Source: an uncultured Acidobacteriota bacterium (lineage in GTDB: Bacteria; Acidobacteriota; Thermoanaerobaculia; Gp7-AA8). From it: a DNA stretch of 64,000 nt. The notes under the pieces were generated by a model that was not told the origin of the DNA, ran no database searches, and saw nothing but the letters and a program-made list of their open reading frames with translations. This document shows positions 1 to 64,000 of this stretch, in pieces (positions within the stretch are counted from its first letter, which is position 1; each line of letters begins with the position of its first letter). The DNA lies in the NCBI GenBank assembly GCA_963741955.1, contig CAVUKB010000001.1, forward strand, positions 128,001-192,000. Direction: 5' to 3'. The position numbers and the translations under genes are program-made.

Positions 1-119
1 TCGAGCTGGAACACCCGATCAAGACGCTCGGCGTTCACGACGTCGAAGTGCGTCTCCATCGCGACGTGACCGCCGCGATCCAGGTCGAAGTGTTGCCCGA
101 GAGCGAAGCGCAAGCGTAA
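1..119 (+). CDS. rplI: 50S ribosomal protein L9, C-terminal part (runs off left edge)
   Basis: Frame 3 reads ELEHPIKTLGVHDVEVRLHRDVTAAIQVEVLPESEAQA*, the typical L9 C-terminus (PIKxLG..V.V.LH..V.A.I.V.V); TAA at 117-119. Confidence 0.93.
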   Translation, partial: ELEHPIKTLGVHDVEVRLHRDVTAAIQVEVLPESEAQA

Positions 120-131
120 GATCGCTCCTCG

Positions 132-1202
132 ATGAGCGATCGCTACGTGGAAGCCCCGCCCGCGGGGCTGGAAGGCTGGCGACGGGTCTGGAGCGATGAC
201 TTGCGTTATCGCCCCGGCCGGTCGCCTCTTCGTTTTCTCGGCTCGATTTTCGAGAAGTTGTTCGGCCGCATTCTCGCTCCCGAGCGTGACCGCCAGCGCG
301 ATTTCAACCTCGCGGTGCTGCAGTTGCTCGATGATCTGCGCGGCGACATCCGCTCGGTCGACACCACCCTGCAGCGTCTCAACCTCGATCTCCACAATCT
401 CGCCACCGCATCCGCGAAGCGGAGTGACGCTCTGATTGCGGCGATGGATCAGAAGACCGAATCCGTTGCCAGCCGCCTTCGGGATCTCACTGCGCCGCTC
501 ATCTCACCCGCCGCCAGCGGTTCGGTCACATTGCGTGACGATCTGGTCTACCGTCACATGGAAGACGCCCTTCGCGGGAGCCCCGCGGATCTCGCGGTCG
601 ATCTCGCGTTCTGGGTCGATCAGGCGGGCGGCTCCGCCCCGGTGATCGATCTCGGATGCGGCCGGGGTGAGTTTCTCGAGCTCTGTCGCGCCCGCGGCAT
701 CGCCGCGCGGGGCATCGACTCGAACGAGCGCTCCGTCGCGACGCTGCGCGAGAAAGGACTCGACGTCGCGCTCGGGCGGATCCCGGAGTGCTTCGCATCG
801 ATGGGGGAGGCCTCCGTCGGATCGATCTTCGCCGCACACGTCGTGGAGCACCTCACATTCACCGATCTCGTGTCGCTCTTCGCCGAGTCGGCTCGCGTTC
901 TCCGCCCCGGCGGTCTTCTGATGATCGAGACCCCCAACGCCGAATCGCTCGCCGTCACCGGATCGACCTTCTGGCGCGACCCCACCCACCTCACCCCGCG
1001 CCATCCTGCAGCCCTGACCCTCATCGCCCGGGAGTACGGATTCGCCGTCGAGCGGCTGGAGACGTCCGCTCCCCTCCCCGACCGCGACAAGCTCCACGCC
1101 TCGCCCGATGCCGCCGCGGACGTCCAGGCGATGGCCGGGCGCCTCAACGCGCTCCTCTTCGCCGACCAGAACGTGCGACTGTTGCTCCGCAAGGGACACT
1201 GA
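132..1202 (+). CDS. Class I SAM-dependent methyltransferase with N-terminal coiled coil (surface-glycan modification type)
   Basis: Motif I VIDLGCGRGEFL, HVVEHL, LRPGGLLMIETPN, FWRDPTH. Confidence 0.88.
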   Translation: MSDRYVEAPPAGLEGWRRVWSDDLRYRPGRSPLRFLGSIFEKLFGRILAPERDRQRDFNLAVLQLLDDLRGDIRSVDTTLQRLNLDLHNLATASAKRSDALIAAMDQKTESVASRLRDLTAPLISPAASGSVTLRDDLVYRHMEDALRGSPADLAVDLAFWVDQAGGSAPVIDLGCGRGEFLELCRARGIAARGIDSNERSVATLREKGLDVALGRIPECFASMGEASVGSIFAAHVVEHLTFTDLVSLFAESARVLRPGGLLMIETPNAESLAVTGSTFWRDPTHLTPRHPAALTLIAREYGFAVERLETSAPLPDRDKLHASPDAAADVQAMAGRLNALLFADQNVRLLLRKGH

Positions 1203-1390
1203 CGCGACGCGCCGAGAAACGCAGCGCCGGATTCACGACGATCGCGCCGAGGAGCGCAGGCTCATCGCCTGCGCCTTCGTCCTTCACCCGGGCCTATTCC
1301 GCAGAAACTGGTCTCGCCCCGAACTGCGTCGCTCGAATGTCATGAGCACCGCGGTGTGGTGCGACCGTCCCGGTCGCATCGCCCGAGCGT

Positions 1391-1492
1391 AGCGAGGGCC
1401 ACCCCTCCTCACTCGCCCAACCCCAGTGCCGCAGGTTGGGTTGAGAATTGCCACGGGGGAAGGCGCTCCGCGCCGGAACCCGGAGTTCACGC
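1391..1492 (-). repeat. Dispersed ~100-bp repeat family D, copy 1
   Basis: Reverse complement reads CCGGGTTCCGGCGCGGAGCGCCTTCCCCCGTGGCAATTCTCAA..., matching the copies at 5461, 7843 and 10686. Confidence 0.75.
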
Positions 1493-1699
1493 GCGCGAGA
1501 TCCCCGTTTCTTTGCCTGTCTCGATCATCGAGGGGGCGCGACGCGTTCCTGGGGCGCGGGAGCCACCGCCCTGAAGAACGTCCTGCACGCGGCGTGACCG
1601 GCCGTCGCCATTCGGATTGACTCTGAGCGAGATCGGCATCGCACCGGAAGATCGACACCCGGGGCCGAATCACCGACTTGCGCGCCACAAGCGATGAAC

Positions 1700-1863
1700 C
1701 TAGGAGTCTGCGCGGTAGAAACGTCCGTAGCGAGAAAGTGGAGCAGCGAGGCCAAATTCGTTCGGATTTGAGGTTCGTAGCGGCTACTCGCCGAAAAACC
1801 GGACGGATTTGGACCGCTGATCCGTTTTCGCAGTAGGACAGTTTCCATCGCGCAGACTCCTGG
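1700..1863 (-). mobile_element. MITE family A, copy 1
   Basis: TIRs CTAGGAGTCTGCGCGGTAGAAAC ... GTTTCCATCGCGCAGACTCCTGG; interior is the reverse complement of the copies at 4389 and 31551. Confidence 0.88.
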
Positions 1864-2092
1864 GCTTCGGACTCGCTATGATTTCCGTTGCCATCGCAGC
1901 CGTGATCTGAGTGGTTTCTCGGCCAGAAGGGAGCGACCTTCACCCGGTGGTTGAGTCGTCGCGAGCCTCCTCAGAAACTCCGTCCGGAACGGGAGCCGGA
2001 CCTAAGCCTCCGATTGCGCGATCGCTCGACCAGCGATTACCCTCGGGCGCTCGACCATGGCTGCGAGAAGGAGTAAGGCGAGACATGCGACA

Positions 2093-2166
2093 TGCGAAGG
2101 TCTGACCCCGAAGGTGACCCCGAAGGTCTTGCGAAGGTCTGACCCCGAAGGTGACCCCGAAGGTCT
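2093..2166 (+). repeat. Tandem 37-bp duplication built from CGAAGGT(CT)GACCC units
   Basis: TGCGAAGGTCTGACCCCGAAGGTGACCCCGAAGGTCT twice (2093-2129, 2130-2166). Confidence 0.85.
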
Positions 2167-2392
2167 GAGATCGGAGGAGATCTCGGGGATATCCGATCAC
2201 CCGCCTCGGACGCGTAATGTAGCCTGGCTTTGCGAAATGAGGTGTGGAGCGCTGGCGCCGCCGGTGGGAACGTTCGTCGGTCCCCGCTGACCGAGGACCC
2301 CCCGGGTGCGATCGCAGCCAGCTGAAGAGAGCAGGGGCCTCAACGTGGAATTCCCGGTCTGATATCATTGCTATCCCCGCAGGGAGGAGACT

Positions 2393-2626
2393 TTGGCGCA
2401 GCTGATCGTTCGTAATCTCGACGAGTCGCTCGTTCGCGAGCTCAAACAGCGAGCCGTCCGTCATGGGCGCTCGGCGGAGGAAGAGCACCGGCAGATCCTT
2501 CGGGAGGTGCTGCGTCCGAAGCGAAAGAGGCGTTCCCTCAAGGAGCTGCTGACGGCCATGCCCGAGGTTGGAGAGGACGCTGACTTCGAGCGTGCGGACG
2601 ATCGCGGGCGGACGGTCGAGCTATGA
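2393..2626 (+). CDS. FitA-like ribbon-helix-helix antitoxin
   Basis: MAQLIVRNLDESLVRELKQRAVRHGRSAEEEHRQIL; GGAGGAG RBS before TTG; ATGA overlap with the PIN toxin. Confidence 0.9.
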   Translation: MAQLIVRNLDESLVRELKQRAVRHGRSAEEEHRQILREVLRPKRKRRSLKELLTAMPEVGEDADFERADDRGRTVEL

Positions 2627-3036
2627 GCTGGCTGCTGGATACGAACGTGATCTCCGAGATCCGCAAGGGCCCGCGCTGCAATCCGGGTGTCGCGTCGTGG
2701 TGGGCCTCGGTCGCCGACGATGAAATCTTTCTCAGCGTACTCACCACGGGCGAGATCCGGCGGGGAATCGAGAGCATCCGACGAAGAGACCGGAAATCCG
2801 CGGCCGCCCTGGAGAGATGGCTCCGGCAGCTGGTGAAGGACTACTCCGAAAGGCTGCTTCCGATCGATGCGGAAATTGCCGACCAGTGGGCGCGAATGAA
2901 CGTTCCCGATCCGCTTCCGGTGATCGACGGGCTTCTCGCCGCGACTGCGAAGGTTCACGACCTGATCCTGGTGACCCGCAACGCTCGGGACGTCGAGCGC
3001 ACGGAGATTCGGGTTCTCGATCCGTTCACCGCGTGA
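2623..3036 (+). CDS. VapC/FitB PIN-domain toxin
   Basis: WLLDTNVISE, E..RG, IDGLLAATA, LVTRNARD PIN motifs. Confidence 0.93.
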   Translation: MSWLLDTNVISEIRKGPRCNPGVASWWASVADDEIFLSVLTTGEIRRGIESIRRRDRKSAAALERWLRQLVKDYSERLLPIDAEIADQWARMNVPDPLPVIDGLLAATAKVHDLILVTRNARDVERTEIRVLDPFTA

Positions 3037-3093
3037 GCCCGAAGGTGGAGCGCTTCCGAGCCGGCGGCGATGCGAAACAGCGTCCCCACGACA

Positions 3094-3126
3094 CGCCTCG
3101 TCGAGCGTGAGGAAGACCGGGGACAC
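3094..3126 (-). pseudogene. Probable N-terminal stub of a Doc/Fic toxin
   Basis: GTG just after the AbrB stop reads MSPVFLTLDEA, like Doc N-termini (xxFLTLDEV), then similarity ends. Confidence 0.5.
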
Positions 3127-3129
3127 CCG

Positions 3130-3357
3130 TCACTCCGCCAGCCGACGAAAGACCCCGGCAAAACGATCATTGATCTCGTCGACCGCTTTCTTCAGTTTCC
3201 GATTGCGGGCACCGGTGCGAACGGGCGAAATGATCACCACATCGCCATAGGTGGAGATCTCGAGGTCCGTGTTCTCGTCGATCCCCGTCTGTTCGAGCAG
3301 CGGACGATCGAGGATCAGCGAGAGGCTGTTGCCGGTGCGCACCAGTCGTTTGCTCAT
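3130..3357 (-). CDS. AbrB/MazE/SpoVT-type antitoxin
   Basis: MSKRLVRTGNSLSLILDRPLLEQTGIDENTDLEIS (GNS motif); C-terminus FAGVFRRLAE is typical of Doc-partner antitoxins. Confidence 0.85.
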   Translation of the reverse strand: MSKRLVRTGNSLSLILDRPLLEQTGIDENTDLEISTYGDVVIISPVRTGARNRKLKKAVDEINDRFAGVFRRLAE

Positions 3358-3596
3358 GTTCGTACGAATGCCGGAAGCCGTTCGTACCATTCCACCTCGT
3401 CCACTTCCCGCCGGTCAACTCCGGGACCGCATCGTCGCCTTCGGGATCCTCGGACCCAGTTTGTGATCTCCACCTTCCTTCAGCTTCTGACTCGGACATA
3501 CTCCTCTATCTGACCGGGACCTCCTTCGATGGAGCGCGCGCGAACGGGAACTTCGGGGCGCTCCGGGCGTTGTCTCTGTGGACGCGCGAAAGTCTG

Positions 3597-5231
3597 ATGC
3601 CAGCTGCCCGGAGGAGAGTGCCGACGTTGAAGCGACCAGTCCTGGTTTCCCTTCTTCTTTTCTCGACGCTGCTGCCGATCGGTTGCGCGCACACGGCCGC
3701 AGTGAATCGAGCCGCCACCGGATCGAACGAAGCGCGGATTGCCCGAGAGCTCGACCAGTACCTGACCATTCGCTCGGAGATGGGCGCGTTCAGCGGCGCA
3801 GTCCTCGTGGTCCGCGACGGCAGAACGATCTTCAGAAAGGGCTACGGGTACGCCGACGTCGCCCGGCGAGTCCCTTTCACGCCGGAGACGCGGCACGAGG
3901 TCGCATCCGTCTCGAAGATGTTCACGGCCATGGCTGCCCTGAAGTTGCGCGACGCCGGCAGGCTCACTCTTCAGGACTCGATCTGCCTTCACCTTCCCGA
4001 CTGTCCCGCGCAGTGGAAGCCGATCACGGTCGACGAGCTGATCCACCACACCTCCGGCATCCCCGACTATGAAGAGAAGCTCGGTCTCGGCTCCGAGAAA
4101 TACATGCGGTTCATGGAGGCGCAGGACGCGTCGAAGCGGATTTTCGAGGAAGCGAAGTCGCTCCCTCTCGGCTTCGAGCCGGGTACGAAGTTCGAGTACA
4201 GCAACACCGGCTACATCGTCCTCTCGCACGTAATCGAAAACGCGGCTGGCGAGGCGTTCGAGCGCTTCGTCCGGGAGACGCTTCTCGTTCCCGCCGGGAT
4301 GAGCCGTTCGGGCGTTCTCGGCGCCGGGCCGCTTCCACCCGATCTCGCCATCGGCTACACGCACGACGACCTGGGCTGGGAGCGGACCCTAGGAGTCTGC
4401 GCGGTAGAAACTGTCCTACTGCGAAAGCGGATCAACGGTCCAAATCCGCCCGGATTTTCGGCGAGTAGCCACCGCTACGCACCTCAAATCCGAACGAATT
4501 TGGCCTCGTTGCTCCGCTTCTCGCTACGGACGTTTCTATCGCGCAGACTCCTAGCCGGCGTGCCTCTGACCGAGGAGCATCTCGAGGCGCAGCCGTTCCT
4601 TCCTCTCACGCCCCCCGAAGGAGATGCGTGGCTGTACAGTACGGTCGACGACCTCGCCCGCTGGAGCGAGATCATGGACGGCAGCGCGCTCGTTCCTCCC
4701 GCGGAGGCAGCGGAAGTGTTCACGCCGGAGCAGGACGGCTACGGCGAAGGCTGGTTCATCGGCAACGCCTTCGGTCGGCGGCGCTATCGCCACACCGGCT
4801 CGCTGCCGGGGTACACGACGGACTTCATCGAGTTCCCGGACGACCACCTGACCATCGTCGTCTTCAGCAATCTGGATCGCGCTCCGATGGTTCACATTGT
4901 CCGCAACGTCTCTCTGATCGCACTGGGGATGCCGTACGACATGCCGGTGAGGGGTAAGGTCGTGAAGTTGACTCCGGAAGAGATCGCGCCCCTGGAAGGG
5001 ACCTACAGGATGGCGGACGGGACGGAGGTCGAGATTCGTAACGAGCCGAAGTACCTCACGGCCGACGTCAAGCGGAGATATACTGCCGGCCTCATTCCAC
5101 TCTCGCCGACTCGCTTCTACATGCCCCTCGCCGATGGCATTGTGACCTTCACTCCCGGCCCGGACGAACGAGCGGAGAGCGTGAACCTCCACTACAGCGC
5201 AGAAGACCATGTAGCGCAGCGAATGAAGTAG
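3597..5231 (+). CDS. Serine hydrolase (beta-lactamase/AmpC-like family) lipoprotein carrying an in-frame 54-aa MITE insertion
   Basis: SxxK (ASVSKMF), HHTSGIP, YSNTGY, LYSTVDDL, HTGSLPG; lipobox-like LPIGC; start uncertain. Confidence 0.9.
   Translation: MPAARRRVPTLKRPVLVSLLLFSTLLPIGCAHTAAVNRAATGSNEARIARELDQYLTIRSEMGAFSGAVLVVRDGRTIFRKGYGYADVARRVPFTPETRHEVASVSKMFTAMAALKLRDAGRLTLQDSICLHLPDCPAQWKPITVDELIHHTSGIPDYEEKLGLGSEKYMRFMEAQDASKRIFEEAKSLPLGFEPGTKFEYSNTGYIVLSHVIENAAGEAFERFVRETLLVPAGMSRSGVLGAGPLPPDLAIGYTHDDLGWERTLGVCAVETVLLRKRINGPNPPGFSASSHRYAPQIRTNLASLLRFSLRTFLSRRLLAGVPLTEEHLEAQPFLPLTPPEGDAWLYSTVDDLARWSEIMDGSALVPPAEAAEVFTPEQDGYGEGWFIGNAFGRRRYRHTGSLPGYTTDFIEFPDDHLTIVVFSNLDRAPMVHIVRNVSLIALGMPYDMPVRGKVVKLTPEEIAPLEGTYRMADGTEVEIRNEPKYLTADVKRRYTAGLIPLSPTRFYMPLADGIVTFTPGPDERAESVNLHYSAEDHVAQRMK
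4389..4554 (+). mobile_element. MITE family A, copy 2, in frame inside the serine hydrolase
   Basis: CTAG at 4389 and 4551; TIRs CTAGGAGTCTGCGCGGTAGAAAC / GTTTCTATCGCGCAGACTCCTAG; net insertion 162 nt. Confidence 0.92.
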
Positions 5232-5460
5232 GGGCCACCTTTTGCGGAGCGTCGGTGAGCATCCCCTCGCCAGGCAGTGGGGAGGAGTCACGGCGGTCCT
5301 CGAGACGTTGGCCACGACGGGCGTCATTGCGCTGGGTGGCCTCGGGCGGTCACGCCGCGTGCAGGAGATCTCTCTCGTTTAACCTCCGGCATCGCGGGCG
5401 CGCGCCGCGCCCGCCTGGATTTCCGAGACGGGCAACAGGAATCGTCGGCGTGGGCGGGTT

Positions 5461-5556
5461 CCCCGGGTTACGGCGCGGAGCGCCTTCACCCGGGGCAATT
5501 GTCAATCGCGCCTACGGCGCTGGAAGTTGCGCGAGTGGGAATGGGGGTCGCTTCGT
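5461..5556 (+). repeat. Dispersed repeat family D, copy 2
   Basis: CCCCGGGTTACGGCGCGGAGCGCCTTCACCCGGGGCAATTGTCAATCGCGCCTACGGCGCTGG. Confidence 0.8.
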
Positions 5557-5657
5557 CGTGAAGGTCCACCAAAGTCCTGCACGGATGTCGCGGGGCCGTG
5601 ACGGGAGACGATCTTCCCGCGGACACTCCTCTGGTATCCTTGCCCGCGGAGAAAACC

Positions 5658-7835
5658 ATGAAACGACTCCTGATCGCGAGCTGTGCCGCCTTCCTCTCCG
5701 TCGCCTCATTCGCTGCATCCGGCCATCCCGACTCCAGCACCCCCCCTCCGAAGCAGCCCGGCGGCAGCCAGTATCCCACCGCGCACCGCTCGGATCACGT
5801 CGACACGTACTTCGGCGTCAAGGTCGCCGATCCGTACCGCTGGATGGAGAACATCGACTCCCCGGATGTTCAGAAGTGGATCGCGGCCGAGAACGCGCTG
5901 ACACTCCCCTATCTGAAGAAGCTTCCCGGACAGACCTGGTTGAAGGACCGGCTGACGAAGCTCTGGAAGTACGAGCGCTACGGAGTTCCGCTCCAGCGCG
6001 GCGGGCGCTTTTTCTACACCCACAATGACGGGCTTCAGGATCAGGACGTCCTCTTCGTCGCCGAGCGCCCCGAGGCAGAGGGGAAGGTGCTCCTCGATCC
6101 GAACACCTTCAGCAAGGACGGCACGGTCGCACTCGCGCGGTGGACCCCGAGCTGGAACGGTAAGCTGCTGGCCTACGGCACTTCCGACGGCGGAACCGAC
6201 TGGACGACGTTTCACGTTGTCGACGTCGACAGCGGCACGAAACTCGATGACCTGATTCGATTCACGAAGTTCACCGACGTTTCCTGGGCGCACGACGACG
6301 GCGGCTTCTATTACAGTCGCTACCCGCTCGACGCGGAAGGACACGCGGACGAATCGAAAGCGGTGAGCGTCTTCTTCCACAAGCTCGGCACTCCGCAGAG
6401 CTCCGACCGCGAGATCTACGCTCTGCCGAAGGAACCGAAACACGATCCGTACGCCATGGTCACCGAAGACGGCGGGTACCTGATCGTCGACGTCCAGCAG
6501 GGGTACGACTCGAACGCCATCCACGTGATTCCTCTGAAGGAGGGCAAGCCGGGCGCCGCGATCCGCCTCTTCGACCAGTGGGATGCGCTCTACCGATTCG
6601 TCGGCAACAAGGGCTCCCTGCTGTACTTTTCGACCACCCGCAACGCGCCGCGGGGGAGGGTGATCGCGGTCGATCTCCGGCATCCGGATCCGGATCAATG
6701 GACCGAGGTGGTTCCGGAGCAGAGCGAGACGCTGAGCGAGGCGGAATACACGGGTGGAGAGTTCTTCGCCCAGTATCTCGAGGATGCGCACTCGCGGATC
6801 CGCGTCTGGGGCGCGGACGGCGAACACCTCCGGGACGTCGAGCTCCCGGGGCTCGGGAGCGCGGCCGGTTTTGCCGGGCCCGACGACGCCAAGGTGACGT
6901 TCTACAGCTACACGAGCTTCACGACGCCGCCGACGATCTACCAGTACGACATCGCCAGCGGCAAGAGCAGCATCGATCGGAAACCGGACGTGCCGGTGAA
7001 AGACCTCGACTCGTTCGAGGTACAGCAGGTGTTCTATCCCAGCAAGGACGGCACGAAGATCCCGATGTTCATCGTGCACCGGAAGGGGTTGAAGCTCGAC
7101 GGAACGGCACCCACCCTCCTCTACGGCTACGGCGGGTTCGACATCTCACTGACTCCGACCTACAGCCTCGCGCGGATCGTCTGGCTGGAGATGGGAGGGG
7201 TGTACGCGATGCCGAACCTCCGCGGGGGAGGGGAGTACGGCGAGGCGTGGCACGAAGCCGGAACGAAGCTGCACAAGCAGAACGTGTTCGACGACTTCAT
7301 CGCGGCGGCGAAGTACCTCGAAAAGGAGGGCTACACGAGCCCCTCCAGGCTCGCCATCAGCGGAGCGTCCAACGGAGGGCTGCTGATCGGCGCGGTGCTC
7401 AACCAGCAGCCGCAGTTGTTCGGAGCCGCTCTTCCCGCGGTCGGCGTGATGGACATGCTCCGGTACCAGACCGCGAGCGCGAATGCGGAGGGGTGGTCGA
7501 GCGACTTCGGCAAGTCGACCGACAGCAGGGAGATGTTCGAGGCGCTGCGGGCGTTCTCGCCAGTTCACAACACGCGCGAGAAAGGATGCTTTCCGCCGAC
7601 CCTGATCACCACCGCGGATCACGACAACCGCGTGGTGCCGTGGTACAGCTTCAAGTACGCGGCGGCGATGCAGCACGCGCAGAGCTGCGCGAACCCGGTG
7701 CTGATCCGTATCGAGACCCGTGCCGGGCACGGAGCCGGGAAGCCGACCTGGATGAAGATCGAAGAGATCGCCGACGAGTACGCGTTCCTTGCGAAGGCGC
7801 TCGGCATCCCGATGCCGCCGCAGACGAAGCCGTGA
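5658..7835 (+). CDS. Secreted prolyl oligopeptidase (S9A)
   Basis: Signal peptide; DPYRWME, YGYGGF, NLRGGGEYG, GASNGG (Ser), ADHDNRV (Asp), AGHGAGK (His). Confidence 0.96.
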   Translation: MKRLLIASCAAFLSVASFAASGHPDSSTPPPKQPGGSQYPTAHRSDHVDTYFGVKVADPYRWMENIDSPDVQKWIAAENALTLPYLKKLPGQTWLKDRLTKLWKYERYGVPLQRGGRFFYTHNDGLQDQDVLFVAERPEAEGKVLLDPNTFSKDGTVALARWTPSWNGKLLAYGTSDGGTDWTTFHVVDVDSGTKLDDLIRFTKFTDVSWAHDDGGFYYSRYPLDAEGHADESKAVSVFFHKLGTPQSSDREIYALPKEPKHDPYAMVTEDGGYLIVDVQQGYDSNAIHVIPLKEGKPGAAIRLFDQWDALYRFVGNKGSLLYFSTTRNAPRGRVIAVDLRHPDPDQWTEVVPEQSETLSEAEYTGGEFFAQYLEDAHSRIRVWGADGEHLRDVELPGLGSAAGFAGPDDAKVTFYSYTSFTTPPTIYQYDIASGKSSIDRKPDVPVKDLDSFEVQQVFYPSKDGTKIPMFIVHRKGLKLDGTAPTLLYGYGGFDISLTPTYSLARIVWLEMGGVYAMPNLRGGGEYGEAWHEAGTKLHKQNVFDDFIAAAKYLEKEGYTSPSRLAISGASNGGLLIGAVLNQQPQLFGAALPAVGVMDMLRYQTASANAEGWSSDFGKSTDSREMFEALRAFSPVHNTREKGCFPPTLITTADHDNRVVPWYSFKYAAAMQHAQSCANPVLIRIETRAGHGAGKPTWMKIEEIADEYAFLAKALGIPMPPQTKP

Positions 7836-7842
7836 ACGCGAA

Positions 7843-7945
7843 CCCCGGGTTCCGGCGCGGAGGGCCTCCAGCTGGGGCAATCGTCCATCGCGTCTGCGGC
7901 GCTTGGGGTCGTGCGGGAGGGAGTGGAGCGTGCTTTGCGGGGACG
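7843..7945 (+). repeat. Dispersed repeat family D, copy 3 (diverged)
   Basis: CCCCGGGTTCCGGCGCGGAGGGCCTCCAGCTGGGGCAATCGTCCATCGCG, directly after the S9 stop. Confidence 0.72.
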
Positions 7946-7979
7946 GTGCCGGTGGCCTCGGTGAGGAATCTGAGTTTCA

Positions 7980-8043
7980 GGGTGCCCCTTACGCTTCCCT
8001 CTCACCGAAGACGGGCGTCGGCTGAAGACATGACCCCGGACGT
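7980..8043 (+). repeat. Degenerate copy of repeat family E
   Basis: GCCCCTTACGCTTCCCTCTCACCGAA...TCGGCTGAAGACATGACCCCGGACG matches the units at 60277-60770. Confidence 0.75.
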
Positions 8044-8187
8044 GAAGGCCGCGCGAACGGGAGTGGCGAGAAGGATGAGGAACTGTAGCCGGTCCGCATC
8101 GGAGCGAAAGATCTTCTTTCGTTCGTTGCCGCGCGAGGTGACGTGGTGAACCGCGCCTGGAAACTCGAGTCGAAGGGTGCGTGCCAT
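8002..8187 (-). pseudogene. Truncated IS200-like/RAYT (Y1 HUH) transposase
   Basis: MARTLRLEFPGAVHHVTSRGNERKKIFRSDADRLQFL is the classic N-terminus; the frame breaks into the family E repeat before the HUH motif. Confidence 0.85.
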
Positions 8188-8459
8188 GCGATCGAGAGTA
8201 CCTCGGAATGGGCGAAAGACCGAGGGTTCTACTCCTCGTAGAATCGTCGCCGGAACGGAGCGGTTCGACCGGAGGTACCAACCGAGAGTGTTCGAGATGA
8301 ATGTCGTAGAATCCACGGTGCGACGCGATGATCTGAAGTGACGCACGGAGAAGGGTTTAGGAGATGCATCCGATAGGCGAAGCCTTGACCCCATCCTTCG
8401 CGTCCGGTTCGGAGGGAGGGGCGGAGTGATCCTCCGTCCCTACCCCTATCGCCCATTGA

Positions 8460-9197
8460 TCAGTAAGTTCCCGGCAGTATCGTGACCACCTGAGTTTCAT
8501 CGTTGGTGATACTTACGAGGCTCCAGATCGGATCTGCGTCGCTTTCAACCTCGATACGAACCTCGGTGGCGTCAGCCAGTTCCGGAATACCGAGCGAATC
8601 GATCTGCGCTTCGCCACGGTCCGTGGTGATAGTGAACTCGCGGATAGCGAGAGTGGCACCCGAATCGGCGTCGTAGTAGCGAACATGGCCGTGGCCCGCA
8701 CGCGGTGAAAAGGAATAGACACGGACCGTATGCCGGAACGGGGTTGCCGTGGGGACGCGAACGAAGGAGAATCGCAGACGTTTCGCGCTGTTCCAGTCGA
8801 CCGCCGGTACGAAGGTGCCCCAGTTGAGCGCGGTGCGCGACTCGTCGAAGACGCGCACCTGGAAAGCGAGGCTGGCGCGGTCGGCGCTCTCGACCGAGAA
8901 CCAGGCTGCTCTAGCTCCGTCCGCATAGGCGGCAAGATCAATCGGTTCGATCTCTGTTCCGGCGGGAACGCTCACGATTGCGCAATCTTGGCCCGAACAC
9001 GGAGGAGAGAGGAGAATTACGTGCGAACCGGTATTCAGGACTCGCACGTCGGATGTCCAGACTGATCCAAATGCGCCGCGGACGCTATCGGCAACGACGG
9101 GAATCAGCAGCCACGAAGCCTCGGTACCTTGGGCGCGAACGGACGTCGTTACCAAGAACGAGAGAACTAAGATCGCCATTATGCATATCTTACGCAT
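8460..9197 (-). CDS. Secreted hypothetical protein
   Basis: Signal peptide; LLIPVV..GAFGSVWTSDVRVLN and SITNDETQVVTI motifs; GGAG RBS. Confidence 0.8.
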   Translation of the reverse strand: MRKICIMAILVLSFLVTTSVRAQGTEASWLLIPVVADSVRGAFGSVWTSDVRVLNTGSHVILLSPPCSGQDCAIVSVPAGTEIEPIDLAAYADGARAAWFSVESADRASLAFQVRVFDESRTALNWGTFVPAVDWNSAKRLRFSFVRVPTATPFRHTVRVYSFSPRAGHGHVRYYDADSGATLAIREFTITTDRGEAQIDSLGIPELADATEVRIEVESDADPIWSLVSITNDETQVVTILPGTY

Positions 9198-9209
9198 GAA
9201 CACTCTCCA

Positions 9210-10054
9210 TCAATACGTGTTGAGCGCGAAAATTGCGAACGGTTGACTCGCATCCGTGAGATATCCGGGCAGCCAGGGGCGAGAAGCCCCAAGGTCCTTC
9301 GAATGGACGTACACCGTGAAAGATGACCCTGAGTATGGCGGAACGACGACGAGTTCGACGTTGTTCGTGCTCTCAGGCGATGGCATGATGCATGTTGCGT
9401 AGCTCTGCTCTGTAGAGGGGTTGATGTAATTACCCCAATAGGTCGCGCAGTTGCCGAAGTATACCTCAAGATCGAGATCTCTGGTGAGGAGCGGGCTTGC
9501 ATTCCCGGGTGCGGACGCGAAGTCGGACCACGCGAGCACGATTACCGTCCGTTTTGATTGATCGGCCACCGTGAACGTCCGGGACCGCTGTTGGCCTGAA
9601 TCCGTGAAGTTAGCGAGGGTTCCTTCGTCCAGGTAGGTTTTTGTCCAAGCGTTGGTCGAGGAGGTAGCCAAGGTAGAGACGTCCGAATCCCTGACCCGTG
9701 GTGATGTCAGGAATTCCGTTGACGGTGCCAGCGGTGTATTGATCCTTCCCGCCCTTGAGCGAATATGCACCACCAACGAGCGCGGCTTTCATCATGGCAG
9801 CCGAGAACCGATTCGTCGTTGTTCGGCCTTGTTTCGCGTTGATGAGAGCTATCGCGGCGGCGGCTTGTGGAGACGCGAAGCTCGTTCCTGAAGACAGCTG
9901 GTAATCAGCGTCGGTCGTCGTGCCGTACCCTGTGCTGCAAAAGTACGTTGAATAGCTGTGTTTCATGCGAGCGACCGTAACCAGTGTGGATGGCGCGACG
10001 AGTTCCGGTTTGATTCTGCCGTCCCCTGCAGCAACGCCGCGGCGACTCACGAGA
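9210..10054 (-). pseudogene. Subtilisin-like S8 peptidase, 3' fragment with a frameshift
   Basis: DGRIKPELVAP, SGTSFASP (catalytic Ser), AAMMKAALV, GQGFGRL in one frame; IVLAWSD, DLDLEV, NNVE in another (shift near 9655); 5' part replaced by MITE B. Confidence 0.85.
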
Positions 10055-10203
10055 CTCCGACGGGCGCCACGGCTCCCGCCGTGGCCGCGCAGATCGCCTT
10101 CAGAACGGCAACGAGACGACACCTGCGGCAGATGCGCAGTAGCTCCGCGCATCTGCTCTGTGAACACCCACAGTGCCCCTTAAGTTCAGGCCATTGGGGC
10201 TAG
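10055..10203 (-). mobile_element. MITE family B, partial copy (one end only)
   Basis: Reverse complement CTAGCCCCAATGGCCTGAACTTAAGGGGCACTGTGGGTGTTCACAGAGCAGATGCGCGG... matches 31714-31861. Confidence 0.85.
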
Positions 10204-10247
10204 GCGTGGGCCCGGCGTTGACGCGTGCCGTACGCCTCCAACGTCGC

Positions 10248-10549
10248 CCTGATCCATTCGAGCGTCATCACGTGCGACAGCGTCGCCTCCCACACCGCCT
10301 GCATCTGCTCGCCCTTGAAGAGAGCGCGATCGAAGTGTCACTGGGTCAGTGGATTATGAGAGAGAACCGACAGGCGAAGGCCTGACCCCCCCGTCGATCC
10401 TGATCCATTCGAGCGTCATCACGTGCGACAGCGTCGCCTCCCACACCGCCTGCATCTGCTCGCCCTTGAAGAGAGCGCGACCGAAGTGTCACTGGGTCAG
10501 TGGATTATGAGAGAGAACCGACAGGCGACGGCCTGACCCCCCCGTCGAT
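10248..10549 (+). repeat. Direct tandem duplication, 2 x 151 bp
   Basis: CCTGATCCATTCGAGCGTCATC... starts at 10248 and 10399; about two substitutions between copies. Confidence 0.9.
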
Positions 10550-10685
10550 CGTCCAGTACGGGTTCGTTCGTGGTCTCGAGCCGGTCACCTACGTCGAGGT
10601 GATTCTCGAACGCTTCGAGCATTACCGGCAATTCGTGCACGAGAACCCGGACCGAGCGGGATGATGTGGCTCTGGCGTGCATGGT

Positions 10686-10787
10686 CCCCGGGTTCTGGCG
10701 CGGAGCGCCTTCACCCGGGCAATTGTCAATCGCGCCTACGGCGCCTGGAGTCGCGCGAGTGTGGGTGGAGGTCGCTTCGTGGGGACG
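10686..10787 (+). repeat. Dispersed repeat family D, copy 4
   Basis: CCCCGGGTTCTGGCGCGGAGCGCCTTCACCCGGGCAATTGTCAATCGCGCCTACGGCGCCTGG. Confidence 0.8.
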
Positions 10788-10833
10788 ATTCACCGAAGTC
10801 CTGGAGTACGGAGGTCGAGACCTCGGCCGCTCA

Positions 10834-11475
10834 TCACTCTCCCACGTCGATGGTCATCCCTCGCGCCGGAGGAGGCGGCACCTTGTGCGGGATGAATCCG
10901 AGCAGGAGACCGGCGGCGAAGCCGCCGAGGTGTCCGGTGTTGTCGATCCCCGGGATGGTGAAACCGAGGAAGACGTTCAGGAGGGCCCAGAAGATGAGCT
11001 GATGGGTGAGGCTGCGAGCCCACGGCTGGTGACGCCACACCGGCGAGCGGCGGATGGCGATGATCAGCGCGCCGAGGATTCCGAAGATCGCGCCGCTCGC
11101 GCCGGCGGAGAGGATCTGGCGGTGATGGATCAGAGCCCAGTACGAGCTCGCGGATGAGGCGACGAGGCCACTGACGAAGTACGTGAGAAGAAAGCGGGCC
11201 TTGCCGAACATCAGCTCGAACGCGGCGCCGAGCTGATAGAGAGCCCAGAGATTGAGCGCAATGTGCAGAAGCCCGATATGGAGAAACATCGCGGCGAGAA
11301 GACGCCAGTACTGCCCGTTGACGAAGATCCCGGCGGTGACTGCACCGAGATCGTAGAGGACCGGCATGCTCTCCTGGCCGACGTTCCAGGCCCGCATCCC
11401 GCTCGTGATCTCGATCACGAACACGAAGATGATCAGTCCGACGATGGCCATGGTGGCCGGAACTCTTCTGTACAT
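10834..11475 (-). CDS. Rhomboid intramembrane serine protease
   Basis: YWRLLAAMFLHIGLLHIALN, GASGAIFG, HLGGFAAG; ATG overlaps the SDR stop (TGATG). Confidence 0.95.
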   Translation of the reverse strand: MYRRVPATMAIVGLIIFVFVIEITSGMRAWNVGQESMPVLYDLGAVTAGIFVNGQYWRLLAAMFLHIGLLHIALNLWALYQLGAAFELMFGKARFLLTYFVSGLVASSASSYWALIHHRQILSAGASGAIFGILGALIIAIRRSPVWRHQPWARSLTHQLIFWALLNVFLGFTIPGIDNTGHLGGFAAGLLLGFIPHKVPPPPARGMTIDVGE

Positions 11476-12278
11476 CAGGGCTTCTTCCTTTCGAGTAACG
11501 CGGAGGTCACGCGCATGAGGAAGTGTGCGGCGCGGGGAAAGAATTCCTTCAGTCGCATGAAGATGGCGGCTTCCGCCGGAAGGATGATCCGGTATGACCC
11601 TCCCTCTATCGCGCGGCGGATCGCGCGCGCGACGTCCTCCGGCGAGAGAGGGCGGAGAAGTCGGGATGCGGCGGGGATCGCGGCGCGGTCGGCCGATTGG
11701 AAGAATTCGCCCCCTTCCGTGACGCCGGGACAGATCATCGACACGCGGATCCCGTCGCGCAGCACCTCGTCGCGAAGTGACTCGGTGAATCCGATCAGGG
11801 CGGCCTTCGTCGCGCCGTACCCTCCCATCCCGGCCACGCCCATGATCCCCGCGATCGAAGAAACGTTGACGATCGCGCCGCACCGCTGCGATTTCATGAT
11901 CGGGAGAACCGCGAGGGTGGTGTTCACCGCGCCGAAGTAGTTCGTCTGCATCATCCGCTCGAGCTCGGAAAATGGAGTCGAGTCGATTCTGCCGAGGATT
12001 CCGAATCCGGCGTTGTTCACCAGGATGTGGATCGAACCGAATCGCTCCACCGCGGCTGTGGCCAGGAGGCGGGCCGCTTCGGGATCGGCGACGTCGGTCG
12101 GCACCACGATGCATTCGGTTCCCCGGGCGCGGCACTCCGCGGCGACATTTTCGAGACGCTCGGCGCGGCGTGCGGCGAGGACCAGACGGCACCCTGCGAC
12201 TGCGAGCTCCAGTGCGGTGGCCCGGCCGATCCCGCTGGAGGCCCCGGTAACGATCGCAGCTCGGTCGGGCAGCTTCAT
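11475..12278 (-). CDS. SDR family oxidoreductase
   Basis: [17 protein letters not shown]. Confidence 0.93.
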
Positions 12279-12478
12279 TGCATCATCAGACTGCGCAGTA
12301 TCAGCGACAATGGGGGAGATTTCAACCCGCGGAAGGCGCGGAGACCGCCGGATCGCAACGGTTTTGTGGCGAAAAATCCGGCTCTTCCCGGACCTCCCGG
12401 AGAATGGGATATACTCCGGTCCGGGTGGCGTACCTCCGTTGTGAGCACGCCGTCTTGAACGAAAAAGGAGGCGCACGC

Positions 12479-13447
12479 ATGGCGTTCGAAGACGTCAAGA
12501 AAATCTGGATGAACGGCCGGTTCGTCGATTTCGAAGACGCGAAAATCCACGTCCTGAGCCACGTCGTGCATTACGGATCCGGCATTTTCGAAGGAGCGCG
12601 CTGCTACAACACGAGCCAGGGGCCGGCGATCTTCCGCCTTCCCGAGCACGTCCGCCGCCTCTTCGACGGCTGCAAGATCTACCGTATGCAGATTCCATTC
12701 TCGCCGGATGAGATCCGTCAGGCGTGCATCGATGCGATCGCGCTCAACGAGTTCGAAGACTGCTACATCCGTCCGATCGTCTACCGCGGGTTCGGCACTC
12801 TGGGCGTCCATCCCGGCAAGTGCCCGATCGACGTGACCATCGCAGTCTGGAAATGGGGAGCCTACCTCGGCGCCGAAGCTCTCGAGCAGGGCGTCGACGT
12901 GCGGGTCTCGTCGTGGAACCGAATGGCGCCGAACACGTTCCCCGCCATGGCCAAGTCGACGGCGAACTACATGAACTCGCAGCTGATCCGGATGGAAGCC
13001 GGGATCGACGGCTACTCGGAAGGAATCGCACTCGACGTTTACGGGTACGTCTCGGAAGGCTCGGGCGAGAACGTCTTCATCGTCCGCGACGGGAAGGTCA
13101 TCACCCCGCCGCTCGGCGCGTCGATCCTTCCCGGAATCACGCGGGACACCACCATCCGGCTCGCGCGCGATCTCGGATACGAGGTGGTCGAGCAGCTCAT
13201 CCCGCGGGAAGCGCTCTACATCGCCGACGAAGTCTTCTTCAGCGGGAGCGCCGCGGAGATCACCCCGATCCGCTCGGTGGATCGGATCAAGATCGGAGAC
13301 GGAGTTCGCGGACCGATCACCGAACGGATCCAGAAAGAGTATTTCGCCTATATCCGCGGGGAGACCGAGGATCGTCACAACTGGCTCACATTTGTGGAGC
13401 AGGAAAAATCGACCCGCAGAGAGAAGAAGGAAGCGGTCGCCCGGTAG
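12479..13447 (+). CDS. ilvE: Branched-chain amino acid aminotransferase
   Basis: [43 protein letters not shown]; AGGAGG RBS. Confidence 0.96.
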
Positions 13448-13537
13448 CGGGTTCGCTTCCGTAACCTCCGGCTCCTTTGGGCCGTCCACTGAGCGAGCAT
13501 CCAGCCCGGACAGTCCGGGCCAGAGGGCTCGAGGTGA

Positions 13538-16198
13538 ATGTCATCCATTCGTGATTCCGAGAGTGGAAGCAGGCGGCGCGTCGACGTCCTTCCGGCGTCA
13601 CCGGCGGAGATCGTCACGGAAGAGAACGAGTCCGGTCCTCCCGGATTCTTCTCCCGGTGGCTCCGCCGGCTCATGCCACTGCTGGTCGTCGCGATCTTCT
13701 CGATCGCGCTGACCATCCTCTACGGCATCCTCCGCGACTACCATTACCAGCAGGTTCTCCACTACCTCCGCACTCTCCGTCTATCCGTGATCTTCGGTGC
13801 AGTGGCTCTCACTGCGCTCGGTTATTTCGTCATGACGCTGTACGACGTCCTGGCGATCGAGTACGTGGGCCGTGACGTGCCGTACCGGCGGATCGCTCTC
13901 GCTTCGTTCATCGGCTACGCGTTCAACAACAGCATGGGCTTCTCCGGAGTGATCGGCGGATCGCTCCGCTACCGGCTCTATTCGGCATGGCGGCTCTCTG
14001 CCGTCGACATCGCGAAGGTGATCGCGTTCGTCTCTGCGACCTTCTGGCTCGGATTCCTCACCCTCGCGGGAGCCTTCTTTCTCGCCGCGCCGCCCGTGCC
14101 TCCAGCGGCGGTGCATCTGCACGTGCATCCGCGACCGCTCGGCGTGCTGTTCGTGATTCCCGTTCTGGTCTACCTCGGGCTGACCCTCGCCGGACGCCGC
14201 TCGTTCCGTCTGCGGCAGTGGCGCTTTCCTCTTCCCCACGCTCCTCTGGCAATCGGCCAGATCGTCGTCTCGTCGGTCGACTGGCTGATCGCGGCAGCCG
14301 TCCTCTACGTTCTTCTTCCGAACGATCCGGACCTCAGCTTTCCGCACTTCATCGCGATCTTCCTTCTGGCGCAGATCGCAGGACTGCTCAGTAACCTGCC
14401 GGGTGGGATCGGCGTGTTCGAGCTGGTCATTCTGCTGTTTCTCTCTCCGGCGGTGCCTCCGGATCAGGTCCTGGGCGGGCTGCTCGCGTTCCGCGGCATC
14501 TACTATCTGGTCCCGCTCGGATCGGCGGTGCTGCTGCTGGCGACGCACGAAGTGCTCGAGAAGCGGCAGGGGGTGGCGAGGGTTGCGCGCCTCTTCGGCC
14601 GGTGGGCTCCCGGTGTCGTTCCTCACGTCTTTGCGTTCACTACGTTCGTGGCCGGAGCGATCCTGATTTTTTCCGGCTCCACTCCGTCGATCCGTTCGAG
14701 GCTCGCATGGCTGAATGATTTTCTCCCGCTCCCGGTGATGGAGATCTCGCACATGCTCGGGAGTGTCGCCGGCGTTCTGCTGCTGGTGCTCGCCCGCGGT
14801 CTTCAACGACGGCTCGACGCCGCCTGGGTGCTGACCGTGGCGCTCCTCGGCGGAGGGATCGTCGTCTCGCTGCTGAAAGGACTCGACTACGAGGAGGCGA
14901 TCTTCCTGGCGGTGATGCTGGTGGCGCTGGTTCCGAGCCGCGGCCACTTCTACCGGCAGGCCTCGCTCTTCACGCAGCGGTTCGCGCCCGGGTGGCTGGC
15001 TGCCATCGCGGTGGTCCTGATCGGATCGATGTGGCTCGGGTTCTTCTCTTACAAGCACGTCGAGTACTCGAACGAGCTCTGGTGGCGATTCAGCATGCAC
15101 GCGGAGGCGCCACGATTCCTCCGGGGGACCGTGGCCGGGATCGCGGTCCTGTTCTTCATCGCCGGAGCGAGACTCCTTCGTCCCGTGGCCCGGCGCCGTG
15201 AGCCACTACCCCAACCCGATTCCGCCCGGTTGGCGGAGGTGATCGCCGGATCGAAGTCGACCGCTGCGAACCTCGCGCTGCTCGGCGACAAGTCTTTCCT
15301 CTTCAGTGAGAGTGGTGAGAGTTTCATCATGTTCGGTGTCGAGGGGCGCAGCTGGATCTCGATGGGAGACCCGGTCGGACCGGACGAGGAGAAGGCGGAT
15401 CTCGTCTGGCGTTTTCGCGAGCTCTCGGACCGGCACGGCGGATGGACCGTCTTCTACGAAGTTCACCGCGAGTGGCTGCCGCTCTACGTCGATCTCGGGC
15501 TGGCGCTGCTCAAGCTCGGAGAGGAAGCGATCGTTTCGCTCGACACGTTCACTCTCGACGGCGGGGAGAGGAAGGGCCTGCGCAAGACGATCCGGAAGAC
15601 GGAAGCGGACGGTGCGACATTCGAGATCGTGGCTCCCGAGAGCTTCCCCGAGATTGCCGGAGCGGTGCGGGAAGTGTCCGATGGCTGGATGAAGGAGAGA
15701 CACGTGCGGGAGAAGGGGTTCTCACTCGGGCGTTTCGACGAGAACTATCTCTCCGGGTTCCCGCTGGCCCTGGTTCGCCGGGAGGGACGGATCGTCGCGT
15801 TCTCGAATCTCTGGACCACCGCGACTCGGGAAGAGCTTTCCATCGACCTGATGCGTCATACGGAAGACGCGCCTGCAGGGGTAATGGACTTTCTCTTCGT
15901 CAACCTGATGCTGTGGGGGAAATCGGAAGGCTACCGCCGGTTCAACCTCGGTGTGGCTCCGCTCTCGGGGCTGGAGAACCGTGCGCTCGGTCCGCTGTGG
16001 AATCGGATCGGAGCGCTCGCGTTCCATCACGGCGAGAACTTCTACAACTTTCAAGGGTTGCGTCAGTACAAGGAAAAATTCGATCCGGTCTGGTCTCCGG
16101 TCTATCTCGCATCGCCGGGAGGATTCGTCCTTCCTCGGGTGTTGACCAATATCGCTTCGCTGATCTCCGGTGGATTGAGGGGAGTGGTCGCAAAATGA
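13538..16198 (+). CDS. mprF: Bifunctional aminoacyl-phosphatidylglycerol flippase/synthetase
   Basis: Multi-TM N-terminus (PGGIGVFE, RYRLYS); C-terminal synthetase GDPVG, KLGEEA, EKGFSLG, DLMRH, YNFQGLRQYKEKF. Confidence 0.95.
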   Translation: MSSIRDSESGSRRRVDVLPASPAEIVTEENESGPPGFFSRWLRRLMPLLVVAIFSIALTILYGILRDYHYQQVLHYLRTLRLSVIFGAVALTALGYFVMTLYDVLAIEYVGRDVPYRRIALASFIGYAFNNSMGFSGVIGGSLRYRLYSAWRLSAVDIAKVIAFVSATFWLGFLTLAGAFFLAAPPVPPAAVHLHVHPRPLGVLFVIPVLVYLGLTLAGRRSFRLRQWRFPLPHAPLAIGQIVVSSVDWLIAAAVLYVLLPNDPDLSFPHFIAIFLLAQIAGLLSNLPGGIGVFELVILLFLSPAVPPDQVLGGLLAFRGIYYLVPLGSAVLLLATHEVLEKRQGVARVARLFGRWAPGVVPHVFAFTTFVAGAILIFSGSTPSIRSRLAWLNDFLPLPVMEISHMLGSVAGVLLLVLARGLQRRLDAAWVLTVALLGGGIVVSLLKGLDYEEAIFLAVMLVALVPSRGHFYRQASLFTQRFAPGWLAAIAVVLIGSMWLGFFSYKHVEYSNELWWRFSMHAEAPRFLRGTVAGIAVLFFIAGARLLRPVARRREPLPQPDSARLAEVIAGSKSTAANLALLGDKSFLFSESGESFIMFGVEGRSWISMGDPVGPDEEKADLVWRFRELSDRHGGWTVFYEVHREWLPLYVDLGLALLKLGEEAIVSLDTFTLDGGERKGLRKTIRKTEADGATFEIVAPESFPEIAGAVREVSDGWMKERHVREKGFSLGRFDENYLSGFPLALVRREGRIVAFSNLWTTATREELSIDLMRHTEDAPAGVMDFLFVNLMLWGKSEGYRRFNLGVAPLSGLENRALGPLWNRIGALAFHHGENFYNFQGLRQYKEKFDPVWSPVYLASPGGFVLPRVLTNIASLISGGLRGVVAK

Positions 16199-17706
16199 AA
16201 CGCAGATCGAATGAAGGGATTCAGGATTCAGAGGAAAGAAGGAAGGGGAGATTCGGATCCCTCGCGACGATCTCGATCGCAGCGGCCCTGCTCATTTCGG
16301 TCGCGGCATCGTCGTTCGCACGAACGTCTTCGCGCGAGTCGACCGTCGAATTCGGTCGTTTCGGAACGGTGCACTTGTACGCTCCACCGCATCCGGCCTC
16401 GCGACTGGTGGTCTTCGTCTCCGGTGACGGCGGGTGGAACAAAGGGGTGGTGGACATGGCGCGCGAGCTCTCCACGATGGGCGTGATCGTCGCCGGCGTC
16501 GACATCCGGTCGTATCTTCGGAACCTCGAGAGCGTGCCGGGAACGTGCTCCTATCCGGCCGCCGATTACGAAGGGTTGAGCCAGTTCCTCCAGAAGAGGC
16601 TCGGGTTCGATCGGTACGAGCCGCCGGTTCTGGCCGGCTACTCTTCCGGAGCCACGCTGGTCTACGCGCTGCTCGCCGAGGCACCTCCGAACACGTTCAA
16701 GGGCGCGATGAGTCTCGGGTTCTGTCCGGATCTGCCGTTGAAGAAGCCGTTCTGCCGGGGCAACGGACTCGAATGGAGACCTGGCCCCAAAGGGAAAGGA
16801 GTGATCTTCGAGCCGGCGAAGGATCTCCGGCAGCCGTGGATCGCGTTCGACGGAGAGATCGATCAGGTGTGCGACGCGAAAGCCGCTCGGGCATACGTGG
16901 CGAACGTTCCGGGAGGGGAGATGGTCCTTCTTCCGAAGGTGGGACACGGGTTCTCGGTTCCGCGAAACTGGCTCGGACCGTTCAAGGCGGCCTACGGGAG
17001 AATCGCAGCGGCCCCGATGGAGCGGGATTTTTCGAGACCGTCCGCGTCGACGGTGAAACGCGAGACAGGAGCTGCAGCGGTCGTCGCCGCGCCTGCCGAC
17101 CTTCCCCTGATCGATGTCCCGCCCTCCCGTCCGGGCGCTGCGTGGGTCGCGGTGATTCTCTCCGGTGACGGTGGCTGGGCGGGAATCGACCGCTCGATCG
17201 GGAACTTCCTCGCCGCGAACGGCGTGCCGGTGGTCGGGCTCAATTCTCTCCAGTACTTCTGGCACCGGAAGACGCCCGAGACCGCAGCGCACGATCTCCA
17301 GAGACTCATCGAGTACGCGATGGTGCGTTGGAACGTTCCTGAGGTGGTGCTGATCGGGTATTCACGCGGGGCGGACGTTCTCCCCGCGATGGCGTCGCGT
17401 CTTCCGGAGCAGCTGCGGAGCCGGGTTCGGATGGTCGCGCTCCTCGGTCCGAGCCGGACCACTACGTTCGAGTTTCACCTCTCCGACTGGCTCTCCGACT
17501 CCGAGCGGGGATCTGCGGTCGCGCCGGAGGTGGAGAAGTTGCGGGGGACGAAGATCCTCTGTGTCTACGGTGCGGACGAGAAAGAGAGTCTCTGCAGAGA
17601 TCTTGCACCGGAGATCGCCACGCCGATGGAGATGGGTGGCGGACACCACTTCGACGGCGGCTATGAGGAGATTGCCAGAGCGATCATGAGAGACTCGGAA
17701 CGATGA
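16195..17706 (+). CDS. acvB: AcvB/VirJ-family lysyl-PG hydrolase, two-domain
   Basis: Two SGDGGW motifs, GYSSG and GYSRGAD, GGHHFDG; ATGA-coupled to mprF. Confidence 0.88.
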   Translation: MKRRSNEGIQDSEERRKGRFGSLATISIAAALLISVAASSFARTSSRESTVEFGRFGTVHLYAPPHPASRLVVFVSGDGGWNKGVVDMARELSTMGVIVAGVDIRSYLRNLESVPGTCSYPAADYEGLSQFLQKRLGFDRYEPPVLAGYSSGATLVYALLAEAPPNTFKGAMSLGFCPDLPLKKPFCRGNGLEWRPGPKGKGVIFEPAKDLRQPWIAFDGEIDQVCDAKAARAYVANVPGGEMVLLPKVGHGFSVPRNWLGPFKAAYGRIAAAPMERDFSRPSASTVKRETGAAAVVAAPADLPLIDVPPSRPGAAWVAVILSGDGGWAGIDRSIGNFLAANGVPVVGLNSLQYFWHRKTPETAAHDLQRLIEYAMVRWNVPEVVLIGYSRGADVLPAMASRLPEQLRSRVRMVALLGPSRTTTFEFHLSDWLSDSERGSAVAPEVEKLRGTKILCVYGADEKESLCRDLAPEIATPMEMGGGHHFDGGYEEIARAIMRDSER

Positions 17707-18431
17707 GGGAGAGGCAGCTTCCGATTCCGGACCTCGGATTACGGACGTGTCTGGCGGCATTGCTCCTCTTCTCCGCCTGTGCGGGATCAGGAACCGTCGC
17801 TCCGGCTCCGGCTCTCGATTCGCTGTCGGATCTTTCGCTGATCCGTTTCGCGCCGGAAAGCTCCGGGACCATGGCGATCATTCTCACCGGCGACGGCGGC
17901 TGGCGCCGCGTGGACGAGAAGATCGGCAAGCGACTGCGGGAACGGGGAGTCTCGCTCCTGGGGTGGAACATGCCTGCCTATCTCGGGCATCGGCGCACGC
18001 CGCACGAGGTGTCGGACGATCTCGCGCGGATCATGCGGCATTACCTCGAGCGGGGCGTGAGCCGGTTTCTTCTCATCGGCTATTCGCGTGGCGCGGACAC
18101 CCTCCCGTTCATGGCCAGCCGTCTTCCGGCGGATCTTTCCAGTCGTGTCGCCGTGATCGCACTTCTCGCCCCGAGCCACACCGCGGCGCTCGAGTATCAT
18201 TTTTTCGCCCGCCTCTACGGGTCGCGACCGCCGCAGTATCCGGTCCTCCCGGAGATCGAAGCGCTGAAAGGACAGCGGGTGCTCTGCATCGCCGGCGGAC
18301 GCGATCGCGATGCGATCTGCCGCTCCCTTCCGGAGTCGGTCGCGAAGGTCACCATCGTCGACGGATCGCATCACTTCGCAGGCGGGTACTACGCGATTGC
18401 CGATCAGATCCTCGCCGAAGCCTCGCGGTGA
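17703..18431 (+). CDS. Second AcvB/VirJ-family protein, single domain, probable lipoprotein
   Basis: TGDGGW, GYSRGAD, GSHHFAG; lipobox-like FSAC. Confidence 0.85.
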   Translation: MRERQLPIPDLGLRTCLAALLLFSACAGSGTVAPAPALDSLSDLSLIRFAPESSGTMAIILTGDGGWRRVDEKIGKRLRERGVSLLGWNMPAYLGHRRTPHEVSDDLARIMRHYLERGVSRFLLIGYSRGADTLPFMASRLPADLSSRVAVIALLAPSHTAALEYHFFARLYGSRPPQYPVLPEIEALKGQRVLCIAGGRDRDAICRSLPESVAKVTIVDGSHHFAGGYYAIADQILAEASR

Positions 18432-18442
18432 CGTCGACGCGG

Positions 18443-19705
18443 TCATCCGCGTCCGAGGAGTTTTCGCTTCCCGCTCGACGCGAGCGCTTTGCGTACTCGC
18501 ATCTCGTCCATCCAGTCGGGATGAGGCACGCGCGGGGAAGGGGCGCCGGCGACCATCTCCGGGAGGTGTCTTCGGAGTGCTGCGTCGGCGAGCAGATAGC
18601 CATGGTTTTCGAGAACCGCACATTCTCCTTCCGAAAACGCGTCGAGGTCGGTGCGGATCCTCGCGATGAGCGTCTCGGCGAGATCCTTCGAATATCCGCC
18701 GGGGAGATTTTCGTCGTAGCTGCTGGTCGCGCTCGCGATTCCCCAGTACGTCCCGTTGATGGTCCCGCTGATGAATGAAGAGATCAGCCATCGCTTTCGA
18801 AGTGCGAGCGCCTGCTTCTCGACGATCGCGGTGTAGCGTTTGATCCGCCAGATCAGGTTGCGATCGCCTTCGAACGTGAACGTGGCGCCGCCGTCGGAGA
18901 CGAGGACCGTCCGGTGGTCCTTCCAGACCGGCTCCAGTCCCATGTTGTCGTAGTTCCCGCCGTCGGTGAGCCGCAGATCGCGGATGCAGTCGTCGCGCTC
19001 CGGGCCAGGCGGCTGATCGCCTCCACTGAAGAGAGAAGGGGCGACCCGGACCGGCATCGGATTGAAAACCGGTGGGAAGCACGACGACGCCGCCACGGCG
19101 CGTCCGACCGACCAATCCTCGGGGGGAGGCGTGACGTAGCCGCTCTTGTAGTCGCCCATCCGGCGTTTCTCGAAGATCCAGTTCACTCCGAACGCCATGT
19201 CCGTTGCGCAGAAGACGAAATTCGGCTGGTCCGGAAGCTCCCACGGGGTCAGAGGGGTCAGGTCTTTCTTGTACTTATCGGCGAGATGGAAGACTGCACT
19301 GTGACTTCGAAACCAGTTCCACGGCGCAAGCCGGGAGAGGATCGGACCGGTGCGGATGTCGTGAGCGACGAACCGGCGGAACGGCTGCGCGACGCGCTCA
19401 TCCCAGTCTGCGACCGGCTCGAGCAGCGGCCAGCCGATCCGGGTGGCGAGATGAGCCGAGAGGATGGAGCCGCCCGACACGGCGGAGACGGTCCGGATCC
19501 GGGCGAGCACTCCCGATTCGTTCAGACGGCGGAGCGCGCCGAGGTGAAATAGCGCGGCGCGAAAACCACCGCCGGAGAGGCAGAGGCCGATGCCGATCCG
19601 CTTCGATCCCGGTTCCGGCTCGTACTCCGCGAGCGCGTGCGGAGTCGCACCCGTGCGTGCGGAAACGCTCCCCGTTCGGACCGGCTCGCTCGTGATCGTG
19701 GTCAC
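18443..19705 (-). CDS. Patatin-like phospholipase
   Basis: LSGGGFRA, AVSGGS, ASSCFP, DGG; start uncertain (GTG at 19705). Confidence 0.88.
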   Translation of the reverse strand: MTTITSEPVRTGSVSARTGATPHALAEYEPEPGSKRIGIGLCLSGGGFRAALFHLGALRRLNESGVLARIRTVSAVSGGSILSAHLATRIGWPLLEPVADWDERVAQPFRRFVAHDIRTGPILSRLAPWNWFRSHSAVFHLADKYKKDLTPLTPWELPDQPNFVFCATDMAFGVNWIFEKRRMGDYKSGYVTPPPEDWSVGRAVAASSCFPPVFNPMPVRVAPSLFSGGDQPPGPERDDCIRDLRLTDGGNYDNMGLEPVWKDHRTVLVSDGGATFTFEGDRNLIWRIKRYTAIVEKQALALRKRWLISSFISGTINGTYWGIASATSSYDENLPGGYSKDLAETLIARIRTDLDAFSEGECAVLENHGYLLADAALRRHLPEMVAGAPSPRVPHPDWMDEMRVRKALASSGKRKLLGRG

Positions 19706-19706
19706 G

Positions 19707-20038
19707 CTATTTCCGCCCCACGGGAACGCTGCTGTTGAACATGTCCGCCATCGCCTCCCACCTTTCGCTCTGGAACTGCCAGACCACGAGGTACTTGCCC
19801 TGATCGGCGACGGCGGGTTGCTCGCCCGGCGCGAGAACGGTGATCTCGTAGCGGCCGATCTCGTACGCGAGATCTCCCGACTGTTCGACCGACTCGGTGA
19901 CCAGCCGGATGTGAGTGGTCGCGGGAGCGCTGAACGTCTCGCGGAAGCGATCGCCGGTTGAGCGGAGCCGTTCCTCGCTCCGCCGGATGCGCAAGCGGCC
20001 GTGACGACGCACGCGATGATCGGGAGCCACTTCTTCAT
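19707..20038 (-). pseudogene. DUF4440/NTF2-like lipoprotein with an internal deletion and frameshift
   Basis: N-terminus MKKWLPIIACVVTAAC in one frame; C-terminus SGDLAYEIGRY..GKYLVVW..W...DMFNS in another; junction near 19945; middle of the domain missing. Confidence 0.7.
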
Positions 20039-20184
20039 GGCATCCTCCTTCGTGGTGAAAGGTCGATCACTCATTGTAGATGAGGCGCGGCGAAGATGGG
20101 AGCGATTGCGGCAGAGACGGCGTGTCTGTTCGGGGCGCGGATCGCGCTCGGCGGTATGCGCACTGCACGGTACCGTGTCACCAT

Positions 20185-20475
20185 GGGGTGCGGATCCCGC
20201 TCGGCGGGATCCGCCGCGAGAATCGTGTTGTACGCGATGAAGACAGAGACTGAGGGTTTCGCGAAGCGTCGGTCGTTCTTGCGCCCCCGCTTCGCTTCTG
20301 CCACATGGCGAGGGGCGGCACCGCTCGGCGTCCGAAAGGCGCATGTGCCTGGGGTGCAGGTTTCGCGAAGCGTCGGTGACGCTGGCGTCAAACTCCGCTT
20401 CAGCCAACGACGCGGGTGATGCTGCCGTCGCGCATGCGCCGTGATCCGCGCGGCGGATTGCGAATCCGCACTCCA
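20185..20475 (+). repeat. Solitary degenerate copy of the 39.5-kb array unit (REP doublet)
   Basis: GGGGTGCGGATCCCGCTCGGCGGGATCCGCCGCGAGAATCGTGTTGTACGCGATGAAG ... CGCGCATGCGCCGTGATCCGCGCGGCGGAT. Confidence 0.8.
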
Positions 20476-20500
20476 ATCGCACCCCGCAATCCACGCCACG

Positions 20501-21943
20501 CTACGGCCGCGAATACTCGTCGATCACGTTCTCGATTGCCCGGCTGCAGACGCGACAGAAACCCACCGGATCGCGGGTGAACATGATGCAATCGGCCTCG
20601 GGGCGATACATCCCTTTCGCTTCGTAATCCGCACCTTCGAATGCGCCGACGCGACCGGAGAACTGCATCGTCGAGAGGAGCTTCGTCTCGATCTCCATCT
20701 GCCGGCGGAACAACGCGTCGATCTCCGACTCGGGCGCTCCGGCTTTCCTCAGCTCGCGCCGTTTCGCCTGGTACTCCTGCTCGACCGCCTCGAACTTCGC
20801 TTTCTCCCACGGCGTCGGCAGCGGCGTTCCCGGCGTGACGAGATCTTTCCATTTGAGGTTCGCAGGATCGTGCATCGCGGTGACGTTCGGCTCCCACGGT
20901 TCGGGATGCTGCTCCGTGCCGGTCTCGTACGCCACGTCCGACGTGTAGTACTCGTCGGCGAGCCCCGCGAAGTGATGTCCGAATTCGTGGACGAAGACGT
21001 ACGGGGAGAATGCACTGTCGACCGAAGCGGTCGCCTGGAAGTTGAAGATCCCGCCGCCTCCGTACTGTTTGTCGTTGACCAGAATCTCGAGAAACTCGTA
21101 CGGAGCCGCAGACGCGACGTCACGGAGATAACGGTTGTGGCGGGTGAGTACGTATCGTTCGGAGTCGAACGTGTTGTACGTCGCTCCGAGCTCATCCCGG
21201 CGGAAATCTCCCGCCCGCGGACGATTCACGCCGCTCTCCGCGGTGGGGAGATCGATCGCACGGACGTTGAAGTCGCTCTTTCTCCTCTTGAACGGCTCGG
21301 TATCGAACATCACCGCGACCAGACGTTTCACATCCGAGTGGAACTTTGCCGCCTCCGCCGCGGTGTAGCCGTCTCCGATGATCAGAAGATCGACCTTCTC
21401 CGTCGACGGACCATTCTCGAAGACGGTCCAGACCTTTCCGATCGGAGCGAGATCCTTCGGATTCACGAAACGGGAAGCGGGATCGATGACGGTGGACCAG
21501 ATCTCGTGGAACGCGTTCAGCTCGTCCCTCTTTTCGAGCACCACCTGGACGGGATTGTTCGGCCACGGAAAGCGGAGCGATTCGTGAAACGTCTGGTAGG
21601 AGCTCTTCGCGTCCGGTGTGGTCTCCCATTCTCCGTACATCGACGCGAAGCCGCGGGTATAGAGGACGGCATTGGTCGCGCGGTCGATGACACGGAACTC
21701 GTACTTGCCGAGGTTGAGACTCTCGACCAGGCGGGTGTGGCTCCCGCCCCACGGACCGTCGGAGACGACCTGGTCGAGCGCGACGATCTCCTTCCCCATG
21801 CCGCCGGTGTGAAAATAGTCGACGCGCATGGTCTTGTCGCTGAACCAGTGGTGGAAGCCCGGTTCTGCGGCGCAGAGGATCGAGGGAGTGAGGACGGCGA
21901 AGAGTGCGAAGACGAACAGGAGCGGCTGCTGACGGTCGCGCAT
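20501..21943 (-). CDS. Peptidase M64 (IgA peptidase family)
   Basis: KTMRVDYFHTG, KVDLLIIGDGY, YGGGGI, HEFGHHFAGLADEYY, GAFEGA, YRP..DCIM. Confidence 0.93.
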   Translation of the reverse strand: MRDRQQPLLFVFALFAVLTPSILCAAEPGFHHWFSDKTMRVDYFHTGGMGKEIVALDQVVSDGPWGGSHTRLVESLNLGKYEFRVIDRATNAVLYTRGFASMYGEWETTPDAKSSYQTFHESLRFPWPNNPVQVVLEKRDELNAFHEIWSTVIDPASRFVNPKDLAPIGKVWTVFENGPSTEKVDLLIIGDGYTAAEAAKFHSDVKRLVAVMFDTEPFKRRKSDFNVRAIDLPTAESGVNRPRAGDFRRDELGATYNTFDSERYVLTRHNRYLRDVASAAPYEFLEILVNDKQYGGGGIFNFQATASVDSAFSPYVFVHEFGHHFAGLADEYYTSDVAYETGTEQHPEPWEPNVTAMHDPANLKWKDLVTPGTPLPTPWEKAKFEAVEQEYQAKRRELRKAGAPESEIDALFRRQMEIETKLLSTMQFSGRVGAFEGADYEAKGMYRPEADCIMFTRDPVGFCRVCSRAIENVIDEYSRP

Positions 21944-22059
21944 CGGGAATTCTCCGTTTCGTGACATGCGGCGTTAGGATCGATCGTGATTCCGGACCGA
22001 TCGTTGTGGAGCAAGGATATCTCATGGCAGGACCGCACAGGCGAACGACACGTCACGGC

Positions 22060-23112
22060 ATGAGAGGGGCCGCACTTTTCCCGGCGGTGCTCGTGCTTCT
22101 GATGGCGACTGCGGCACTCGCGCAGCAGCCGGAGATCCGGGCCCAGGAAGAGATCACCGTCGAGCGACTGGTGATCGACGCGCGGATCATCGACAGTCAT
22201 GGCAATCCGATCGAGGGGCTGACGCGGAAAGATGTCCGCGTACGTGTCGACGGCCGTCCCGCGGAGGTGGAAGCGGTGGAGTGGGTCTCCGAAGACAAGC
22301 CTCTCGACACGGGGGCGGGCGCCGAGCCGGAGAAGGAAGAGATCCACGGAGTGCCGATACCGCGCGGAAGACTTCTGGTGTTCTTCTTCCAGACCGACTT
22401 CCAGCGGCAGCGGGTGAAGGGAGAGATGCGGATTCTTTCCTATGCGAAAAATCTGCTCGGCACGCTCGGTCCGGAGGATCGCGTCGCGGTCGTGTCGTTC
22501 GACTCGCATCTGAAGCTTCGACAGGACTTCACCAGCGATCACCGGAAGATCGAGACGGCGATCGACGAGGCGCTCCGCATCGACGAGCCGCCTCCGCCGC
22601 CTCTCGTTCCGTCGCCTGCGCTTTTCACCCGCATCGACCGCGACGCGGCGCGGAAGGCGGCGCAACCGGAGACCGCGCTGCTCCTGATCGGAAATGCGCT
22701 GATCCCCATACCGGGGCCGAAGTCGCTCCTCCTGTTCGGCTGGGGACTCGGGCATCTGATGGGGCGGAACGGCGTGGTGATGGACAAGGACTATTTTCCG
22801 GCCAAGCTCGCGCTCGAGCAGGCACGTACGGCGGTGTTCGCTCTCGACATCAGTGATGCCGACTACCACTCGCTGGAGGTCGGTCTGGGAAAAGTCGCTG
22901 CGGACACCGGGGGGTTCTACGCGAAGACGCACATCTTTCCGCAGATCGCGATGGAGCGGATGGAACGGGTGCTCGCCGGGCACTATGAAGTGGTGATCAA
23001 GGTCCCGCCCGGTCCCCGAGGTCTTCACAAGGTCGAGCTCGAAGTGCCGCATCGCCGCGATGCGGAGGTACTCGCCCGGAGCATGTTCGACGACGCGCTG
23101 CGGCAGAAATAG
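22060..23112 (+). CDS. VWA-domain secreted protein (Acidobacteria type)
   Basis: Signal peptide; DSHGNPIEGL, DRVAVVSFD, QDFTSD, IPGPKSLLLF, AADTGG. Confidence 0.82.
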   Translation: MRGAALFPAVLVLLMATAALAQQPEIRAQEEITVERLVIDARIIDSHGNPIEGLTRKDVRVRVDGRPAEVEAVEWVSEDKPLDTGAGAEPEKEEIHGVPIPRGRLLVFFFQTDFQRQRVKGEMRILSYAKNLLGTLGPEDRVAVVSFDSHLKLRQDFTSDHRKIETAIDEALRIDEPPPPPLVPSPALFTRIDRDAARKAAQPETALLLIGNALIPIPGPKSLLLFGWGLGHLMGRNGVVMDKDYFPAKLALEQARTAVFALDISDADYHSLEVGLGKVAADTGGFYAKTHIFPQIAMERMERVLAGHYEVVIKVPPGPRGLHKVELEVPHRRDAEVLARSMFDDALRQK

Positions 23113-23192
23113 CGGCTGCCGGGCAAGCTGGCACATCGCTTCCATCAGCATTGCCGGATGCGCCCGCCGGAACGGTCGGGCCGGATACGAAC

Positions 23193-23768
23193 GTGAAGCC
23201 GCGCCGCCTCATCGCCGTCGTTCTCGCTCTCTGCGGAATCGCGCAGTTCGGAGCGAGCGCCGCCGCTGCTGCGCCGTCACCCGCTCGCGAGCGCGTGCTC
23301 GGAAGAGAGCTCGAGGTGGTCTACGCCGGCGATCGCGCGGTGGAGGTGGTGATCAAGTACCCGCTTCTCAGCGCGGGAGGAGACGTGACCGGACGTCTTT
23401 ACCTCTCCGATTTCGTGACCAACGCTCCGGTCGAGGACGCGCGCGTGTTCCTCTCCATTCCGACCCGCGGTCTGGTCTTTCCGGCCCGGCGCACCGGTAC
23501 GCCGGGGGTCTACGCCATCCCGCTCGCGTTTCCTTCCAACGGCAGCTACGACGGCATTCTCACCATCAGCGCGCCGCACATCGGAAGCCGGCAGATTCCG
23601 GTCGCGGGTCTGGTGGTCGGTCCGGAGGGGAGCGGTACGGTGCGATCCCGGAACGTGGCGCTGATTCTTCTCGTGTCGACGCTGGCGCTGGTGGGTATCG
23701 GGGCGTGGCTCTATCTGAAAAGGGAGGATTCGATGAGAGGCACGCCGGAGAGTGGGGAACAGCGATGA
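23193..23768 (+). CDS. Hypothetical exported/membrane-anchored protein
   Basis: Signal-like N-terminus, beta-rich domain, C-terminal TM; ATGA-coupled to the next gene; start uncertain. Confidence 0.65.
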   Translation: MKPRRLIAVVLALCGIAQFGASAAAAAPSPARERVLGRELEVVYAGDRAVEVVIKYPLLSAGGDVTGRLYLSDFVTNAPVEDARVFLSIPTRGLVFPARRTGTPGVYAIPLAFPSNGSYDGILTISAPHIGSRQIPVAGLVVGPEGSGTVRSRNVALILLVSTLALVGIGAWLYLKREDSMRGTPESGEQR

Positions 23769-24889
23769 AGACGACCGTGATCTCGTTCGCAATGCTGTTC
23801 GCGATCTCCGCAGCGCTCGGGGCCGATGTCTCGCCCGTCGCGCCGCGTGCACTGCGGGTGGTGAAGGAGGCCCAGTTCCGATTCGGAATCAGGACTGTGG
23901 TGCTCCGTCCGCAGCCGATCTCCCGTGACAGTGAAGCGAAGGGAAGCCTGACCCGCGCTCCGGACGCGGTCGCCGAGCTGCGCTCTCCGGATCCGGGGCG
24001 CCTCGTGCTGTCGCGTAACACGATCGCGAAGAAGGGGACACGCGTGGTGAGAGGTGAAGTGCTCGCAATGGTCGAAGTTCCCGTGACGGCGGGGGAGCAG
24101 GCGGTCTTCCAGCTTCTCCGCGACGACGCGGCGGTCGAGTTGCAGAAGCAGGAGCACGAGACGGCGCGTGCGCGGAGAGAGGTGCGCCGGCTGGAGAAGC
24201 TCTCGGACGTCGTTCCCGCGAAGGAGATCGAGGCCGCGCGTGCGGAGCTTCGGTCCGCGGAAGAAGACGAGTCTCGAAGCAGAAAGCGGATCTCTGCGAT
24301 CGACGCCGCACTCGCGGGCAAAGGTCTCGCCGGACCGCGCCGCATCGTTGCTCCCTTCGACGGAGTGGTGCTCGATTCGAGCGCGGGGCAGAACCAGTTC
24401 GTGGAGAGGGGAGACACTCTGTTCCGGCTGCTCGATCCGACCCGGCTGTGGGTTCGCGTTCATGCCGATCCCGCAATCGCCGCGCAGATCGGTCACTCCG
24501 CGAGAATCGTCTTCCGCACGCCGGAGTACTCTCAGAACCTCTTTCCCGCGAAGCTGGTGGCGAACGGGAACGCCGGAGACGGCACGATGTATCTCGCGGT
24601 CAACAATCCCGGAGGGCGTCTCCGCGAAGGAATGGACGGAACGGTGGAGATCAACACCGAGAGCAGCCGAACCGGTCTGCTCATTCCTCCCGATGCACGT
24701 ACCACGCTGGAGGGAGAGGACGTGGTGTTCGTGCACACCGCGCCGGAAGCGTTCCAGTTGCGGCCGGTACGTCTCGGTACGCCGCTCTCGGACGGATTGA
24801 TTCCGGTCGAGGCGGGGCTGCAGGCCGGAGATCGCATCGTGATTCAGGGAGTCGATTCCCTCGTCTCGGTGATGCGCGGCGGTTTCTGA
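23765..24889 (+). CDS. Efflux RND transporter periplasmic adaptor subunit
   Basis: Coiled-coil hairpin, IVAPFDGVV, GDTLFRLLDPTRLWV, LREGM, GLQAGDRIVIQG. Confidence 0.88.
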   Translation: MKTTVISFAMLFAISAALGADVSPVAPRALRVVKEAQFRFGIRTVVLRPQPISRDSEAKGSLTRAPDAVAELRSPDPGRLVLSRNTIAKKGTRVVRGEVLAMVEVPVTAGEQAVFQLLRDDAAVELQKQEHETARARREVRRLEKLSDVVPAKEIEAARAELRSAEEDESRSRKRISAIDAALAGKGLAGPRRIVAPFDGVVLDSSAGQNQFVERGDTLFRLLDPTRLWVRVHADPAIAAQIGHSARIVFRTPEYSQNLFPAKLVANGNAGDGTMYLAVNNPGGRLREGMDGTVEINTESSRTGLLIPPDARTTLEGEDVVFVHTAPEAFQLRPVRLGTPLSDGLIPVEAGLQAGDRIVIQGVDSLVSVMRGGF

Positions 24890-25119
24890 GCAGCGCCGGG
24901 ACTCTGCGATCTCTCTCCCTGCATATCGATCGAATCAGCGGTTCGTGATCTGCCTCGCGATATTTCTTTTCGCATTCGATGCGAAAGTCGGGATTCGAAA
25001 TCACGCCGCAGGGTCACGTCTTCGATGCGCTCCCGAGCATCATTTCGGCATCATTTTCGTCTCCCGATTCGCTCATTTCTCAAGCCTCGGCCCTCACTCC
25101 GAAATCGTCTCCTGGGGGA

Positions 25120-25231
25120 CTGACGTTAATTCTGGTTAAAAATCCTGTCGACAATTAGTGTCCTTTTGATTTATAAATAAAAGCGCAGCGGTCGGTGAAC
25201 GATAAACATTTTTGAATCGAAAGGAGACAAG
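25120..25231 (+). promoter_or_regulatory. AT-rich promoter/RBS region of the histone-like gene
   Basis: Abrupt A/T-rich stretch (TTTTGATTTATAAATAAAA) and AAAGGAG RBS. Confidence 0.5.
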
Positions 25232-25474
25232 ATGGCAACGAAGGCAAAGAAAGCAGCAAAGAGACCCGCGAAGAAGGCAGCGAAGAAGCCTGCCGCCAAG
25301 AAGGCCGCGAAGAAGACTGCACGGAAGCCAGCTGCGAAGAAGGCTGCGAAGCGCCCTGCCAAGAAGGCCGCGAAGAAGACCGCGCGGAAGCCAGCTGCAA
25401 AGAAGGCTGCAAAGCGCCCCGCAAAGAAGTCCGCTGCGAAACGATCCTCGAAGAAGACCGCTGCCAAGAAGTAA
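25232..25474 (+). CDS. Histone H1-like Lys/Ala-rich nucleoid protein
   Basis: 80 aa of PAKKAAKK repeats, strong RBS, own terminator. Confidence 0.9.
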   Translation: MATKAKKAAKRPAKKAAKKPAAKKAAKKTARKPAAKKAAKRPAKKAAKKTARKPAAKKAAKRPAKKSAAKRSSKKTAAKK

Positions 25475-25498
25475 CGCTGCAATCATTTCTGGGGAAGG

Positions 25499-25531
25499 GC
25501 CGCCGCTGGAAACAGCGGCGGCAGTTTTTTT
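25499..25531 (+). terminator. Rho-independent terminator
   Basis: GCCGCCGCTG-GAAA-CAGCGGCGGC followed by AG and T7. Confidence 0.88.
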
Positions 25532-25613
25532 GGGGCCTCCCTTCTCCCATCGCGACATCCCGCGCTCGGAAGTCGCGAATTCCGAAAAGAGGAATGGGTG
25601 CTACTCTTTCGGC

Positions 25614-26276
25614 ATGAACAACCGCGCGGTTTACCCGCTCATGCTTCTCGCGGTCGTCGCGATCGTGTTCGTCTGGTCCGGCATCGCGCCGTTCGACCGC
25701 GGCACGTGGATCGGCGAGACCGTTCCGGTGATGATCGCGGTTCCGCTGCTGCTGGCGACGTACCGCCGCTTCCCCCTCACTCCGATGGTCTACTTCCTGA
25801 TCGCCGTTCACGCGATCATCCTGATGGTCGGCGGGCACTATTCGTACGCGCGGGTTCCGCTCGGCGAGTGGCTTCGCGACACGTTTCATTTCGCCCGGAA
25901 CCACTACGACCGGCTGGGACACTTCGCGCAGGGATTCGTTCCGGCGATGATCGCGCGGGAGGTGCTGCTCCGCCGCTCTCCGCTCCGGCGCGGCAAGTGG
26001 CTGGTCTTCATCGTCGTCTCCATCTGTCTCGCGATCAGTGCCGCGTACGAATTGATCGAGTGGGCCTCCGCGGTTTTCGCCGGCGATTCGGCGACCGACT
26101 TTCTCGGCACGCAGGGAGACATCTGGGACGCGCAGAAAGACATGTTGATGGCTCTGATCGGCGCGGTGGTGGCGATGCTCACCATGCAGCGGCTTCACGA
26201 TCGGCAGCTCGCGCGGATCGAGACGCCCTCTTCCGCTGAGCGGCTCGACCGCTCCTCTGCTCAGCATGCTTCCTGA
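25614..26276 (+). CDS. DUF2238 (YjdF-like) inner membrane protein
   Basis: GGHYSYARVPLG, RNHYDRLGHFAQG, YELIEW, FLGTQGDIWDAQKDM. Confidence 0.92.
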   Translation: MNNRAVYPLMLLAVVAIVFVWSGIAPFDRGTWIGETVPVMIAVPLLLATYRRFPLTPMVYFLIAVHAIILMVGGHYSYARVPLGEWLRDTFHFARNHYDRLGHFAQGFVPAMIAREVLLRRSPLRRGKWLVFIVVSICLAISAAYELIEWASAVFAGDSATDFLGTQGDIWDAQKDMLMALIGAVVAMLTMQRLHDRQLARIETPSSAERLDRSSAQHAS

Positions 26277-26340
26277 TCGGCGAGAGTCTCGATTCATGCG
26301 CCTCATGGGCGACTAGCGGTCCGGTTCCGTACCACAGAGG

Positions 26341-28860
26341 ATGGACGCCACACCGCGGAAGGGATTTCGCGCGAGCGAAAGGGAATCTCGCACTCCGCGG
26401 GAAGTCATCCTCGTCGCCGCTGCCGCCGCCTGGGGATTCGCCGTCGCGATCGCGGCCTCACCCCTGGTTCAGGGGAGCGCAGTTCCCGGGCAGATCGAAG
26501 GAGCTCTGAAGCGGAGCGGAACGTCACCACACGGCCCGATCATCGTCCTCCTTCTTCTCGTGATCGTCCCTCTCGCGTCCGGGGCGGTCACCGGAGCGCT
26601 GCTGAGCAGAATCGGGGAGATGAAACGTTGGGTCAGCACGACGATCTCGATCGCGCTCGTCTCCGCACTCTGGATCCGGCTGGTCGGTGGGAGTCTCACG
26701 ATGACGGCCCTGGCACCGGCAGCGGGTGTTCTTCTGACTCTTCTCGCCGCGCGAGTCGAGCCGCGCTGGTCGCGAATGGACGTTGTGCTCATTCCCTCCA
26801 CCCTGTCGTTGTATCTGGCGTTTCTCGATCTCGGGTCCGCAAACCTGGTGTTTCTCTTCGTCGCTGCGGTCTTCCTCCTCTTCGCGCTCCGTCTCGCAGT
26901 CGCGGCGATGCTACCGTTCGTCCGCGTCCCGGCGGTTGCGTTCACCTTCGCACCGCTCGCTCTTCTTCTGCAGTCGAGCTGGTTTCGGAGTGGTGTGGCT
27001 CATGCCGGCTGGCCTTCTTTCGCTCTGGTCGCGGGAAGCCCTCTGCTCGTCTCGCTGCTGCTGAGGAAAATCGATTCGAGTACTTGGTTCGAGATCGGGC
27101 GGGTCGAGAGAGCGGCTCTCGCTCTTCTCGTGCTGTTCGTTTTTCCCGTGGTGGCGATCGTCGATCCGAGCATCACCACCACGTACGCAAGCGAACAGCG
27201 CCCGCGGGTGGACGTCTTCGAGGATGGCCATTCGCTGCTTCCCGCGTCGGAGATGGTGGCGGGAGAGCTTCCGTACCGCGACGTCGTTCCTGCCCACGGA
27301 CTGATCAGCGACGGATTGCTGGACGCCGTGTCGATCCGCGCAGGCGCACGGAGCATCGGTGACGTTCTCGAGAAGCGAGCGTTCGTCGCGGAGTCGAATG
27401 GCGCGGTGATCTATCTGCTGGGTCTCGCGGCAAGCGGCTCCGGTGCGGTGGGTCTGCTCGGTTTCTACCTGACGCGGCTCCTGTTTCCGTCCCTCGGCTT
27501 CATTCGCGTCATTCCTTCGCTCATCGCGCTCGCAATGGCCTGCATGGCAGTTCGCCGCCGGCGTGACCGGTGGTTCGCGGCGGCGGGGGCGGTGATCGTG
27601 CTTGCTGCTCTGACCAGTCTCGACTTCGGTCTCTACGTGCTGATCGCGGTTGCGGTGCTCGCATTGCGGAGCGCGGTGGTGCGACGCGCGTTCCGGCCAG
27701 TGGTGATGCTCGTCGCCGGTATCTCTGCGGTCGCCGTGATCGTATTGATCGCCTTCGTTGCGACGGGGATCACGGGCGACTTCTTCCGGTCGACCTTCCA
27801 CGAGATTCCGTCCGTGAGCGCGGCGTATCTGCTCGACTTCACCGTCCCGGACGCGGTGAAGGGAAAGAGTCTGCTGGCGCTACTGGCACGTCTGCTGGAT
27901 CGCGACAGCCTGAGAATTCTGGGCTGGCCTCTCGCGGTCCTCACGCTCGCGGTTCTTCTCGCTGCTCCGTTCCGGCGTCGAAGAGAGCCTCTGATCGGAA
28001 TGCTGGTCTGGGTCTCCGTGGCCGGAGTTTCGTGGGCCGAGCGGCATCACGATTACTTCATGTTCGTTCTTCCCACCGTTCTGATCGTGGCTACGGTCCT
28101 GATGCTCCGTTCGCGACGGCATGAGATCCGGCTGGCCGGGATCGCCTCTGCCGTCGCGCTCGCGGTGGCGGCGCAGCCGACTTCGTATCTGGTGATGACC
28201 ACGATGATCCGCACGCACGCCGCTTCGCGAGAGAGCGGGTGGACGGACATCTGGGAGATCCCCCGAGCGCGATTCGCCCTATTTCCTCTCCCATCCGCGG
28301 ACGCCATACGCGAGATGAAGACGTTCATCGACCGCGAGCTCCGGCCCGGAGAGACGTGGCTCGACCTCTCCAACGCTCCGATCCTCTACTACCTGTTCGA
28401 CCGGCGCTGTCCGGTGAGGCAGGTCGAGCCGGCGATGTACTCCACGGAGTCGCTGCAGCGGGACGTGATTCGCAGGCTTGAGCGCGATCGCAGCGTTCGT
28501 GCAGTTCTGGTCCGGTTCCCTTCCGGAACGGAAGGCATCGACGGGCTCTCGAATCGCGAACGGGTGCCGCTCGTCTGGCAGTGGGTGGAGCAGAACTTCC
28601 ATCCGGAATTTCAGGGAGCGGGAGTCGAGATCTGGATCCGGGACGACGCGCTCACTTCACCATGGGAACCGCGGTACCGGCGTTCGGCGGCTGCGGATAG
28701 TCGTGACGGTCTTCCAGTGCCGACTGAGGCACTCGTTTCACTTCCACCTTCGTTCCTCCCACCACAGCCCACTTCTGTTGCTGCGGCGAGGACTCCTCCT
28801 CGGCCACTCGAACCTCGACCTGCGCGGCCGCGGAGAGCCGGACCTCCGGAGGATCGATGA
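26341..28860 (+). CDS. Large polytopic membrane protein (GT-C-like/unknown)
   Basis: Many TM segments; FEDG..L......G.LPYRD....HG loop resembles GT-C proteins; 3' end overlaps the opposite gene. Confidence 0.75.
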   Translation: MDATPRKGFRASERESRTPREVILVAAAAAWGFAVAIAASPLVQGSAVPGQIEGALKRSGTSPHGPIIVLLLLVIVPLASGAVTGALLSRIGEMKRWVSTTISIALVSALWIRLVGGSLTMTALAPAAGVLLTLLAARVEPRWSRMDVVLIPSTLSLYLAFLDLGSANLVFLFVAAVFLLFALRLAVAAMLPFVRVPAVAFTFAPLALLLQSSWFRSGVAHAGWPSFALVAGSPLLVSLLLRKIDSSTWFEIGRVERAALALLVLFVFPVVAIVDPSITTTYASEQRPRVDVFEDGHSLLPASEMVAGELPYRDVVPAHGLISDGLLDAVSIRAGARSIGDVLEKRAFVAESNGAVIYLLGLAASGSGAVGLLGFYLTRLLFPSLGFIRVIPSLIALAMACMAVRRRRDRWFAAAGAVIVLAALTSLDFGLYVLIAVAVLALRSAVVRRAFRPVVMLVAGISAVAVIVLIAFVATGITGDFFRSTFHEIPSVSAAYLLDFTVPDAVKGKSLLALLARLLDRDSLRILGWPLAVLTLAVLLAAPFRRRREPLIGMLVWVSVAGVSWAERHHDYFMFVLPTVLIVATVLMLRSRRHEIRLAGIASAVALAVAAQPTSYLVMTTMIRTHAASRESGWTDIWEIPRARFALFPLPSADAIREMKTFIDRELRPGETWLDLSNAPILYYLFDRRCPVRQVEPAMYSTESLQRDVIRRLERDRSVRAVLVRFPSGTEGIDGLSNRERVPLVWQWVEQNFHPEFQGAGVEIWIRDDALTSPWEPRYRRSAAADSRDGLPVPTEALVSLPPSFLPPQPTSVAAARTPPRPLEPRPARPRRAGPPEDR

Positions 28861-29257
28861 CCAGAGCCGGAAGGAGGACGTCCGCGCTCGGCGGAATGTT
28901 CTGCATGGTGAGAGTCGCGTCCGGACGGCCGGGAACCTGGAACACAATGGTGGTTTTGCCGGGCGGGACGTCGAGGATCAGAAACGCTCCGTTCTCCTGC
29001 AGCCCACCCGAGGCGAACGGAATGCCTTCTACGGCGAGGTTGGTCTGCTGGAAGAGAGCGACCTTCCGCTGTTCGTCGCCGATGCCCGGTTGGGTGACCT
29101 GATACCGGCCGCTCGACGGAGTGATGTCTGCGATCCAACCGCGGATGCTCACCGGATGACGCGGGATCTGCGGACCTGCGGGCTCACCGCCCCCGCAACC
29201 GAGAAGGAGGAGGGGGACGAGTGCGGCGAAGGTGTTCCGGACCAGCGCGTTCTTCAT
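28652..29257 (-). CDS. Hypothetical lipoprotein
   Basis: MKNALVRNTFAALVPLLLLGC lipobox; GAGGTG RBS. Confidence 0.78.
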   Translation of the reverse strand: MKNALVRNTFAALVPLLLLGCGGGEPAGPQIPRHPVSIRGWIADITPSSGRYQVTQPGIGDEQRKVALFQQTNLAVEGIPFASGGLQENGAFLILDVPPGKTTIVFQVPGRPDATLTMQNIPPSADVLLPALVIDPPEVRLSAAAQVEVRVAEEESSPQQQKWAVVGGTKVEVKRVPQSALEDRHDYPQPPNAGTAVPMVK

Positions 29258-29384
29258 TGTGTTCACCTCTCGTCGAGATCTTATCGAAAACGGGTTCGCC
29301 GCACCGCAGCGAGAAATGTTGCCGAACTTCTCGGCATCCCCGCCCGTCTTCTCTATAATCGATAGCCGAAGGGTTCCGGATCGA

Positions 29385-30950
29385 ATGAAGCGACTATACT
29401 CGACGGCAGGGACGGGTGCGATTCTCATCTGGGCGGCGATCGTCTTTGCGCAGACTACCTCGACCGCCACGCTCAGCTTGCCCGGCTCCCAGCGCACCAT
29501 CGCGACGGTGGAGTCGAACGGCCGAACGTTCTTCTCGGCCGATGACGTGGTGACTGCACTCGGCGGAACGGTCACCTCCGACAATCACGGGTTTCTCGCC
29601 ACGATCGGAGATCAGCAGGCTGCGTTCGGTCCGGACACACGATTCGGCGTCGTCCGGGACGACCTGATCGAGATGCCGGTCGAGCCGATGGTCGTCGACG
29701 GTCGTGCCTACGTACCATGGCAGTTCTTTCAGGGAGTGCTCCAGAAATCCTCCAATCAACAGGTGAGCTGGGACGCAACGAATCGGATTCTTGCCATACG
29801 GCCTTCACCCAAGCAGACGCTCAACGCACAGCTTTCGCTGGTGGACCTCGGCGGGCTCTCGAAGCTCGTGATCCAGCTCTCGGGAAAGAGCGACTACGAC
29901 GTGTCGCGGGAGCGCGACTACTACGCGATCCGTTTCAAGTCGCCGATACAGGCGCCGCCCGAGCAGTCGTTCGACGATCCGCTCGTCACGCGGATGGTCT
30001 CCCGGAACAACGAGATCGACGTCTGGTTCGCGTCACCCGAGGTGACTGCGACGTCGTACAGTCTGGAGAAGCCGTTCCGGGTCGTGCTCGATTTCAGGAA
30101 AGGCGTCCCGGAGCTCAAGCCCGGAGTGACGCTGCAGACCCCTCTCGCAGTGCCGAATGCGAAGCCGGCTGGAATCCGGACCATCGTCCTCGACCCGGGT
30201 CACGGCGGGAAGGAAGTCGGCGCGATCGGACCGTCGGGGCTGATGGAAAAGGACGCCACGCTGGAGCTCTGCAGGCGTCTTCAGAACCTTCTCACGTCGC
30301 GTCTCGGCGTCCGGGTGGTGCTCACTCGTGACGACGACTCGGTCGTTCCGCTCGAGCAGCGCACCGCCGTGGCGAACCAGTACAAGGCGGATCTCTTTCT
30401 CTCCGTCCACATGAATGCCGCAACGGTGAAGGGGGCGAAGGGAACCGAAACGTACTTCCTCTCTCTCGACGCGTCCGACGAAGTTGCGAGACGTGCAGCG
30501 GAGATCGAGAACGCGTCGGCGAGCTCTGCGCCGGGAGGGAAGTCGGACCTGAAGATGATCCTCTGGGATCTCGCACAGCAGGAGTACCTCAACGAGTCGC
30601 ATCGTCTCGCCGTCGACGTTCAGGACGAGATGAACACTCTCGCAGGGATCCAGGGTCGTGGCGTGAAGCAGGCTCCGTTCAAGGTTCTGGTCGGAGCGAC
30701 GATGCCCGCTGCGCTGGTGGAAGTCGCGTTCATCACCAACCCCGACGAAGAGGCGAAGCTCCGGAGCGATCGGTTCCAGGAGCAGGCAGCGGATGCACTC
30801 GAGCACGCGATCGCGAAATTCAAGAGCGAGTACGAGGCACGGATCGGTCTCGGCGGCCCGGAGACATCCGGGCGAGCCGCAGCGCCAGCCGCCGCGGCAG
30901 CACCTCCCCCCGCATCTCCAGCACCGTCGAAGAAGTCCGGGAGCTCCTGA
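29385..30950 (+). CDS. N-acetylmuramoyl-L-alanine amidase (Amidase_3)
   Basis: IVLDPGHGG, EKD, LTRDDD, FLSVHMNA, GTETYFL, PAALVEVAFITN. Confidence 0.95.
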   Translation: MKRLYSTAGTGAILIWAAIVFAQTTSTATLSLPGSQRTIATVESNGRTFFSADDVVTALGGTVTSDNHGFLATIGDQQAAFGPDTRFGVVRDDLIEMPVEPMVVDGRAYVPWQFFQGVLQKSSNQQVSWDATNRILAIRPSPKQTLNAQLSLVDLGGLSKLVIQLSGKSDYDVSRERDYYAIRFKSPIQAPPEQSFDDPLVTRMVSRNNEIDVWFASPEVTATSYSLEKPFRVVLDFRKGVPELKPGVTLQTPLAVPNAKPAGIRTIVLDPGHGGKEVGAIGPSGLMEKDATLELCRRLQNLLTSRLGVRVVLTRDDDSVVPLEQRTAVANQYKADLFLSVHMNAATVKGAKGTETYFLSLDASDEVARRAAEIENASASSAPGGKSDLKMILWDLAQQEYLNESHRLAVDVQDEMNTLAGIQGRGVKQAPFKVLVGATMPAALVEVAFITNPDEEAKLRSDRFQEQAADALEHAIAKFKSEYEARIGLGGPETSGRAAAPAAAAAPPPASPAPSKKSGSS

Positions 30951-30951
30951 C

Positions 30952-31554
30952 GTGCGCGCAGAGAAGAAGTCTTTCCTCATTATTTTCGTCGCGGCCGTGG
31001 CTCTGGTCGTGGCGTGCTCGCGTGGTTCGCGCAACAACTCCGAAGTCGTATCCGCTCGCGTGCGGGAAGCGAACAAGGTCGCCACCCGCGCGGTGACGCT
31101 CTACTTCGAGTCGCCGGATCTCGTGCTCGTCCCCGAGAAGCGCAACGTCGCGCTCCCGGAGAGCGACGTCGCGGCGGTCTCCACCGTCGTTCGTGAATTG
31201 CTCGCCGGCTCCTCGAACGCTGCGGTCGCGAGATCGTTCCCGAAGGATGCCGCCCTTCGTGGCGCATTCCTTCTTTCCGACGGGACGGCGATCATCGATC
31301 TCGGCGGCGACACTCTCGCCACGGGCTGGAACACCGGGAGCCACGAAGAGTTGATGGCGGTCTATTCGCTGGTGCAGACTCTGATGGACAACTTCCCCTC
31401 GGTGAAGCGGGTCAGGATTCTCGTCAACGGCCAGCCGGCTCCGACTCTCGCGGGCCACGTCGCCATCGATCACGCGCTGAAACCTCTGACCTGGCTCGTC
31501 GCCGCACAGCCCCCCGCACCGGCCGCGCCACAGCCTCCTCAAGAGGGGCGCTAG
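30952..31554 (+). CDS. GerMN domain lipoprotein
   Basis: LVVAC lipobox, TLYF, ELLAG, VYSLVQTL, VRILVNGQ..TLAGHV; stop TAG lies in the MITE CTAG. Confidence 0.9.
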   Translation: MRAEKKSFLIIFVAAVALVVACSRGSRNNSEVVSARVREANKVATRAVTLYFESPDLVLVPEKRNVALPESDVAAVSTVVRELLAGSSNAAVARSFPKDAALRGAFLLSDGTAIIDLGGDTLATGWNTGSHEELMAVYSLVQTLMDNFPSVKRVRILVNGQPAPTLAGHVAIDHALKPLTWLVAAQPPAPAAPQPPQEGR

Positions 31555-31717
31555 GAGTCTGCGCGGTAGAAACTGTCCTACTGCGAAAGCGGATCAACGG
31601 TCCAAATCGGTCCGGATTTTCGGCGAGTAGCCACCGCTACGCACCTCAAATCCGAACGAATTTGGCCTCGCTGCTCCGCTCTCTCGCTACGGACGTTTCT
31701 ACCGCGCAGACTCCTAG
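31551..31717 (+). mobile_element. MITE family A, copy 3
   Basis: CTAG-bounded; perfect 23-bp TIR CTAGGAGTCTGCGCGGTAGAAAC / GTTTCTACCGCGCAGACTCCTAG. Confidence 0.92.
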
Positions 31718-31945
31718 CCCCAATGGCCCGAACTTGAGGGGCGCTGTGGGTGTTCAGAGAGCAGATGCGCGGAGTTACTACGCATCTGCCGCAGGTGGCG
31801 TCTCGTTGCGTTCTGAAGGCGATCTGCGCGGCCACGGCGGGAGCCGGGGCGCCCCTCGGAGAGGGGATCCTTCGCTGCCCAGCAAGCTCGCGTCGACTCC
31901 CGGCTGACACGCTGATTTTGCTCAAGTTCGGGCCATTGTCTTTAG
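31714..31945 (+). mobile_element. MITE family B, full copy
   Basis: CTAG...TTAG borders; 18-bp perfect IR CAATGGCCCGAACTTGAG / CTCAAGTTCGGGCCATTG. Confidence 0.85.
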
Positions 31946-32126
31946 CCCGCATTTCTCACACCGCCTCGACGCGGGGAGGCGGAGAGCGGCTTGGATACAA
32001 GGCGCGCGCAACTTCGGCGACGAAGGCATAGTGGTGACTATGTTGAGGAGCCGAAGATGTGCGCAACGTAGTAGACAGGCCGCTATCCGTCTCCGCAGCA
32101 AAGACGATGTGAGAAATGCGGGCTAG
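31942..32126 (+). mobile_element. MITE family C
   Basis: TTAG...CTAG borders; 18-bp perfect TIR TAGCCCGCATTTCTCACA / TGTGAGAAATGCGGGCTA; central CATAGT..ACTATG hairpin. Confidence 0.85.
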
Positions 32127-32284
32127 GAGTCTGCGCGATAGAAACCGTCCTACTGCGAAAGCGGATCAACGGTCCAAATCCGCCCGGATTTTCGGCGAGT
32201 AGCCACCGCGTGGCGCCCCTCGGAGAGGGGATCCTTCGCTGCCCAGCAAGCTCGCGACGAGACGGTGTGAGAAATGCGGCCTAA
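32123..32284 (+). mobile_element. Chimeric MITE: A left half + B interior + C right end
   Basis: 32123-32209 matches A, 32209-32256 matches B (GGCGCCCCTCGGAGAGGGGATCCTTCGCTGCCCAGCAAGCTCGCG), end GGTGTGAGAAATGCGGCCTAA matches C. Confidence 0.82.
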
Positions 32285-32311
32285 GAACACGGCTGAGACT
32301 GGTAAGCGCCT

Positions 32312-32373
32312 CTGTCACAGTCCTGTTACACACGTGAAATTTTTCACAATGTCGTGCGGATCCTTCGTATAAT
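32312..32373 (+). promoter_or_regulatory. Promoter with Pho-box-like direct repeat, CRP/Rex-like palindrome and TATAAT
   Basis: CTGTCAC-N4-CTGTTAC at 32312-32329; CGTGA-N6-TCACA at 32333-32348; TATAAT at 32368-32373. Confidence 0.65.
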
Positions 32374-32380
32374 CGTCCTC

Positions 32381-32562
32381 GAAAAGAAAACTGGATGGGC
32401 AGACAAGGAATTTGCTTCCCTGGTAATTGCCTGCCGATACCTGATGAAAATCAGTCCTGACATCCGCAGTTAAGCCCATCACAAAAAGCCAACCTCCCCA
32501 GCGTTCCGGAAGGCTCATCCAGTGAGAATCAGCCCCGGCCGAAAGGCCGGGGCGGTTTTTTT
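32381..32562 (+). ncRNA. Candidate ~180-nt small RNA
   Basis: Lies between TATAAT and a terminator; ACTGGATGGGC (32390-32400) pairs with GCTCATCCAGT (32513-32523); internal CTGAT-GAAA-ATCAG hairpin. Confidence 0.55.
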
Positions 32563-33455
32563 GTGAGCTGAATGAGGATCTGGTCGAGGACGAGCCGGAT
32601 GTCGGCGTTCACGATCATCTTTGCGAAGCCGCGAAGCGCAGCCTCGGATGCTTCGAGGAGTCGGGCAACGTCGATCCCTTTGCGTACGCGCTCCACGGCG
32701 GCCGGGTCGACGGAGTGATCGCTCTCCAGCGCGGCCAGATCTCGGAGTGCCGCCGCGAGAATGGTCAACGCAACCCGCGGCTCTCCGATCGCGCTCAGCT
32801 CCGCAGAGAGCGCGAGGAGCGCGGCCGTGTCATCCTCCGTCGCGTAGGCCTCGACGGCGTGGACGATGCTCCCCGTCGCTTCCCGGATGGTCTCGAGATC
32901 CACTCCCGGCAGGAGCTGCTGCAGCCGGGCGATCTGAAGAGGCAGGCCCTCCGTGCGCGCGAGCTCTCGTGCGGGGATCTCGACGTCGGGGCGAATGGGA
33001 ATGGACTGCGAGCGTGACCTGATGGTCGGGAGGAGGAGATCCGCCGAGCGTGTGAGGAGAAGAAAGATCGAGTTCCCCACCGGCTCTTCGAGAGTCTTGA
33101 GGAGTGCGTTCGCTCCGGAGACGCTCATCGCATCGGCGGGATCGACGATGAAGACCTTGTGCTTCCCCTCGTAGGGACGCAGGGTCGCCTCCGCGATCAT
33201 TCCGCGGATCTGTTCGATGGCGATCAGCTTCCGCTGTTCGGCGACGGCGATGGTCTTCACGTCGGGATGCGCGCCCCGATCGATCCTGCTGCAGGTCGGA
33301 CAGGAGTCGCCGAGCGATCCCTCCGGGCACTGCAGCGCCTTGGCTATTCCGATCGCCACGTCCCGCAGGCGGTTCGGGTCGGGACCGTGGAGGATCAACG
33401 CGTGGTGAAGACCGCCGCGACTGGCGGTCTTGTAGAGCAGCCTGGTCGCGCTCAT
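32529..33455 (-). CDS. holB: DNA polymerase III subunit delta'
   Basis: HALILHGP, C-x7-CxxC zinc module, HPDV, IEQIR, ANALLKTLEEP, LLPTIRSR; follows tmk. Confidence 0.93.
   Translation of the reverse strand: MSATRLLYKTASRGGLHHALILHGPDPNRLRDVAIGIAKALQCPEGSLGDSCPTCSRIDRGAHPDVKTIAVAEQRKLIAIEQIRGMIAEATLRPYEGKHKVFIVDPADAMSVSGANALLKTLEEPVGNSIFLLLTRSADLLLPTIRSRSQSIPIRPDVEIPARELARTEGLPLQIARLQQLLPGVDLETIREATGSIVHAVEAYATEDDTAALLALSAELSAIGEPRVALTILAAALRDLAALESDHSVDPAAVERVRKGIDVARLLEASEAALRGFAKMIVNADIRLVLDQILIQLTKKPPRPFGRG
32532..32562 (+). terminator. Rho-independent terminator (overlaps the holB 3' end)
   Basis: GCCCCGGCC-GAAA-GGCCGGGGC followed by GG and T7. Confidence 0.85.
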
Positions 33456-34126
33456 GTCTGCTGCGATGCTCCGATCCCGAGCTGCGGCGCGCGACGGGCG
33501 AGGGTGTCGATCATCGCCGAGTAGACGTCGTCCGGCGATCCCCCCGCCTCGATGACCTCGTACCGCTCCGGTTCCGCTTCGGCCAGCGCGAGATACCCTT
33601 CGCGAACCCGGCGGTGAAAGCGGAGATCTTCTCCTTCGATGCGGCTCTCGCCCTGGAGAAGCTCGGATGTGTCGTTGCGCGTGCGTGCACGCTGCAGTCC
33701 GAGGCTCTCCTGAAGATCGAAGATCAACGTGAGATCGGGATACGTTCCCTCGGTGACCCAGTCGTTGAGGTTCCGCAGCCGTTCGAGCTCCAGTTGCCGC
33801 CCGAACCCCTGATAGGCGAGCGTTGCGTCGGTGTAGCGATCGCAGAGAACGACTGCGCCGCGCTCGAGCGCCGGACGGATCAGTTCCACCACGTGCTGGC
33901 GACGCGACGCTGCGTAGAGAAAGAGCTCGGTGAGAGCATCCATCCCTTCCTCCTGCGGGTCGAGGAGGATGGCGCGGATCCGGTTCCCGAGCGGCGTTCC
34001 GCCCGGCTCTTTGGTGAGAACGACGTTCCGGCCGGAAGTGCGGATGAGATCCGCGAGACGATCGATCTGGGTCGTCTTTCCGGATCCTTCAATACCTTCG
34101 AGTGCGAGGAAATAGCCGATCGACAT
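33452..34126 (-). CDS. tmk: Thymidylate kinase
   Basis: EGIEGSGKTTQ, TKEPGG, CDRY, AYQG, PDLT. Confidence 0.96.
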   Translation of the reverse strand: MSIGYFLALEGIEGSGKTTQIDRLADLIRTSGRNVVLTKEPGGTPLGNRIRAILLDPQEEGMDALTELFLYAASRRQHVVELIRPALERGAVVLCDRYTDATLAYQGFGRQLELERLRNLNDWVTEGTYPDLTLIFDLQESLGLQRARTRNDTSELLQGESRIEGEDLRFHRRVREGYLALAEAEPERYEVIEAGGSPDDVYSAMIDTLARRAPQLGIGASQQT

Positions 34127-34221
34127 AGGGGCGACATTCTATCGTGATTTGGAACCGGCTCCGAACGATGTCGCGAATCGAGGCCCCGGCGTCTCTCTGA
34201 ACTTCTCGACCTGTTCTCCGG

Positions 34222-35157
34222 TCACCCTTCCAGCCCGGCCAGCCCGTCGCGGAGTCCCCTCAGGTAGTGCTGGCGCATCAGCCGTTCGAACGCTTCGTTG
34301 CGGGCGAGGAAGGAGAACTTCTCGCCGAGCCGCGCGCGCCGCCGGAGCCGCGAGAGCGTCTTCTCGTCCGCCACTCCCTTCTCTTCGAGCTCCGCAATCC
34401 CGAGAAAATGCGACAGTTCCGGATGCTTGCGAGCGAAGATCGCACCCGATTTTCCGACCGTGTACTGCCGCCGGGCGAACGATTCGACACTCATCGGATG
34501 GAAGTGACGGGTGATCGCACGGGCGTTGTAGCGGATCTTCAGTCCCTTCGCGTCCAGACGGTACGCGAGCTCGATGTCTTCCCACGCCGCGGCGGGGAAC
34601 GAGGTGTCGAACGGATGCTGCTGCACGAGATTTCTCTCCATCGAGATGTTCGACGTGTAAAAGAAGTTGAACGGGACGATCTCTCCATCGTGGATCAACC
34701 GGTAGCCGAACTGGAGTCCGTAGTCGTTGATGTAGTGCATGAACGCGGTGACCCGCTCGCCGGGAGGCCATCCGGTGTAACCGAGGCATGCGAGCATCGG
34801 ATCGCCTCCCGATTCCTCGTGGGTCCGGTGGTGTTCGGCGAGAAATCGTTCCTCGGGGACGGTGTCGTCGCCGATGAAGACGACGTAGCGTCCGGCTGCG
34901 AGTGACGCGCCTCGATTCCGCGCCTTTCCCGGTCCGGAGTTTTCCTGAGTATGGAATCGGATCGGGTACGAGTGATGGCCGGAAGTCGACTCGTGCTGCA
35001 TCACCGCGGCGGTCTCGTCGCCGGATCCGTCGTCGATGACGATGAGCTCGAACGAAGGGGCGCCGCTCTGCCCGTCGAGTGCGGTGAGGACGCGGCGAAG
35101 TGTGTCGATTCGGTTGTAGGTCGGTACGACGATCGAGAAGAAGGGAGCATCGCTCAC
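34222..35157 (-). CDS. Glycosyltransferase family 2
   Basis: SIVVPTYNR, IDDGSGD, ARNRG, FIGDD, WEDIEL. Confidence 0.93.
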   Translation of the reverse strand: MSDAPFFSIVVPTYNRIDTLRRVLTALDGQSGAPSFELIVIDDGSGDETAAVMQHESTSGHHSYPIRFHTQENSGPGKARNRGASLAAGRYVVFIGDDTVPEERFLAEHHRTHEESGGDPMLACLGYTGWPPGERVTAFMHYINDYGLQFGYRLIHDGEIVPFNFFYTSNISMERNLVQQHPFDTSFPAAAWEDIELAYRLDAKGLKIRYNARAITRHFHPMSVESFARRQYTVGKSGAIFARKHPELSHFLGIAELEEKGVADEKTLSRLRRRARLGEKFSFLARNEAFERLMRQHYLRGLRDGLAGLEG

Positions 35158-35897
35158 GCCGACATTCCTCCGTCGACGGTCAGGACCTGCCCGGTGATTC
35201 CGCTCGCTTCATCGGAGAGGAGGAACGCGATCGTCGCGGCCACCTCGTCGGGGCGAATGGCGCGCCGTATCGGAATGTCACGGATCATCGCCTTCCGTAC
35301 CTCCGGATCGAGATCGGCGGTCATGTCCGTCTCGACCAGTCCCGGTGCGACGCAGTTCACGCGTATCCCGCTCCGCGCCACTTCGCGCGCGAGCGAGCGG
35401 GTCAGCGCGATCACTCCTCCCTTCGACGCGCTGTAGTTGGTCTGGCCGACCACTCCGTGCATCCCGGAGAGCGAAGTCACGTTCACGATCGCTCCCTGTC
35501 GCTGGCGCAACATGAACGCGAGCGTTGCCTGGGTGGTGAAGAACACCGCGTCGAGATTGGTCCGGATCACGTCATCCCACGACTCGGGAGTCATCCCGTA
35601 AGCGAGTCCGTCGCTCCGGATCCCCGCATTGTTCACCAGGCCATCGATCGCTCCGAACCGTTCCGCGACCGAAGCCGCGACGATGTCCATCCTCTCTCTG
35701 TCACGGACGTCGGCCTCGAACCCGGCGAGTTGCGGCCGTCCGTCACGCGCACCTGCAGCAACTTCTTCTTCGAACTGCTTCGCCGCTTCCTTCGAGCTCC
35801 GGTAGGTGAACGCGACGTTCCATCCCTCCGCGAGCATGCGCATCGCCGTGACGCGTCCGATCCCGCGGGAGCCTCCGGTGATGAGAACCGTGTTCAT
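35154..35897 (-). CDS. fabG: 3-oxoacyl-ACP reductase-like SDR
   Basis: TGGSRGIG, NNAGI, GQTNYSASK, VAPGLVETDM, ITGQVLTVDGG. Confidence 0.8.
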   Translation of the reverse strand: MNTVLITGGSRGIGRVTAMRMLAEGWNVAFTYRSSKEAAKQFEEEVAAGARDGRPQLAGFEADVRDRERMDIVAASVAERFGAIDGLVNNAGIRSDGLAYGMTPESWDDVIRTNLDAVFFTTQATLAFMLRQRQGAIVNVTSLSGMHGVVGQTNYSASKGGVIALTRSLAREVARSGIRVNCVAPGLVETDMTADLDPEVRKAMIRDIPIRRAIRPDEVAATIAFLLSDEASGITGQVLTVDGGMSA

Positions 35898-35920
35898 CGG
35901 GAGAATCTCCGGAAGAGACT

Positions 35921-36068
35921 CGAATTCAGAATGCAGGGTGCAGAATTCAGAATCGAGAAAAGAGACCGCGAGGCAATCCGGATGTGGAGACCCGGCCCCG
36001 GCAGCGTCACCCGCGATTCCGGCCCTTCTTTCTTCATTCTGAATTCTTCACTCTGCATTCTGAATTCG
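35921..36068. repeat. 33-bp inverted repeats made of heptamer-like units, enclosing 82 bp
   Basis: CGAATTCAGAATGCAGGGTGCAGAATTCAGAAT vs ATTCTGAATTCTTCACTCTGCATTCTGAATTCG (31/33 complementary). Confidence 0.85.
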
Positions 36069-36072
36069 TTCT

Positions 36073-36768
36073 CTACTTCGTTGCCATGTTCTCGGCGATG
36101 GACCTGAAGATCTTCAACCCGTCCGCGTTTCCGAGAAGCTGTTCGGCGCAGCGCTCAGGGTGAGGCATCATGCCGAGCACGTTTCGCTGTTCGTTGCAGA
36201 TGCCGGCGATGTTGCGCGACGAGCCGTTCGGATTCGCGGATTCGACCACTTCGCCGTTCTCGTCGCAGTAGCGGAAGACGACCTGTCCGTTCGATTCGAG
36301 ACGGTCGAGCGTGGCCTCGTCCGCATAGAAGTTTCCTTCGTTGTGCGCGATCTGAAGGCGGAGAATCTCGCCTTCTTCGAGCGTCGACGTGAACGGAGTG
36401 TCCGTCCGATCGGTGCGGAGCCAGACGTCGCGGCAGATGAAGCGGAGGTGAACGTTGCGCATCAGGGCGCCGGGGAGGAGTCCCGTCTCGGTGAGTACCT
36501 GAAATCCGTTGCAGATGCCGAGCACCAGGCCGCCCGCGCCGGCGTGTTTCTTCACCGCTTCCATCACCGGGGCGAACTTCGCGAGCGCGCCGGCCCGAAG
36601 GTAATCGCCGTACGCGAACCCACCCGGTATGATCACGCAGTCGACCCCCCGAAGATCGGTTTCCTTGTGCCAGACCAATCTCGTATCGGCGCCGAGGACG
36701 TCGCTGGCGACGTGGAAGGCGTCGTGGTCACAATTCGAGCCCGGGAGAACGACGACTCCGAATTTCAT
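36073..36768 (-). CDS. purQ: Phosphoribosylformylglycinamidine synthase subunit PurQ
   Basis: [39 protein letters not shown]. Confidence 0.97.
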
Positions 36769-36806
36769 CTCTGCTCCTCTCCTGCGGTTCGGGGCGGTTC
36801 GACCGT

Positions 36807-37874
36807 TCAGTTGCGATCCGGTCGGGGCGGATTATAGATGGTGAACGATCCGGAGGGGTCGGTCGCATAGATCGTCCCGTCGGCGGGGTTGAACGCGAGC
36901 GCCGAGGCGTCGACTCCGTAAAGAGACGAATCGGTGGTCAGCCGCTTCTGCGCGAGGAACGCGCCGCTGTCGCCGCATCGCCTCTCCGCGAAGTAGATGA
37001 TCCTGTCCGATTCGCCGGTGGTGGCGATCTCCGCCCCCGCATGGCCGGGAAGGCAGACCTTGTGACTGCTGGGGAAATCGGCCGGCTCGAAATGAAGCCG
37101 GATCCCGGCCTCGCCGGGAGTGAGCTTCCCCTCCGTCGGGATCCGGATTCTCTTTTCCGCGAGCCAGTCGGGAGCGATCACGACGATCGCGTCGCCGCCG
37201 GCTGCCCAGATGGCGGAGACGATGTTGCGGTCGGTCTGGAGCGGCTGCCGGGTGATCTCGCGGAACCGTTCGGTGTCGTAGATCGCGAGCATGGTGGCAG
37301 GGCCGGTCTGAAACTGCTCGGAACCGATCACCGCGAGGAAGTTCCCGTCGGGGCTCGGCGCGATGGCCATCGGTTCGAGTGAGGCGAGGGTGCGGAGATC
37401 TCGCTCCCCCTTCTCGTCGTAGACGTGCACCGTGCGGCCGAGGACGTAGAGATAGCGTCCCTGAGGATCGGGGACGAAATCGCGGACCGTCTCCCCTTCG
37501 AGAGTGATCTCCCGAAGAATGCCGAGGTCGGGGAGGGAGAGGATCGACGCGGACTCGTCCGAGCCATTCGCGATGAGAAGGCGTTTTCGATCCGGTGTGA
37601 TCCGGAGCGTCAACAGCTCTTTCGTGGATGCGATCTCGGGATGGTCGAGTACGACGCGCTCGAGGATCGTGCCGCTCTTCGGATCGACTGCGACGACCGC
37701 CTGCGGCTTTGCCAGTCCGATATAGGCCGTGCCGTCCGTCCCGATGGCGATCCCGCGAGGCTGGCCGGGAAGCGACCAACTCCGGATCACGCGCCGGTCG
37801 CGAGAGTGGAGCGGCTGGAGCGATTCGGCAGCTGCCACGCCGGCAGTGAGCGCGACCACCAGAGAGGCGATCAA
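36807..37874 (-). CDS. Exported YncE-like beta-propeller protein
   Basis: Signal-like N-terminus; blade repeats ([40 protein letters not shown]); start uncertain. Confidence 0.75.
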
Positions 37875-37887
37875 CGCCGCACGACGG

Positions 37888-38136
37888 CTAGCTCTCGATC
37901 GTGTACGAGTAATTCTCCACGACCGGATTCGCGAGAAGCTTCTCGCACATCGACCGGATCCTGCCGTCGAGCTCCTCTTTCGAGACCTTGTCATCGCCTA
38001 ACGTCAGATGAAACACCTTTCCGACGCGGACGTCTTCCACTGCGGGAAATCCGAGTGCGGAGAGTGAATGCTGGATCGCCTTTCCCTGAGGGTCGAGGAC
38101 CGCGCTCTTGAGCTCGACGGTAACGGTGATCTTCAA
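37888..38136 (-). CDS. purS: Phosphoribosylformylglycinamidine synthase subunit PurS
   Basis: LKSAVLDPQGKAI, VRVGK, MCEKLLANPVVENY; TTG start with AGGAG RBS. Confidence 0.95.
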   Translation of the reverse strand: MKITVTVELKSAVLDPQGKAIQHSLSALGFPAVEDVRVGKVFHLTLGDDKVSKEELDGRIRSMCEKLLANPVVENYSYTIES

Positions 38137-38394
38137 AGTCGCCTCGTCTCCTTGCTGAGGTGCAGCGGCGCGAATCTTATCAGGATCAAAGACGAATGCA
38201 GAATGACGAATTGAAAAATGAGAAGAAAAGGGAAGAGAGAGAGCGCGACGGTGGCCTCCCTTCGGTATGCCGGCTGCCGCGCAAGACTCTCCGGCAGTGT
38301 TTGTTCTTCGTTTTCCACACTCTGAGTGCCGCGATCCCGCGATGAATTCGTCTTCTCCCTTGCGACGACCGTTCGTCCCCGCTATCTTTGTCTC

Positions 38395-38619
38395 ATGGCG
38401 ACGACCCTCCTCGACGTGGACGGCCTCGGCTGCGACCGCTGCGTGAAAGTCGTGCGGAGGGTGCTCGCGGCTGTCCCCGCGGTCCGCAGTGTCGAAGCGT
38501 CTCCCGGTTCTCCCTCGGTCCGGGTCGAATATGAAGGTTCGACCGCCACCATGGACGCGGTGCTCGGGGTGCTCCGGAGGGAAGGGTTCACCGGACGGAT
38601 CCGCGGAGCGAAGCGATGA
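38395..38619 (+). CDS. Heavy-metal-associated (HMA, CopZ-like) protein
   Basis: VDGLGCDRCV CxxC motif, ferredoxin-like size, EGF near the C-terminus. Confidence 0.85.
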   Translation: MATTLLDVDGLGCDRCVKVVRRVLAAVPAVRSVEASPGSPSVRVEYEGSTATMDAVLGVLRREGFTGRIRGAKR

Positions 38620-39443
38620 AGATCGCACCGCTCGGTTCCGGAAGCGCGGGTAACTCCTACTACATCGAGAGCGAAGGGACGTCCATCCTCGTCGACGCCG
38701 GTTTCGGTCCGCGCGAGACGGAAAAGCGGCTGAGGCTCGTCGGCGCCTCTCTCGCCTCAGTGTCGGCGATCCTGATCACGCACGAGCACTACGACCACAT
38801 CCGCGGAGCGGCAAAGGTCTCCGCGAAGGCTGGCGCGGCGGTGCACATGACCGCGGGAACGCTGCGCGCGAGCTCGCTCGATCCGGAAGAGACCGTGATC
38901 CAGCTCTTCGAGAACGACACGTCGTTCGAGATCGGCGATCTCCTCGTGCATGCGAGACGGACCAGCCACGACGCGTCCGATCCGGTGTCGTACGTCGTCG
39001 AGTCGCGCGAGGGCGCCCGGATTGGAATTGCCAGCGACCTCGGCGCGGTCGATGCGTCGATCCTCGAGCACCTCTCGGGATGCGATGCTCTCTTCTTCGA
39101 GGCGAACCACGATCTCGACATGCTCCGAAGCGGCACGTACCCGTGGAGCCTCAAGCGCCGGATCATGTCGCGGTACGGGCACCTCTCGAATGATGACTCG
39201 ATGACCGCGCTCGAGCGGATCGTCGGAGAGGATCTCCAGAAGCTCTGCCTGATCCACCTCTCTCAGAAGAACAATCACGAGTCGATCGTCGAATCGATGG
39301 CTCTTGGACTTCTCGACCGTCTCGGCGTCAGACCGGAGCTCCGGATCGCCCGGCAGGAAGGGCCGCTGGAGCCGGTCGAGGTCGTGCGCGGGAAGCGCCC
39401 CGCCCCCCGCCCCGCGGCCTTCGGGCAACTCGCACTCTTCTGA
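38616..39443 (+). CDS. MBL-fold metallo-hydrolase (YycJ/WalJ-like)
   Basis: LGSGSAGN, THEHYDH, SHDA, EANHD, GHLSN, IHLSQKNN. Confidence 0.92.
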   Translation: MKIAPLGSGSAGNSYYIESEGTSILVDAGFGPRETEKRLRLVGASLASVSAILITHEHYDHIRGAAKVSAKAGAAVHMTAGTLRASSLDPEETVIQLFENDTSFEIGDLLVHARRTSHDASDPVSYVVESREGARIGIASDLGAVDASILEHLSGCDALFFEANHDLDMLRSGTYPWSLKRRIMSRYGHLSNDDSMTALERIVGEDLQKLCLIHLSQKNNHESIVESMALGLLDRLGVRPELRIARQEGPLEPVEVVRGKRPAPRPAAFGQLALF

Positions 39444-39499
39444 GCCGTCGGAGCCCGCCCGGATTTGTCGCGCCGCATTCCGCGGGACGAGAGCCCACG

Positions 39500-40743
39500 G
39501 ATCCCTCCGCGCGGTTCGAGCTTTACGGAAACTGTGGATCCTGCCGAGGGGTGCGGATCCCGCTCGGCGGGATCTGCCGCGCAAAAAGTGTTCTACGCGA
39601 ACTGTGGATCCCGCCGAGGGGTGCGGATCATCCGATCCGCCGCGAGAATCGTGTTGTACGCGATGAAGAGCGCGGCTGTGGGTCTCGCGAAGCGTCGTTC
39701 TTCTTGCGCCCCGCTCCGCTTCTGCCCGGGGCGCGGGTGAGGCTGCGTTCGCGCATGCGCCATGATCCGCGCGGCGGATCAGAGGATCCGCTCCCCACGA
39801 CGAACGTGGATCCCGCCGAGGGGTGCGGATCCCGCTCGGCGGGATCTGCCGCGAGAACCGTGTTGTACGCGATGAAGAGCGCGGCTGTGGGTCTCGCGAA
39901 GCGTCGGTCTTCTTGCGCACCGCTCCGCTTCTGCCCGGGGCGCGGGTGAGGCTGCGGTCGCGCACGCGCCGTGATCCGCGCGGCGGATCAGAGGATCCGC
40001 TCCCCACGACGAACGTGGATCCCGCCGCGCGGTTCGAGCTGTACGCGAACTGTGGATCCCGCCGAGGGGTGCGGATCCCGCCCCGCGGGATCCGCCGCGA
40101 GAATCGTGTTGTACGCGATGAAGAGCGCGGCTGTGAGTCTCGCGAAGCGTCGGTCTTCTTGCGCCCCGCTCCGCTTCTGCCCGGGGCGCGGGTGAGGCTG
40201 CGGTCGCGCACGCGCCGTGATCCGCTCGGCGGATCAGAGGATCCGCTCCCCACGACGAACGTGATCCCTCCGCGCGGTTCGAGCTGTACGCGAACTGTGG
40301 ATCCCGCCGAGGGGTGCGGATCCCGCCCCGCGGGATCCGCCGCGAGAACCGTGTTGTACGCGATGAAGGCGGAGGCTGTGGATCACGCGAAGCGTCGGTC
40401 TTCTTGCGCCCCGCTCCGCTTCTGCCCGGGGCGCGGGTGAGGCTGCGGTCGCGCACGCGCCGTGATCCGCTCGGCGGATCAGAGGATCCGCTCCCCACGA
40501 CGAACGTGATCCCTCCGCGCGGTTCGAGCTGTACGCGAACTGTGGATCCCGCCGAGGGGTGCGGATCATCCGATCCGCCGCGAGAACCGTGTTGTACGCG
40601 ATGAAGAGCGCGGCTGTGGGTCTCGCGAAGCGTCGTCGATGCTTCCGCCCCCGCTGCGCTTCTGCCGCGGACGCCGGTGAGGCTGCGGTCGCGCACGCGC
40701 CGTGACTGGCGCGGCGGATCAGAGGATCCGCTCCCCACGACGA
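39500..40743 (+). repeat. Tandem REP-doublet (BIME-like) array A: about 5 units of ~210-245 bp plus a partial unit
   Basis: GGATCAGAGGATCCGCTCCCCACGACG recurs five times (near 39776, 39986, 40231, 40476, 40716). Confidence 0.93.
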
Positions 40744-40931
40744 GGTCTCTCCGGGGTGGGGATCATGGGCCGGAACGTGAATCGAGCCGAGAATCGCGAA
40801 GTTACCCGCAACCCGTAACCCGCGCAACGCACAATGCCGGCTCCACTCGTGATAAAAACCTCTCCGAAACGGACGCGGATGCAGTGGCTGGCCGGGGGAA
40901 TGCATGGCTCCGCTCTTCCGGGAGGGATCGG

Positions 40932-42218
40932 ATGCAGAGATTCATCGTCGAAGGAGGAAGACGCCTGGAGGGGACCATCCGCCCGGGCGGGAACAAGAAT
41001 GCCGCGCTGCCGTTGATCGCTGCATGCCTCCTCACGGACCAGGCGGTCGTCCTGCGCAACCTTCCCCGGATCCAGGATGTCGGGATCATGCTGGAGATCA
41101 TGGAAGGACTCGGCGTCTCGGTGGAGCATCTGGAGCCGAACGTCGTCCGGATTCACGCTCGGGGTGCGATCGCGTGCACGCCGGACGTGAAGCTCTCGCA
41201 ACGCGTCCGCGGATCGCTTCTCTTCGCCGGCCCGCTCCTCGCCCGCTGCGGCGAGGCGGCGATCACCCGCCCGGGTGGCGATGCCATCGGACGCCGCCGC
41301 ATCGACACTCATCTGACTGCGCTCGAAGCGCTCGGCGCGCAGATCGTCGTCTCCGCGTACGAGTACCGGATGAGCGCGATGGGGCTCACCGGGCGGAAGA
41401 TGTTCCTCGACGAGGCGTCGGTGACCGCAACGGAGAACACCGTGATGGCGGCGGTGCTCGCGGAAGGCGATACGCAGATCTACAACGCCGCGGCGGAACC
41501 GCACGTTCAGGATCTCTGCCGTTTTCTCAATCAGCTCGGCGCGAACATCGAAGGGATCGGGACCAACTCTCTCCTGATCCATGGAGTGGACGAGCTCCAC
41601 GGAGGCGAGTTCACCATTCCGAGCGACCACATCGAGGTCGGCTCCTACATCGGGCTCGCCGCGGTGACGCGCGGGGAGATCCTGATCGAGAATGCGGTGA
41701 CTGAGCACATGCATTCGGTTCAGCTCATGTTCGAGAAGCTGGGCGTGGCGATCCAGATCGAAGGGGACGACATCCGGGTCCCGCGCGATCAGGAGATGCG
41801 GGTCCGCTACGACGTCGGCTCGGCGGTGCCGAAGATCGACGACGGACCGTGGCCGCTCTTTCCGGCCGACCTCCTCTCGATCATGATCGTCGTGGCGACG
41901 CAGGCGGATGGGACGGTGCTGATTTTCGAGAAGATGTTCGAATCCCGCCTCTTCTTCACCGACAAGCTGATCGGGATGGGCGCACGGATCATTCTGTGCG
42001 ACCCGCATCGCGCACTGGTGGTCGGCGGCAACCGGCTGGTGGGAGCCGAGATCACCAGTCCCGACATCCGGGCCGGTATGGCGCTGCTCATTGCAGCGCT
42101 CTGCGCGAAAGGCGACAGCGTCATCCACAACATCCAGCAGATCGACCGCGGCTACGAGCGGATCGACGAGCGCCTCACGCCGCTCGGAGCGCGCATCACG
42201 CGTGAGGGGGAGCCTTGA
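40932..42218 (+). CDS. murA: UDP-N-acetylglucosamine 1-carboxyvinyltransferase
   Basis: [47 protein letters not shown]. Confidence 0.96.
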
Positions 42219-43123
42219 GTCTTTCCGCGTCACCTGGAGCAGCGACGCCGCCCGCTCGCCCCGATGCGGGCTCGCCGCTTCGACTCTCGCTTCCGCACGG
42301 ACGCACTCTCGAGATCGCCAGCTTCCCGGCAGTGATGGGCATCGTCAACGTGACTCCCGACTCGTTCTCCGATGGAGGGGTGAACTTCGACACGGAGCGT
42401 GCGATCGGATCGGCGCTGGCGATGGAGCGCGACGGCGCGGCGATCGTCGACGTCGGTGGAGAGTCGACCCGTCCCGGTGCAGAGCCGATCGGGACCGATG
42501 ACGAGATCGCACGCGTGGTTCCCGTCATCGAGGGTATCCGCCGCCACAGTTCCGTCGTAATCTCCATCGATACCATGAAAGCGGCGGTCGCGGAGGCTGC
42601 GCTCGATGCCGGTGCGGATCTGGTGAATGACGTCACCGCACTCCGATTCGATCCGGCCATGCGGGCTCTGGTCGCGAGGCGCGGAGTGCCGGCCATCCTC
42701 ATGCACATGAGGGGGCAGCCGCGTACGATGCAGCAGGCGATCCATTACGATGATCTCCTCGCCGAGATCTCCGCAGAGCTCGGCGCCTGGCGCCGCGAAG
42801 CAGTGGAGGCCGGGATTCCGGCGGATGCGATCCTGGTCGACCCGGGCATCGGATTCGGTAAGACTTTCGAGCAGAATCTCGAGATTCTCGCGCACGCTGA
42901 TCGGTTCCGCTCGCTCGCTCCCGTCGTGATCGGTGCGTCACGGAAGGGTTTCATCGGTAAACTGACGGGACGGCCGGCCGGAGCGGAGAGGATGGCGGGA
43001 TCGCTTGCCGCAGTGGCAGCGGCGGCTCGGGGTGGTGCAGCGTTCGTGCGGGTTCACGACGTGAGGGAAACAGCCGACTTTCTCGAGGTCTACCGGCGGA
43101 TCGTGGAGAGGCGGGAAGGATGA
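42215..43123 (+). CDS. folP: Dihydropteroate synthase
   Basis: [45 protein letters not shown]. Confidence 0.96.
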
Positions 43124-43902
43124 CCCTGTTCGACAAATTTCAGGCGCTTCAGTTCACGTGGCGTGACGCGGTCGACGTGATCGTCGTGTCGTTCGTGATC
43201 TACAACGTCCTCGTGCTGATCAAAGGGACGAGAGCGATGCAGATGGCGATCGGCCTGATGATCGTCAGTGCGACGTATTTCGTCGCGCATGCGCTCGATC
43301 TGATCGCGCTCGAGACTCTCTCCCGGGAAGTTCTGTTCTATCTTCCGTTCGCGATCATCGTCCTCTTTCAGCATGAGATCCGCCGGGCCCTCACGACGGT
43401 CGGTCGAAAACCGTGGGTGCGGCTGTTCGGCCATCGCACCGACGTCGAGCTCGAAGACCTGGTGCGCGCGTCGGTCGAGCTGGCCCGCGAGCGGGTCGGA
43501 GCGCTGATCGCCATCGAAGGGAGCGAAAGTCTTCGCACCTTCGCCGAGAGCGGGAAGAAGCTGGACGCGGTGGTCTCGGAGGCGTTGGTCCGCAACATCT
43601 TCACTCCCGGGACTCCGCTCCACGACGGCGCGGTGATCATCAACGGCAATCGCATCGTCGCCGCCGGCGCGTTTCTTCCGCTCAGCTCGAATCCGCAGCT
43701 TCCTCCTTCTCACGGGACGCGGCACCGCGCCGCCCTCGGATTGAGTGAAGAAACGGACGCGCTGGTCATCGTGATCTCCGAGGAAAACGGCACCATCGCC
43801 GTCGCGGTGGAAGGAACGCTGCACGAGAATCTGAGTGCGGTCAGCCTCCGCGGCATTCTCAACGAGCGCTTCCATCCCGAGGGTGAGCAGAATGCGGCTT
43901 GA
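43120..43902 (+). CDS. cdaA: Membrane diadenylate cyclase CdaA/DacA
   Basis: Three TM segments, FQHEIRRAL, PLHDGAV, GTRHRAA, SEE. Confidence 0.95.
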   Translation: MTLFDKFQALQFTWRDAVDVIVVSFVIYNVLVLIKGTRAMQMAIGLMIVSATYFVAHALDLIALETLSREVLFYLPFAIIVLFQHEIRRALTTVGRKPWVRLFGHRTDVELEDLVRASVELARERVGALIAIEGSESLRTFAESGKKLDAVVSEALVRNIFTPGTPLHDGAVIINGNRIVAAGAFLPLSSNPQLPPSHGTRHRAALGLSEETDALVIVISEENGTIAVAVEGTLHENLSAVSLRGILNERFHPEGEQNAA

Positions 43903-44629
43903 TTTTCTCTACCGGAACTTCTGGCTCAAGCTGGTCGCGGTGCTCTTTGCGGCGGTGATCTGGATCGTCGTCTCGGGTGAGCGGAGGGAGCGCGTTCTCG
44001 AGCGCGCATTCGAGGTCCCTCTCGCTCTGGTCGGAGTTCCGCGAGATCTGGTGATCACCAGCCAGCTCCAGGACGCCATCGACGTGCGCCTCCGCGGCCC
44101 GGTCTCGAAGCTCCGCTCGCTCTCCTCGCAGAATCTCGAATCGACGCTCGACATGAGCGAGTTGAAAGCGGGAGAAGCTTCGGTTCCGATCCGTCCGGAT
44201 ACTCTCAACCTGCCGCCCGGCGTGGAAGTGGTCTCCATCGACCCGAGCCACATCAGGATCCGCCTCGAAGCGCGACGGCAGAAGATGGTCCCGATCCGGC
44301 CGTATCTGGTCGGAGCCATTCCGGATGGATTCGAGATCGGCACCATCGACGTGGCCCCGCGGATGGCGCTGATCAGCGGCCCGGGCAGCACCATACGCGA
44401 GACTACCGAAGTGGCGACCGAGAGGCTGATTCTCTCCGGGCGCTCGAATACGTTCTCCGTCCGGGTCGGACTGATCGCCGATTCGCCGCTGGTTCGCGTG
44501 GTCGAGCCGCTGAGCGCTCTGGTGACCATCGAAGTCCGGCAGCAGGCCCTGAATTCTCCTCCGACGGAGCCGCCGGCGACTCCGGAAAAATCGCCGGCCC
44601 GAAAACCGGGAGGGAAACGATCGCAATGA
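43892..44629 (+). CDS. cdaR: CdaR/YbbR-like regulator
   Basis: N-terminal NFWLKLVAVLFA..W anchor; YbbR repeats (VRLRGP, LPPGVEVVSIDP); located between cdaA and glmM. Confidence 0.88.
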   Translation: MRLDFLYRNFWLKLVAVLFAAVIWIVVSGERRERVLERAFEVPLALVGVPRDLVITSQLQDAIDVRLRGPVSKLRSLSSQNLESTLDMSELKAGEASVPIRPDTLNLPPGVEVVSIDPSHIRIRLEARRQKMVPIRPYLVGAIPDGFEIGTIDVAPRMALISGPGSTIRETTEVATERLILSGRSNTFSVRVGLIADSPLVRVVEPLSALVTIEVRQQALNSPPTEPPATPEKSPARKPGGKRSQ

Positions 44630-45976
44630 GAAAACTCTTCGGCACGGACGGAATCCGCGGCAAGGCGGGCGAATTTCCGCTCGATCTCCCCACCATGGTC
44701 GCGCTCGGATCCGCGCTCGCGCAGCGGCTCGGCGAGCACGACGACCACGTCCCGATGGTTCTTCTCGGAATGGATACCCGCGAGTCGGGCCCTCGAATCG
44801 CGAATGCCCTGATCTCCGGAATCGAAACCGGAGGAGGGCGAGGCTGCTTCGTCGGAGTGGTTCCGACTCCCGCCGTCGCGTACCTTTGCCGCGCCACGAA
44901 TGCCGATGCAGGAATCTCGATCTCCGCCTCACACAATCCGTTCGAGGACAACGGCGTGAAGATCTTCGGTGGCGACGGAATGAAGCTTTCCGACGCGCTG
45001 GAGCTCGAAGCTCGAGAACGACCTGATGAAACTCCGCGACGACTCCACCGTTCCCGAGGCGGTCGAGAACCCTCCCGAGGAAACGTCGGAGCTGATCGGA
45101 AAATACGAGAAGTTTCTTCTCGAAGGAATCTCGGCGAACGCGCTCGCGGGTCAGAAGGTGGTTCTCGATACCGGGAACGGTGCGGCATACCGAATCGCAC
45201 CGGAAGTCTTCCGCTCCGCAGGCGCCGAGGTCGTGGTCATGAACGACGCGCCGGATGGACGGAACATCAACGAGAACTGCGGCGCGCTCCACCCGGAGTC
45301 GATGGCGGCGCGAGTGGTGGAAGAGCATGCCGACTTCGGTGTCGCCTTCGACGGCGACGCAGATCGCGCGATCTTCGCCGATGATGTCGGCGCGATCCGG
45401 GACGGAGACGAGATCATCTTCCTCTGGGCGAAACGCGAGCTGAACGACGGCTTGCTCTCCGAGAACACCGTGGTCACGACCGTGATGTCGAATCTCGGGT
45501 TCGAGCGGCAACTCGAGCACGAAGGAATCCGCCTGATGCGGGCGCAGGTCGGCGACAAATACGTCCTCGAGACGATGCTCGTCCACGGAGCGGTCCTCGG
45601 CGGAGAACAGTCGGGGCACATCATCGACCTGAACGTCCACACCACAGGAGATGGAATCCACACCGCTCTGGTCATCGGTGAGCTTCTGGCCGCCGAGGGA
45701 CGCCCCTTCTCCGGCCTCGCGACGTTCGAGCCGGTCCCGCAGATCCTCCTGAACGAGCGGGTGCAGTCGAAACCGCCGCTGGAAGAGCTTGCCGGATACA
45801 TGGAAGAGATCGAGCGCGCGCGCGACCAACTCGGCGACCGCGGCCGCATCCTCGTCCGCTACTCCGGGACGGAGAACCTGGTGCGGGTGATGGTGGAAGG
45901 GGACAGCGACGCGGAGATCAAAGCGGTCGCCCGCAAGCTCTGCGACGTTCTCAAGAGGGAGATCGCCGGCAAATAA
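44626..45976 (+). CDS. glmM: Phosphoglucosamine mutase, with a frameshift near 45010
   Basis: FGTDGIRG, DTRESG, SASHNP in the first frame; DTGNGA, FDGDADR, VGDKYV, GGEQSGH, RYSGTE in the second. Confidence 0.93.
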
Positions 45977-46065
45977 ACCTCTGGCCTTCCGGGTAACTCA
46001 TTGGTATATTGCGCCATCCGCTTTTCGGACCCTGCAATAAACCCGGTGGGAGTGAGGTCACTCAG

Positions 46066-47280
46066 ATGGCGGTCGTGAACGGGAAAAAGCCCGGCAGAAC
46101 CGGCAAAAAAGGTAACGCCAGGAACGTGAAACCCGCAAAGAAGTCGTCGGGCGCGCGTCCGGCGTCGAAATCGGCAGCGAAAAAGCCCGCAAAAAAGGCA
46201 ACGAAGCCGAAGAGCGCTGCGAAGTCGCGTAAAGCGCCGGCCGCAGCAAAAGTGAGCCCGAAGTCGACGAAGCGCGCCACCGCAGCCCGGGACGCCAGGA
46301 AGTCCGCGCCCAGATCCGCGAAGAAGTCCGCCCCGAAGAAACCAGCGGTGAAGAAGTCTCCGGCGAAGAAGTCTCCGGCAAAGAAGGTCGCGGGGAAGAA
46401 GGCTGCGGTCAAGAACCGAGCCGCGAAGAAGGCTCCGGTCAAGAAAGCCCCGGCGAAGAAAGCCCCGGCGAAACCGGCGAAGAAGCCCTCCGCGAAGAAA
46501 GCCGCAGATTCGAAGGCAGCCGCGAAGAAAGCGGGCTCCCGCACGACCCCGCGCAAGCCTGAAACGAAGGCGAAGCGGGCCGGCGCGAAGGACGACGGCA
46601 CGAAGAGCGCGCGGCGTTCCGAGCGGAAAGAGCAGAGCAAGTCCGCTCCGGCGTCTGTCGAGCCGTCAGCAGAAGCGACCAGCCCGAAGACACCGAAGAC
46701 GCGGAGCACTCCCGGGGAACCGAAGCGCCCGCGGCGATCCCGCCTCCGCTACGTCGAGTCGGACCAGCCTTCGGCTGCATGGTTTCCGCAGAACGACACG
46801 GGACGGAGATTCGCTTCCTTCATTCCCGCCCCGATGCGACTGGAAGCACCCTCGACCACCGCTGCGCCGCCGGCTTCGGCAGACCGGGAGTTTCTCCCGG
46901 GCGACATCGAGACTCCGACCAAGGCGATCCGGGTGATTCCGATCCGCGTGGAGATCGAGCAGGCGGGCGGACGAACGCAGATCTTTCTCACCCCGGTCGA
47001 GCAGCCGATCCATCAGGGCGAAGGGCTGGAGTGGGACTTCCGCTATTTCGGGGCGGCCGACGTCGTGATCCAGAACATCGTGATCGAGTTCGACAAGCCG
47101 TCGCCATTCACGAAGACGACGTTCGCGTCGCCCAAGCCGGGAGGAGCGAGGCCGCACCGGCAGGTGTCAGGCCCGCTTCGTGCCGAGCTCGCGCCGGGAC
47201 GTCGGGACTACGAGATCCGGGCGTTCGACCTGGTCAGGCGGCAGGTCGCCAGCGCAAAGGGGACGCTCGTCGTCGAGTAG
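46066..47280 (+). CDS. Protein with a histone H1-like Lys/Ala-rich N-half and a globular beta-rich C-domain
   Basis: KKSPAKK/KKAPAKK repeats over about 200 aa, then an ordered C-terminal domain; GAGGT RBS. Confidence 0.82.
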   Translation: MAVVNGKKPGRTGKKGNARNVKPAKKSSGARPASKSAAKKPAKKATKPKSAAKSRKAPAAAKVSPKSTKRATAARDARKSAPRSAKKSAPKKPAVKKSPAKKSPAKKVAGKKAAVKNRAAKKAPVKKAPAKKAPAKPAKKPSAKKAADSKAAAKKAGSRTTPRKPETKAKRAGAKDDGTKSARRSERKEQSKSAPASVEPSAEATSPKTPKTRSTPGEPKRPRRSRLRYVESDQPSAAWFPQNDTGRRFASFIPAPMRLEAPSTTAAPPASADREFLPGDIETPTKAIRVIPIRVEIEQAGGRTQIFLTPVEQPIHQGEGLEWDFRYFGAADVVIQNIVIEFDKPSPFTKTTFASPKPGGARPHRQVSGPLRAELAPGRRDYEIRAFDLVRRQVASAKGTLVVE

Positions 47281-47304
47281 ATCGCGAGGTGGATCCGTTG
47301 TTTT

Positions 47305-49344
47305 GATTGTGGGGGTGCAGATCCTCCGATCTGCGGCGGGAATCGCGTTCGAGCGCAATGAGACGACGCCGTTGGCAGCGGCGCAGCCGCTCTCCTGACA
47401 ATCGCGATTCACACCGACGCTCCGCGCAGAGCCGGATTCTCCGTCTTCCCCGGCTTCGATACGATTCTCGCGGCGGATCAGAGGATCCGCGCCCCCTCGG
47501 GAGTGATGCGCTTTGTGGGGTGCAGATCCTCCGATCTGCGGCGGGAATCGTGTTCGAGCGCAATGAGACGACGCCGTTGGCAGCGGCGCAGCCGCTCTCG
47601 GGACAATCGCGATTCACACCGACGCTCCGCGCAGAGCCGGACTCTCCGTCTTCCCCGGCTTCGACACGATTCTCGCGGCGGATCAGAGGATCCGCACCCC
47701 TCGGGAGTGATGCGCTTTGTGGGGGTGCAGATCCTCCGATCTGCGGCGGGAATCGCGTTCGAGCGCAATGGGACGACGCCGTTGGCAGCGGCGCAGCCGC
47801 TCTCCTGACAATCGCGATTCACACTGACGCTCCGCGCAGAGCCGGACTCTCCGTCTTCGTCGGCTTCGATACGATTCTCGCGGCGGATCAGAGGATCCGC
47901 ACCCCTCCGGAGTGATGCGCTTTGTGGGGGTGCAGATCCTCCGATCTGCGGCGGGAATCGCGTTCGAGCGCAATGGGACGGCGGCGTCGGCCGAGGCGCA
48001 GCCGCTTTCGTGACAATCGCGATTCACACCGACGCTCCGCGCAGAGCCGGACTCTCCGTCTTCCCCGGCTTCGATACGATTCTCGCGGCGGATCAGAGGA
48101 TCCGCACCCCTCGGGAGTGATGCGCTTTGTGGGGGTGCAGATCCTCCGATCTGCGGCGGGAATCGCGTTCGAGCGCAATGAGACGACGCCGTTGGCAGCG
48201 GCGCAGCCGCTCTCCTGACAATCGCGATTCACACCGACGCTCTGCGCAGAGCCGGATTCTCCGTCTTCGTCGGCTTCGACACGATGATCACGGCGGATCA
48301 GAGGATCCGCGCCCCTCGGGAGTGAACCGGATTGTGGGGTGCAGATCCTCCGATCTGCGGCGGGAATCGCGTTCGAGCGCAATGAGACGACGCCGTCGGC
48401 CGAGGCGAAGCCGCTTTCGGGACAATCGCGATTCACACTGACGCTCCGCGCAGAGCCGGATTCTCCGTCTTCCCCGGCTTCGACACGATGATCAAGGCGG
48501 ATCAGAGGATCCGCGCCCCCTCGGGAGCGAACCGCTTTGTGGGGTGCAGATCCTCCGATCTGCGGCGGAAATCGCGTTCGAGCGCAATGAGACGACGCCG
48601 TTGGCAGCGGCGCAGCCGCTCTCCTGACAATCGCGATTCACACTGACGCTCTGCGCAGAGCCGGATTCTCCGTCTTCCCCGGCTTCGGTACGATTCTCAC
48701 GGCGGATCAGAGGATCCGCACCCCTCGGGAGTGATGCGCTTTGTGGGGGTGCAGATCCTCCGATCTGCGGCGGGAATCGTGTTCGAGCGCAATGAGACGA
48801 CGCCGTTGGCAGCGGCGCAGCCGCTCTCCTGACAATCGCGATTCACACTGACGCTCCGCGCAGAGCCGGATTCTCCGTCTTCCCCGGCTTCGACACGATG
48901 ATCACGGCGGATCAGAGGATCCGCGCCCCCTCGGGAGCGAACCGCTTTGTGGGGTGCAGATCCTCCGATCTGCGGCGGGAATCGCGTTCGAGCGCAATGG
49001 GACCGCGGCGTCGGCCGAGGCGAAGCCGCTTTCGGGACAATCGCGATTCACACCGACGCTCCGCGCAGAGCCGGACTCTCCGTCTTCGTCGGCTTCGACA
49101 CGATGATCAAGGCGGATCAGAGGATCCGCGCCCCCTCGGGAGTGATGCGCTTTGTGGGGGTGCAGATCCTCCGATCTGCGGCGGAAATCGCGTTCGAGCG
49201 CAATGAGACGACGCCGTTGGCAGAGGCGCAGCCGCTCTCCTGACAATCGCGATTCACACCGACGCTCCGCGCAGAGCCGGACTCTCCGTCTTCGTCGGCT
49301 TCGACACGATGATCACGGCGGATCAGAGGATCCGCGCCCCTCGG
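47305..49344 (+). repeat. Tandem REP-doublet array B1: 10 units of 204-206 bp
   Basis: Anchor GCAGATCCTCCGATC at 47317, 47522, 47727, 47932, 48137, 48341, 48546, 48751, 48956, 49162. Confidence 0.97.
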
Positions 49345-49381
49345 CCCGAGTCCTCGAGGTGCGAATCCCGCCGAGCTCCCC

Positions 49382-52642
<3,261 letters not shown>

Positions 52643-52735
52643 TGGGGCGAGAGGATAATATAAAAGAGTATTCGCGTCTGCGAGATTTCCGAGCGGACGG
52701 AACGGCATTCGCACGGGAAATCATCGGAAAAACGT

Positions 52736-53215
52736 ATGGATCGATTGATCGAGTGGGACCGGATCGAAGTGCGCCTCCGCGGGGAGAAGCTCGCCGCTGC
52801 GGCGGGGGAGATCATCCGGGGAAAGCGGATACCGATCCGGCAGCTGACTCTGCAGTTTCTCGCAGGAGAGCTGAAAATCGAAGGAACCGCGCAGAAAGGG
52901 ATTCCGATCCCGTTCCGCCTCTCCATCCGGAGGATCGAAGCGCTGGATGGAACGTTGCGAGTGCCTCTCGAATCGATGTCCGCGTTCGGATTCCTCCCGG
53001 TCCCGAAATTGCTGCTTCAGATCGTCGACGCCGCCGGTCTGATGAAGGGCGGCATCTCCATCGATCCTCGGGAGAGTACGATCGTCATCCGTCTTGCCGA
53101 GATCGTTCCCGGATTCGTGGACGTCGAGATCGAAAAGATCCGTCTGGTGGACGGCGGAGTCGAGGTGAAGCTGGGGCGCGGCGGCGCAGATCTTCCGGAG
53201 GGATTCCATGGCTGA
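52736..53215 (+). CDS. Hypothetical protein
   Basis: Protein-like amphipathic composition; overlaps the start of the downstream gene. Confidence 0.7.
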   Translation: MDRLIEWDRIEVRLRGEKLAAAAGEIIRGKRIPIRQLTLQFLAGELKIEGTAQKGIPIPFRLSIRRIEALDGTLRVPLESMSAFGFLPVPKLLLQIVDAAGLMKGGISIDPRESTIVIRLAEIVPGFVDVEIEKIRLVDGGVEVKLGRGGADLPEGFHG

Positions 53216-53783
53216 AGACGAGAAGAATGGAGCGGGACCCGTGCCGCCCGGCGAGCCGGAGATCGATCCGTTCGCCACCGAAGAAACGGACGAAGAGATC
53301 GACCAGGAGATCGAGCGTGAGGCGGAGGCGTTCGTTCCCCTTCCGCAGGAGCACGCCGCGCGCGTCTACGACCGCATCCGGCGTTCGATCGTCCGCTATC
53401 TCGAAAAGCGCGGGAAGAAGGCGGGGAAAGCGGGAGAGTTTCTCCTCCTCGCACCGGACGTCTTCGTTCTCCTCTGGCGCCTCACACGGGACCGCCGCGT
53501 GAGCGCGAAGAACAAGGTCCTCCTCGGGACGGCGATCGCGTACTACGTCTCGCCGTTCGACATCATCCCCGAAGCGATCGTCGGCCCGATTGGCTACATC
53601 GACGATCTGCTGGTCGGCGTCTACGTGTTGAACCGGATCCTCGCGGACACGGACGAAGAAGTGGTGCGCCAGCATTGGAGCGGGCGAGGGGATCTGCTGG
53701 AGATGATCCGCAGCGTTCTCGGCTCCGCCGACGAGCTGGTTCCGAGCGGCGTGGTGAAGGCGATCCGCAAGATCGTGAAGTGA
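53208..53783 (+). CDS. YkvA/DUF1232 family protein
   Basis: AIAYYVSPFDIIPE..GPIGYIDD, HWSG. Confidence 0.92.
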   Translation: MAEDEKNGAGPVPPGEPEIDPFATEETDEEIDQEIEREAEAFVPLPQEHAARVYDRIRRSIVRYLEKRGKKAGKAGEFLLLAPDVFVLLWRLTRDRRVSAKNKVLLGTAIAYYVSPFDIIPEAIVGPIGYIDDLLVGVYVLNRILADTDEEVVRQHWSGRGDLLEMIRSVLGSADELVPSGVVKAIRKIVK

Positions 53784-53788
53784 GACTT

Positions 53789-54926
53789 CTCGGGAGCGAA
53801 CCGGATTGTGGGGGTGCAGATCCTCCGATCTGCGGCGGAAATCGTGTTCGAGCGCAATGGGACGGCGGCGTCGGCCGAGGCGAAGCCGCTTTCGTGACAA
53901 CCGCGATTCACACCGACGCTCCGCGCAGAGCCGGACTCTCCGTCTTCGTCGGCTTCGACACGATGATCACGGCGGATCAGAGGATCCGCGCCCCCTCGGG
54001 AGTGATGCGCTTTGTGGGGTGCAGATCCTCCGATCTGCGGCGGGAATCGCGTTCGAGCGCAATGAGACGGCGGCGTCGGCCGAGGCGAAGCCGCTTTCGG
54101 GACAATCGCGATTCACACCGACGCTCCGCGCAGAGCCGGACTCTCCGTCTTCGTCGGCTTCGACACGATGATCACGGCGGATCAGAGGATCCGCGCCCCT
54201 CGGGAGCGAACCGGATTGTGGGGGTGCAGATCCTCCGATCTGCGGCGGGAATCGCGTTCGAGCGCAATGGGACCGCGGCGTCGGCCGAGGCGAAGCCGCT
54301 TTCGTGACAACCGCGATTCACACCGACGCTCCGCGCAGAGCCGGACTCTCCGTCTTCGTCGGCTTCGACACGATGATCACGGCGGATCAGAGGATCCGCG
54401 CCCCCTCGGGAGCGAAGCGGATTGTGGGGTGCAGATCCTCCGATCTGCGGCGGAAATCGCGTTCGAGCGCAATGGGACCGCGGCGTCGGCCGAGGCGAAG
54501 CCGCTTTCGGGACAATCGCGATTCACACTGACGCTCCGCGCAGAGCCGGATTCTCCGTCTTCGTCGGCTTCGACACGATGATCACGGCGGATCAGAGGAT
54601 CCGCGCCCCCTCGGGAGCGAACCGCTTTGTGGGGTGCAGATCCTCCGATCTGCGGCGAGAATCGCGTTCGAGCGCAATGAGACGACGCCGTCGGCCGAGG
54701 CGCAGCCGCTCTCCTGACAATCGCGATTCACACCGACGCTCCGCGCAGAGCCGGACTCTCCGTCTTCGCCGGCTTCGACACGATGATCACGGCGGATCAG
54801 AGGATCCGCGCCCCCTCGGGAGCGAAGCGGATTGTGGGGTGCAGATCCTCCGATCTGCGGCGGAAATCGTGTTCGAGCGCAATGGGACGACGGCGTCGGC
54901 CGAGGCGAAGCCGCTTTCGTGACAAC
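53789..54926 (+). repeat. Tandem REP-doublet array B2: 5 full plus 1 partial 205-bp units, same family as B1
   Basis: Anchor at 53816, 54021, 54226, 54431, 54636, 54841. Confidence 0.96.
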
Positions 54927-54946
54927 CGGCGCCCGCGCGCTGCCCT

Positions 54947-55345
54947 TCACCCCGCCACGAGCGGCGCGAGCTTGCGGAACGTCACGCTCGAGTCGGTGCT
55001 GATGCTGGTCCATTCGTCGGGATCGAGGATCGGGTGATCGTCCACCGCGATGACCAGGAGTCTTTCCCGGAACGCGTCGAGCGCGAATCGCACCTGAGCC
55101 GCCGCGTCGATCTCGCGGGAATCGTGCATTCGGAACGAGTCACCACTCTCGGTGGCCGTCGCCGGCTGAACGAGTCCCTTGAAGATTCCGGAGCAGTTGC
55201 GGTTGTACTCCTCGACCTCCTGCGCGATCCGATGTTCGATCAGATCCGCCGCGGTGACGCGGTCGCTGATCAGCCGGAGCTTCGTCCGCTCCACTCGATG
55301 ACCGCTCTGCGTCTCGTCCCAGACGGAGACGGTGACGGCGCCCAT
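54947..55345 (-). CDS. Conserved hypothetical protein, possible beta-grasp/ubiquitin-like fold
   Basis: DLIEHRIAQEVEEYN, GLVQP, C-terminus VTFRKLAPLVAG; GAGG RBS. Confidence 0.72.
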   Translation of the reverse strand: MGAVTVSVWDETQSGHRVERTKLRLISDRVTAADLIEHRIAQEVEEYNRNCSGIFKGLVQPATATESGDSFRMHDSREIDAAAQVRFALDAFRERLLVIAVDDHPILDPDEWTSISTDSSVTFRKLAPLVAG

Positions 55346-55539
55346 GGAATCCCTCCTCGATCGGCGATTGAATGTCCCGTGAATAATCCGCGTCAATCAT
55401 GTCACAGATGCGGCCTTCCCGGTCAGGGGGCCACAGCCGGAGCGGACCGCCTCGTCGTCACCACAGTATGACGATGCTCTTGTCTTTTCGTCGTTCCGGC
55501 CACAGAGTGAACGCACACAGATCAAAAGGAGGGCTCACG

Positions 55540-56895
55540 ATGCGAGGCACGTCGCGCATTCATACCCTGGTCGCTCTGGTGGTGTTCCTGCTGACTCCGG
55601 TCGTTCTTCTCGCCGGCACCGCTCCCGGCGACGCTAGCGGTACGGTGGTGGTGAACGGCAAGAGCATCTCGATGAAGTTCGCGTGCGGGAAACGCACGGT
55701 CGAGGACGGCGAGAAGACCACGTCGATCATCCTCACCGATCGTCCTGCGTCGCGTGCGCTCCTCGGCGACTCCAACCGCTTCTACCGCGCGGTGAAAGAG
55801 GGAAAGCTCCAGGCGATGGTCATCGACCTCGCCGCGGACGGCACCGTGAAGCAGGTGAGTCTCTACTCGAAACTGTTCCAGAACGATTCGATGCCGGTCG
55901 GAGCGTCACGGACGTCGTATCAGCCGTCGACGGTCTCCCCCGGGCTGATCACGGCGAAGGCGAGATCGACCGAGGAGCAGACCTTCTTCGACGACACTGC
56001 GACGTTCGACGTCGTCTTCTCCGCCCCCATCGGTGACGGGAAATTTGCCGACAGCCCCTCTGCGGTGGCACAGCTCGCCGCGAGCGCGCCGAAGATCGGA
56101 GAGGGCGGAGCGGCCGGAACGCTCACGTTCGACGGGAAGGTGGCGAAGCTCGGCTACGCCCTCGCGACCACCCAGCCGGATCCGTTCGACAAGAGCAAAA
56201 AGGACGTGGTGGTGTATCTGACCGATCGTCCGATGGAGAAGGAAGCGGTTCTCAGCTTCCGCAAGATGGCCAATGCGATCGAGAGCGGCCTGCAGGGGAT
56301 GGTGGTCACCATCGACGAGAGCGAGACGCCGACCCATCTCGAGCTCCTCCGCAGCCCCTCGATCCAGGTCAGCGGATCGGGGATCTTCAGCTTCGATCCG
56401 CTGCAGTTCGACGCGAGACAGGTCGAGGGACGCTTCTACACCACCGGGACGGAAGAGTTCATGGACCACAAGTACGCGTACGACGTCACGTTCCGGGTCC
56501 CGGTGCAGACGGTCGTCGACCCTCAGAAACCGGAGGTCGACGCGTCGAGCGGCAAGAAGCTTCCGTCCGGAGGCGGCGAACCGGGAAAGGCTTACCTCGC
56601 GCTCGACAAAGCGATCCGCGGCGGCGATCTCAAAGGAGTTCTGAAACTCGCCGCAAAAGGAGTCGATTCGCCGCTCAATGCCTCGCCGGAAGAGCAGAAG
56701 CAGATGATGGAAATGCTGAAGATGATCCATCCGACGAACGTGAAGATCGTGGATGGATTTTCCGACGGCACACACGCGACGCTGCACGTGGTCGGCGACG
56801 ACCCGATGGAAGAGGGAAAGAAGGCGAAGGGAACCATCCATCTCGTCCTCGAGGACGGCGGGTGGAAGATCGCCGGCCAGGAGTGGAGCAACTGA
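55540..56895 (+). CDS. Secreted hypothetical protein with an internal domain duplication
   Basis: Signal peptide; two repeats (ASGTVVVNGK..ILTDRP..FDVVFSAPI and AAGTLTFDGK..YLTDRP..YDVTFRVPV); C-terminal LVLEDGGWKI domain. Confidence 0.85.
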   Translation: MRGTSRIHTLVALVVFLLTPVVLLAGTAPGDASGTVVVNGKSISMKFACGKRTVEDGEKTTSIILTDRPASRALLGDSNRFYRAVKEGKLQAMVIDLAADGTVKQVSLYSKLFQNDSMPVGASRTSYQPSTVSPGLITAKARSTEEQTFFDDTATFDVVFSAPIGDGKFADSPSAVAQLAASAPKIGEGGAAGTLTFDGKVAKLGYALATTQPDPFDKSKKDVVVYLTDRPMEKEAVLSFRKMANAIESGLQGMVVTIDESETPTHLELLRSPSIQVSGSGIFSFDPLQFDARQVEGRFYTTGTEEFMDHKYAYDVTFRVPVQTVVDPQKPEVDASSGKKLPSGGGEPGKAYLALDKAIRGGDLKGVLKLAAKGVDSPLNASPEEQKQMMEMLKMIHPTNVKIVDGFSDGTHATLHVVGDDPMEEGKKAKGTIHLVLEDGGWKIAGQEWSN

Positions 56896-56934
56896 CGGGG
56901 ATCGCGGAGATGTGGGTCGTGCGTCCCGCACGAG

Positions 56935-56959
56935 GCTCCCCGGCATGCTGCCGGGGAGC
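56935..56959. terminator. GC-rich hairpin between convergent genes
   Basis: GCTCCCCGGCA-TGC-TGCCGGGGAGC; no U-tract. Confidence 0.4.
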
Positions 56960-57064
56960 GATGGTCTCACGCCTCTGTGAAAACCCTCGCTCCGAGGGCT
57001 GCGCGCTTAGAGCGTGCGCCCTCGTGCAGTCGCGACGATCGTGCGCGTTCGACGCCTCCCCCTC

Positions 57065-58027
57065 TCACGCCTCGCGCCGAGCGAAGTACGATCGCGTACT
57101 GAAGATCACGGCGAGGAGGATTCCCCAGCTCACTGCGATCATGATGTAGAAGAACGGCGATCGGTACAGGCCGGCGACACGTTCGACGTTCGGCACCACC
57201 ATCCCCATCGCTTCGTACATGCGCGCCATGTCGACCGTCGGAAGGACGGCGACCGTATAGAGGATGAAGAGCGCCGAGATTCCGATCGTCCCCCACCACG
57301 CGAACCGCCTTCCGGTGAAATACCCCCAGGCGAGAGCGAGCATTACGGCGCCGATCGCGGCGTATATGGCCACTGCCGCAGGCCCGGTGAGGAAGCGGTC
57401 TCCGCCGAGTGCGATGACCCCGTAGAAACCGGCGAAGAAGATCCCCACACCGGTGGTTGCGAGCCAGAGGGCCGCGCCGAGTACCGTCAGTGGATAAGGG
57501 TCCGTCCACCGCGGCTGCGGGTCGAGAGACTCGAACGTCGCGCGGACGTTCGCACCTTTGTAGAGGAGGAAGAGGACGAGCGGAAGGACGATGCCGAAGA
57601 GCGCCATGACCACGCCCATGCAGCCGAAGACCACCAGACCGACTTGTGGCTGACCACTCGTTCCGAGTGTGTCGCGCATCAGAGGCCATTGGGCCCCCAT
57701 CATGATCAGCGTCATGATGCCTGCGAGAAACCAGATTGCGGAGAGCACCAGCGTCAGTGGGCGCGCCCAGCGGCGGACGCGGAGCGATCCGACGCCGAGG
57801 GTCACCAGGAGCGCACCGATGATGAAATAGAACGAGAAGGAAATAGCCATGGTGGAGCGCGGCATCATCGCCGCTGCATTGGGGGCCCCGCTCTGCGCCG
57901 CAAGCGGTCCGGCGACGTTGAACGCGAAGATCATGAACGCGCCCATCAGAGCGGCGAGCGCGCCGAGAATCAGCTGCACCACCCCGACCAGAATGAGCGT
58001 CCCTCGACGAGTGCCGTATTCGGACAT
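57065..58027 (-). CDS. Hypothetical polytopic membrane protein
   Basis: About eight TM segments, RRWARPL motif, AGGAG RBS. Confidence 0.85.
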   Translation of the reverse strand: MSEYGTRRGTLILVGVVQLILGALAALMGAFMIFAFNVAGPLAAQSGAPNAAAMMPRSTMAISFSFYFIIGALLVTLGVGSLRVRRWARPLTLVLSAIWFLAGIMTLIMMGAQWPLMRDTLGTSGQPQVGLVVFGCMGVVMALFGIVLPLVLFLLYKGANVRATFESLDPQPRWTDPYPLTVLGAALWLATTGVGIFFAGFYGVIALGGDRFLTGPAAVAIYAAIGAVMLALAWGYFTGRRFAWWGTIGISALFILYTVAVLPTVDMARMYEAMGMVVPNVERVAGLYRSPFFYIMIAVSWGILLAVIFSTRSYFARREA

Positions 58028-58553
58028 GATGTTCTCCTGTATGCGAGAGTCTGTGGAACGATCATACCGCGTTCCATGTCGTCCGGAGCCTGGGCGGCCG
58101 TGCGGGAGGCGCGAGGGATTCCGCCAGCTACGAACAATGTCGCTGAATCCCCGCGCCCGCGACGACTCGGGGTCGCGAGATCCGATTCCGACGAATCACT
58201 CTCGGAAAAATTGGGGCTTCCGAGCTCCGTGAATGTTTCACGCCGCAACGAGAGAACCGACAAGATCCGCTTGAGAATGAAAGAAGATTTCGATCTCTCG
58301 AGTGAGTTGTTCGCCGCGTTCTCGAGGAGGCGATGAAGAAACGCGCCGCCATGCCGTTGCTCCGGTACACGCCGTTCCGAGCCGTCGGACATGGACGACG
58401 GGTCCGACAGGTCCGACGATTCCCCCACGCTCCCTGACCGAACCTGACATCCCACGGCGCTACGCTGCGGGATTATGAGCATTGGGGGGTGCAGCGCGGC
58501 GCGCTCCGCGATACGATGGGTGCGGCGACCCCGAATGGTCCGGGAGGTCTTTC

Positions 58554-59573
58554 GTGACTGTGACACGACTCGAATCCGAGATCGACGCGCTTCTCGCGAG
58601 ACCACCACGCAATCGCACGGCGCTGTGGCAGCTTCTCCCACGGGACCCTTCTCCTCTGATCAATGCGATGATCCGTCGCCTCCTCGACGTGCGCTCCAGC
58701 GCCGACGAGCGTCGACGGCTCGGGCAGTTCGTCTGTTGGGCCGGTCCTTCGAACGAGAGCATCGAGCTGCTCACGCGCGTGCTGACCGATTCCGCGGAAA
58801 CCCCTCACGCCCGTGGCTCCGCGTTTCTCCTCCTCCAGGAGATGGCCGGTGACATCCTGCCGTTCGAGATGATGGAGAGGATTTCCCACACCGTCAGGAC
58901 CGCCGTGCTCGAGGCGGCGCAGCGGGAGAACTGCGAGCTCGCGCAGGCCGAGGCGCGCCGCGCGAAGGGATCTCCGAGAAGGAAGCGAAAGCGCCCGGCA
59001 GGCTCCGGACCGGCCGCGCTGCTCACCCTGAAAGTCACGCTCGCCGGTTTTCGTCCTCCGGTGTGGAGGCGCCTCGAGGTGCGGGAGGATCTGACCTTCG
59101 CAGAGTTTCACTCGGTCCTGCAGACGGCGTTCGGGTGGACCAACAGTCATCTGCACGAGTTCGAGGTAGGGAAGGAACGGATCGCCCCACCTGACGACGA
59201 GGACGAATTGCCGGCGAGGGATTCCGCCGAGGTGCGGCTGCGCAGCGTCTTCCGCGGACGGACGCGCCGGATCCGGTACGTCTACGATTTCGGTGACGAG
59301 TGGGTGCACACGATCGAGCTCGAGAAGTCGGAGCGGCTCGCGCCGGACGAGCGTCCGCCGGTGCGGTGCACTGCCGGGCGGCGCGCCACGCCTCCGGAAG
59401 ACTCCGGCGGCCCGTGGGGGTATGCGGAGCTGCTGAAGGCGATCTCCGACCCGAAGCATCCGGACCACACGGACATGCTCTGGTGGGCCGGGGAGATCGA
59501 CCCGGAGGCGTTCGACCGGGAGGGGCTCAACGGGCGGCTCCAGCGGCTCAGTGACTTGTTCCGGTTCCACTGA
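58554..59573 (+). CDS. Plasmid pRiA4b ORF-3 family protein with an N-terminal extension
   Basis: LKVTL..PPVWRR, LQTAFGWTNSHLHEF, YVYDFGDEWVH, PPEDSGGPWGY, DPEAFD. Confidence 0.9.
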   Translation: MTVTRLESEIDALLARPPRNRTALWQLLPRDPSPLINAMIRRLLDVRSSADERRRLGQFVCWAGPSNESIELLTRVLTDSAETPHARGSAFLLLQEMAGDILPFEMMERISHTVRTAVLEAAQRENCELAQAEARRAKGSPRRKRKRPAGSGPAALLTLKVTLAGFRPPVWRRLEVREDLTFAEFHSVLQTAFGWTNSHLHEFEVGKERIAPPDDEDELPARDSAEVRLRSVFRGRTRRIRYVYDFGDEWVHTIELEKSERLAPDERPPVRCTAGRRATPPEDSGGPWGYAELLKAISDPKHPDHTDMLWWAGEIDPEAFDREGLNGRLQRLSDLFRFH

Positions 59574-59654
59574 CAGGATCTGACAGGGCCACGGCATACC
59601 GTGTGCGGATCGCGACGCCGGAGAGGCTGGCGGCGCTCGAAAGGAGATCCGCAC

Positions 59655-60059
59655 ATGAAGATTCGACCGCTCACGTTACCGCTCCTCGCCCTTCTCACTC
59701 TGAACTGCGGCAGCATCGTCCATCAGACCACGCAGCAGGTCCGGATCGACTCGGACCCCGCGGGGGCCGCGATCACCGTCTCGTGTGGTGATGCGGTCAA
59801 CGACCCGAAGCTCGTCACCCCGGCGGTCGTCACACTGCATCGAAAACCGGCGCATTGCGGGGTGAAACTGTCGAAGGAAGCCTACCGCGACAAGGAGATG
59901 CTCTTCACGAAGTCTCTTTCCCCGACGTACCTCGGCAATGTCGTCTTCGGCGGCGTGATCGGACTCATCGTCGATGCCGCGAACGGCGCGATGTGGAACC
60001 GCGTCCCCGGGAGGGACGTGAAGGTCACACTGGAGAAGAACACCGCGGAAGAGGAGTGA
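59655..60059 (+). CDS. Small lipoprotein (PEGA-like)
   Basis: LTLNCGSI lipobox, SDPAGA, GNVVFGGVIGLIVDAANGA; AAGGAG RBS. Confidence 0.85.
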   Translation: MKIRPLTLPLLALLTLNCGSIVHQTTQQVRIDSDPAGAAITVSCGDAVNDPKLVTPAVVTLHRKPAHCGVKLSKEAYRDKEMLFTKSLSPTYLGNVVFGGVIGLIVDAANGAMWNRVPGRDVKVTLEKNTAEEE

Positions 60060-60270
60060 TGGGAGCGACCACCACGGAAAGTGGTGGTCGTGAGGGGAGG
60101 GGGTGTGCGAACCGACTCTCGAGGGTGGGCGGACCTTTGACGGTGCGGTCGCCGCCCTCTCCCCTGACGATTCGAGGTCGCGCCGCTTCATACGGCGATG
60201 CAAAGTTCTTCGAGCGGGTTGCGCTTCGTGGGGACCACGCGAGCTGCTTCGGCGTCGGATCCGACTTTCG

Positions 60271-60950
60271 GGGTTGCCCCTCACCCTTCCCTCTCCCCGA
60301 ATGTCGTTCCTCGGCTGAAGACATGACCCCGGACGGGGAGAGGGTGCGTCCCGCCGAGCGGCGCGGTCATCGCGTTGGCGGCTCGGCGAAGGCCGGCCTG
60401 GATTGCACGATCTTCGGATTCGGCTCTCGGGGTCGCCCCTCACCCTTCCCTCTCCCCGAATGTCGTTCCTCGGCTGAAGACATGACCCCGGACGGGGAGA
60501 GGGGAGGCCGCGCGAGTGGGAGAGGGTGATGCTTCGTGGGGAACGGGGCTCAAAGTTCCGGACTGGGGATGGTTCGGGGTCCATCGCCTCAATCCCGCCC
60601 GGCGTACGTATGTTCCGCTCGACTCTGCGGTCGCGTTCGTCGCTCCCATCGGCGAAGGCCGGCCTGGATTGCACGATCTTCGGATTCGGCTCTCGGGGTC
60701 GCCCCCTCACCCTCCCCTCTCCCCGAATGTCGTTCCTCGGCTGAAGACATGACCCCGGACGGGGAGAGGGGAGGCCGCGCGAGTGGGAGAGGGTGATGCT
60801 TCGTGGGGACGGGGCTCAAAGTTCCGGACTGGGGATGGTTCGGGGTCCATCGCTTCGATCGTGCCAGGCGTACGTATATTGCCGCTCGACTCTGCGGTCG
60901 CGTCCGTCGCTCCCATCGGCGAAGGCCGGCCTGGATTGCACGATCTTAGG
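60271..60950 (+). repeat. Repeat family E array: three CCCTCACCC..CCTCTCCC...GGGGAGAGGG hairpins inside ~266-bp tandem units
   Basis: Hairpin copies at 60277, 60436, 60702; anchor TCGGCGAAGGCCGGCCTGGATTGCACGATCTT at 60383, 60649, 60916. Confidence 0.92.
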
Positions 60951-61002
60951 TGTGAGCGCGCGTTTCGTTTGGCAAAATTTTGCGTTTCGTTTGGCAAAAA
61001 AT
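60951..61002. mobile_element. Putative Mu/Tn7-type transposable element end
   Basis: TGTGAGCG terminus followed by two contiguous 22-bp repeats with the identical 18-bp core GCGTTTCGTTTGGCAAAA; truncates the family E unit. Confidence 0.6.
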
Positions 61003-61168
61003 ACTATTGTTGAATTTCGCCCGTCGGGGGAGGCGCGGCGCTGATGCGAATAACAGCGTTCCCGGCCAGCGAGCTGGCCCGGCGGCATGGCCGCCCAGCC
61101 GAGGGCGGTTCCAATATTCACCATGGCCGATGAGCTCCGCCGCTCACCTGGGTCGAGGCGATGCGCCC

Positions 61169-61402
61169 CTACAAGATAACGACCCGAAGCTGCTGGGCGG
61201 GGATGCCGGAGAGTGAGGAAATGCGGTCCGAGGCGGCGGCGACGAGAGCGGATCGGATTTGGCCGACGGTGTCGATCGCGACGGAGAGAGTCAGATGCGC
61301 GTGGAGGCCGGCGTCGCTCGTGGCGGCGGTCATTCGGACGGTCACGGTCTCGCCCGCGGACGCGAACGCGACGTCCTGGATGACGCAGATCGCCGTCGTC
61401 AT
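61169..61402 (-). CDS. Small hypothetical phage protein
   Basis: MTTAICVIQDVAF...; ATGA-coupled to the upstream stop. Confidence 0.6.
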   Translation of the reverse strand: MTTAICVIQDVAFASAGETVTVRMTAATSDAGLHAHLTLSVAIDTVGQIRSALVAAASDRISSLSGIPAQQLRVVIL

Positions 61403-61920
61403 CGGCCGGCTCCGTGGAGGCACTGGATTGCGGTGATCCGATATTCGGGGCCCGGCCCGGATCCGGAGGCGGGATCGCAGCAGATGAACGACCCCACCCC
61501 GAGCGCCGTCGTCAGAATGTTGCCCGCGAGGGCTCCGTCGTAGATGACCGTGCCATTGGACGAGGAAAACCGAATGTACCAGGTCGATCCGCTCTGGTAT
61601 GTTTCGATCCGGACCTTCGCCGCCTTCGTGCCCGCAATTACACCCTCGCTCAAACAGGCGAGCCCATCCAGCCCGGTGTCGACGACCGTCGCCAGTCCAC
61701 CGGCCGTCTCGCGCTTCACAAATTGCAAGTGATCACCGGAGGCGACATCGTCCGTGCCCTTGTAGTTGTACGCGAGGCGAACGAATGCACCGACTCCGGT
61801 CGAGTAGATCGCGTCTTCGATGTTTCCGGTGCCGTCGAAGAGCCCCACGATGACGAGCGTGCCCGCGGGACGGAAATACCCGTTGTTACCTAGGCTCGAT
61901 GTCGAGAGCGTGAGTAACAT
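61399..61920 (-). CDS. Hypothetical beta-rich phage protein (or frameshifted tail C-terminus)
   Basis: Gly/Thr/Ser-rich 173 aa; overlaps the tail gene end; AGGGG RBS. Confidence 0.65.
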   Translation of the reverse strand: MLLTLSTSSLGNNGYFRPAGTLVIVGLFDGTGNIEDAIYSTGVGAFVRLAYNYKGTDDVASGDHLQFVKRETAGGLATVVDTGLDGLACLSEGVIAGTKAAKVRIETYQSGSTWYIRFSSSNGTVIYDGALAGNILTTALGVGSFICCDPASGSGPGPEYRITAIQCLHGAGR

Positions 61921-64000
61921 ATTCCCCTGGCGTCGCTTGCTGCCACCCAGCTTTCGTCGGCCCGGCGAAGGATGCCTGTAGCCTGACGGTCGGAGTCATG
62001 TACGCGGACCAAAAAATCGCGGTGCCGAACTGGTTCGGCGCGACGATGCCCTTCGCGCCGGGCGTGGTGAGCCCCGGTTGCACCTGCCATGTCCAGTCGG
62101 GCTCCGGAGAATACACCGCGGAGTAGCTTCCGGACTTGTGAGGACCTTCGAGGTTGCTCGCGAACGCCACGGCTGCGACCTCGAAATTGATAGTCACCGT
62201 GCCGGATCGGTCGTATCCAATCGCGCGGTCGGTGAGCGGCTCGAGCTGGAACGGAGTCGCCTCGGCAATCGATCGAGCGTCCACGGACGCTGCGACCTGT
62301 AGCGAACCCGATGCGAAGTCGTAGATCCGGTGCTGCGTCGCATATTTGAACTTCTGACCCTCGATCCATTGGAGCTCCCGGAACGGTACCGCGCCTGTTG
62401 TGGGTTTCGCGAACCGCCAATAGCGGTGTGCGCCCGGAGGCATCCATTCGATCGTCGCGTATCCGGGTTGCCGGTCGTAGTTCTTCGTCGTGATCCCCGT
62501 CCATGCCGCACCATCGTCAGACCAGGAGATCGCCGCGAGGAAGCCGGCCGCCGCCGTGTAGGCTCGGCACGACACGAATTCCTTCGCGTTTCCGGCGCCG
62601 AGATCGATCTGCACGTAGGATGCACCGGACGAATTCCAGGTGAAGGCATTCGTCGCGGGGTCGCCGTCGTTGACGGCCGACGGGGTGAAGAGCGAGCATC
62701 CGGAGGAGCTCCAGTATGCCGCGGACCAGAACTGCTCGATCCGATCGTAGGGCGCAGTCCACCAGGCCGTCTTTCCGTCGGCCGAGACGAACGGGCCGAG
62801 GACCGCAGGCGGCGTCTGGATCACGTCGACGGCGGCCGGATTGATCGTCACTCCGACCGATTTCCCATACCTCCCGACGAGATACGCGGTGATCTCATAG
62901 TTTCCGCCGTTGTTCACGGGGTCGATCAGCACCGGCGAGCTCGCGGCGGTCGTGATGAGCCGAGCCTCGCCTCCGTCGACCGCAGACCAGATCTCGACAC
63001 CGGTGAGCCAGGCGTAATTCGGGAGGTCGAACGAGACGCGGGCCCGCGCTCTCGCGACCCCGTCACCATCCACGTATAGCTCCGGAGCGAAGGCGAGATT
63101 CGCGACGTCCGGCGGATCGTCAGACGGCGACGGAATGGAGCTCGCAATTTTCCCGGGATCAGCGACCACGGCGTCGGAATAGCAGGCGGCGGAGTACTCG
63201 AGGAGGGAGACGTTCGCGGTCACGTTCGGCTGGCGATTGCGCGCCCACACTAGAAAGTCCTGCGCGGCAATCCCGCGGCGCGTTACCGTCTGTTGCACGC
63301 GCGCACCGATCGGCTGATCGGCTGTCGCGAGCCATCCGGCCGCGAGCCGGAAATCGAACTGCAGGCGGTTCAGATAGTAGATCGCGAGCCGGCGGGCTTG
63401 CGATCGCGAGCGGATCCAGGGGAGCTGGTAGACCACAGGCCGTCGCTCCTCCGTCCCCGCCGTGACTGCCGCCGTCTCGACGGACTCGAAGTCGCGGGTC
63501 AGCGCGTTCGCCTCGTCGGTGAACCAGACCTCGACGTAGTTCGGCCGCTGGGTCGGATCTTCCCGTGCCCCAGAATCCGAATCCTTGATGAGGTCCCCGT
63601 CGGAGTAGATAGCGGCGACGGCCTGCGGCCGGTCGAGCCAGAGCCGCCACTGATTCCCTTGGTAAAAGTGATAGCCGCCCATGAGGAGCCCGAACGTCTT
63701 CTGCCAGTCGCTCGCCGATGTTGCGTCCTGCACCGCGACGTGCGACGCGTATCGCGGCTTTCCGCCCACGACCTCGTCGCAGACGTCTGCCGCGTCAATC
63801 CAGTCCTGGGTGACGAGACGCGAGGCGTCGAGATTCTTCCCCTCTGCATCGAGGTGCCAGTCGTAGTCCTGCAGGGCCGTGTTCTCGCTGTAACCGACAA
63901 GCATTGATCGGAGGTCGAGCACCTTCCGGCCTCGGATCGAAATATCGATCGTTGGGAACTCGGGCCAGAAGTAGCTGATGATCCCGAGCCAGACGACGAG
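61886..64000 (-). CDS. Phage tail tip/host-specificity protein (TipJ-like) with a discoidin-like domain; 5' end outside the window
   Basis: Frame open to the edge: PTIDISIRGRKVLDLR...YSENTAL..YD; NYVEVWFTD, LPWIRSRSQARRLA, LLEY...YSD; YVQIDLG...HRYWRF (F5/8-like). Confidence 0.85.
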   Translation of the reverse strand, partial: LVVWLGIISYFWPEFPTIDISIRGRKVLDLRSMLVGYSENTALQDYDWHLDAEGKNLDASRLVTQDWIDAADVCDEVVGGKPRYASHVAVQDATSASDWQKTFGLLMGGYHFYQGNQWRLWLDRPQAVAAIYSDGDLIKDSDSGAREDPTQRPNYVEVWFTDEANALTRDFESVETAAVTAGTEERRPVVYQLPWIRSRSQARRLAIYYLNRLQFDFRLAAGWLATADQPIGARVQQTVTRRGIAAQDFLVWARNRQPNVTANVSLLEYSAACYSDAVVADPGKIASSIPSPSDDPPDVANLAFAPELYVDGDGVARARARVSFDLPNYAWLTGVEIWSAVDGGEARLITTAASSPVLIDPVNNGGNYEITAYLVGRYGKSVGVTINPAAVDVIQTPPAVLGPFVSADGKTAWWTAPYDRIEQFWSAAYWSSSGCSLFTPSAVNDGDPATNAFTWNSSGASYVQIDLGAGNAKEFVSCRAYTAAAGFLAAISWSDDGAAWTGITTKNYDRQPGYATIEWMPPGAHRYWRFAKPTTGAVPFRELQWIEGQKFKYATQHRIYDFASGSLQVAASVDARSIAEATPFQLEPLTDRAIGYDRSGTVTINFEVAAVAFASNLEGPHKSGSYSAVYSPEPDWTWQVQPGLTTPGAKGIVAPNQFGTAIFWSAYMTPTVRLQASFAGPTKAGWQQATPGEYVTHALDIEPR

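What the first reader, a model, noticed from the sequence alone, without database searches (positions are those of the whole stretch)
4389..4554. Palindromic MITE inserted in frame into a serine hydrolase, adding 54 aa (RPE-like behaviour)
Seen: a 162-nt net insertion between two CTAGs with 23-bp TIRs leaves the ORF open and adds GVCAVETVLLRKRINGPNPPGFSASSHRYAPQIRTNLASLLRFSLRTFLSRRLL. Removing it restores ..WERTLAGVPLT... The same element is intergenic at 1700, 31551 and 32123, and copy 3 is 163 nt net. All catalytic motifs remain. Known: Rickettsia palindromic elements create new peptide segments this way. Inference: an independent, possibly undescribed RPE-like family in this lineage.
Basis: partly seen in the sequence, partly recalled or inferred. 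Interest (0 to 1): 0.8.

Follow-up and report, generated by a model that had tools for sequence, protein, structure and literature searches.

The report
Mobile palindrome inserted in-frame in hydrolase
A small hairpin-forming mobile DNA element has landed inside a serine hydrolase gene without breaking its reading frame and adds 54 amino acids, which is a clean example of a phenomenon already known from other bacteria.

Summary
Window 4389-4554 is one copy of a ~166-bp palindromic MITE. Two more full copies (1700, 31551) and a half copy (32123) are in the window. It sits in a PF00144 serine hydrolase ORF (3570-5231). All 120 homologs examined lack exactly these 54 residues, and the flanks rejoin to the family consensus GWE..LAGVPLT.

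The element is a non-autonomous relative of ISKpn6-like IS1182-family insertion sequences. It shares their terminal repeats and their CTA...TAG flanks.

The family is not built for in-frame insertion. The commonest net length is 163 nt, and only 4 of 26 copies are a multiple of 3. Only 1 of 6 frames of this copy is stop-free. The other coding-region hits found (a cytochrome c, a DUF4259 protein, a possible VTT-domain protein) are frameshifting or tail-replacing. The hydrolase copy stays in frame because it alone, of 11 aligned copies, lacks one base.

The added peptide is basic (pI 12) and predicted disordered. It splits a conserved block between invariant W270 and G330, and its codon composition marks it as recent. 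Whether the enzyme still works is not shown.

Verdict: a real in-frame MITE insertion that behaves like an RPE in this one instance only. It is a new member of a known kind.

The parts
3570..5231 (+). Serine hydrolase ORF (beta-lactamase/transpeptidase-like 'CubicO' type with a C-terminal beta domain). It is 553 aa from the first TTG. The real start is probably further in (ATG 3597 or GTG 3618), ahead of a signal-peptide or lipobox-like stretch LLPIGC.
   Evidence: PF00144 E=7.6e-61, residues 70-440. 1140 homologs at E<=1e-10, the best 57% identical by BLASTP. AF2 mean pLDDT 80.9. Foldseek best hits 7spn and 2qmi. The start and lipobox are read from the sequence by eye.
4389..4554 (+). MITE copy inside the ORF, including both flanking CTAGs. 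Net insertion 162 nt.
   Evidence: RNA fold -101.8 kcal/mol, z = -13.8. GC3 0.59 against 0.81 and 0.80 in the host gene on either side.
4389..4411 (+). Left terminal inverted repeat, CTAG included.
4532..4554 (-). Right terminal inverted repeat, CTAG included. 22 of 23 positions match the left one.
4392..4553 (+). The 54 added codons, GVCAVETV...SRRLL. pI 12.0, with 8 Arg, 1 Lys and 1 Glu.
   Evidence: pLDDT <50 and coil for residues 275-327.
4519..4520 (+). Site of the single missing base (CCGCT-TCTCG). This makes the copy 162 nt rather than 163.
   Evidence: Alignment A3: this copy alone of 11 has a gap here. Also seen in A1. The copies translated in P0121, P0122, P0123 and P0131 leave in the 163-type frame ...TAQTP.
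3906..3917 (+). SxxK motif (Ser113-Val-Ser-Lys116).
4197..4205 (+). YxN motif (Tyr210-Ser-Asn212).
4791..4799 (+). HxG motif (His408-Thr-Gly410), the counterpart of KTG.
31551..31717 (+). Second full copy, net 163 nt and 97% identical. Its left CTAG holds the stop codon of ORF 30793-31554.
1700..1863 (-). Third full copy, net 160 nt and 91% identical. One flank has mutated to CTGG. It lies between a methyltransferase gene and a PIN-domain gene.
32123..32209 (+). Half copy: the left arm only, cut off by another repeat.

Best explanation
The element is a non-autonomous miniature transposon (MITE). It has about 160 bp between its ends, folds into one long hairpin, and carries no transposase.

Inferred mechanism: a transposase of an ISKpn6-like IS1182-family insertion sequence moves it in trans and inserts it at the rare tetranucleotide CTAG.

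Here it landed in a CTA(Leu)-G site of a secreted or lipoprotein-type serine hydrolase gene, in the one orientation and frame that has no stop codon. This copy lacks one base relative to its relatives, so the net insertion is 162 nt. The downstream reading frame is therefore kept.

The predicted product is the intact enzyme with an extra 54-residue, strongly basic, probably disordered segment. The segment lies between invariant Trp270 and Gly330, downstream of the YxN motif and upstream of the HxG motif.

Shown: the insertion, its mobile origin, its absence from homologs, the kept frame, its recent date, and the unique 1-nt deletion.

Inferred: mobilisation in trans; that the deletion, or the choice of a 162-nt variant, was retained because selection keeps the hydrolase open; and that the protein tolerates the segment.
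For: Mobile origin
- There are 7 terminal-repeat matches in the window against 0 expected. Copies are 91-97% identical.
- Four loci (L019, L026, L033, L042) hold 1.49-1.57-kb elements bounded by these repeats. Their ORFs share 56-68% identity by tblastn. The two scanned (L042, L026) score NF033551, IS1182-family transposase, at 2.5e-111 and 1.1e-102.
- ISKpn6 in a K. pneumoniae plasmid has 17 of 20 identical repeat positions and the same CTA/TAG flanks.
- CTA...TAG lies on both sides of 17 of 26 MITE-sized copies and 4 of 4 full insertion sequences.

Insertion in the gene
- 120 of 120 homologs lack the 54 residues (also 29 of 29).

Recent date
- 97% identity to copy 31551. GC3 is 0.59 in the insert against 0.81 and 0.80 in the host gene.

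Frame rescue
- Only 1 of 6 frames is stop-free.
- The inner length is 161 (net 163) in 15 of 26 copies, and only 4 of 26 are multiples of 3.
- This copy is the only one of 11 aligned with a gap at 4519/4520.

Host protein
- All columns that are invariant in the 30-sequence alignment, on both sides of the insert, are by definition kept in the window protein.
- In the AF2 model both halves are confident (pLDDT mostly >85) and the insert is below 50.
Against: - No transposase is present in the 64-kb window. The source genome was not among the fetched loci, so an autonomous partner in this organism is not shown.
- The insert splits a conserved block rather than a variable loop: W270 and G330 are 120/120 conserved, L328 110/120 and L333 117/120. 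This argues that function may be impaired.
- The missing base lies in a short T/CT run. No reads are available, so a sequencing or assembly error cannot be excluded.
- This exact protein, read from ATG 3597, is not in the 15-billion-protein collection. No homolog above 57% BLASTP identity (65% in the alignment) was found. So there is no empty-site or sister-strain comparison.
- A single case gives only weak statistical support for selection.
Confidence: 0.85

Rival explanations
1. The gene is effectively dead. The insertion is a recent, unpurged hit that inactivates the hydrolase. The open frame is either luck or a one-base error in the assembly, and no selection is involved.
For: - The insert lies between invariant W270 and G330, in a conserved block.
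- It is recent: 97% identical to another copy, with GC3 0.59 against 0.80. The lack of decay in the rest of the gene therefore says little.
- The frame depends on one base in a short T/CT run.
- The -102 kcal/mol hairpin would sit inside the mRNA. From recalled knowledge of Correia elements and RNase III, such hairpins can be cleaved.
- The other coding-region copies found are frame-breaking.
Against: - A 1-nt loss occurs in the only mid-gene copy and in none of the 10 other aligned copies. The four translated copies in P0121, P0122, P0123 and P0131 also lack it. This would be a coincidence of roughly 1 in 10 if indels fell at random among copies.
- Both enzyme halves and all three catalytic motifs are intact.
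- The AF2 model still packs both halves confidently.
Confidence: 0.3
2. One reading: this is an RPE-like family whose members are adapted to sit in frame inside genes and regularly create new peptide segments in this lineage.
For: - One clean internal in-frame case.
- The stop-free frame LGVCA...RRLL is also open in copies from other Acidobacteriota genomes (L023, L061).
- It is also open in a related family seen as two tandem 54-aa units in P0125.
- The same frame is translated into a cytochrome c tail (P0121) and a DUF4259 protein (P0131).
- The full-length palindrome is like that of RPEs.
Against: - The commonest net length is 163 nt, and only 4 of 26 copies are a multiple of 3.
- One of 4 window copies lies in a gene.
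- None of the 6 long spanning frames scanned from other loci has a Pfam domain. Those 6 were chosen out of 18 frames of at least 100 aa listed.
- A HMMER pass over 1.84 billion representative proteins found only 9 hits at E<=0.001, and only 3 at E<=1e-10.
- The word-indexed search of longer proteins found 4.
- None of those is an internal in-frame segment.
Confidence: 0.08
3. The 54 residues are a native, lineage-specific loop or domain of this hydrolase, and the similar intergenic sequences derive from it.
For: None beyond the open frame.
Against: - Absent from 120 of 120 homologs.
- Bounded by the terminal repeats and CTAG flanks shared with transposase-bearing insertion sequences.
- GC3 0.59 against 0.80.
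- Copies lie in unrelated contexts and in other genomes.
Confidence: 0.01

Closest known systems
Rickettsia palindromic elements (RPE)
   Same: A palindromic element of about 150-165 bp lies in frame inside a metabolic enzyme gene and adds a peptide while the host reading frame survives. The RPE description comes from a passage of review PMC10969869.
   Different: - The homolog names point to Acidobacteriota/Thermoanaerobaculia, not Rickettsia.
- The element has clear terminal repeats, target flanks and a transposase-bearing relative.
- The family's commonest length is not a multiple of 3.
- Only one internal in-frame case was found.
- Sequence similarity to RPEs was not tested, because no RPE sequence was on hand.
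ISKpn6 and other IS1182-family insertion sequences
   Same: The terminal repeats match ISKpn6 at 17 of 20 positions, and match ~1.5-kb IS1182-family elements of Halovibrio, Pseudomonadales and Tepidiformaceae genomes exactly. The CTA...TAG flanks are the same.
   Different: There is no transposase gene. It is 160 bp instead of about 1.5 kb, and the interior is a near-perfect hairpin. The element is a non-autonomous derivative, not an insertion sequence.
Other bacterial MITEs that fuse to genes (Coxiella QMITE1/QMITE2, intragenic ERIC, Correia elements)
   Same: A small element with terminal repeats overlaps ORFs, gives basic peptides, and sometimes makes in-frame internal or C-terminal fusions. 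This is from passages of PMC5896051 and PMC10969869. Here the peptide has pI 12.0.
   Different: The parent insertion-sequence family, the target (CTAG) and the host phylum all differ. Correia and RNase III properties are recalled and not checked here.
CubicO / Pab87-type penicillin-binding-protein-like peptidases and esterases (PDB 2qmi, 7spn, 1ei5)
   Same: The host protein shares the PF00144 fold plus a C-terminal beta domain, with the SxxK, YxN and HxG motifs.
   Different: It carries the 54-aa mobile-element segment. Its substrate is unknown. It is not a clinical class C beta-lactamase, because all NCBIfam class C models score far below their cut-offs.

Membership tests
[quoted passage not shown] | Terminal inverted repeats | tested here: met
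   23-bp repeats matching at 22 of 23 positions. 7 matches in the window against 0 in shuffles.
[quoted passage not shown] | Small size and no transposase gene | tested here: met
   166 nt. tblastn with two IS1182-family transposases finds nothing in the window.
[quoted passage not shown] | Multiple dispersed copies with target-site flanks | tested here: met
   3 full copies and 1 half copy in the window. CTA...TAG on both sides of 17 of 26 MITE-sized copies. It cannot be told whether the duplication is TA or CTAG, because CTAG is itself a palindrome.
[quoted passage not shown] | An autonomous element with the same ends | tested here: met
   ~1.5-kb elements in L019, L026, L033 and L042 are bounded by the same repeats, and the two scanned (L042, L026) carry NF033551 transposases. 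They were found in other organisms only. Presence in the source genome cannot be tested from 64 kb.
IS1182-family (ISKpn6-like) derivative | Ends and flanks like named family members | tested here: met
   ISKpn6 in L069 spans 587-2126 (1540 bp), has 17 of 20 identical repeat positions and has CTA/TAG flanks. The record annotates an 'IS1182-like element ISKpn6 family transposase'.
IS1182-family (ISKpn6-like) derivative | Mobilised by that transposase | not testable with these tools
   This needs a transposition or binding assay.
Rickettsia palindromic elements (RPE) | Found in Rickettsia, with sequence similarity to the RPE families | not tested
   No RPE sequence was on hand. The host is not Rickettsia: the best homologs are named Acidobacteriota, Thermoanaerobaculia or Pyrinomonadaceae.
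Rickettsia palindromic elements (RPE) | A large share of copies inserted in frame in protein genes | tested here: not met
   1 of 4 window copies. 4 of 26 copies have a length divisible by 3. No further internal in-frame case appeared.
Rickettsia palindromic elements (RPE) | Palindromic over the whole length | tested here: met
   MFE -101.8 kcal/mol, z = -13.8. 48 consensus pairs, 96.6% of cells paired.
Beta-lactamase/transpeptidase-like serine hydrolase (PF00144) | Domain match and the SxxK, YxN and H/KxG motifs | tested here: met
   PF00144 at 206.5 bits against a cut-off of 27. Motifs at residues 113, 210 and 408 in invariant columns.
Class C beta-lactamase (resistance enzyme) | Reaches NCBIfam's class C model cut-off | tested here: not met
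   NF033085 scores 52 bits against a cut-off of 415.

The most novel reading that the evidence does not exclude
The ~161-bp full-hairpin elements with ISKpn6-type ends may form one cross-phylum MITE superfamily, found in Acidobacteriota, Woeseiaceae and other Gammaproteobacteria. Its length and whole-length hairpin would be actively maintained: 11 of 48 pairs show changes on both sides. That would imply a structure-dependent step in IS1182-type transposition, or a hairpin function of its own. In Thermoanaerobaculia these elements, followed by one-base frame-restoring mutations, would be a recurrent source of new protein segments such as the hydrolase loop and the cytochrome c tail.
Probability: 0.15. 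Interest if true: 0.55.

Novelty: new member of a known kind. Interest (0 to 1): 0.35.

Why it matters
This is a clean, datable example outside the intracellular bacteria of a mobile palindrome becoming part of an enzyme's coding sequence. A visible one-base change rescued the frame. It also links a MITE group found in Acidobacteriota and Gammaproteobacteria genomes to the IS1182/ISKpn6 type of insertion sequence.

My two literature searches found no paper describing that link. The six papers holding both 'IS1182' and 'miniature inverted-repeat' do not mention it in the listed titles or abstract starts.

For annotation, the gene should be called as one ORF with a mobile-element insert, not as a novel domain. 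It does not change the general picture of how MITEs affect genes.

Tried and rejected
- **Rfam:** no family matches anywhere in the window at gathering thresholds.
- **Plasmid collection:** blastn with the element against 72,556 plasmids gave no match.
- **Source genome:** megablast of the window against the 68 fetched loci gave nothing.
- **In-frame copies in other genomes:** one search listed 18 stop-free frames of at least 100 aa spanning an element. I scanned the 6 longest from loci with Pfam and found 0 families. The other 12 were not scanned, and most look like arginine-rich high-GC artefacts.
- **Peptide searches:** these gave 4 hits and 9 hits. P0126-P0130 are weak, multi-stretch matches. 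P0127 and P0129, the two I read, are tandem-repeat proteins, and I discarded all five.
- **Exact look-up:** the ORF read from ATG 3597 is not in the collection. The GTG and TTG starts were not looked up, because the reference would translate them as V or L.
- **Literature on the ISKpn6 target duplication:** PMC10132070 turned out to concern ISKpn65/IS1202, and PMC13277301 was irrelevant. That ISKpn6 is listed as 1540 bp with a TA duplication is my recollection. I measured the 1540 bp between GGAG and CTCC.
- **Distance to Ser113:** the distance from the insertion site could not be measured, because model coordinates are not exposed.
Full report
**What is in the sequence**

ORF 3570-5231 (+) encodes a 553-aa protein. 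It matches Pfam PF00144, Beta-lactamase, at E=7.6e-61, with a weak DUF3471 match at the C-terminus.

Inside it, 4389-4554 begins and ends with CTAG. It carries 23-bp terminal inverted repeats that match at 22 of 23 positions. The stretch folds into a single long hairpin as RNA, at -101.8 kcal/mol. The shuffle mean is -47.3 and z = -13.8.

blastn finds further copies in the window (sequences):
- 31551-31717: 97% identical, net 163 nt.
- 1700-1863, minus strand: 91% identical, net 160 nt, one flank mutated to CTGG.
- 32123-32209: a left-arm half copy.

The 23-mer occurs 7 times at up to 3 mismatches, against 0 in all 100 shuffles.

**The insertion in the gene**

A search of the 5.8-billion-protein collection gave 1140 homologs at E<=1e-10. 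The 120 listed are 431-508 aa long, and the best is 57% identical by BLASTP.

In a MAFFT alignment with 29 of them, all 29 show a clean 54-column gap. The window protein reads GWERT-[54 aa]-LAGVPLT, where the family consensus is GWEKxLAGVPLT. When all 120 are aligned in a script, 120 of 120 lack the segment.

The pre-insertion DNA would read ...ACC CTA GCC..., so the target CTAG sat as a Leu codon plus G.

SVSK (113), YSN (210) and HTG (408) are present, with Ser113, Lys116, Tyr210, Asn212, His408 and Gly410 in invariant columns.

The insert has GC3 of 0.59, against 0.81 upstream and 0.80 downstream in the host gene. It is 97% identical to another copy. It is therefore foreign and recent.

**What the element is**

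They come from Acidobacteriota, several Gammaproteobacteria (Woeseiaceae, Pseudomonadales, Marinobacter, Halovibrio), Binatota, Chloroflexota and others.

Pairing the repeats gave these classes:
- 4 elements of 1493-1570 bp (L019, L026, L033, L042).
- 26 pairs of 156-163 bp, counting the three window copies.
- One element of 120 bp and one of 259 bp.

The long elements each carry a ~440-aa ORF, and the four share 56-68% identity by tblastn. The two scanned (L042, L026) match NF033551, IS1182-family transposase, at 2.5e-111 and 1.1e-102, above the 270-bit cut-off. They also match the Pfam DDE_Tnp_1 and DUF772 domains.

blastn of one of them against plasmids hits elements annotated as ISKpn6. 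In a K. pneumoniae plasmid, ISKpn6 spans 1540 bp between GGAG and CTCC. It shares 17 of 20 repeat positions and has the same CTA/TAG flanks.

CTA...TAG lies on both sides of 17 of 26 MITE-sized copies and 4 of 4 long elements.

No transposase is in the window. The source genome is not among the loci.

The element is therefore a MITE of the ISKpn6-like IS1182 type. CTAG is palindromic, so I cannot tell whether TA or CTAG is duplicated. Either way the net gain is inner length plus 2.

CTAG is scarce in the window. There are 13 sites, against 38 expected from a second-order model and 213 from base composition. Six of the 13 are MITE termini.

**Hairpin conservation**

Eleven copies were aligned: the three from the window and eight from five Acidobacteriota genomes. 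The eight are 73-79% identical to the window copy over its full length. They share a 48-pair consensus hairpin, and 11 pairs show changes on both sides.

On that structure 96.6% of cells pair, against 33-48% when partners are slid by 1-3 columns. None of 500 shuffles reaches the observed covariation score.

The tool warns that related sequences can beat the shuffles without any structure. The structure was also derived from these same sequences. I therefore read this only as saying that the palindrome is maintained across sub-families, not as proof of an RNA function.

MITE-sized elements with the same ends but different interiors also fold as strong hairpins in Gammaproteobacteria (-62 to -125 kcal/mol).

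**Is the family 'RPE-like'?**

Only one of the six frames of the hydrolase copy is stop-free. That is the frame used.

Inner length is 161 in 15 of 26 copies, 162 in 5, 160 in 2, 163 in 2, 158 in 1 and 156 in 1. The commonest net insertion is therefore 163 nt, and only 4 of 26 are multiples of 3.

In the 11-copy alignment, the hydrolase copy alone has a gap at CCGCT-TCTCG, between 4519 and 4520. That single missing base turns a frame-breaking 163 into 162.

Searching the 55-aa translation against longer proteins found 4 hits. A full HMMER pass over 1.84 billion representatives found 9 at E<=0.001, and 3 at E<=1e-10. The informative ones are these:
- P0121: a cytochrome c whose domain ends where the element begins. 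The element then supplies a new tail in the 163-type exit frame (...TAQTP).
- P0131 and the partial P0124: a weak DUF4259 match (below the Pfam cut-off), with the element followed by a frameshifted tail.
- P0123: a weak VTT-domain match, truncated by the element.
- P0122: no recognisable family.
- P0125: two tandem 54-aa translations of a related family.

None of these is an internal in-frame segment.

Among the other loci, the 6 longest stop-free frames spanning an element, out of 18 frames of at least 100 aa, have no Pfam domain.

So the hydrolase case is, as far as I could see, a one-off. These censuses are incomplete.

**Effect on the protein**

The added peptide has pI 12.0, with 8 Arg, 1 Lys and 1 Glu.

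An AlphaFold2 model built on the 30-sequence alignment has mean pLDDT 80.9. Both halves are confident, and only residues 1-22 and 275-327 fall below 50 and are modelled as coil.

Foldseek places the model with two-domain PBP-like hydrolases: esterase IS11 (7spn), Pab87 (2qmi), SurE (6ksu) and D-aminopeptidase (1ei5). Sequence search of the PDB agrees.

Against easy tolerance, the site is not a variable loop. W270 and G330 are 120/120 conserved, L328 110/120 and L333 117/120. I could not measure the distance to Ser113 because coordinates are not exposed.

Whether the enzyme is active, or even made, is open. From recalled knowledge of Correia elements and RNase III, a hairpin of this strength in the mRNA may itself lower expression.

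**Most likely history (inference)**

A 163-nt copy, or an already shortened 162-nt variant, inserted at CTA-G in the open orientation. Only the version with the one-base loss survived, because it keeps the hydrolase frame.

The alternative is that the gene is a fresh casualty and the open frame is luck or a one-base assembly error. I give that about 0.3.

**Comparison with what is known**

A passage of review PMC10969869 states that in-frame fusions by intragenic MITEs are 'not unusual', and that RPEs are the extreme case, with 44 insertions in R. conorii. Passages of PMC5896051 describe in-frame and C-terminal fusions and basic peptides from Coxiella QMITEs.

The present case works like an RPE insertion in this one gene. 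It fails the family-level trait of frequent in-frame insertion and is not in Rickettsia. Sequence similarity to RPEs was not tested.

Two literature searches did not turn up a description of ISKpn6-type MITEs. For both I saw listings only.

**Verdict**

This is a new member of a known kind, of moderate to low interest. The frame-restoring one-base deletion and the cross-phylum ISKpn6-type hairpin MITE group are the points worth a follow-up.

Noticed in passing
window 30793-31554 and 31551-31554: The TAG stop codon of a Germane-domain (PF10646) ORF lies inside the left CTAG of MITE copy 31551. The element therefore inserted exactly at a stop-codon CTAG, and the gene keeps its stop.
   Followed up: partly
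window 31555-32528: This intergenic stretch is a pile-up of nested palindromic elements. One has 18-bp ends CAATGGCCCGAACTTGAG (31721-31938). Another has ends TAGCCCGCATTTCTCACAC (31943-32125, with a second right end at 32253-32289). A 52-nt segment is repeated at 31845 and 32209. The half MITE at 32123-32209 is cut off by that segment and bracketed by a ~27-nt direct repeat (32102 and 32260).
   Followed up: partly
whole window: CTAG is strongly depleted: 13 sites against 38 (second-order) or 213 (base composition) expected. 6 of the 13 are MITE termini, so free targets for this element are rare.
   Followed up: yes
window 47305-49456 and 53804-54930: Two arrays of ~205-bp tandem repeats, with 10 and 5 copies at 66-96% identity. 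They are probably repeated protein domains.
   Followed up: no
window 39499-40743, with partial relatives at 20136-20482: A tandem array of ~245-bp units, about 5 copies at up to 100% identity over 95 nt. Its nature is unknown.
   Followed up: no
window 5490-5579, 7872-7961, 10714-10803: A 90-nt repeat (63-83% identity) recurs just upstream or downstream of genes around the prolyl oligopeptidase gene at 5598-7835. It may be another small repeat family.
   Followed up: no
window 10248-10549; 60277-60950: A 151-bp exact tandem duplication (99%), and a cluster of 266-bp-spaced repeats near 60.3-60.9 kb.
   Followed up: no
window 25246-25461 and 46315-46532: Lys/Ala-rich AAGAAG-type 12-15-nt coding repeats lie in two places, possibly histone-like or KKAA-repeat proteins.
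   Followed up: no
window 2623-3036: A PIN-domain (PF01850) ORF, probably a VapC-type toxin. The partner gene was not looked for.
   Followed up: no
L005, L011, L027, L046, L056, L058, L068 (Gammaproteobacteria bacterium Milos-ODIII6); L003, L007, L010, L065 (Woeseiaceae): MITEs of the same length class (inner length 160-162 bp) and with the same ends, but with unrelated interiors, are multi-copy in gammaproteobacterial genomes. Many terminal-repeat hits lie at contig ends, as expected for repeats that break assemblies.
   Followed up: partly
P0125 (protein from the representative library): A predicted 220-aa protein starts with two tandem 54-aa units about 50% identical to the MITE peptide. 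This implies tandem 162-nt elements of a related family, open in the same frame.
   Followed up: no

Follow-up and report, generated by a model that had tools for sequence, protein, structure and literature searches.

Results

A train of four elements behind a GerMN gene

The window analysed here, a 64-kb stretch of DNA from an uncultured Acidobacteriota bacterium, carries four small non-coding elements of three families (A, B, C, and a mosaic, D), which lie end to end without spacers in a convergent intergenic region 3′ of a GerMN gene, between it and holB. The ORF of this gene (30793 to 31554, forward strand; Pfam Germane, E 1.6e-18) ends with a TAG codon (31552 to 31554) inside the first CTAG of the train, so that the train does start in the GerMN stop codon, as the initial annotation had it. 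Counted with their flanking 4-mers and read on the forward strand, element A extends from 31551 to 31717, B from 31714 to 31945, C from 31942 to 32126, and D from 32123 to 32284. Their sizes are 163 (about 159 to 163 for A), 228, 181, and 158 nt, respectively; C has also been sized at 177 nt. The junction 4-mers are CTAG (31551 to 31554), CTAG (31714 to 31717), TTAG (31942 to 31945), CTAG (32123 to 32126), and CTAA (32281 to 32284). They are common to the adjoining elements, and all of them are YTAR sequences. Stop codons following a C or a T are natural YTAR sites. Thus, every feature of the described arrangement, namely four abutting elements of three families with YTAG or CTAA junctions and no spacer, is present in the sequence.

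Each of A, B, and C had been said to have its own distinct terminal inverted repeats, and the repeats that were measured are all above chance. The A repeat CTAGGAGTCTGCGCGGTAGAAAC is found at 31551 (forward) and 31717 (reverse) with no mismatch at either end, giving the terminal sequence (G)GAGTCTGCGCGGTAGAAAC, and the arms of A are 79% complementary over 53 nt. B has a perfect 18-nt inverted repeat (18/18), CAATGGCCCGAACTTGAG, at 31721 to 31738 and 31921 to 31938, which begins 3 nt inside each 4-mer. The outermost three nucleotides of B do not form an inverted repeat (CCC on the left versus TCT on the right), and the end sequence reads (CCC)CAATGGCC. The arms of C, with the terminal repeat CCCGCATTTCTCACA, are 24 nt long and 92% complementary (31943 to 31966 and 32102 to 32125). 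In the window, the A repeat has seven matches (0.00 expected), the B repeat three (0.06 expected), and the C repeat three (0.00 expected). Chance is excluded because these counts exceed the expectation and none of 100 shuffles reached them.

Among the five ORFs crossing the train, no Pfam domain reached the curated cut-off, the sole match being a weak one to HEWD (E 0.048). No match was found when IS1182 and IS1380 transposases were used as tblastn queries against the 64-kb window. A search of positions 31000 to 33000 against all Rfam families (E ≤ 1) returned four weak matches, none of them within the train and each far under its gathering score. The repeats are not accounted for by any known RNA family. 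A promoter and terminator scan of 31400 to 32700 detected no promoter-like site, and the single terminator-like site that it gave is not in the train. When the whole train is folded, A and B each pair with themselves and the left part of C pairs with the right part of D.

Copies elsewhere in the window

A solo copy of A lies at 4389 to 4554 on the forward strand (96.9% identical, CTAG on both sides), another lies at 1700 to 1863 on the reverse strand (92.6% identical, one flank decayed to CCAG), and a half copy of B at 10055 to 10203 on the reverse strand (B positions 1 to 146, 93% identical) ends in CTAG. The 64 kb hold A three times in addition to the A part of D, B one and a half times in addition to the B part of D, and C once in addition to the end of D. 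That A is inserted DNA is seen from the 4389 copy, which is in frame inside a serine hydrolase gene and adds 54 residues to the protein, all of them missing from the eight aligned homologues (8/8). The insert sits exactly between GWE(R/K)T and LAG, encoded in the window as ...acc CTA Gcc. By BLASTP, the top homologue of a window protein has 57% identity (63% in the alignment), so that the protein database contains no close relative. Since the CTAG flanks of the 4389 copy are palindromic, a duplication of 2 bp and one of 4 bp look alike there.

These copies bear on whether A-B-C is one composite element moving as a block, in which case the locus would be one full copy followed by one deleted copy. 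The order A, B, C is kept in D, and an A-type end again precedes a B-type element at a locus of another genome (L059). However, in the window A stands by itself at 1700 and at 4389, as half of B does at 10055; elsewhere A adjoins C directly or stands alone and the orders are varied. I regard a composite block as very improbable; A-B-C is not a fixed unit.

Parent families of A, B, and C

At three loci of other genomes (L037, L046, and L022), complete elements about 1.5 kb long have the 20-mer of the A repeat, GGAGTCTGCGCGGTAGAAAC, at their ends; the element of L046, with the identical 20-mer, spans 5 to 1574. The proteins of these elements are 440 to 442 aa long and score 353 to 373 bits on the NCBIfam model NF033551 of the IS1182 family (cutoff 270). 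A fourth IS1182-family copy with the A repeat was revealed in L029 by tblastn, and the 20-mer is common to IS1182-type elements from several phyla. Complete IS1182-family elements with the terminal repeat of A thus exist in other genomes. The copies nearest to A among the matches listed are 73 to 79% identical and lie in loci of Acidobacteriota metagenome-assembled genomes (MAGs). Its ends place A in the IS1182 family, probably as a MITE.

At L022, positions 1551 to 3230 hold an IS1380-family element that is bounded by a C-related repeat and encodes a protein of 457 aa (363 bits on NF033539, cutoff 180). It is one full-length element only, and C shares 10 of its 16 terminal bases. The two repeats are bridged by graded MITE repeats in L057, L032, and L045, and the C-type repeat starts with CCCG.ATT, as in the NF033539-encoding element of L022. 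C is thus a putative IS1380-type MITE, linked to that family via the intermediate MITE repeats. An IS5 or IS630 parentage, which had been proposed for the elements, did not stand for A and C, as the A repeat bounds IS1182-family genes and the C repeat type bounds an IS1380-family gene. For the transposases beside A-type and C-type repeats, scores clear the cutoff with the IS1182 and IS1380 models alone; IS5 models give 21 to 51 bits versus cutoffs of 110 to 275.

B is a third family, neither A-type nor C-type. The window and the loci listed contain three complete copies of B and one half copy. No parent of B was found among the loci listed, and blastn of B and C against a plasmid collection gave only short chance matches, none of them at a terminal repeat. 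One B-like copy in L059 lies between direct repeats of 9 bp, CCCGTAGCC, suggesting a different boundary. A 9-bp duplication for B was considered on this ground but not adopted, since neither the window copy nor the second L059 copy fits it.

CTAG as a rare and probably shared target

CTAG occurs 13 times in the window, versus 66.8 times expected from dinucleotide-preserving shuffles and 213 times expected from base composition. Its rarity, assumed in the initial annotation, is therefore real in this window. Seven of the 13 border one of the four elements (A, B, C, or D), and two sites have an element on either side.

The counts of flanks and of abutments in other genomes rest on 68 loci, from the matches listed, which were selected for containing the A repeat. 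Among these matches and the window, 82 of 118 A-type ends are preceded by CTAG. A G stands before GAGTC in 117 of the 118, including ends that differ at the other three positions of the flank, a constancy that is in part imposed by the search pattern. A loose C-type pattern had 34 matches among the loci listed, 21 of them with YTAR (CTAG 15, TTAG 4, TTAA 1, CTAA 1), four with CTGG, and nine with other flanks. A C-type copy in L045 (15931 to 16112) reads CTAA-CCCGC...CCGGG-CTAA, with a direct repeat of an asymmetric 4-mer, and L001 has TTAA beside CCCGC. Thus, the fourth base at C-type ends varies with the target. Members of the IS1380 family make duplications of 4 to 5 bp and have ends beginning with CC (ISfinder); the L045 copy shows both.

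In the train itself, the two flanking 4-mers agree for A but are unequal for the other three elements (B, CTAG/TTAG; C, TTAG/CTAG; D, CTAG/CTAA). Therefore, a strict serial duplication of 4 bp at one site would call for two or more point changes afterwards, or else the duplication is the 2-bp TA. Under a TA-only duplication of the IS630/Tc1-like kind, the terminal G...C of the elements would rebuild CTAG, and the original site would be C-TA-A, containing a TAA stop codon. No later mutation is needed in that case, since every junction fits the reading gcgc-TA-[A]-TA-[B]-TA-[C]-TA-[D]-TA-agaaca, and the G at nearly all A-type ends among the matches listed agrees with it. However, the transposases linked to the repeats belong to the IS1182 and IS1380 families, not to IS630 or IS5, the fourth base of C-type ends follows the target in L045 and L001, and the G of the A-type ends is partly forced by the pattern. 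Published duplications also speak against TA: they are 4 bp for ISPse1 of the IS1182 family and 5 bp for IS1247 of the IS1380 family (PMC3281130), and 4 and 0 for IS1182-derived MITEs of 160 and 169 bp, respectively (PMC3852290). The TA-only reading is therefore rather unlikely, and a duplication that would measure 4 bp is favoured over it. An empty site gcgCTAGgaaca in relatives would indicate a single site whose copies mutated afterwards, and an empty site gcgCTAAgaaca would suit a TA duplication or an initial C-type insertion. Comparison of the window with the 68 loci (megablast and dc-megablast) gave MITE-sized matches only and no orthologous empty site, none of the loci being from the source genome.

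Abutment in other genomes

Four of the 118 A-type ends among the matches listed are at contig ends, which leaves 114 with 34 nt of flank. Straight across the 4-mer, 15 of the 114 match the loose C-type pattern; by eye, three of these A/C abutments are chance-like, four are partial, and eight are clear. Two further A-type ends of the 114 adjoin a B-type end. Examples are C followed by A in L032, A followed by C in L036, and a C remnant followed by A and a B-like element in L059. In L022, full-length IS1182 and IS1380 copies abut. End-to-end abutment of A with C or B is found, among the matches listed, in genomes of two phyla. The proposal that an insertion duplicates its target and so seeds the next one fits these data, with seven of the 13 window CTAGs flanking elements and abutment recurring elsewhere. 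Target sharing together with duplication is a good explanation because of the depletion and occupancy of CTAG and because abutment recurs in two phyla.

It was also considered whether the train is an assembly artefact in which repeats were collapsed or chained. Repeats assemble poorly, and among the related loci are several short MAG contigs with these very repeats at their ends. In contrast, the four units of the train differ by 3 to 8% from one another and from other copies, the junctions are unique and family-specific within a 64-kb contig whose flanking genes are intact, and junctions of the same kind occur in independent assemblies. An artefact is thus hardly credible.

Mosaic element D

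The fourth element had been described as A-left, B-interior, and C-right in the same order and about 160 nt long, and the segments indeed align in this way over its 158 nt, with 95% identity to A-left over 88 nt, 96% to B (31845 to 31896) over 52 nt, and 89% to C-right over 27 nt. Over 85 nt, the first segment (32123 to 32209) has 97.6% identity with the A at 4389, versus 95.3% with the adjacent A. The second (32209 to 32260) matches B at 50 of 52 positions, and one T in it is as in the half-B copy and not as in the adjacent B. Because of the closeness of the A part to a distant A and the T shared with half-B, an origin of D in situ from the neighbouring copies is not favoured. The third segment (32253 to 32284, like the others on the forward strand) comprises a C-type right arm and CTAA. 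It shares the 8-nt sequence CGCGACGA with the second segment; the B version, CGCGTCGA, is at 31889 to 31896, and C-left carries an inverted copy at 31966 to 31973. The A/B join of D has a microhomology of about 1 nt and the B/C join one of 8 nt (CGCGWCGA). The right end of D resembles the inverse of the C-left arm (27/30) and the C-right arm (21/23) about equally. A strand-switch origin of this end was suggested by a 37-nt inverted repeat between C-left and D-right and was set aside, as a deletion between 8-nt direct repeats is simpler.

Is D a mobile hybrid MITE family, born by recombination in a train and transposed into the CTAG beside C? It is MITE-sized, with good terminal repeats and YTAR 4-mers at both bounds, and its A and B parts are not nearest to the adjacent copies, as would hold for an immigrant. 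However, its two ends are of different types, IS1182 on the left and IS1380 on the right, and neither the window nor the 68 loci of the matches listed yielded a second copy of D. Pairing of two such ends by one transposase is not known. A mobile family of this origin is decidedly improbable, and mobility of D is unlikely altogether. With ends from two different transposase families, D looks like a deletion derivative. Most simply, it would be what two deletions left of a second A-B-C array, or of A′, B′, and C′ copies inserted one after another.

Discussion

The anatomy of the elements is plain: the train is real, and it is a neat but mechanistically ordinary piece of transposon biology. The region is quite probably a spacer-less train of non-autonomous derivatives of DDE transposons (MITEs) that share CTAG as a duplicated target. 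Transposases encoded outside the window would have mobilised the elements. All three families may insert at CTAG, with C-type elements accepting a looser YTAR, and each insertion would duplicate the target, turning one site into two that each touch element ends. Since CTAG is strongly depleted in the genome, about half of the remaining sites border an element. Later CTAG-seeking insertions of any family would then often fall at the edge of an existing element and build up trains with shared 4-nt junctions. Rather than a fourth insertion by a new family, D may be a remnant cut down by two illegitimate deletions, one from A into B over a microhomology of about 1 nt and the other from B into C over the 8-nt direct repeat. 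The events probably followed this order.

The likeness of A to known IS1182-family elements and MITEs (ISPse1; the ISMac2-derived MITEs of Methanosarcina acetivorans) lies in its 20-nt terminal repeat, which is that of NF033551-encoding elements. A is also about 160 nt long with flanks of 4 nt, in agreement with the 160-bp MITE with a 4-bp direct repeat (PMC3852290) and the 4-bp repeat of ISPse1 (PMC3281130). It differs in being a new sequence family, 73 to 79% identical to the nearest copies among the matches listed. Other members of the IS1182 family target short palindromes or inverted repeats, as A would with CTAG: ISPsy36 targets GGCC (PMC8027508) and IS1272 targets inverted repeats (PMC5678879). 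A literature search did not find CTAG as the target of the IS1182 subgroup to which A belongs. The C-type elements are like the IS1380 family in the CCCG.ATT start and in the 4-bp direct repeat at L045, close to the 5 bp given for IS1247 (PMC3281130). C differs from IS1380 elements in being non-coding, and of 16 terminal bases it has no more than 10 in common with the L022 element.

Mosaic clusters of small elements are familiar from the nested and multimeric MITEs of plants and from the BIMEs of Escherichia coli. The train is similar in that small non-autonomous units cluster by target preference. Unlike those clusters, it joins unrelated transposase families on one rare 4-mer, with exact abutment at the duplicated target, and unlike BIME-type clusters, it has no sign of a host protein-binding role. 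Miniature elements derived from Tn3 also form mosaic non-autonomous transposons, which are bounded by two like ends and have been shown to transpose (PMC4133298). D resembles them as a combination of non-autonomous elements and differs in its unlike ends and doubtful mobility. No mixed-family train was described in the literature found on CTAG-linked IS1182 and IS1380 targets, MITE trains, and hybrids, which is no proof of absence.

It is conceivable, if speculative and on present evidence improbable, that a shortage of CTAG in genomes of several phyla funnels unrelated DDE families (IS1182, IS1380, and a third) to the same few sites, where they form self-extending mixed arrays of insertion sequences and MITEs. 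Such arrays might be nurseries in which illegitimate recombination makes hybrids with ends from two families, and some of these, such as D, may move with both transposases.

The current understanding of transposition is unchanged by the train. For annotation, such trains yield spurious ORFs, and one copy even lies in frame within a real gene. Two unannotated repeat families of this Acidobacteriota-like genome are now tied to putative IS1182 and IS1380 parents. The locus is a checkable example of how target scarcity may shape the accumulation of transposons: a palindromic 4-mer that is scarce, and that every insertion duplicates, would concentrate unrelated families into trains at the ends of genes.

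Four abutting elements behind a GerMN gene

A GerMN-domain ORF (30793-31554; Pfam Germane, E 1.6e-18) lies downstream of an amidase gene in the window, whose G+C content is 64%. Its stop codon TAG (31552-31554) is within a CTAG. From this CTAG through the CTAA at 32281-32284, the DNA consists of four units bounded by inverted repeats, with zero spacer between them: the MITEs A (31551-31717), B (31714-31945) and C (31942-32126), each of a different family, and a mosaic of the three, D (32123-32284). The junction tetramers (CTAG, CTAG, TTAG, CTAG and CTAA) were read directly in the sequence as the initial annotation had claimed, and its train of four abutting units is borne out by the sequence, the terminal repeats and copy counts above chance. 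Since the DNA polymerase III delta'-like gene downstream is convergent, the train lies in a convergent intergenic region. None of the five ORFs crossing the train matches a Pfam family at or above the curated cut-off (the sole match is a weak HEWD, E 0.048), and the Rfam search gave no match within the train. About 245 nt of A+T-rich DNA (32287-32562) separates the train from the delta'-like gene and ends in a strong terminator-like hairpin with a T run on the plus strand (32532-32562). Neither a promoter-like match nor an Rfam family above chance was found in this stretch, which could hold a small RNA gene or be just the operon terminator.

The repeat finder gave arms of 53 nt with 79% complementarity for A, a terminal inverted repeat of 18/18 for B, and arms of 24 nt with 92% complementarity for C. 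In the window, the A repeat has 7 matches (0.00 expected), the B repeat 3 (0.06 expected) and the C repeat 3 (0.00 expected); these counts were reached in 0 of 100 shuffles. Further copies of A are present at 4389-4554 (plus strand, 96.9% identical) and 1700-1863 (minus strand, 92.6% identical), and the first 146 nt of B recur at 10055-10203 (93% identical). Thus, A-B-C is no fixed block, since solo A and half-B copies stand elsewhere in the window, and the single fixed unit that would have refuted the initial annotation was not seen. The half-B copy overlaps the 5′ end of a minus-strand protease ORF (9610-10167), which retains only positions 188-274 of the 288 of the Peptidase_S8 profile. One deletion may have taken the other half of B plus the front of the protease gene.

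The A copy at 4389-4554 sits in a plus-strand ORF (3570-5231) for a beta-lactamase-family serine hydrolase, to which it adds 162 nt, or 54 codons, in frame and with no stop. All of the eight aligned homologues lack exactly these 54 residues; GWE(K/R)T|LAG spans the site, and Pfam PF00144 aligns across the insert in one stretch. The best homologue is 57% identical to the window protein by BLASTP and 63% in the alignment. Judged by this alignment, A is demonstrably an insertion, because none of the eight homologues has the inserted residues. Of the A copies, this one alone has a length divisible by three; that of the train is 163 nt.

Parent transposon families

Scanning the genome collection with the A terminal motif gave at least 68 loci (L001-L068). 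Among the matches listed, the exact 20-mer GGAGTCTGCGCGGTAGAAAC, mostly with CTA ahead, is joined to quite different interiors, and its hosts are Gammaproteobacteria (Woeseiaceae, Pseudomonadales, Marinobacter and Halovibrio), Acidobacteriota and Thermoanaerobaculia, one Chloroflexota MAG and one Binatota MAG. In L046, the motif is at both ends of a 1.57-kb element, and the same kind of element was found in L037 and L022. Their proteins of 440-442 aa scored 353-373 bits on NCBIfam NF033551 (IS1182 family; cutoff 270). L029 has a fourth complete IS1182-type copy, and the four transposases are pairwise only 58-68% identical. The GGAGTCTGCGCGGTAGAAAC end is identical in these IS1182-type elements and in MITEs of several phyla (the four loci and about 60 others); the interiors of the MITEs are unrelated, and their lengths cluster near 160 nt across lineages. 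MITEs resembling A (about 163 nt, 73-79% identity to it) are present in at least eight Acidobacteriota MAG loci, and in the gammaproteobacterial loci the A-type ends are on MITEs that are shorter or otherwise filled.

The C-type end (CCCG[C/G]AT..TTCA...) bounds an element at 1551-3230 of L022, whose 457-aa protein scored 363 bits on NF033539 (IS1380 family; cutoff 180). Many loci have MITEs with this repeat or with graded variants leading to CCCGCATTTCTCACA of C. Inward of a C-type terminal repeat in L013 (900-1204) stands an ORF that seems Fic-like on inspection by eye, in place of an IS1380 transposase; the ORF may be a passenger, or the C-type end may stand solo. Apart from the window, L059 is the sole locus among the matches listed with B-type ends, and a parent of B was found neither among these matches nor in the plasmid collection.

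A is an IS1182-type MITE and C probably an IS1380-type one, both new representatives of kinds already known. The initial annotation, which had suggested IS5/IS630 parents, is partly supported. Its train and target logic hold, but this parentage finds no support for A and C: ends of their types bound genes whose proteins fit the IS1182 and IS1380 models, and the scores on IS5 models fall well short of the cutoffs. The window itself has no transposase of the IS1182 or IS1380 family.

Target sites and duplication size

In the loci listed and the window, 82 of the 118 A-type ends have CTAG ahead and 11 have CCAG. The loose C-type pattern matched 34 times, and the flanks were CTAG (15), TTAG (4), CTGG (4), TTAA (1), CTAA (1) and others (9). 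Therefore, C-type elements tolerate YTAR, that is (C/T)TA(G/A), and A-type elements adhere almost strictly to CTAG. The two non-CTAG junctions of the train (TTAG and CTAA) both adjoin C-type ends, consistent with this tolerance. Decayed A- and C-type flanks occur in L004, L008, L009, L014, L024, L043 and others and at 1859-1863 of the window. Among the 36 non-CTAG flanks of A-type ends, 11 are CCAG followed by the G of the element and only one is CTGG; C-type flanks that have a C ahead of them read CCTGG. CTAG seems to decay towards CCWGG, the direction expected of very-short-patch repair.

Stop codons that follow C or T come as ready-made YTAR sites, which may be why the train starts in one. 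Solo C-type ends of about 17-25 nt are located at or just past the stop codons of upstream genes (L057, 2530-2565; L059, 9880-9900), which suggests that remnants of such elements commonly lie at gene ends.

A C-type MITE of L045 (15931-16112) has CTAA on both sides, and this direct repeat of an asymmetric tetramer argues for a 4-bp duplication. Published IS1182 and IS1380 cases agree: direct repeats are 4 bp for ISPse1 (IS1182 family) and 5 bp for IS1247 (IS1380 family) (PMC3281130), and 4 and 0 for two MITEs derived from IS1182 (160 and 169 bp) (PMC3852290). For other IS1182-family members, short palindromes or inverted repeats are described as targets (PMC8027508, PMC5678879). In the train, the flanking tetramers are unequal for B, C and D, and a strict 4-bp model therefore requires at least two later transitions, whereas duplication of TA only, from an original C-TA-A site, would require zero later changes. 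A duplication of 4 bp is tentatively favoured over that of TA alone. The boundary of B is the least certain among the elements. In 6 of the 7 B-type ends, a TA is found precisely 4 nt outward of CAATGG, the 3 nt between them are not inverted repeats, and one B-type copy of L059 has a 9-bp direct repeat on both flanks.

Origin of the mosaic D

D leaves A after position 87 and continues from about position 132 of B, where the microhomology is about 1 nt. The other join is within CGCGACGA, and B reads CGCGTCGA at 31889-31896. The 8-mer of this join is also found in the C-family arm beside the terminal repeat, inverted at 31966-31973. The last 32 nt of D match the inverse of C-left at 29/32 and C-right at 21/23, which suggests that D retained its right arm from a C copy that had decayed less. 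D is most simply explained as an A'-B'-C' array reduced by two deletions, one near-blunt from A' into B' and the other from B' into C' between 8-nt direct repeats. Over 85 nt, the A part of D is 97.6% identical to the 4389 copy versus 95.3% to the neighbouring A, and its B part, by eye, has a T in common with the half-B copy and not with the adjacent B. Thus, the precursor was no recent copy of the adjacent units.

The left end of D is of IS1182 type and the right end of IS1380 type. As a rule, one transposase pairs two like ends. Since those of D are unlike, I think that D is a dead remnant and not a new mobile element. No other copy of D was found in the window or among the loci listed.

CTAG scarcity and recurrent abutment

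The rarity of CTAG was confirmed: the 64 kb has 13 sites versus 66.8 expected from dinucleotide-preserving shuffles and 213 from base composition. Seven of the 13 flank A, B, C or D, two of them with elements on both sides. Were all CTAG sites equivalent, roughly one in two new insertions in the window would abut an existing element. An insertion would duplicate the rare CTAG, and later CTAG-seeking insertions would land against existing elements, building a train.

Four of the 118 A-type ends are at contig ends, leaving 114 with 34 nt of flank. The loose C-type pattern is directly across the tetramer at 15 of the 114, a fraction among loci chosen for the A motif and not a genome-wide rate. 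Inspected by eye, three of the 15 are chance-like (L001, L053, L060), four are partial or doubtful (L013, L021, L057, L059) and eight are clear (L004, L005, L068, L022 twice, L032, L036 and the window). Another two of the 114 lie directly against a B-type end. In L022, full-length elements are arranged as IS1380 end-CTAG-IS1182-CTAG-IS1380-CTAG-another A-type end. In L059, a response-regulator gene is followed by a C-type remnant, then an A-like MITE and then a B-like one, and L020 has half an A and then a C-like MITE beside a tRNA gene. The literature search turned up no description of MITE trains of mixed families at CTAG; nested MITEs of plants and BIMEs offer comparisons. Without a shared target, elements in several genomes from two phyla would not be expected to abut exactly end to end; the train is a predictable consequence of a rare, duplicated target.

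Follow-up and report, generated by a model that had tools for sequence, protein, structure and literature searches.

Transposable phages, for which the name 'Saltoviridae' has been proposed, count B3 and D3112 among their siphovirus-tailed representatives. The transposon Tn7 is characterised by a TGT-type terminus, 22-bp repeats and a target-site duplication (TSD) of 5 bp. A duplication of 5 or 6 bp, a length of 36-39 kb and the transposition genes are named as key features of the transposable phages in one source (PMC8705779). According to another, each end of Mu carries three MuA sites, and laboratory mini-Mu (LR) units, which consist of Mu ends without the transposition genes, cannot move unless MuA and MuB are provided in trans (PMC3145075).

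The window analysed here is a 64-kb stretch of contig C1 of a bacterial genome (G000), and a preliminary description of its sequence had proposed a Mu/Tn7-style end of a transposable prophage close to its last positions. The element behind this end measures 17,143 bp (C1:188951-206093), of which 60951..64000 lie in the window. It is best explained, with a probability of about 0.82, as a defective, internally deleted Mu-like (transposable, siphovirus-type) prophage. Coordinates marked L001 refer to the 19.5-kb locus G000:C1:188001-207500; a window coordinate equals L001 plus 60000 and a C1 coordinate equals L001 plus 188000.

Borders of the element and the host target site

The features of the two borders are listed below, in window coordinates unless otherwise marked.

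60277..60950, no strand: host tandem repeat, about 2.5 copies of a 266-267-bp unit (repeat families D1-D3)
60946..60950, no strand: target-site duplication TTAGG, copy 1
60951..60958, + strand: terminus of the near end, 5'-TGTGAGCG; these 8 bases open an imperfect terminal inverted repeat
60959..61002, + strand: two contiguous 22-bp repeats, CGCGTTTCGTTTGGCAAAATTT (60959-60980) and TGCGTTTCGTTTGGCAAAAAAT (60981-61002), with cores at 60960-60977 and 60982-60999
L001 17704-17833: three copies of ATGTCCGCTGATC, beside GemA, subterminal
L001 17950-17967, + strand: internal 22-mer site of the far-end region
L001 18067-18084, - strand: terminal 22-mer site of the far end
L001 18093: far terminus
C1:206094-206098, outside the window: target-site duplication TTAGG, copy 2

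The 8-bp terminus and the two contiguous repeats were found exactly as described earlier (60951-61002). The inverted 22-mer that had been predicted at the far end, with a terminus in ..CA followed by TTAGG, is present beyond the window, its terminus ..CTCACA ending at C1:206093, and the predicted TSD occurs at both flanks. The terminal inverted repeat is imperfect, 21 of 27 bases agreeing between the two ends (termini TGTGAG and CTCACA). At the near end the 18-nt core occurs twice with a spacing of 22 bp (repeat family D13). With at most three mismatches allowed, the core has four occurrences in L001 against 0.01 expected, a count reached by none of 200 shuffles; in the entire 5.44-Mb genome, on both strands, there are five matches, four of which are the two ends of the element, the fifth (contig C7, three mismatches) having no end-like context. 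The element is present as a single copy in the genome. The repeats at 60959..61002 are putative transposase-binding sites of the late, tail-side end, and the placement of paired 22-mers there resembles that of R1-R2 in Mu. The conserved subterminal ATGTCCGCTGATC motif is a possible candidate for a pac site or an enhancer.

The insertion lies inside one copy of the host repeat, the remainder of which resumes past the far end at C1:206099, with a 93% match between repeat-unit positions 2-87 and C1:206100-206184. The two host flanks follow directly on each other within a single repeat unit, and excision of the element rebuilds one 267-bp unit. At the equivalent position, the uninterrupted repeat copies carry TTCGG instead of TTAGG. 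A read-contig of run X1 joins L001 392 to 18246 with 14 foreign letters and off the borders of the element; it was rejected as an empty site and taken for another copy of the repeat. The 16S sequence of the genome is 80.8% identical to that of an Acidobacteriota MAG, an uninformative value from one arbitrary comparison sequence that neither strengthens nor weakens the earlier proposal of a probable acidobacterial host.

The earlier statement that an integrase and a tRNA attachment site are lacking agrees with the searches performed: ARAGORN predicted no tRNA in the 64-kb window, no tyrosine integrase was found near the element (the nearest PF00589 match, at C1:292238, is 86 kb off) and no serine recombinase (PF00239) was matched anywhere in the genome. 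The arrangement typical of an integrase-type temperate prophage, a tyrosine or serine recombinase together with bordering att repeats, is not found here.

Retained and missing genes

The genes kept in the element are as follows.

61169..61423, - strand: 84-aa ORF, the last gene before the near end (GC3 0.86; no family above cut-off)
61399..61920, - strand: 173-aa ORF, no family above cut-off
61886-64492 (C1:189886-192492), - strand: 868-aa tail-tip or fibre gene, its 3' 2.1 kb (61886..64000) in the window
L001 4453-4932, - strand: 5'-truncated tail gene
L001 4742-6151, - strand: Mu I protease/scaffold (Mu-like_Pro, 6e-46)
L001 6308-7585, - strand: Mu F plus PBECR2 (Phage_Mu_F, 4.3e-11)
L001 7582-9180, - strand: Portal_Mu (1.3e-55)
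L001 9119-10825, - strand: TerL (PHROGs terminase large subunit, 7.5e-81)
L001 10822-11454, - strand: Mu gp27-like TerS (Phage_Mu_Gp27, 4.1e-14)
L001 11451-13889, - strand: small ORFs without assigned function
L001 13886-14599, - strand: 237-aa gene
L001 15083-15645, + strand: early-strand ORFs
L001 about 15636-16040, + strand: phrog_2113 gene
L001 15952-16713, + strand: 253-aa HTH protein (sub-threshold TnsD match)
L001 16710-17573, + strand: GemA (2.9e-11)

The matches to Portal_Mu, Mu-like_Pro, Phage_Mu_F, Phage_Mu_Gp27 and GemA all exceed the Pfam cut-offs, and PHROGs concurs. The early and late genes are divergent, and the minus-strand ORFs run toward the near end, as had been noted for the tail genes. 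The kept genes are uninterrupted, and their intact look is a point against a long-decayed prophage.

The tail module had also been called TipJ-like, a label for which the 868-aa protein gave sub-threshold matches only (PF13550 at E 1.2e-4, with 22.4 bits where the cut-off is 23; the TipJ family NF040662, with 21 bits where it is 140). The gene matches phage 'tail fiber' genes in tblastn (best E 4e-14) and the protein matches a 'putative tail fiber protein' in the PDB (9l9p_S, E 0.0024). A homologue with 27% identity over residues 108-600 is present in the related genome G053, and none was detected in a second related genome, G074. The protein may be a distant, only weakly TipJ-like relative of the lambda-J/TipJ-type proteins.

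The MuA/TnsB-like and MuB/TnsC-like genes anticipated beyond position 64000 are missing both from the element and from the rest of the genome. Among the 32 ORFs scanned with Pfam and PHROGs there were no matches to MuA, MuB, rve, capsid, tube or tape measure, and remnants of MuA, MuB, capsid, tail tube and tape-measure genes were found nowhere in the 99.1%-complete genome. DDE_2 and Mu-transpos_C (PF02914, PF09299) had no match in the genome, negatives that are weak when taken alone because the positive controls gave no signal anywhere either. None of the eight rve matches in the genome falls inside the element. The transposase of G074 used as a query found no match in the genome, tblastn with all ORFs of the relatives, including the A and B proteins, recovered only the retained genes of the element, and a search for MuA and MuB remnants around the junctions and ends at lenient E-values gave nothing credible.

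Synteny with the relatives, with the parental gene order assumed, places two gaps in the element. An early region of about 9-10 kb, which in the relatives holds MuA and MuB, was probably lost, as was a stretch of about 12-14 kb that began at the end of the protease/scaffold gene and reached into a tail gene, where the relatives have capsid, tail tube and tape measure; these sizes and contents were estimated from distant kin, because no close relative was found. At junction 1, homology to the protease stops at L001 4961 and homology to the tail gene begins at 4845, the two genes being truncated and fused out of frame. The leftover 159-aa tail ORF is without the N-terminal part of about 60 residues common to G053 and G074, and upstream of it, in frame, lie Arg/Ser/Pro-rich junk and a stop. 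No recognisable truncated gene was found at junction 2 (L001 14600-15640).

Relatives and origin of the element

Portal-positive relatives number five among the other 126 of the 127 genomes of the order (G000 included in the 127), and in all five a MuA homologue lies at a distance of 8-10 kb from the portal; a MuB-type ATPase, where checked, was found only in G074 and G053. Two full-length relatives from the same bacterial family have MuA, MuB, capsid, tail tube and tape measure, the last assigned in G074 by position to a 1341-aa ORF with no Pfam match. The G074 prophage (contig C75) is 41,273 bp long with the TSD CATTC and termini TGTGAG/TGTAAG, and encodes a 764-aa rve protein (MuA), a 342-aa AAA_22 protein (MuB) and a Phage_tube_2 protein. 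Counted from the terminus of its late end, the first site begins at position 10 and the second at 32-33, a layout matched by the two contiguous sites in the window, which upholds the earlier assignment of this end to the tail side. The ends of the G053 prophage were not located using the site motif of G074 or that of the element. Transposase and portal lie on one strand in G005, G118 and G119, whereas early and late genes are divergent in G074 and G053.

All of these relatives are distant. The best portal identity is 34%, a phylum-wide TerL search of 401 genomes (G000 included) gave three other matches, the best of them at 45% identity, and matches to deposited phages were all distant (best TerL match about 25% identity). 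Searches with the portal through viral, genome and metagenome contigs gave no confirmed close relative. Exact 18-mer scans returned 7 viral and 45 genome loci, which were rejected as related ends and read as chance or unrelated occurrences because a TGTGAG terminus and a tandem copy are both missing from every one of them.

The far end, the rebuilt host repeat and the Mu-family genes inside bear out the proposed end of a Mu-type transposable prophage. As to a transposing phage, the Mu-type origin stands with its ends and scar, but the element is a 17.1-kb deletion derivative; it fails as a live transposing phage because no DDE transposase was found, an absence that the preliminary description had itself named as counting against it. 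With the transposase, the capsid and most tail genes lost and the ends and the scar kept, it is therefore an ordinary dead prophage that is suggested. As judged from the scar and the relatives, a MuA-type DDE transposase, since lost from the element, would have bound the sites of about 22 bp at the TG...CA ends, and these would have been joined to a target cut 5 bp apart within the host repeat, giving the TTAGG duplication. The two internal stretches have probably been lost, leaving both ends, the subterminal motif, GemA with a few early genes, the packaging/portal module and the tail-tip gene; such an element alone would be capable neither of movement nor of particle production.

That both ends, TSD and conserved subterminal motif are perfect, and the kept genes uninterrupted, would also suit a naturally non-autonomous 'mini-Mu' or satellite, in which the 17-kb form itself transposed with MuA and MuB supplied in trans by a full-length relative and used helper capsids, much as the laboratory units with ends only were moved in the account cited above (PMC3145075). 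Against this, the genome holds one copy only and no helper, no second instance was found in the viral, genome and metagenome collections with the queries used, and junction 1 looks accidental, because two genes are truncated and fused out of frame there; such an origin is considered unlikely. Its more specific form, a helper-dependent transposable-phage satellite that keeps both ends and the subterminal motif, supplies terminase, portal and tail-tip fibre itself and takes transposase, capsid and tail from a full-length relative, is judged very improbable; if true, the satellite would steer the particles of its helper toward its own host range. A Tn7-like transposon with phage cargo would account for the TGTG... 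terminus, the 22-bp repeats and the 5-bp TSD, and the HTH protein matches TnsD below the threshold (E 6e-4; 19.3 bits, cut-off 32.4). That protein is, however, a conserved early gene in full-length Mu-like relatives with their own MuA, the gene content is of the Mu family, and TnsA, TnsB and TnsC were not found among the 32 ORFs, which leaves the Tn7-style reading unsupported and its probability close to nil.

That the real prophage is full length, its internal segments having been skipped by the metagenome assembly, is quite unlikely, although the genome was binned from a soil metagenome. The element sits within a 513-kb contig, the depth across the element is even at about 9-12, and none of the missing genes was found on orphan contigs of the 16-contig assembly. 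The locus was also compared with Logan contigs from two runs, X1, the likely source, and X2, which contains 9% of the sampled words and aligned in short pieces only. Contigs of X1 match L001 12452-18126 and 946-2573 with no difference, and one of them, 5,675 letters long, runs through the early-side gap region in full and through the right end with 0 differences. The listed X1 contigs do break at L001 4940/4975, beside junction 1, and this junction is supported by the assembly alone because none of them bridges 4941-4974. Single contigs depart there into unlike sequence (X1 at L001 5024, X2 at 4963; 30 letters of consensus), and their source could be an undeleted or related phage.

The defective, internally deleted prophage preferred here is nothing unusual as biology: prophages of the Mu-like kind are common, and so are their decayed remnants. 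The end of a transposable phage was nevertheless recognisable from the raw sequence alone, the predicted 5-bp duplication included. Single-base borders are now available for Mu-like prophages of a soil bacterial family without a close cultured phage, and the end layout common to the remnant and its 41-kb relative provides concrete candidate transposase sites.

Comparison with known systems

With Tn7 the element has in common the 5-bp TSD, the TGT-type terminus and the 22-bp repeats, but it carries phage genes and is without TnsABC(D/E). Like the laboratory mini-Mu units it has Mu ends without transposition genes; unlike them it is of natural origin, retains phage genes over 17 kb and is not accompanied by a helper in its genome. 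Its likeness to the transposable (Mu-like) phages extends to the TG...CA ends, the several sites of about 22 bp with a spacing that differs between the two ends, the 5-bp duplication at a non-specific site, the lack of an integrase and the genes for GemA, gp27, TerL, portal, F and the I protease, whereas it is only 17.1 kb long and is without MuA, MuB, capsid, tube and tape measure, the siphovirus-type tail tube (Phage_tube_2) being a feature of the relatives. In Mu the transposase and the portal lie on one strand, as in G005, G118 and G119, in contrast to the divergent early and late genes of the element, G074 and G053. The G074 prophage differs in having MuA, MuB, the tail tube, the 1341-aa ORF and about 24 kb more DNA, and its proteins are only 33-48% identical to those of the element; the two nevertheless share the TGTGAG terminus, a first site at position 10, two contiguous late-end sites, a 5-bp TSD, a cluster of GATCAGCGGA-type motifs beside GemA and an equal order of their common genes.

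Ends of the element and the insertion scar

The late (tail-side) end of the 17,143-bp element lies within the window, while its early-side end lies beyond it, in the locus L001 (C1:188001-207500; L001 coordinates plus 60000 correspond to window coordinates, and plus 188000 to C1 coordinates). The window itself corresponds to G000:C1:128001-192000.

Sites at the ends of the element
Window 60946-60950: TTAGG, directly outside the late-end terminus
Window 60951-60958: terminus TGTGAGCG
Window 60959-61002: two contiguous 22-mers
L001 17950-17967, plus strand: internal 22-mer site, 1 mismatch to the core
L001 18067-18084, minus strand: far-end 22-mer site, 3 mismatches to the core

The TTAGG, the 8-bp terminus and the two 22-mers were found exactly where the preliminary description had placed them, and the repeat listing of the window contains the 18-nt core of the 22-mers twice at 22 bp spacing. 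With up to 3 mismatches, the core was observed 4 times in L001 as against 0.01 expected, a number reached in none of the 200 shuffles; genome-wide there are five such matches, four at the element and one unrelated. The far-end site is followed by ..AAACTCACA and then by TTAGG, and therefore the inverted counterpart and the TTAGG duplication that had been predicted are both present. TTAGG flanks the element (L001 951-18093) left and right, and the two ends agree at 21 of their 27 terminal bases. The insertion point is inside one unit of a host tandem repeat with a period of 266-267 bp; the sequence beyond the second TTAGG resumes the interrupted unit with 93% identity, and intact units carry TTCGG at the position of TTAGG. 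The earlier remark that neither an integrase nor a tRNA att site is present also holds, with no tRNA within the 64-kb window, the nearest tyrosine integrase 86 kb off and no serine recombinase in the genome.

The host 267-bp tandem repeat (window 60277-60950; C1:206099-206184) includes a segment of ~95 bp in which CCTCCCCTCTCCCCG / CGGGGAGAGGGGAGG form a 15-bp perfect inverted repeat. In BLAST, this segment yields 134 HSPs spread over 6 contigs, among them a long array with a period of ~151 bp at C1:82879-86270, and it looks like a dispersed REP/MITE-like family. The 16S rRNA gene of the genome (G000:C5:1284130-1285663) is only 80.8% identical to that of a single, chance-chosen Acidobacteriota MAG (L022), a value that speaks neither for nor against the acidobacterial host proposed earlier.

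Retained and missing genes

Thirty-two ORFs, selected with the aid of third-position GC, were scanned for protein families. Minus-strand genes run toward the window-side end and plus-strand genes toward the other end.

Genes retained in the element, in the order of reading on each strand
Minus: 237-aa gene, no family assigned
Minus: small ORFs, no family assigned (~2.4 kb)
Minus: small terminase, Mu gp27-like (4.1e-14)
Minus: large terminase (phrog_675, 7.5e-81)
Minus: Portal_Mu (1.3e-55)
Minus, L001 6308-7585 (C1:194308-195585): Mu F-like minor head protein
Minus: Mu I-type protease/scaffold (6e-46)
Minus: 159-aa ORF
Minus: 868-aa tail protein
Minus: a 173-aa and an 84-aa ORF
Plus: two small ORFs
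Plus: phrog_2113 gene
Plus: 253-aa multi-HTH protein
Plus, L001 16710-17573 (C1:204710-205573): GemA (2.9e-11)

Tail genes had been described as pointing to the window-side end, as do the 868-aa tail protein and the 173- and 84-aa ORFs. The 868-aa protein shows weak likeness to J/TipJ, phage tail-fibre matches up to 4e-14 and one PDB match ("putative tail fiber") at 0.0024. Portal_Mu and GemA each have one match genome-wide, both inside the element.

The Mu F-like protein carries a PBECR2 (Barnase/EndoU/colicin-like) nuclease domain at its C-terminus (E 3.8e-9). The GemA ORF is 287 aa long as against 140-141 aa in the related prophages of G074 and G053, two genomes of the same order; its putative additional C-terminal half has a weak prepilin-type N-methylation motif and is overlapped by a 180-aa minus-strand ORF. 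Between GemA and the early-side terminus, ATGTCCGCTGATC, which includes GATC, occurs in 3 copies in 130 bp (L001 17704-17833; C1:205704-205833), and its 10-nt core has 84 genome-wide matches on both strands. Four GATCAGCGGAAGT-type copies occupy the same place, equally oriented, in G074, and in G053 the motif stands immediately after GemA, with place and orientation kept. As a guess, ATGTCCGCTGATC could be a candidate pac site or an enhancer/operator.

The scan of the 32 ORFs gave no match for transposase core, MuB, capsid, tube or tape measure; thus the MuA/TnsB- and MuB/TnsC-like genes expected beyond the window were not found. In the genome, which is 99.1% complete, DDE_2 and Mu-transpos_C have no match, a weak result since the controls of both searches gave none either, and the 8 rve matches all lie outside the element, apparently in multi-copy IS-sized ORFs. 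The 253-aa HTH protein was rejected as a transposase stump, since the order phrog_2113 - HTH - GemA is kept in G053 beside a full MuA.

Full-length relatives and the internal gaps

Among 127 genomes of the same order (G000 included), a related portal (29-34% identity) occurs in five others, of which G074 and G053 were taken for comparison gene by gene. The G074 prophage encodes a 764-aa rve protein, a 342-aa AAA_22 protein, a Phage_tube_2 protein and, at the tape-measure position, a 1341-aa ORF that has no Pfam match; that of G053 encodes an 887-aa protein with Mu-transpos_C, HTH_Tnp_Mu_2 and DDE_2, and a 335-aa AAA_22 protein. In each of the other three relatives, a homologue of the G074 transposase occurs at a distance of 8-10 kb from the portal; G000 has none. 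Taken together, a MuA homologue is present in 5/5 relatives and absent from the G000 genome.

Shared genes are collinear between the element and its relatives (tblastn in both directions). The protease gene and the 159-aa ORF overlap here, whereas their counterparts are separated by 12.1 kb (G074) and 14.4 kb (G053). By homology, this deletion joint (junction 1), as assembled, truncates two genes, because the protease can be matched to its homologues only as far as residue 397 (L001 4961) and the 159-aa ORF, in which tail-gene homology begins at residue 30 (L001 4845), lacks the ~60-residue N-terminal part common to the G053 and G074 homologues; in frame before its homologous part are Arg/Ser/Pro-rich junk and a stop. 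On the early side, the homologues of the 237-aa and phrog_2113 genes are 9.7 kb apart in G074 and ~1 kb apart here, and no recognisable gene fragment was found in this ~1-kb region.

Two soil-metagenome runs of one study were compared, X1, a possible source with 98% of the sampled words of the stretch, and X2, with 9%. X1 contigs cover L001 946-2573 and 12452-18126 with 0 differences, at an even depth of ~9-12. L001 4941-4974 is unbridged among the contigs listed, and single contigs continue into unlike sequence at L001 5024 (X1) and 4963 (X2), which may or may not belong to an undeleted form. The deletion may precede or follow insertion.

Placement among Mu-like transposable phages

In Mu, the R1 and R2 sites are contiguous and L1 is separate. 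The G074 prophage, with borders resolved to the base, spans 41,273 bp and is flanked by CATTC at either border. One terminus is TGTGAGTTCGCGGAATCTTTGGGG.. and the opposite one, in inward reading, is TGTAAGCTCGCGAAATCTTTGGGG.., after which comes a second site contiguous with the first. In both the element and the G074 prophage, the first site begins at position 10 from each terminus, and at the late, tail-side end a further site lies at position 32-33. The G074 prophage also has a 231-bp direct duplication with CAGATCAGCGGAGCGAGG-type motifs ~2 kb inside its late end (concatenated 43284-43601; C75:88284-88601).

Two layouts are seen in the family: transposase and portal are on one strand, as in Mu, in G005:C396, G118:C194 and G119:C401, and in G074:C75, G053:C69 and this remnant the early and the late genes run outward from the middle in opposite directions.

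The titles and abstract openings of the papers found on Mu-like prophages of Acidobacteria do not describe such an element. Excerpts from published accounts give three MuA sites per end, with spacings differing between ends, and end-only mini-Mu units moved by MuA/MuB given in trans (PMC3145075), and list a 5/6-bp duplication, a 36-39 kb genome and transposition genes as key features of transposable phages (PMC8705779). Of the proposed transposing-phage end, the Mu-like ends, scar and gene families stand, whereas two defining features of transposable phages, own transposition genes and full length, are absent. By its ends, scar and gene families, the element belongs with the Mu-like transposable phages, as a defective deletion derivative of a known Mu-like kind.
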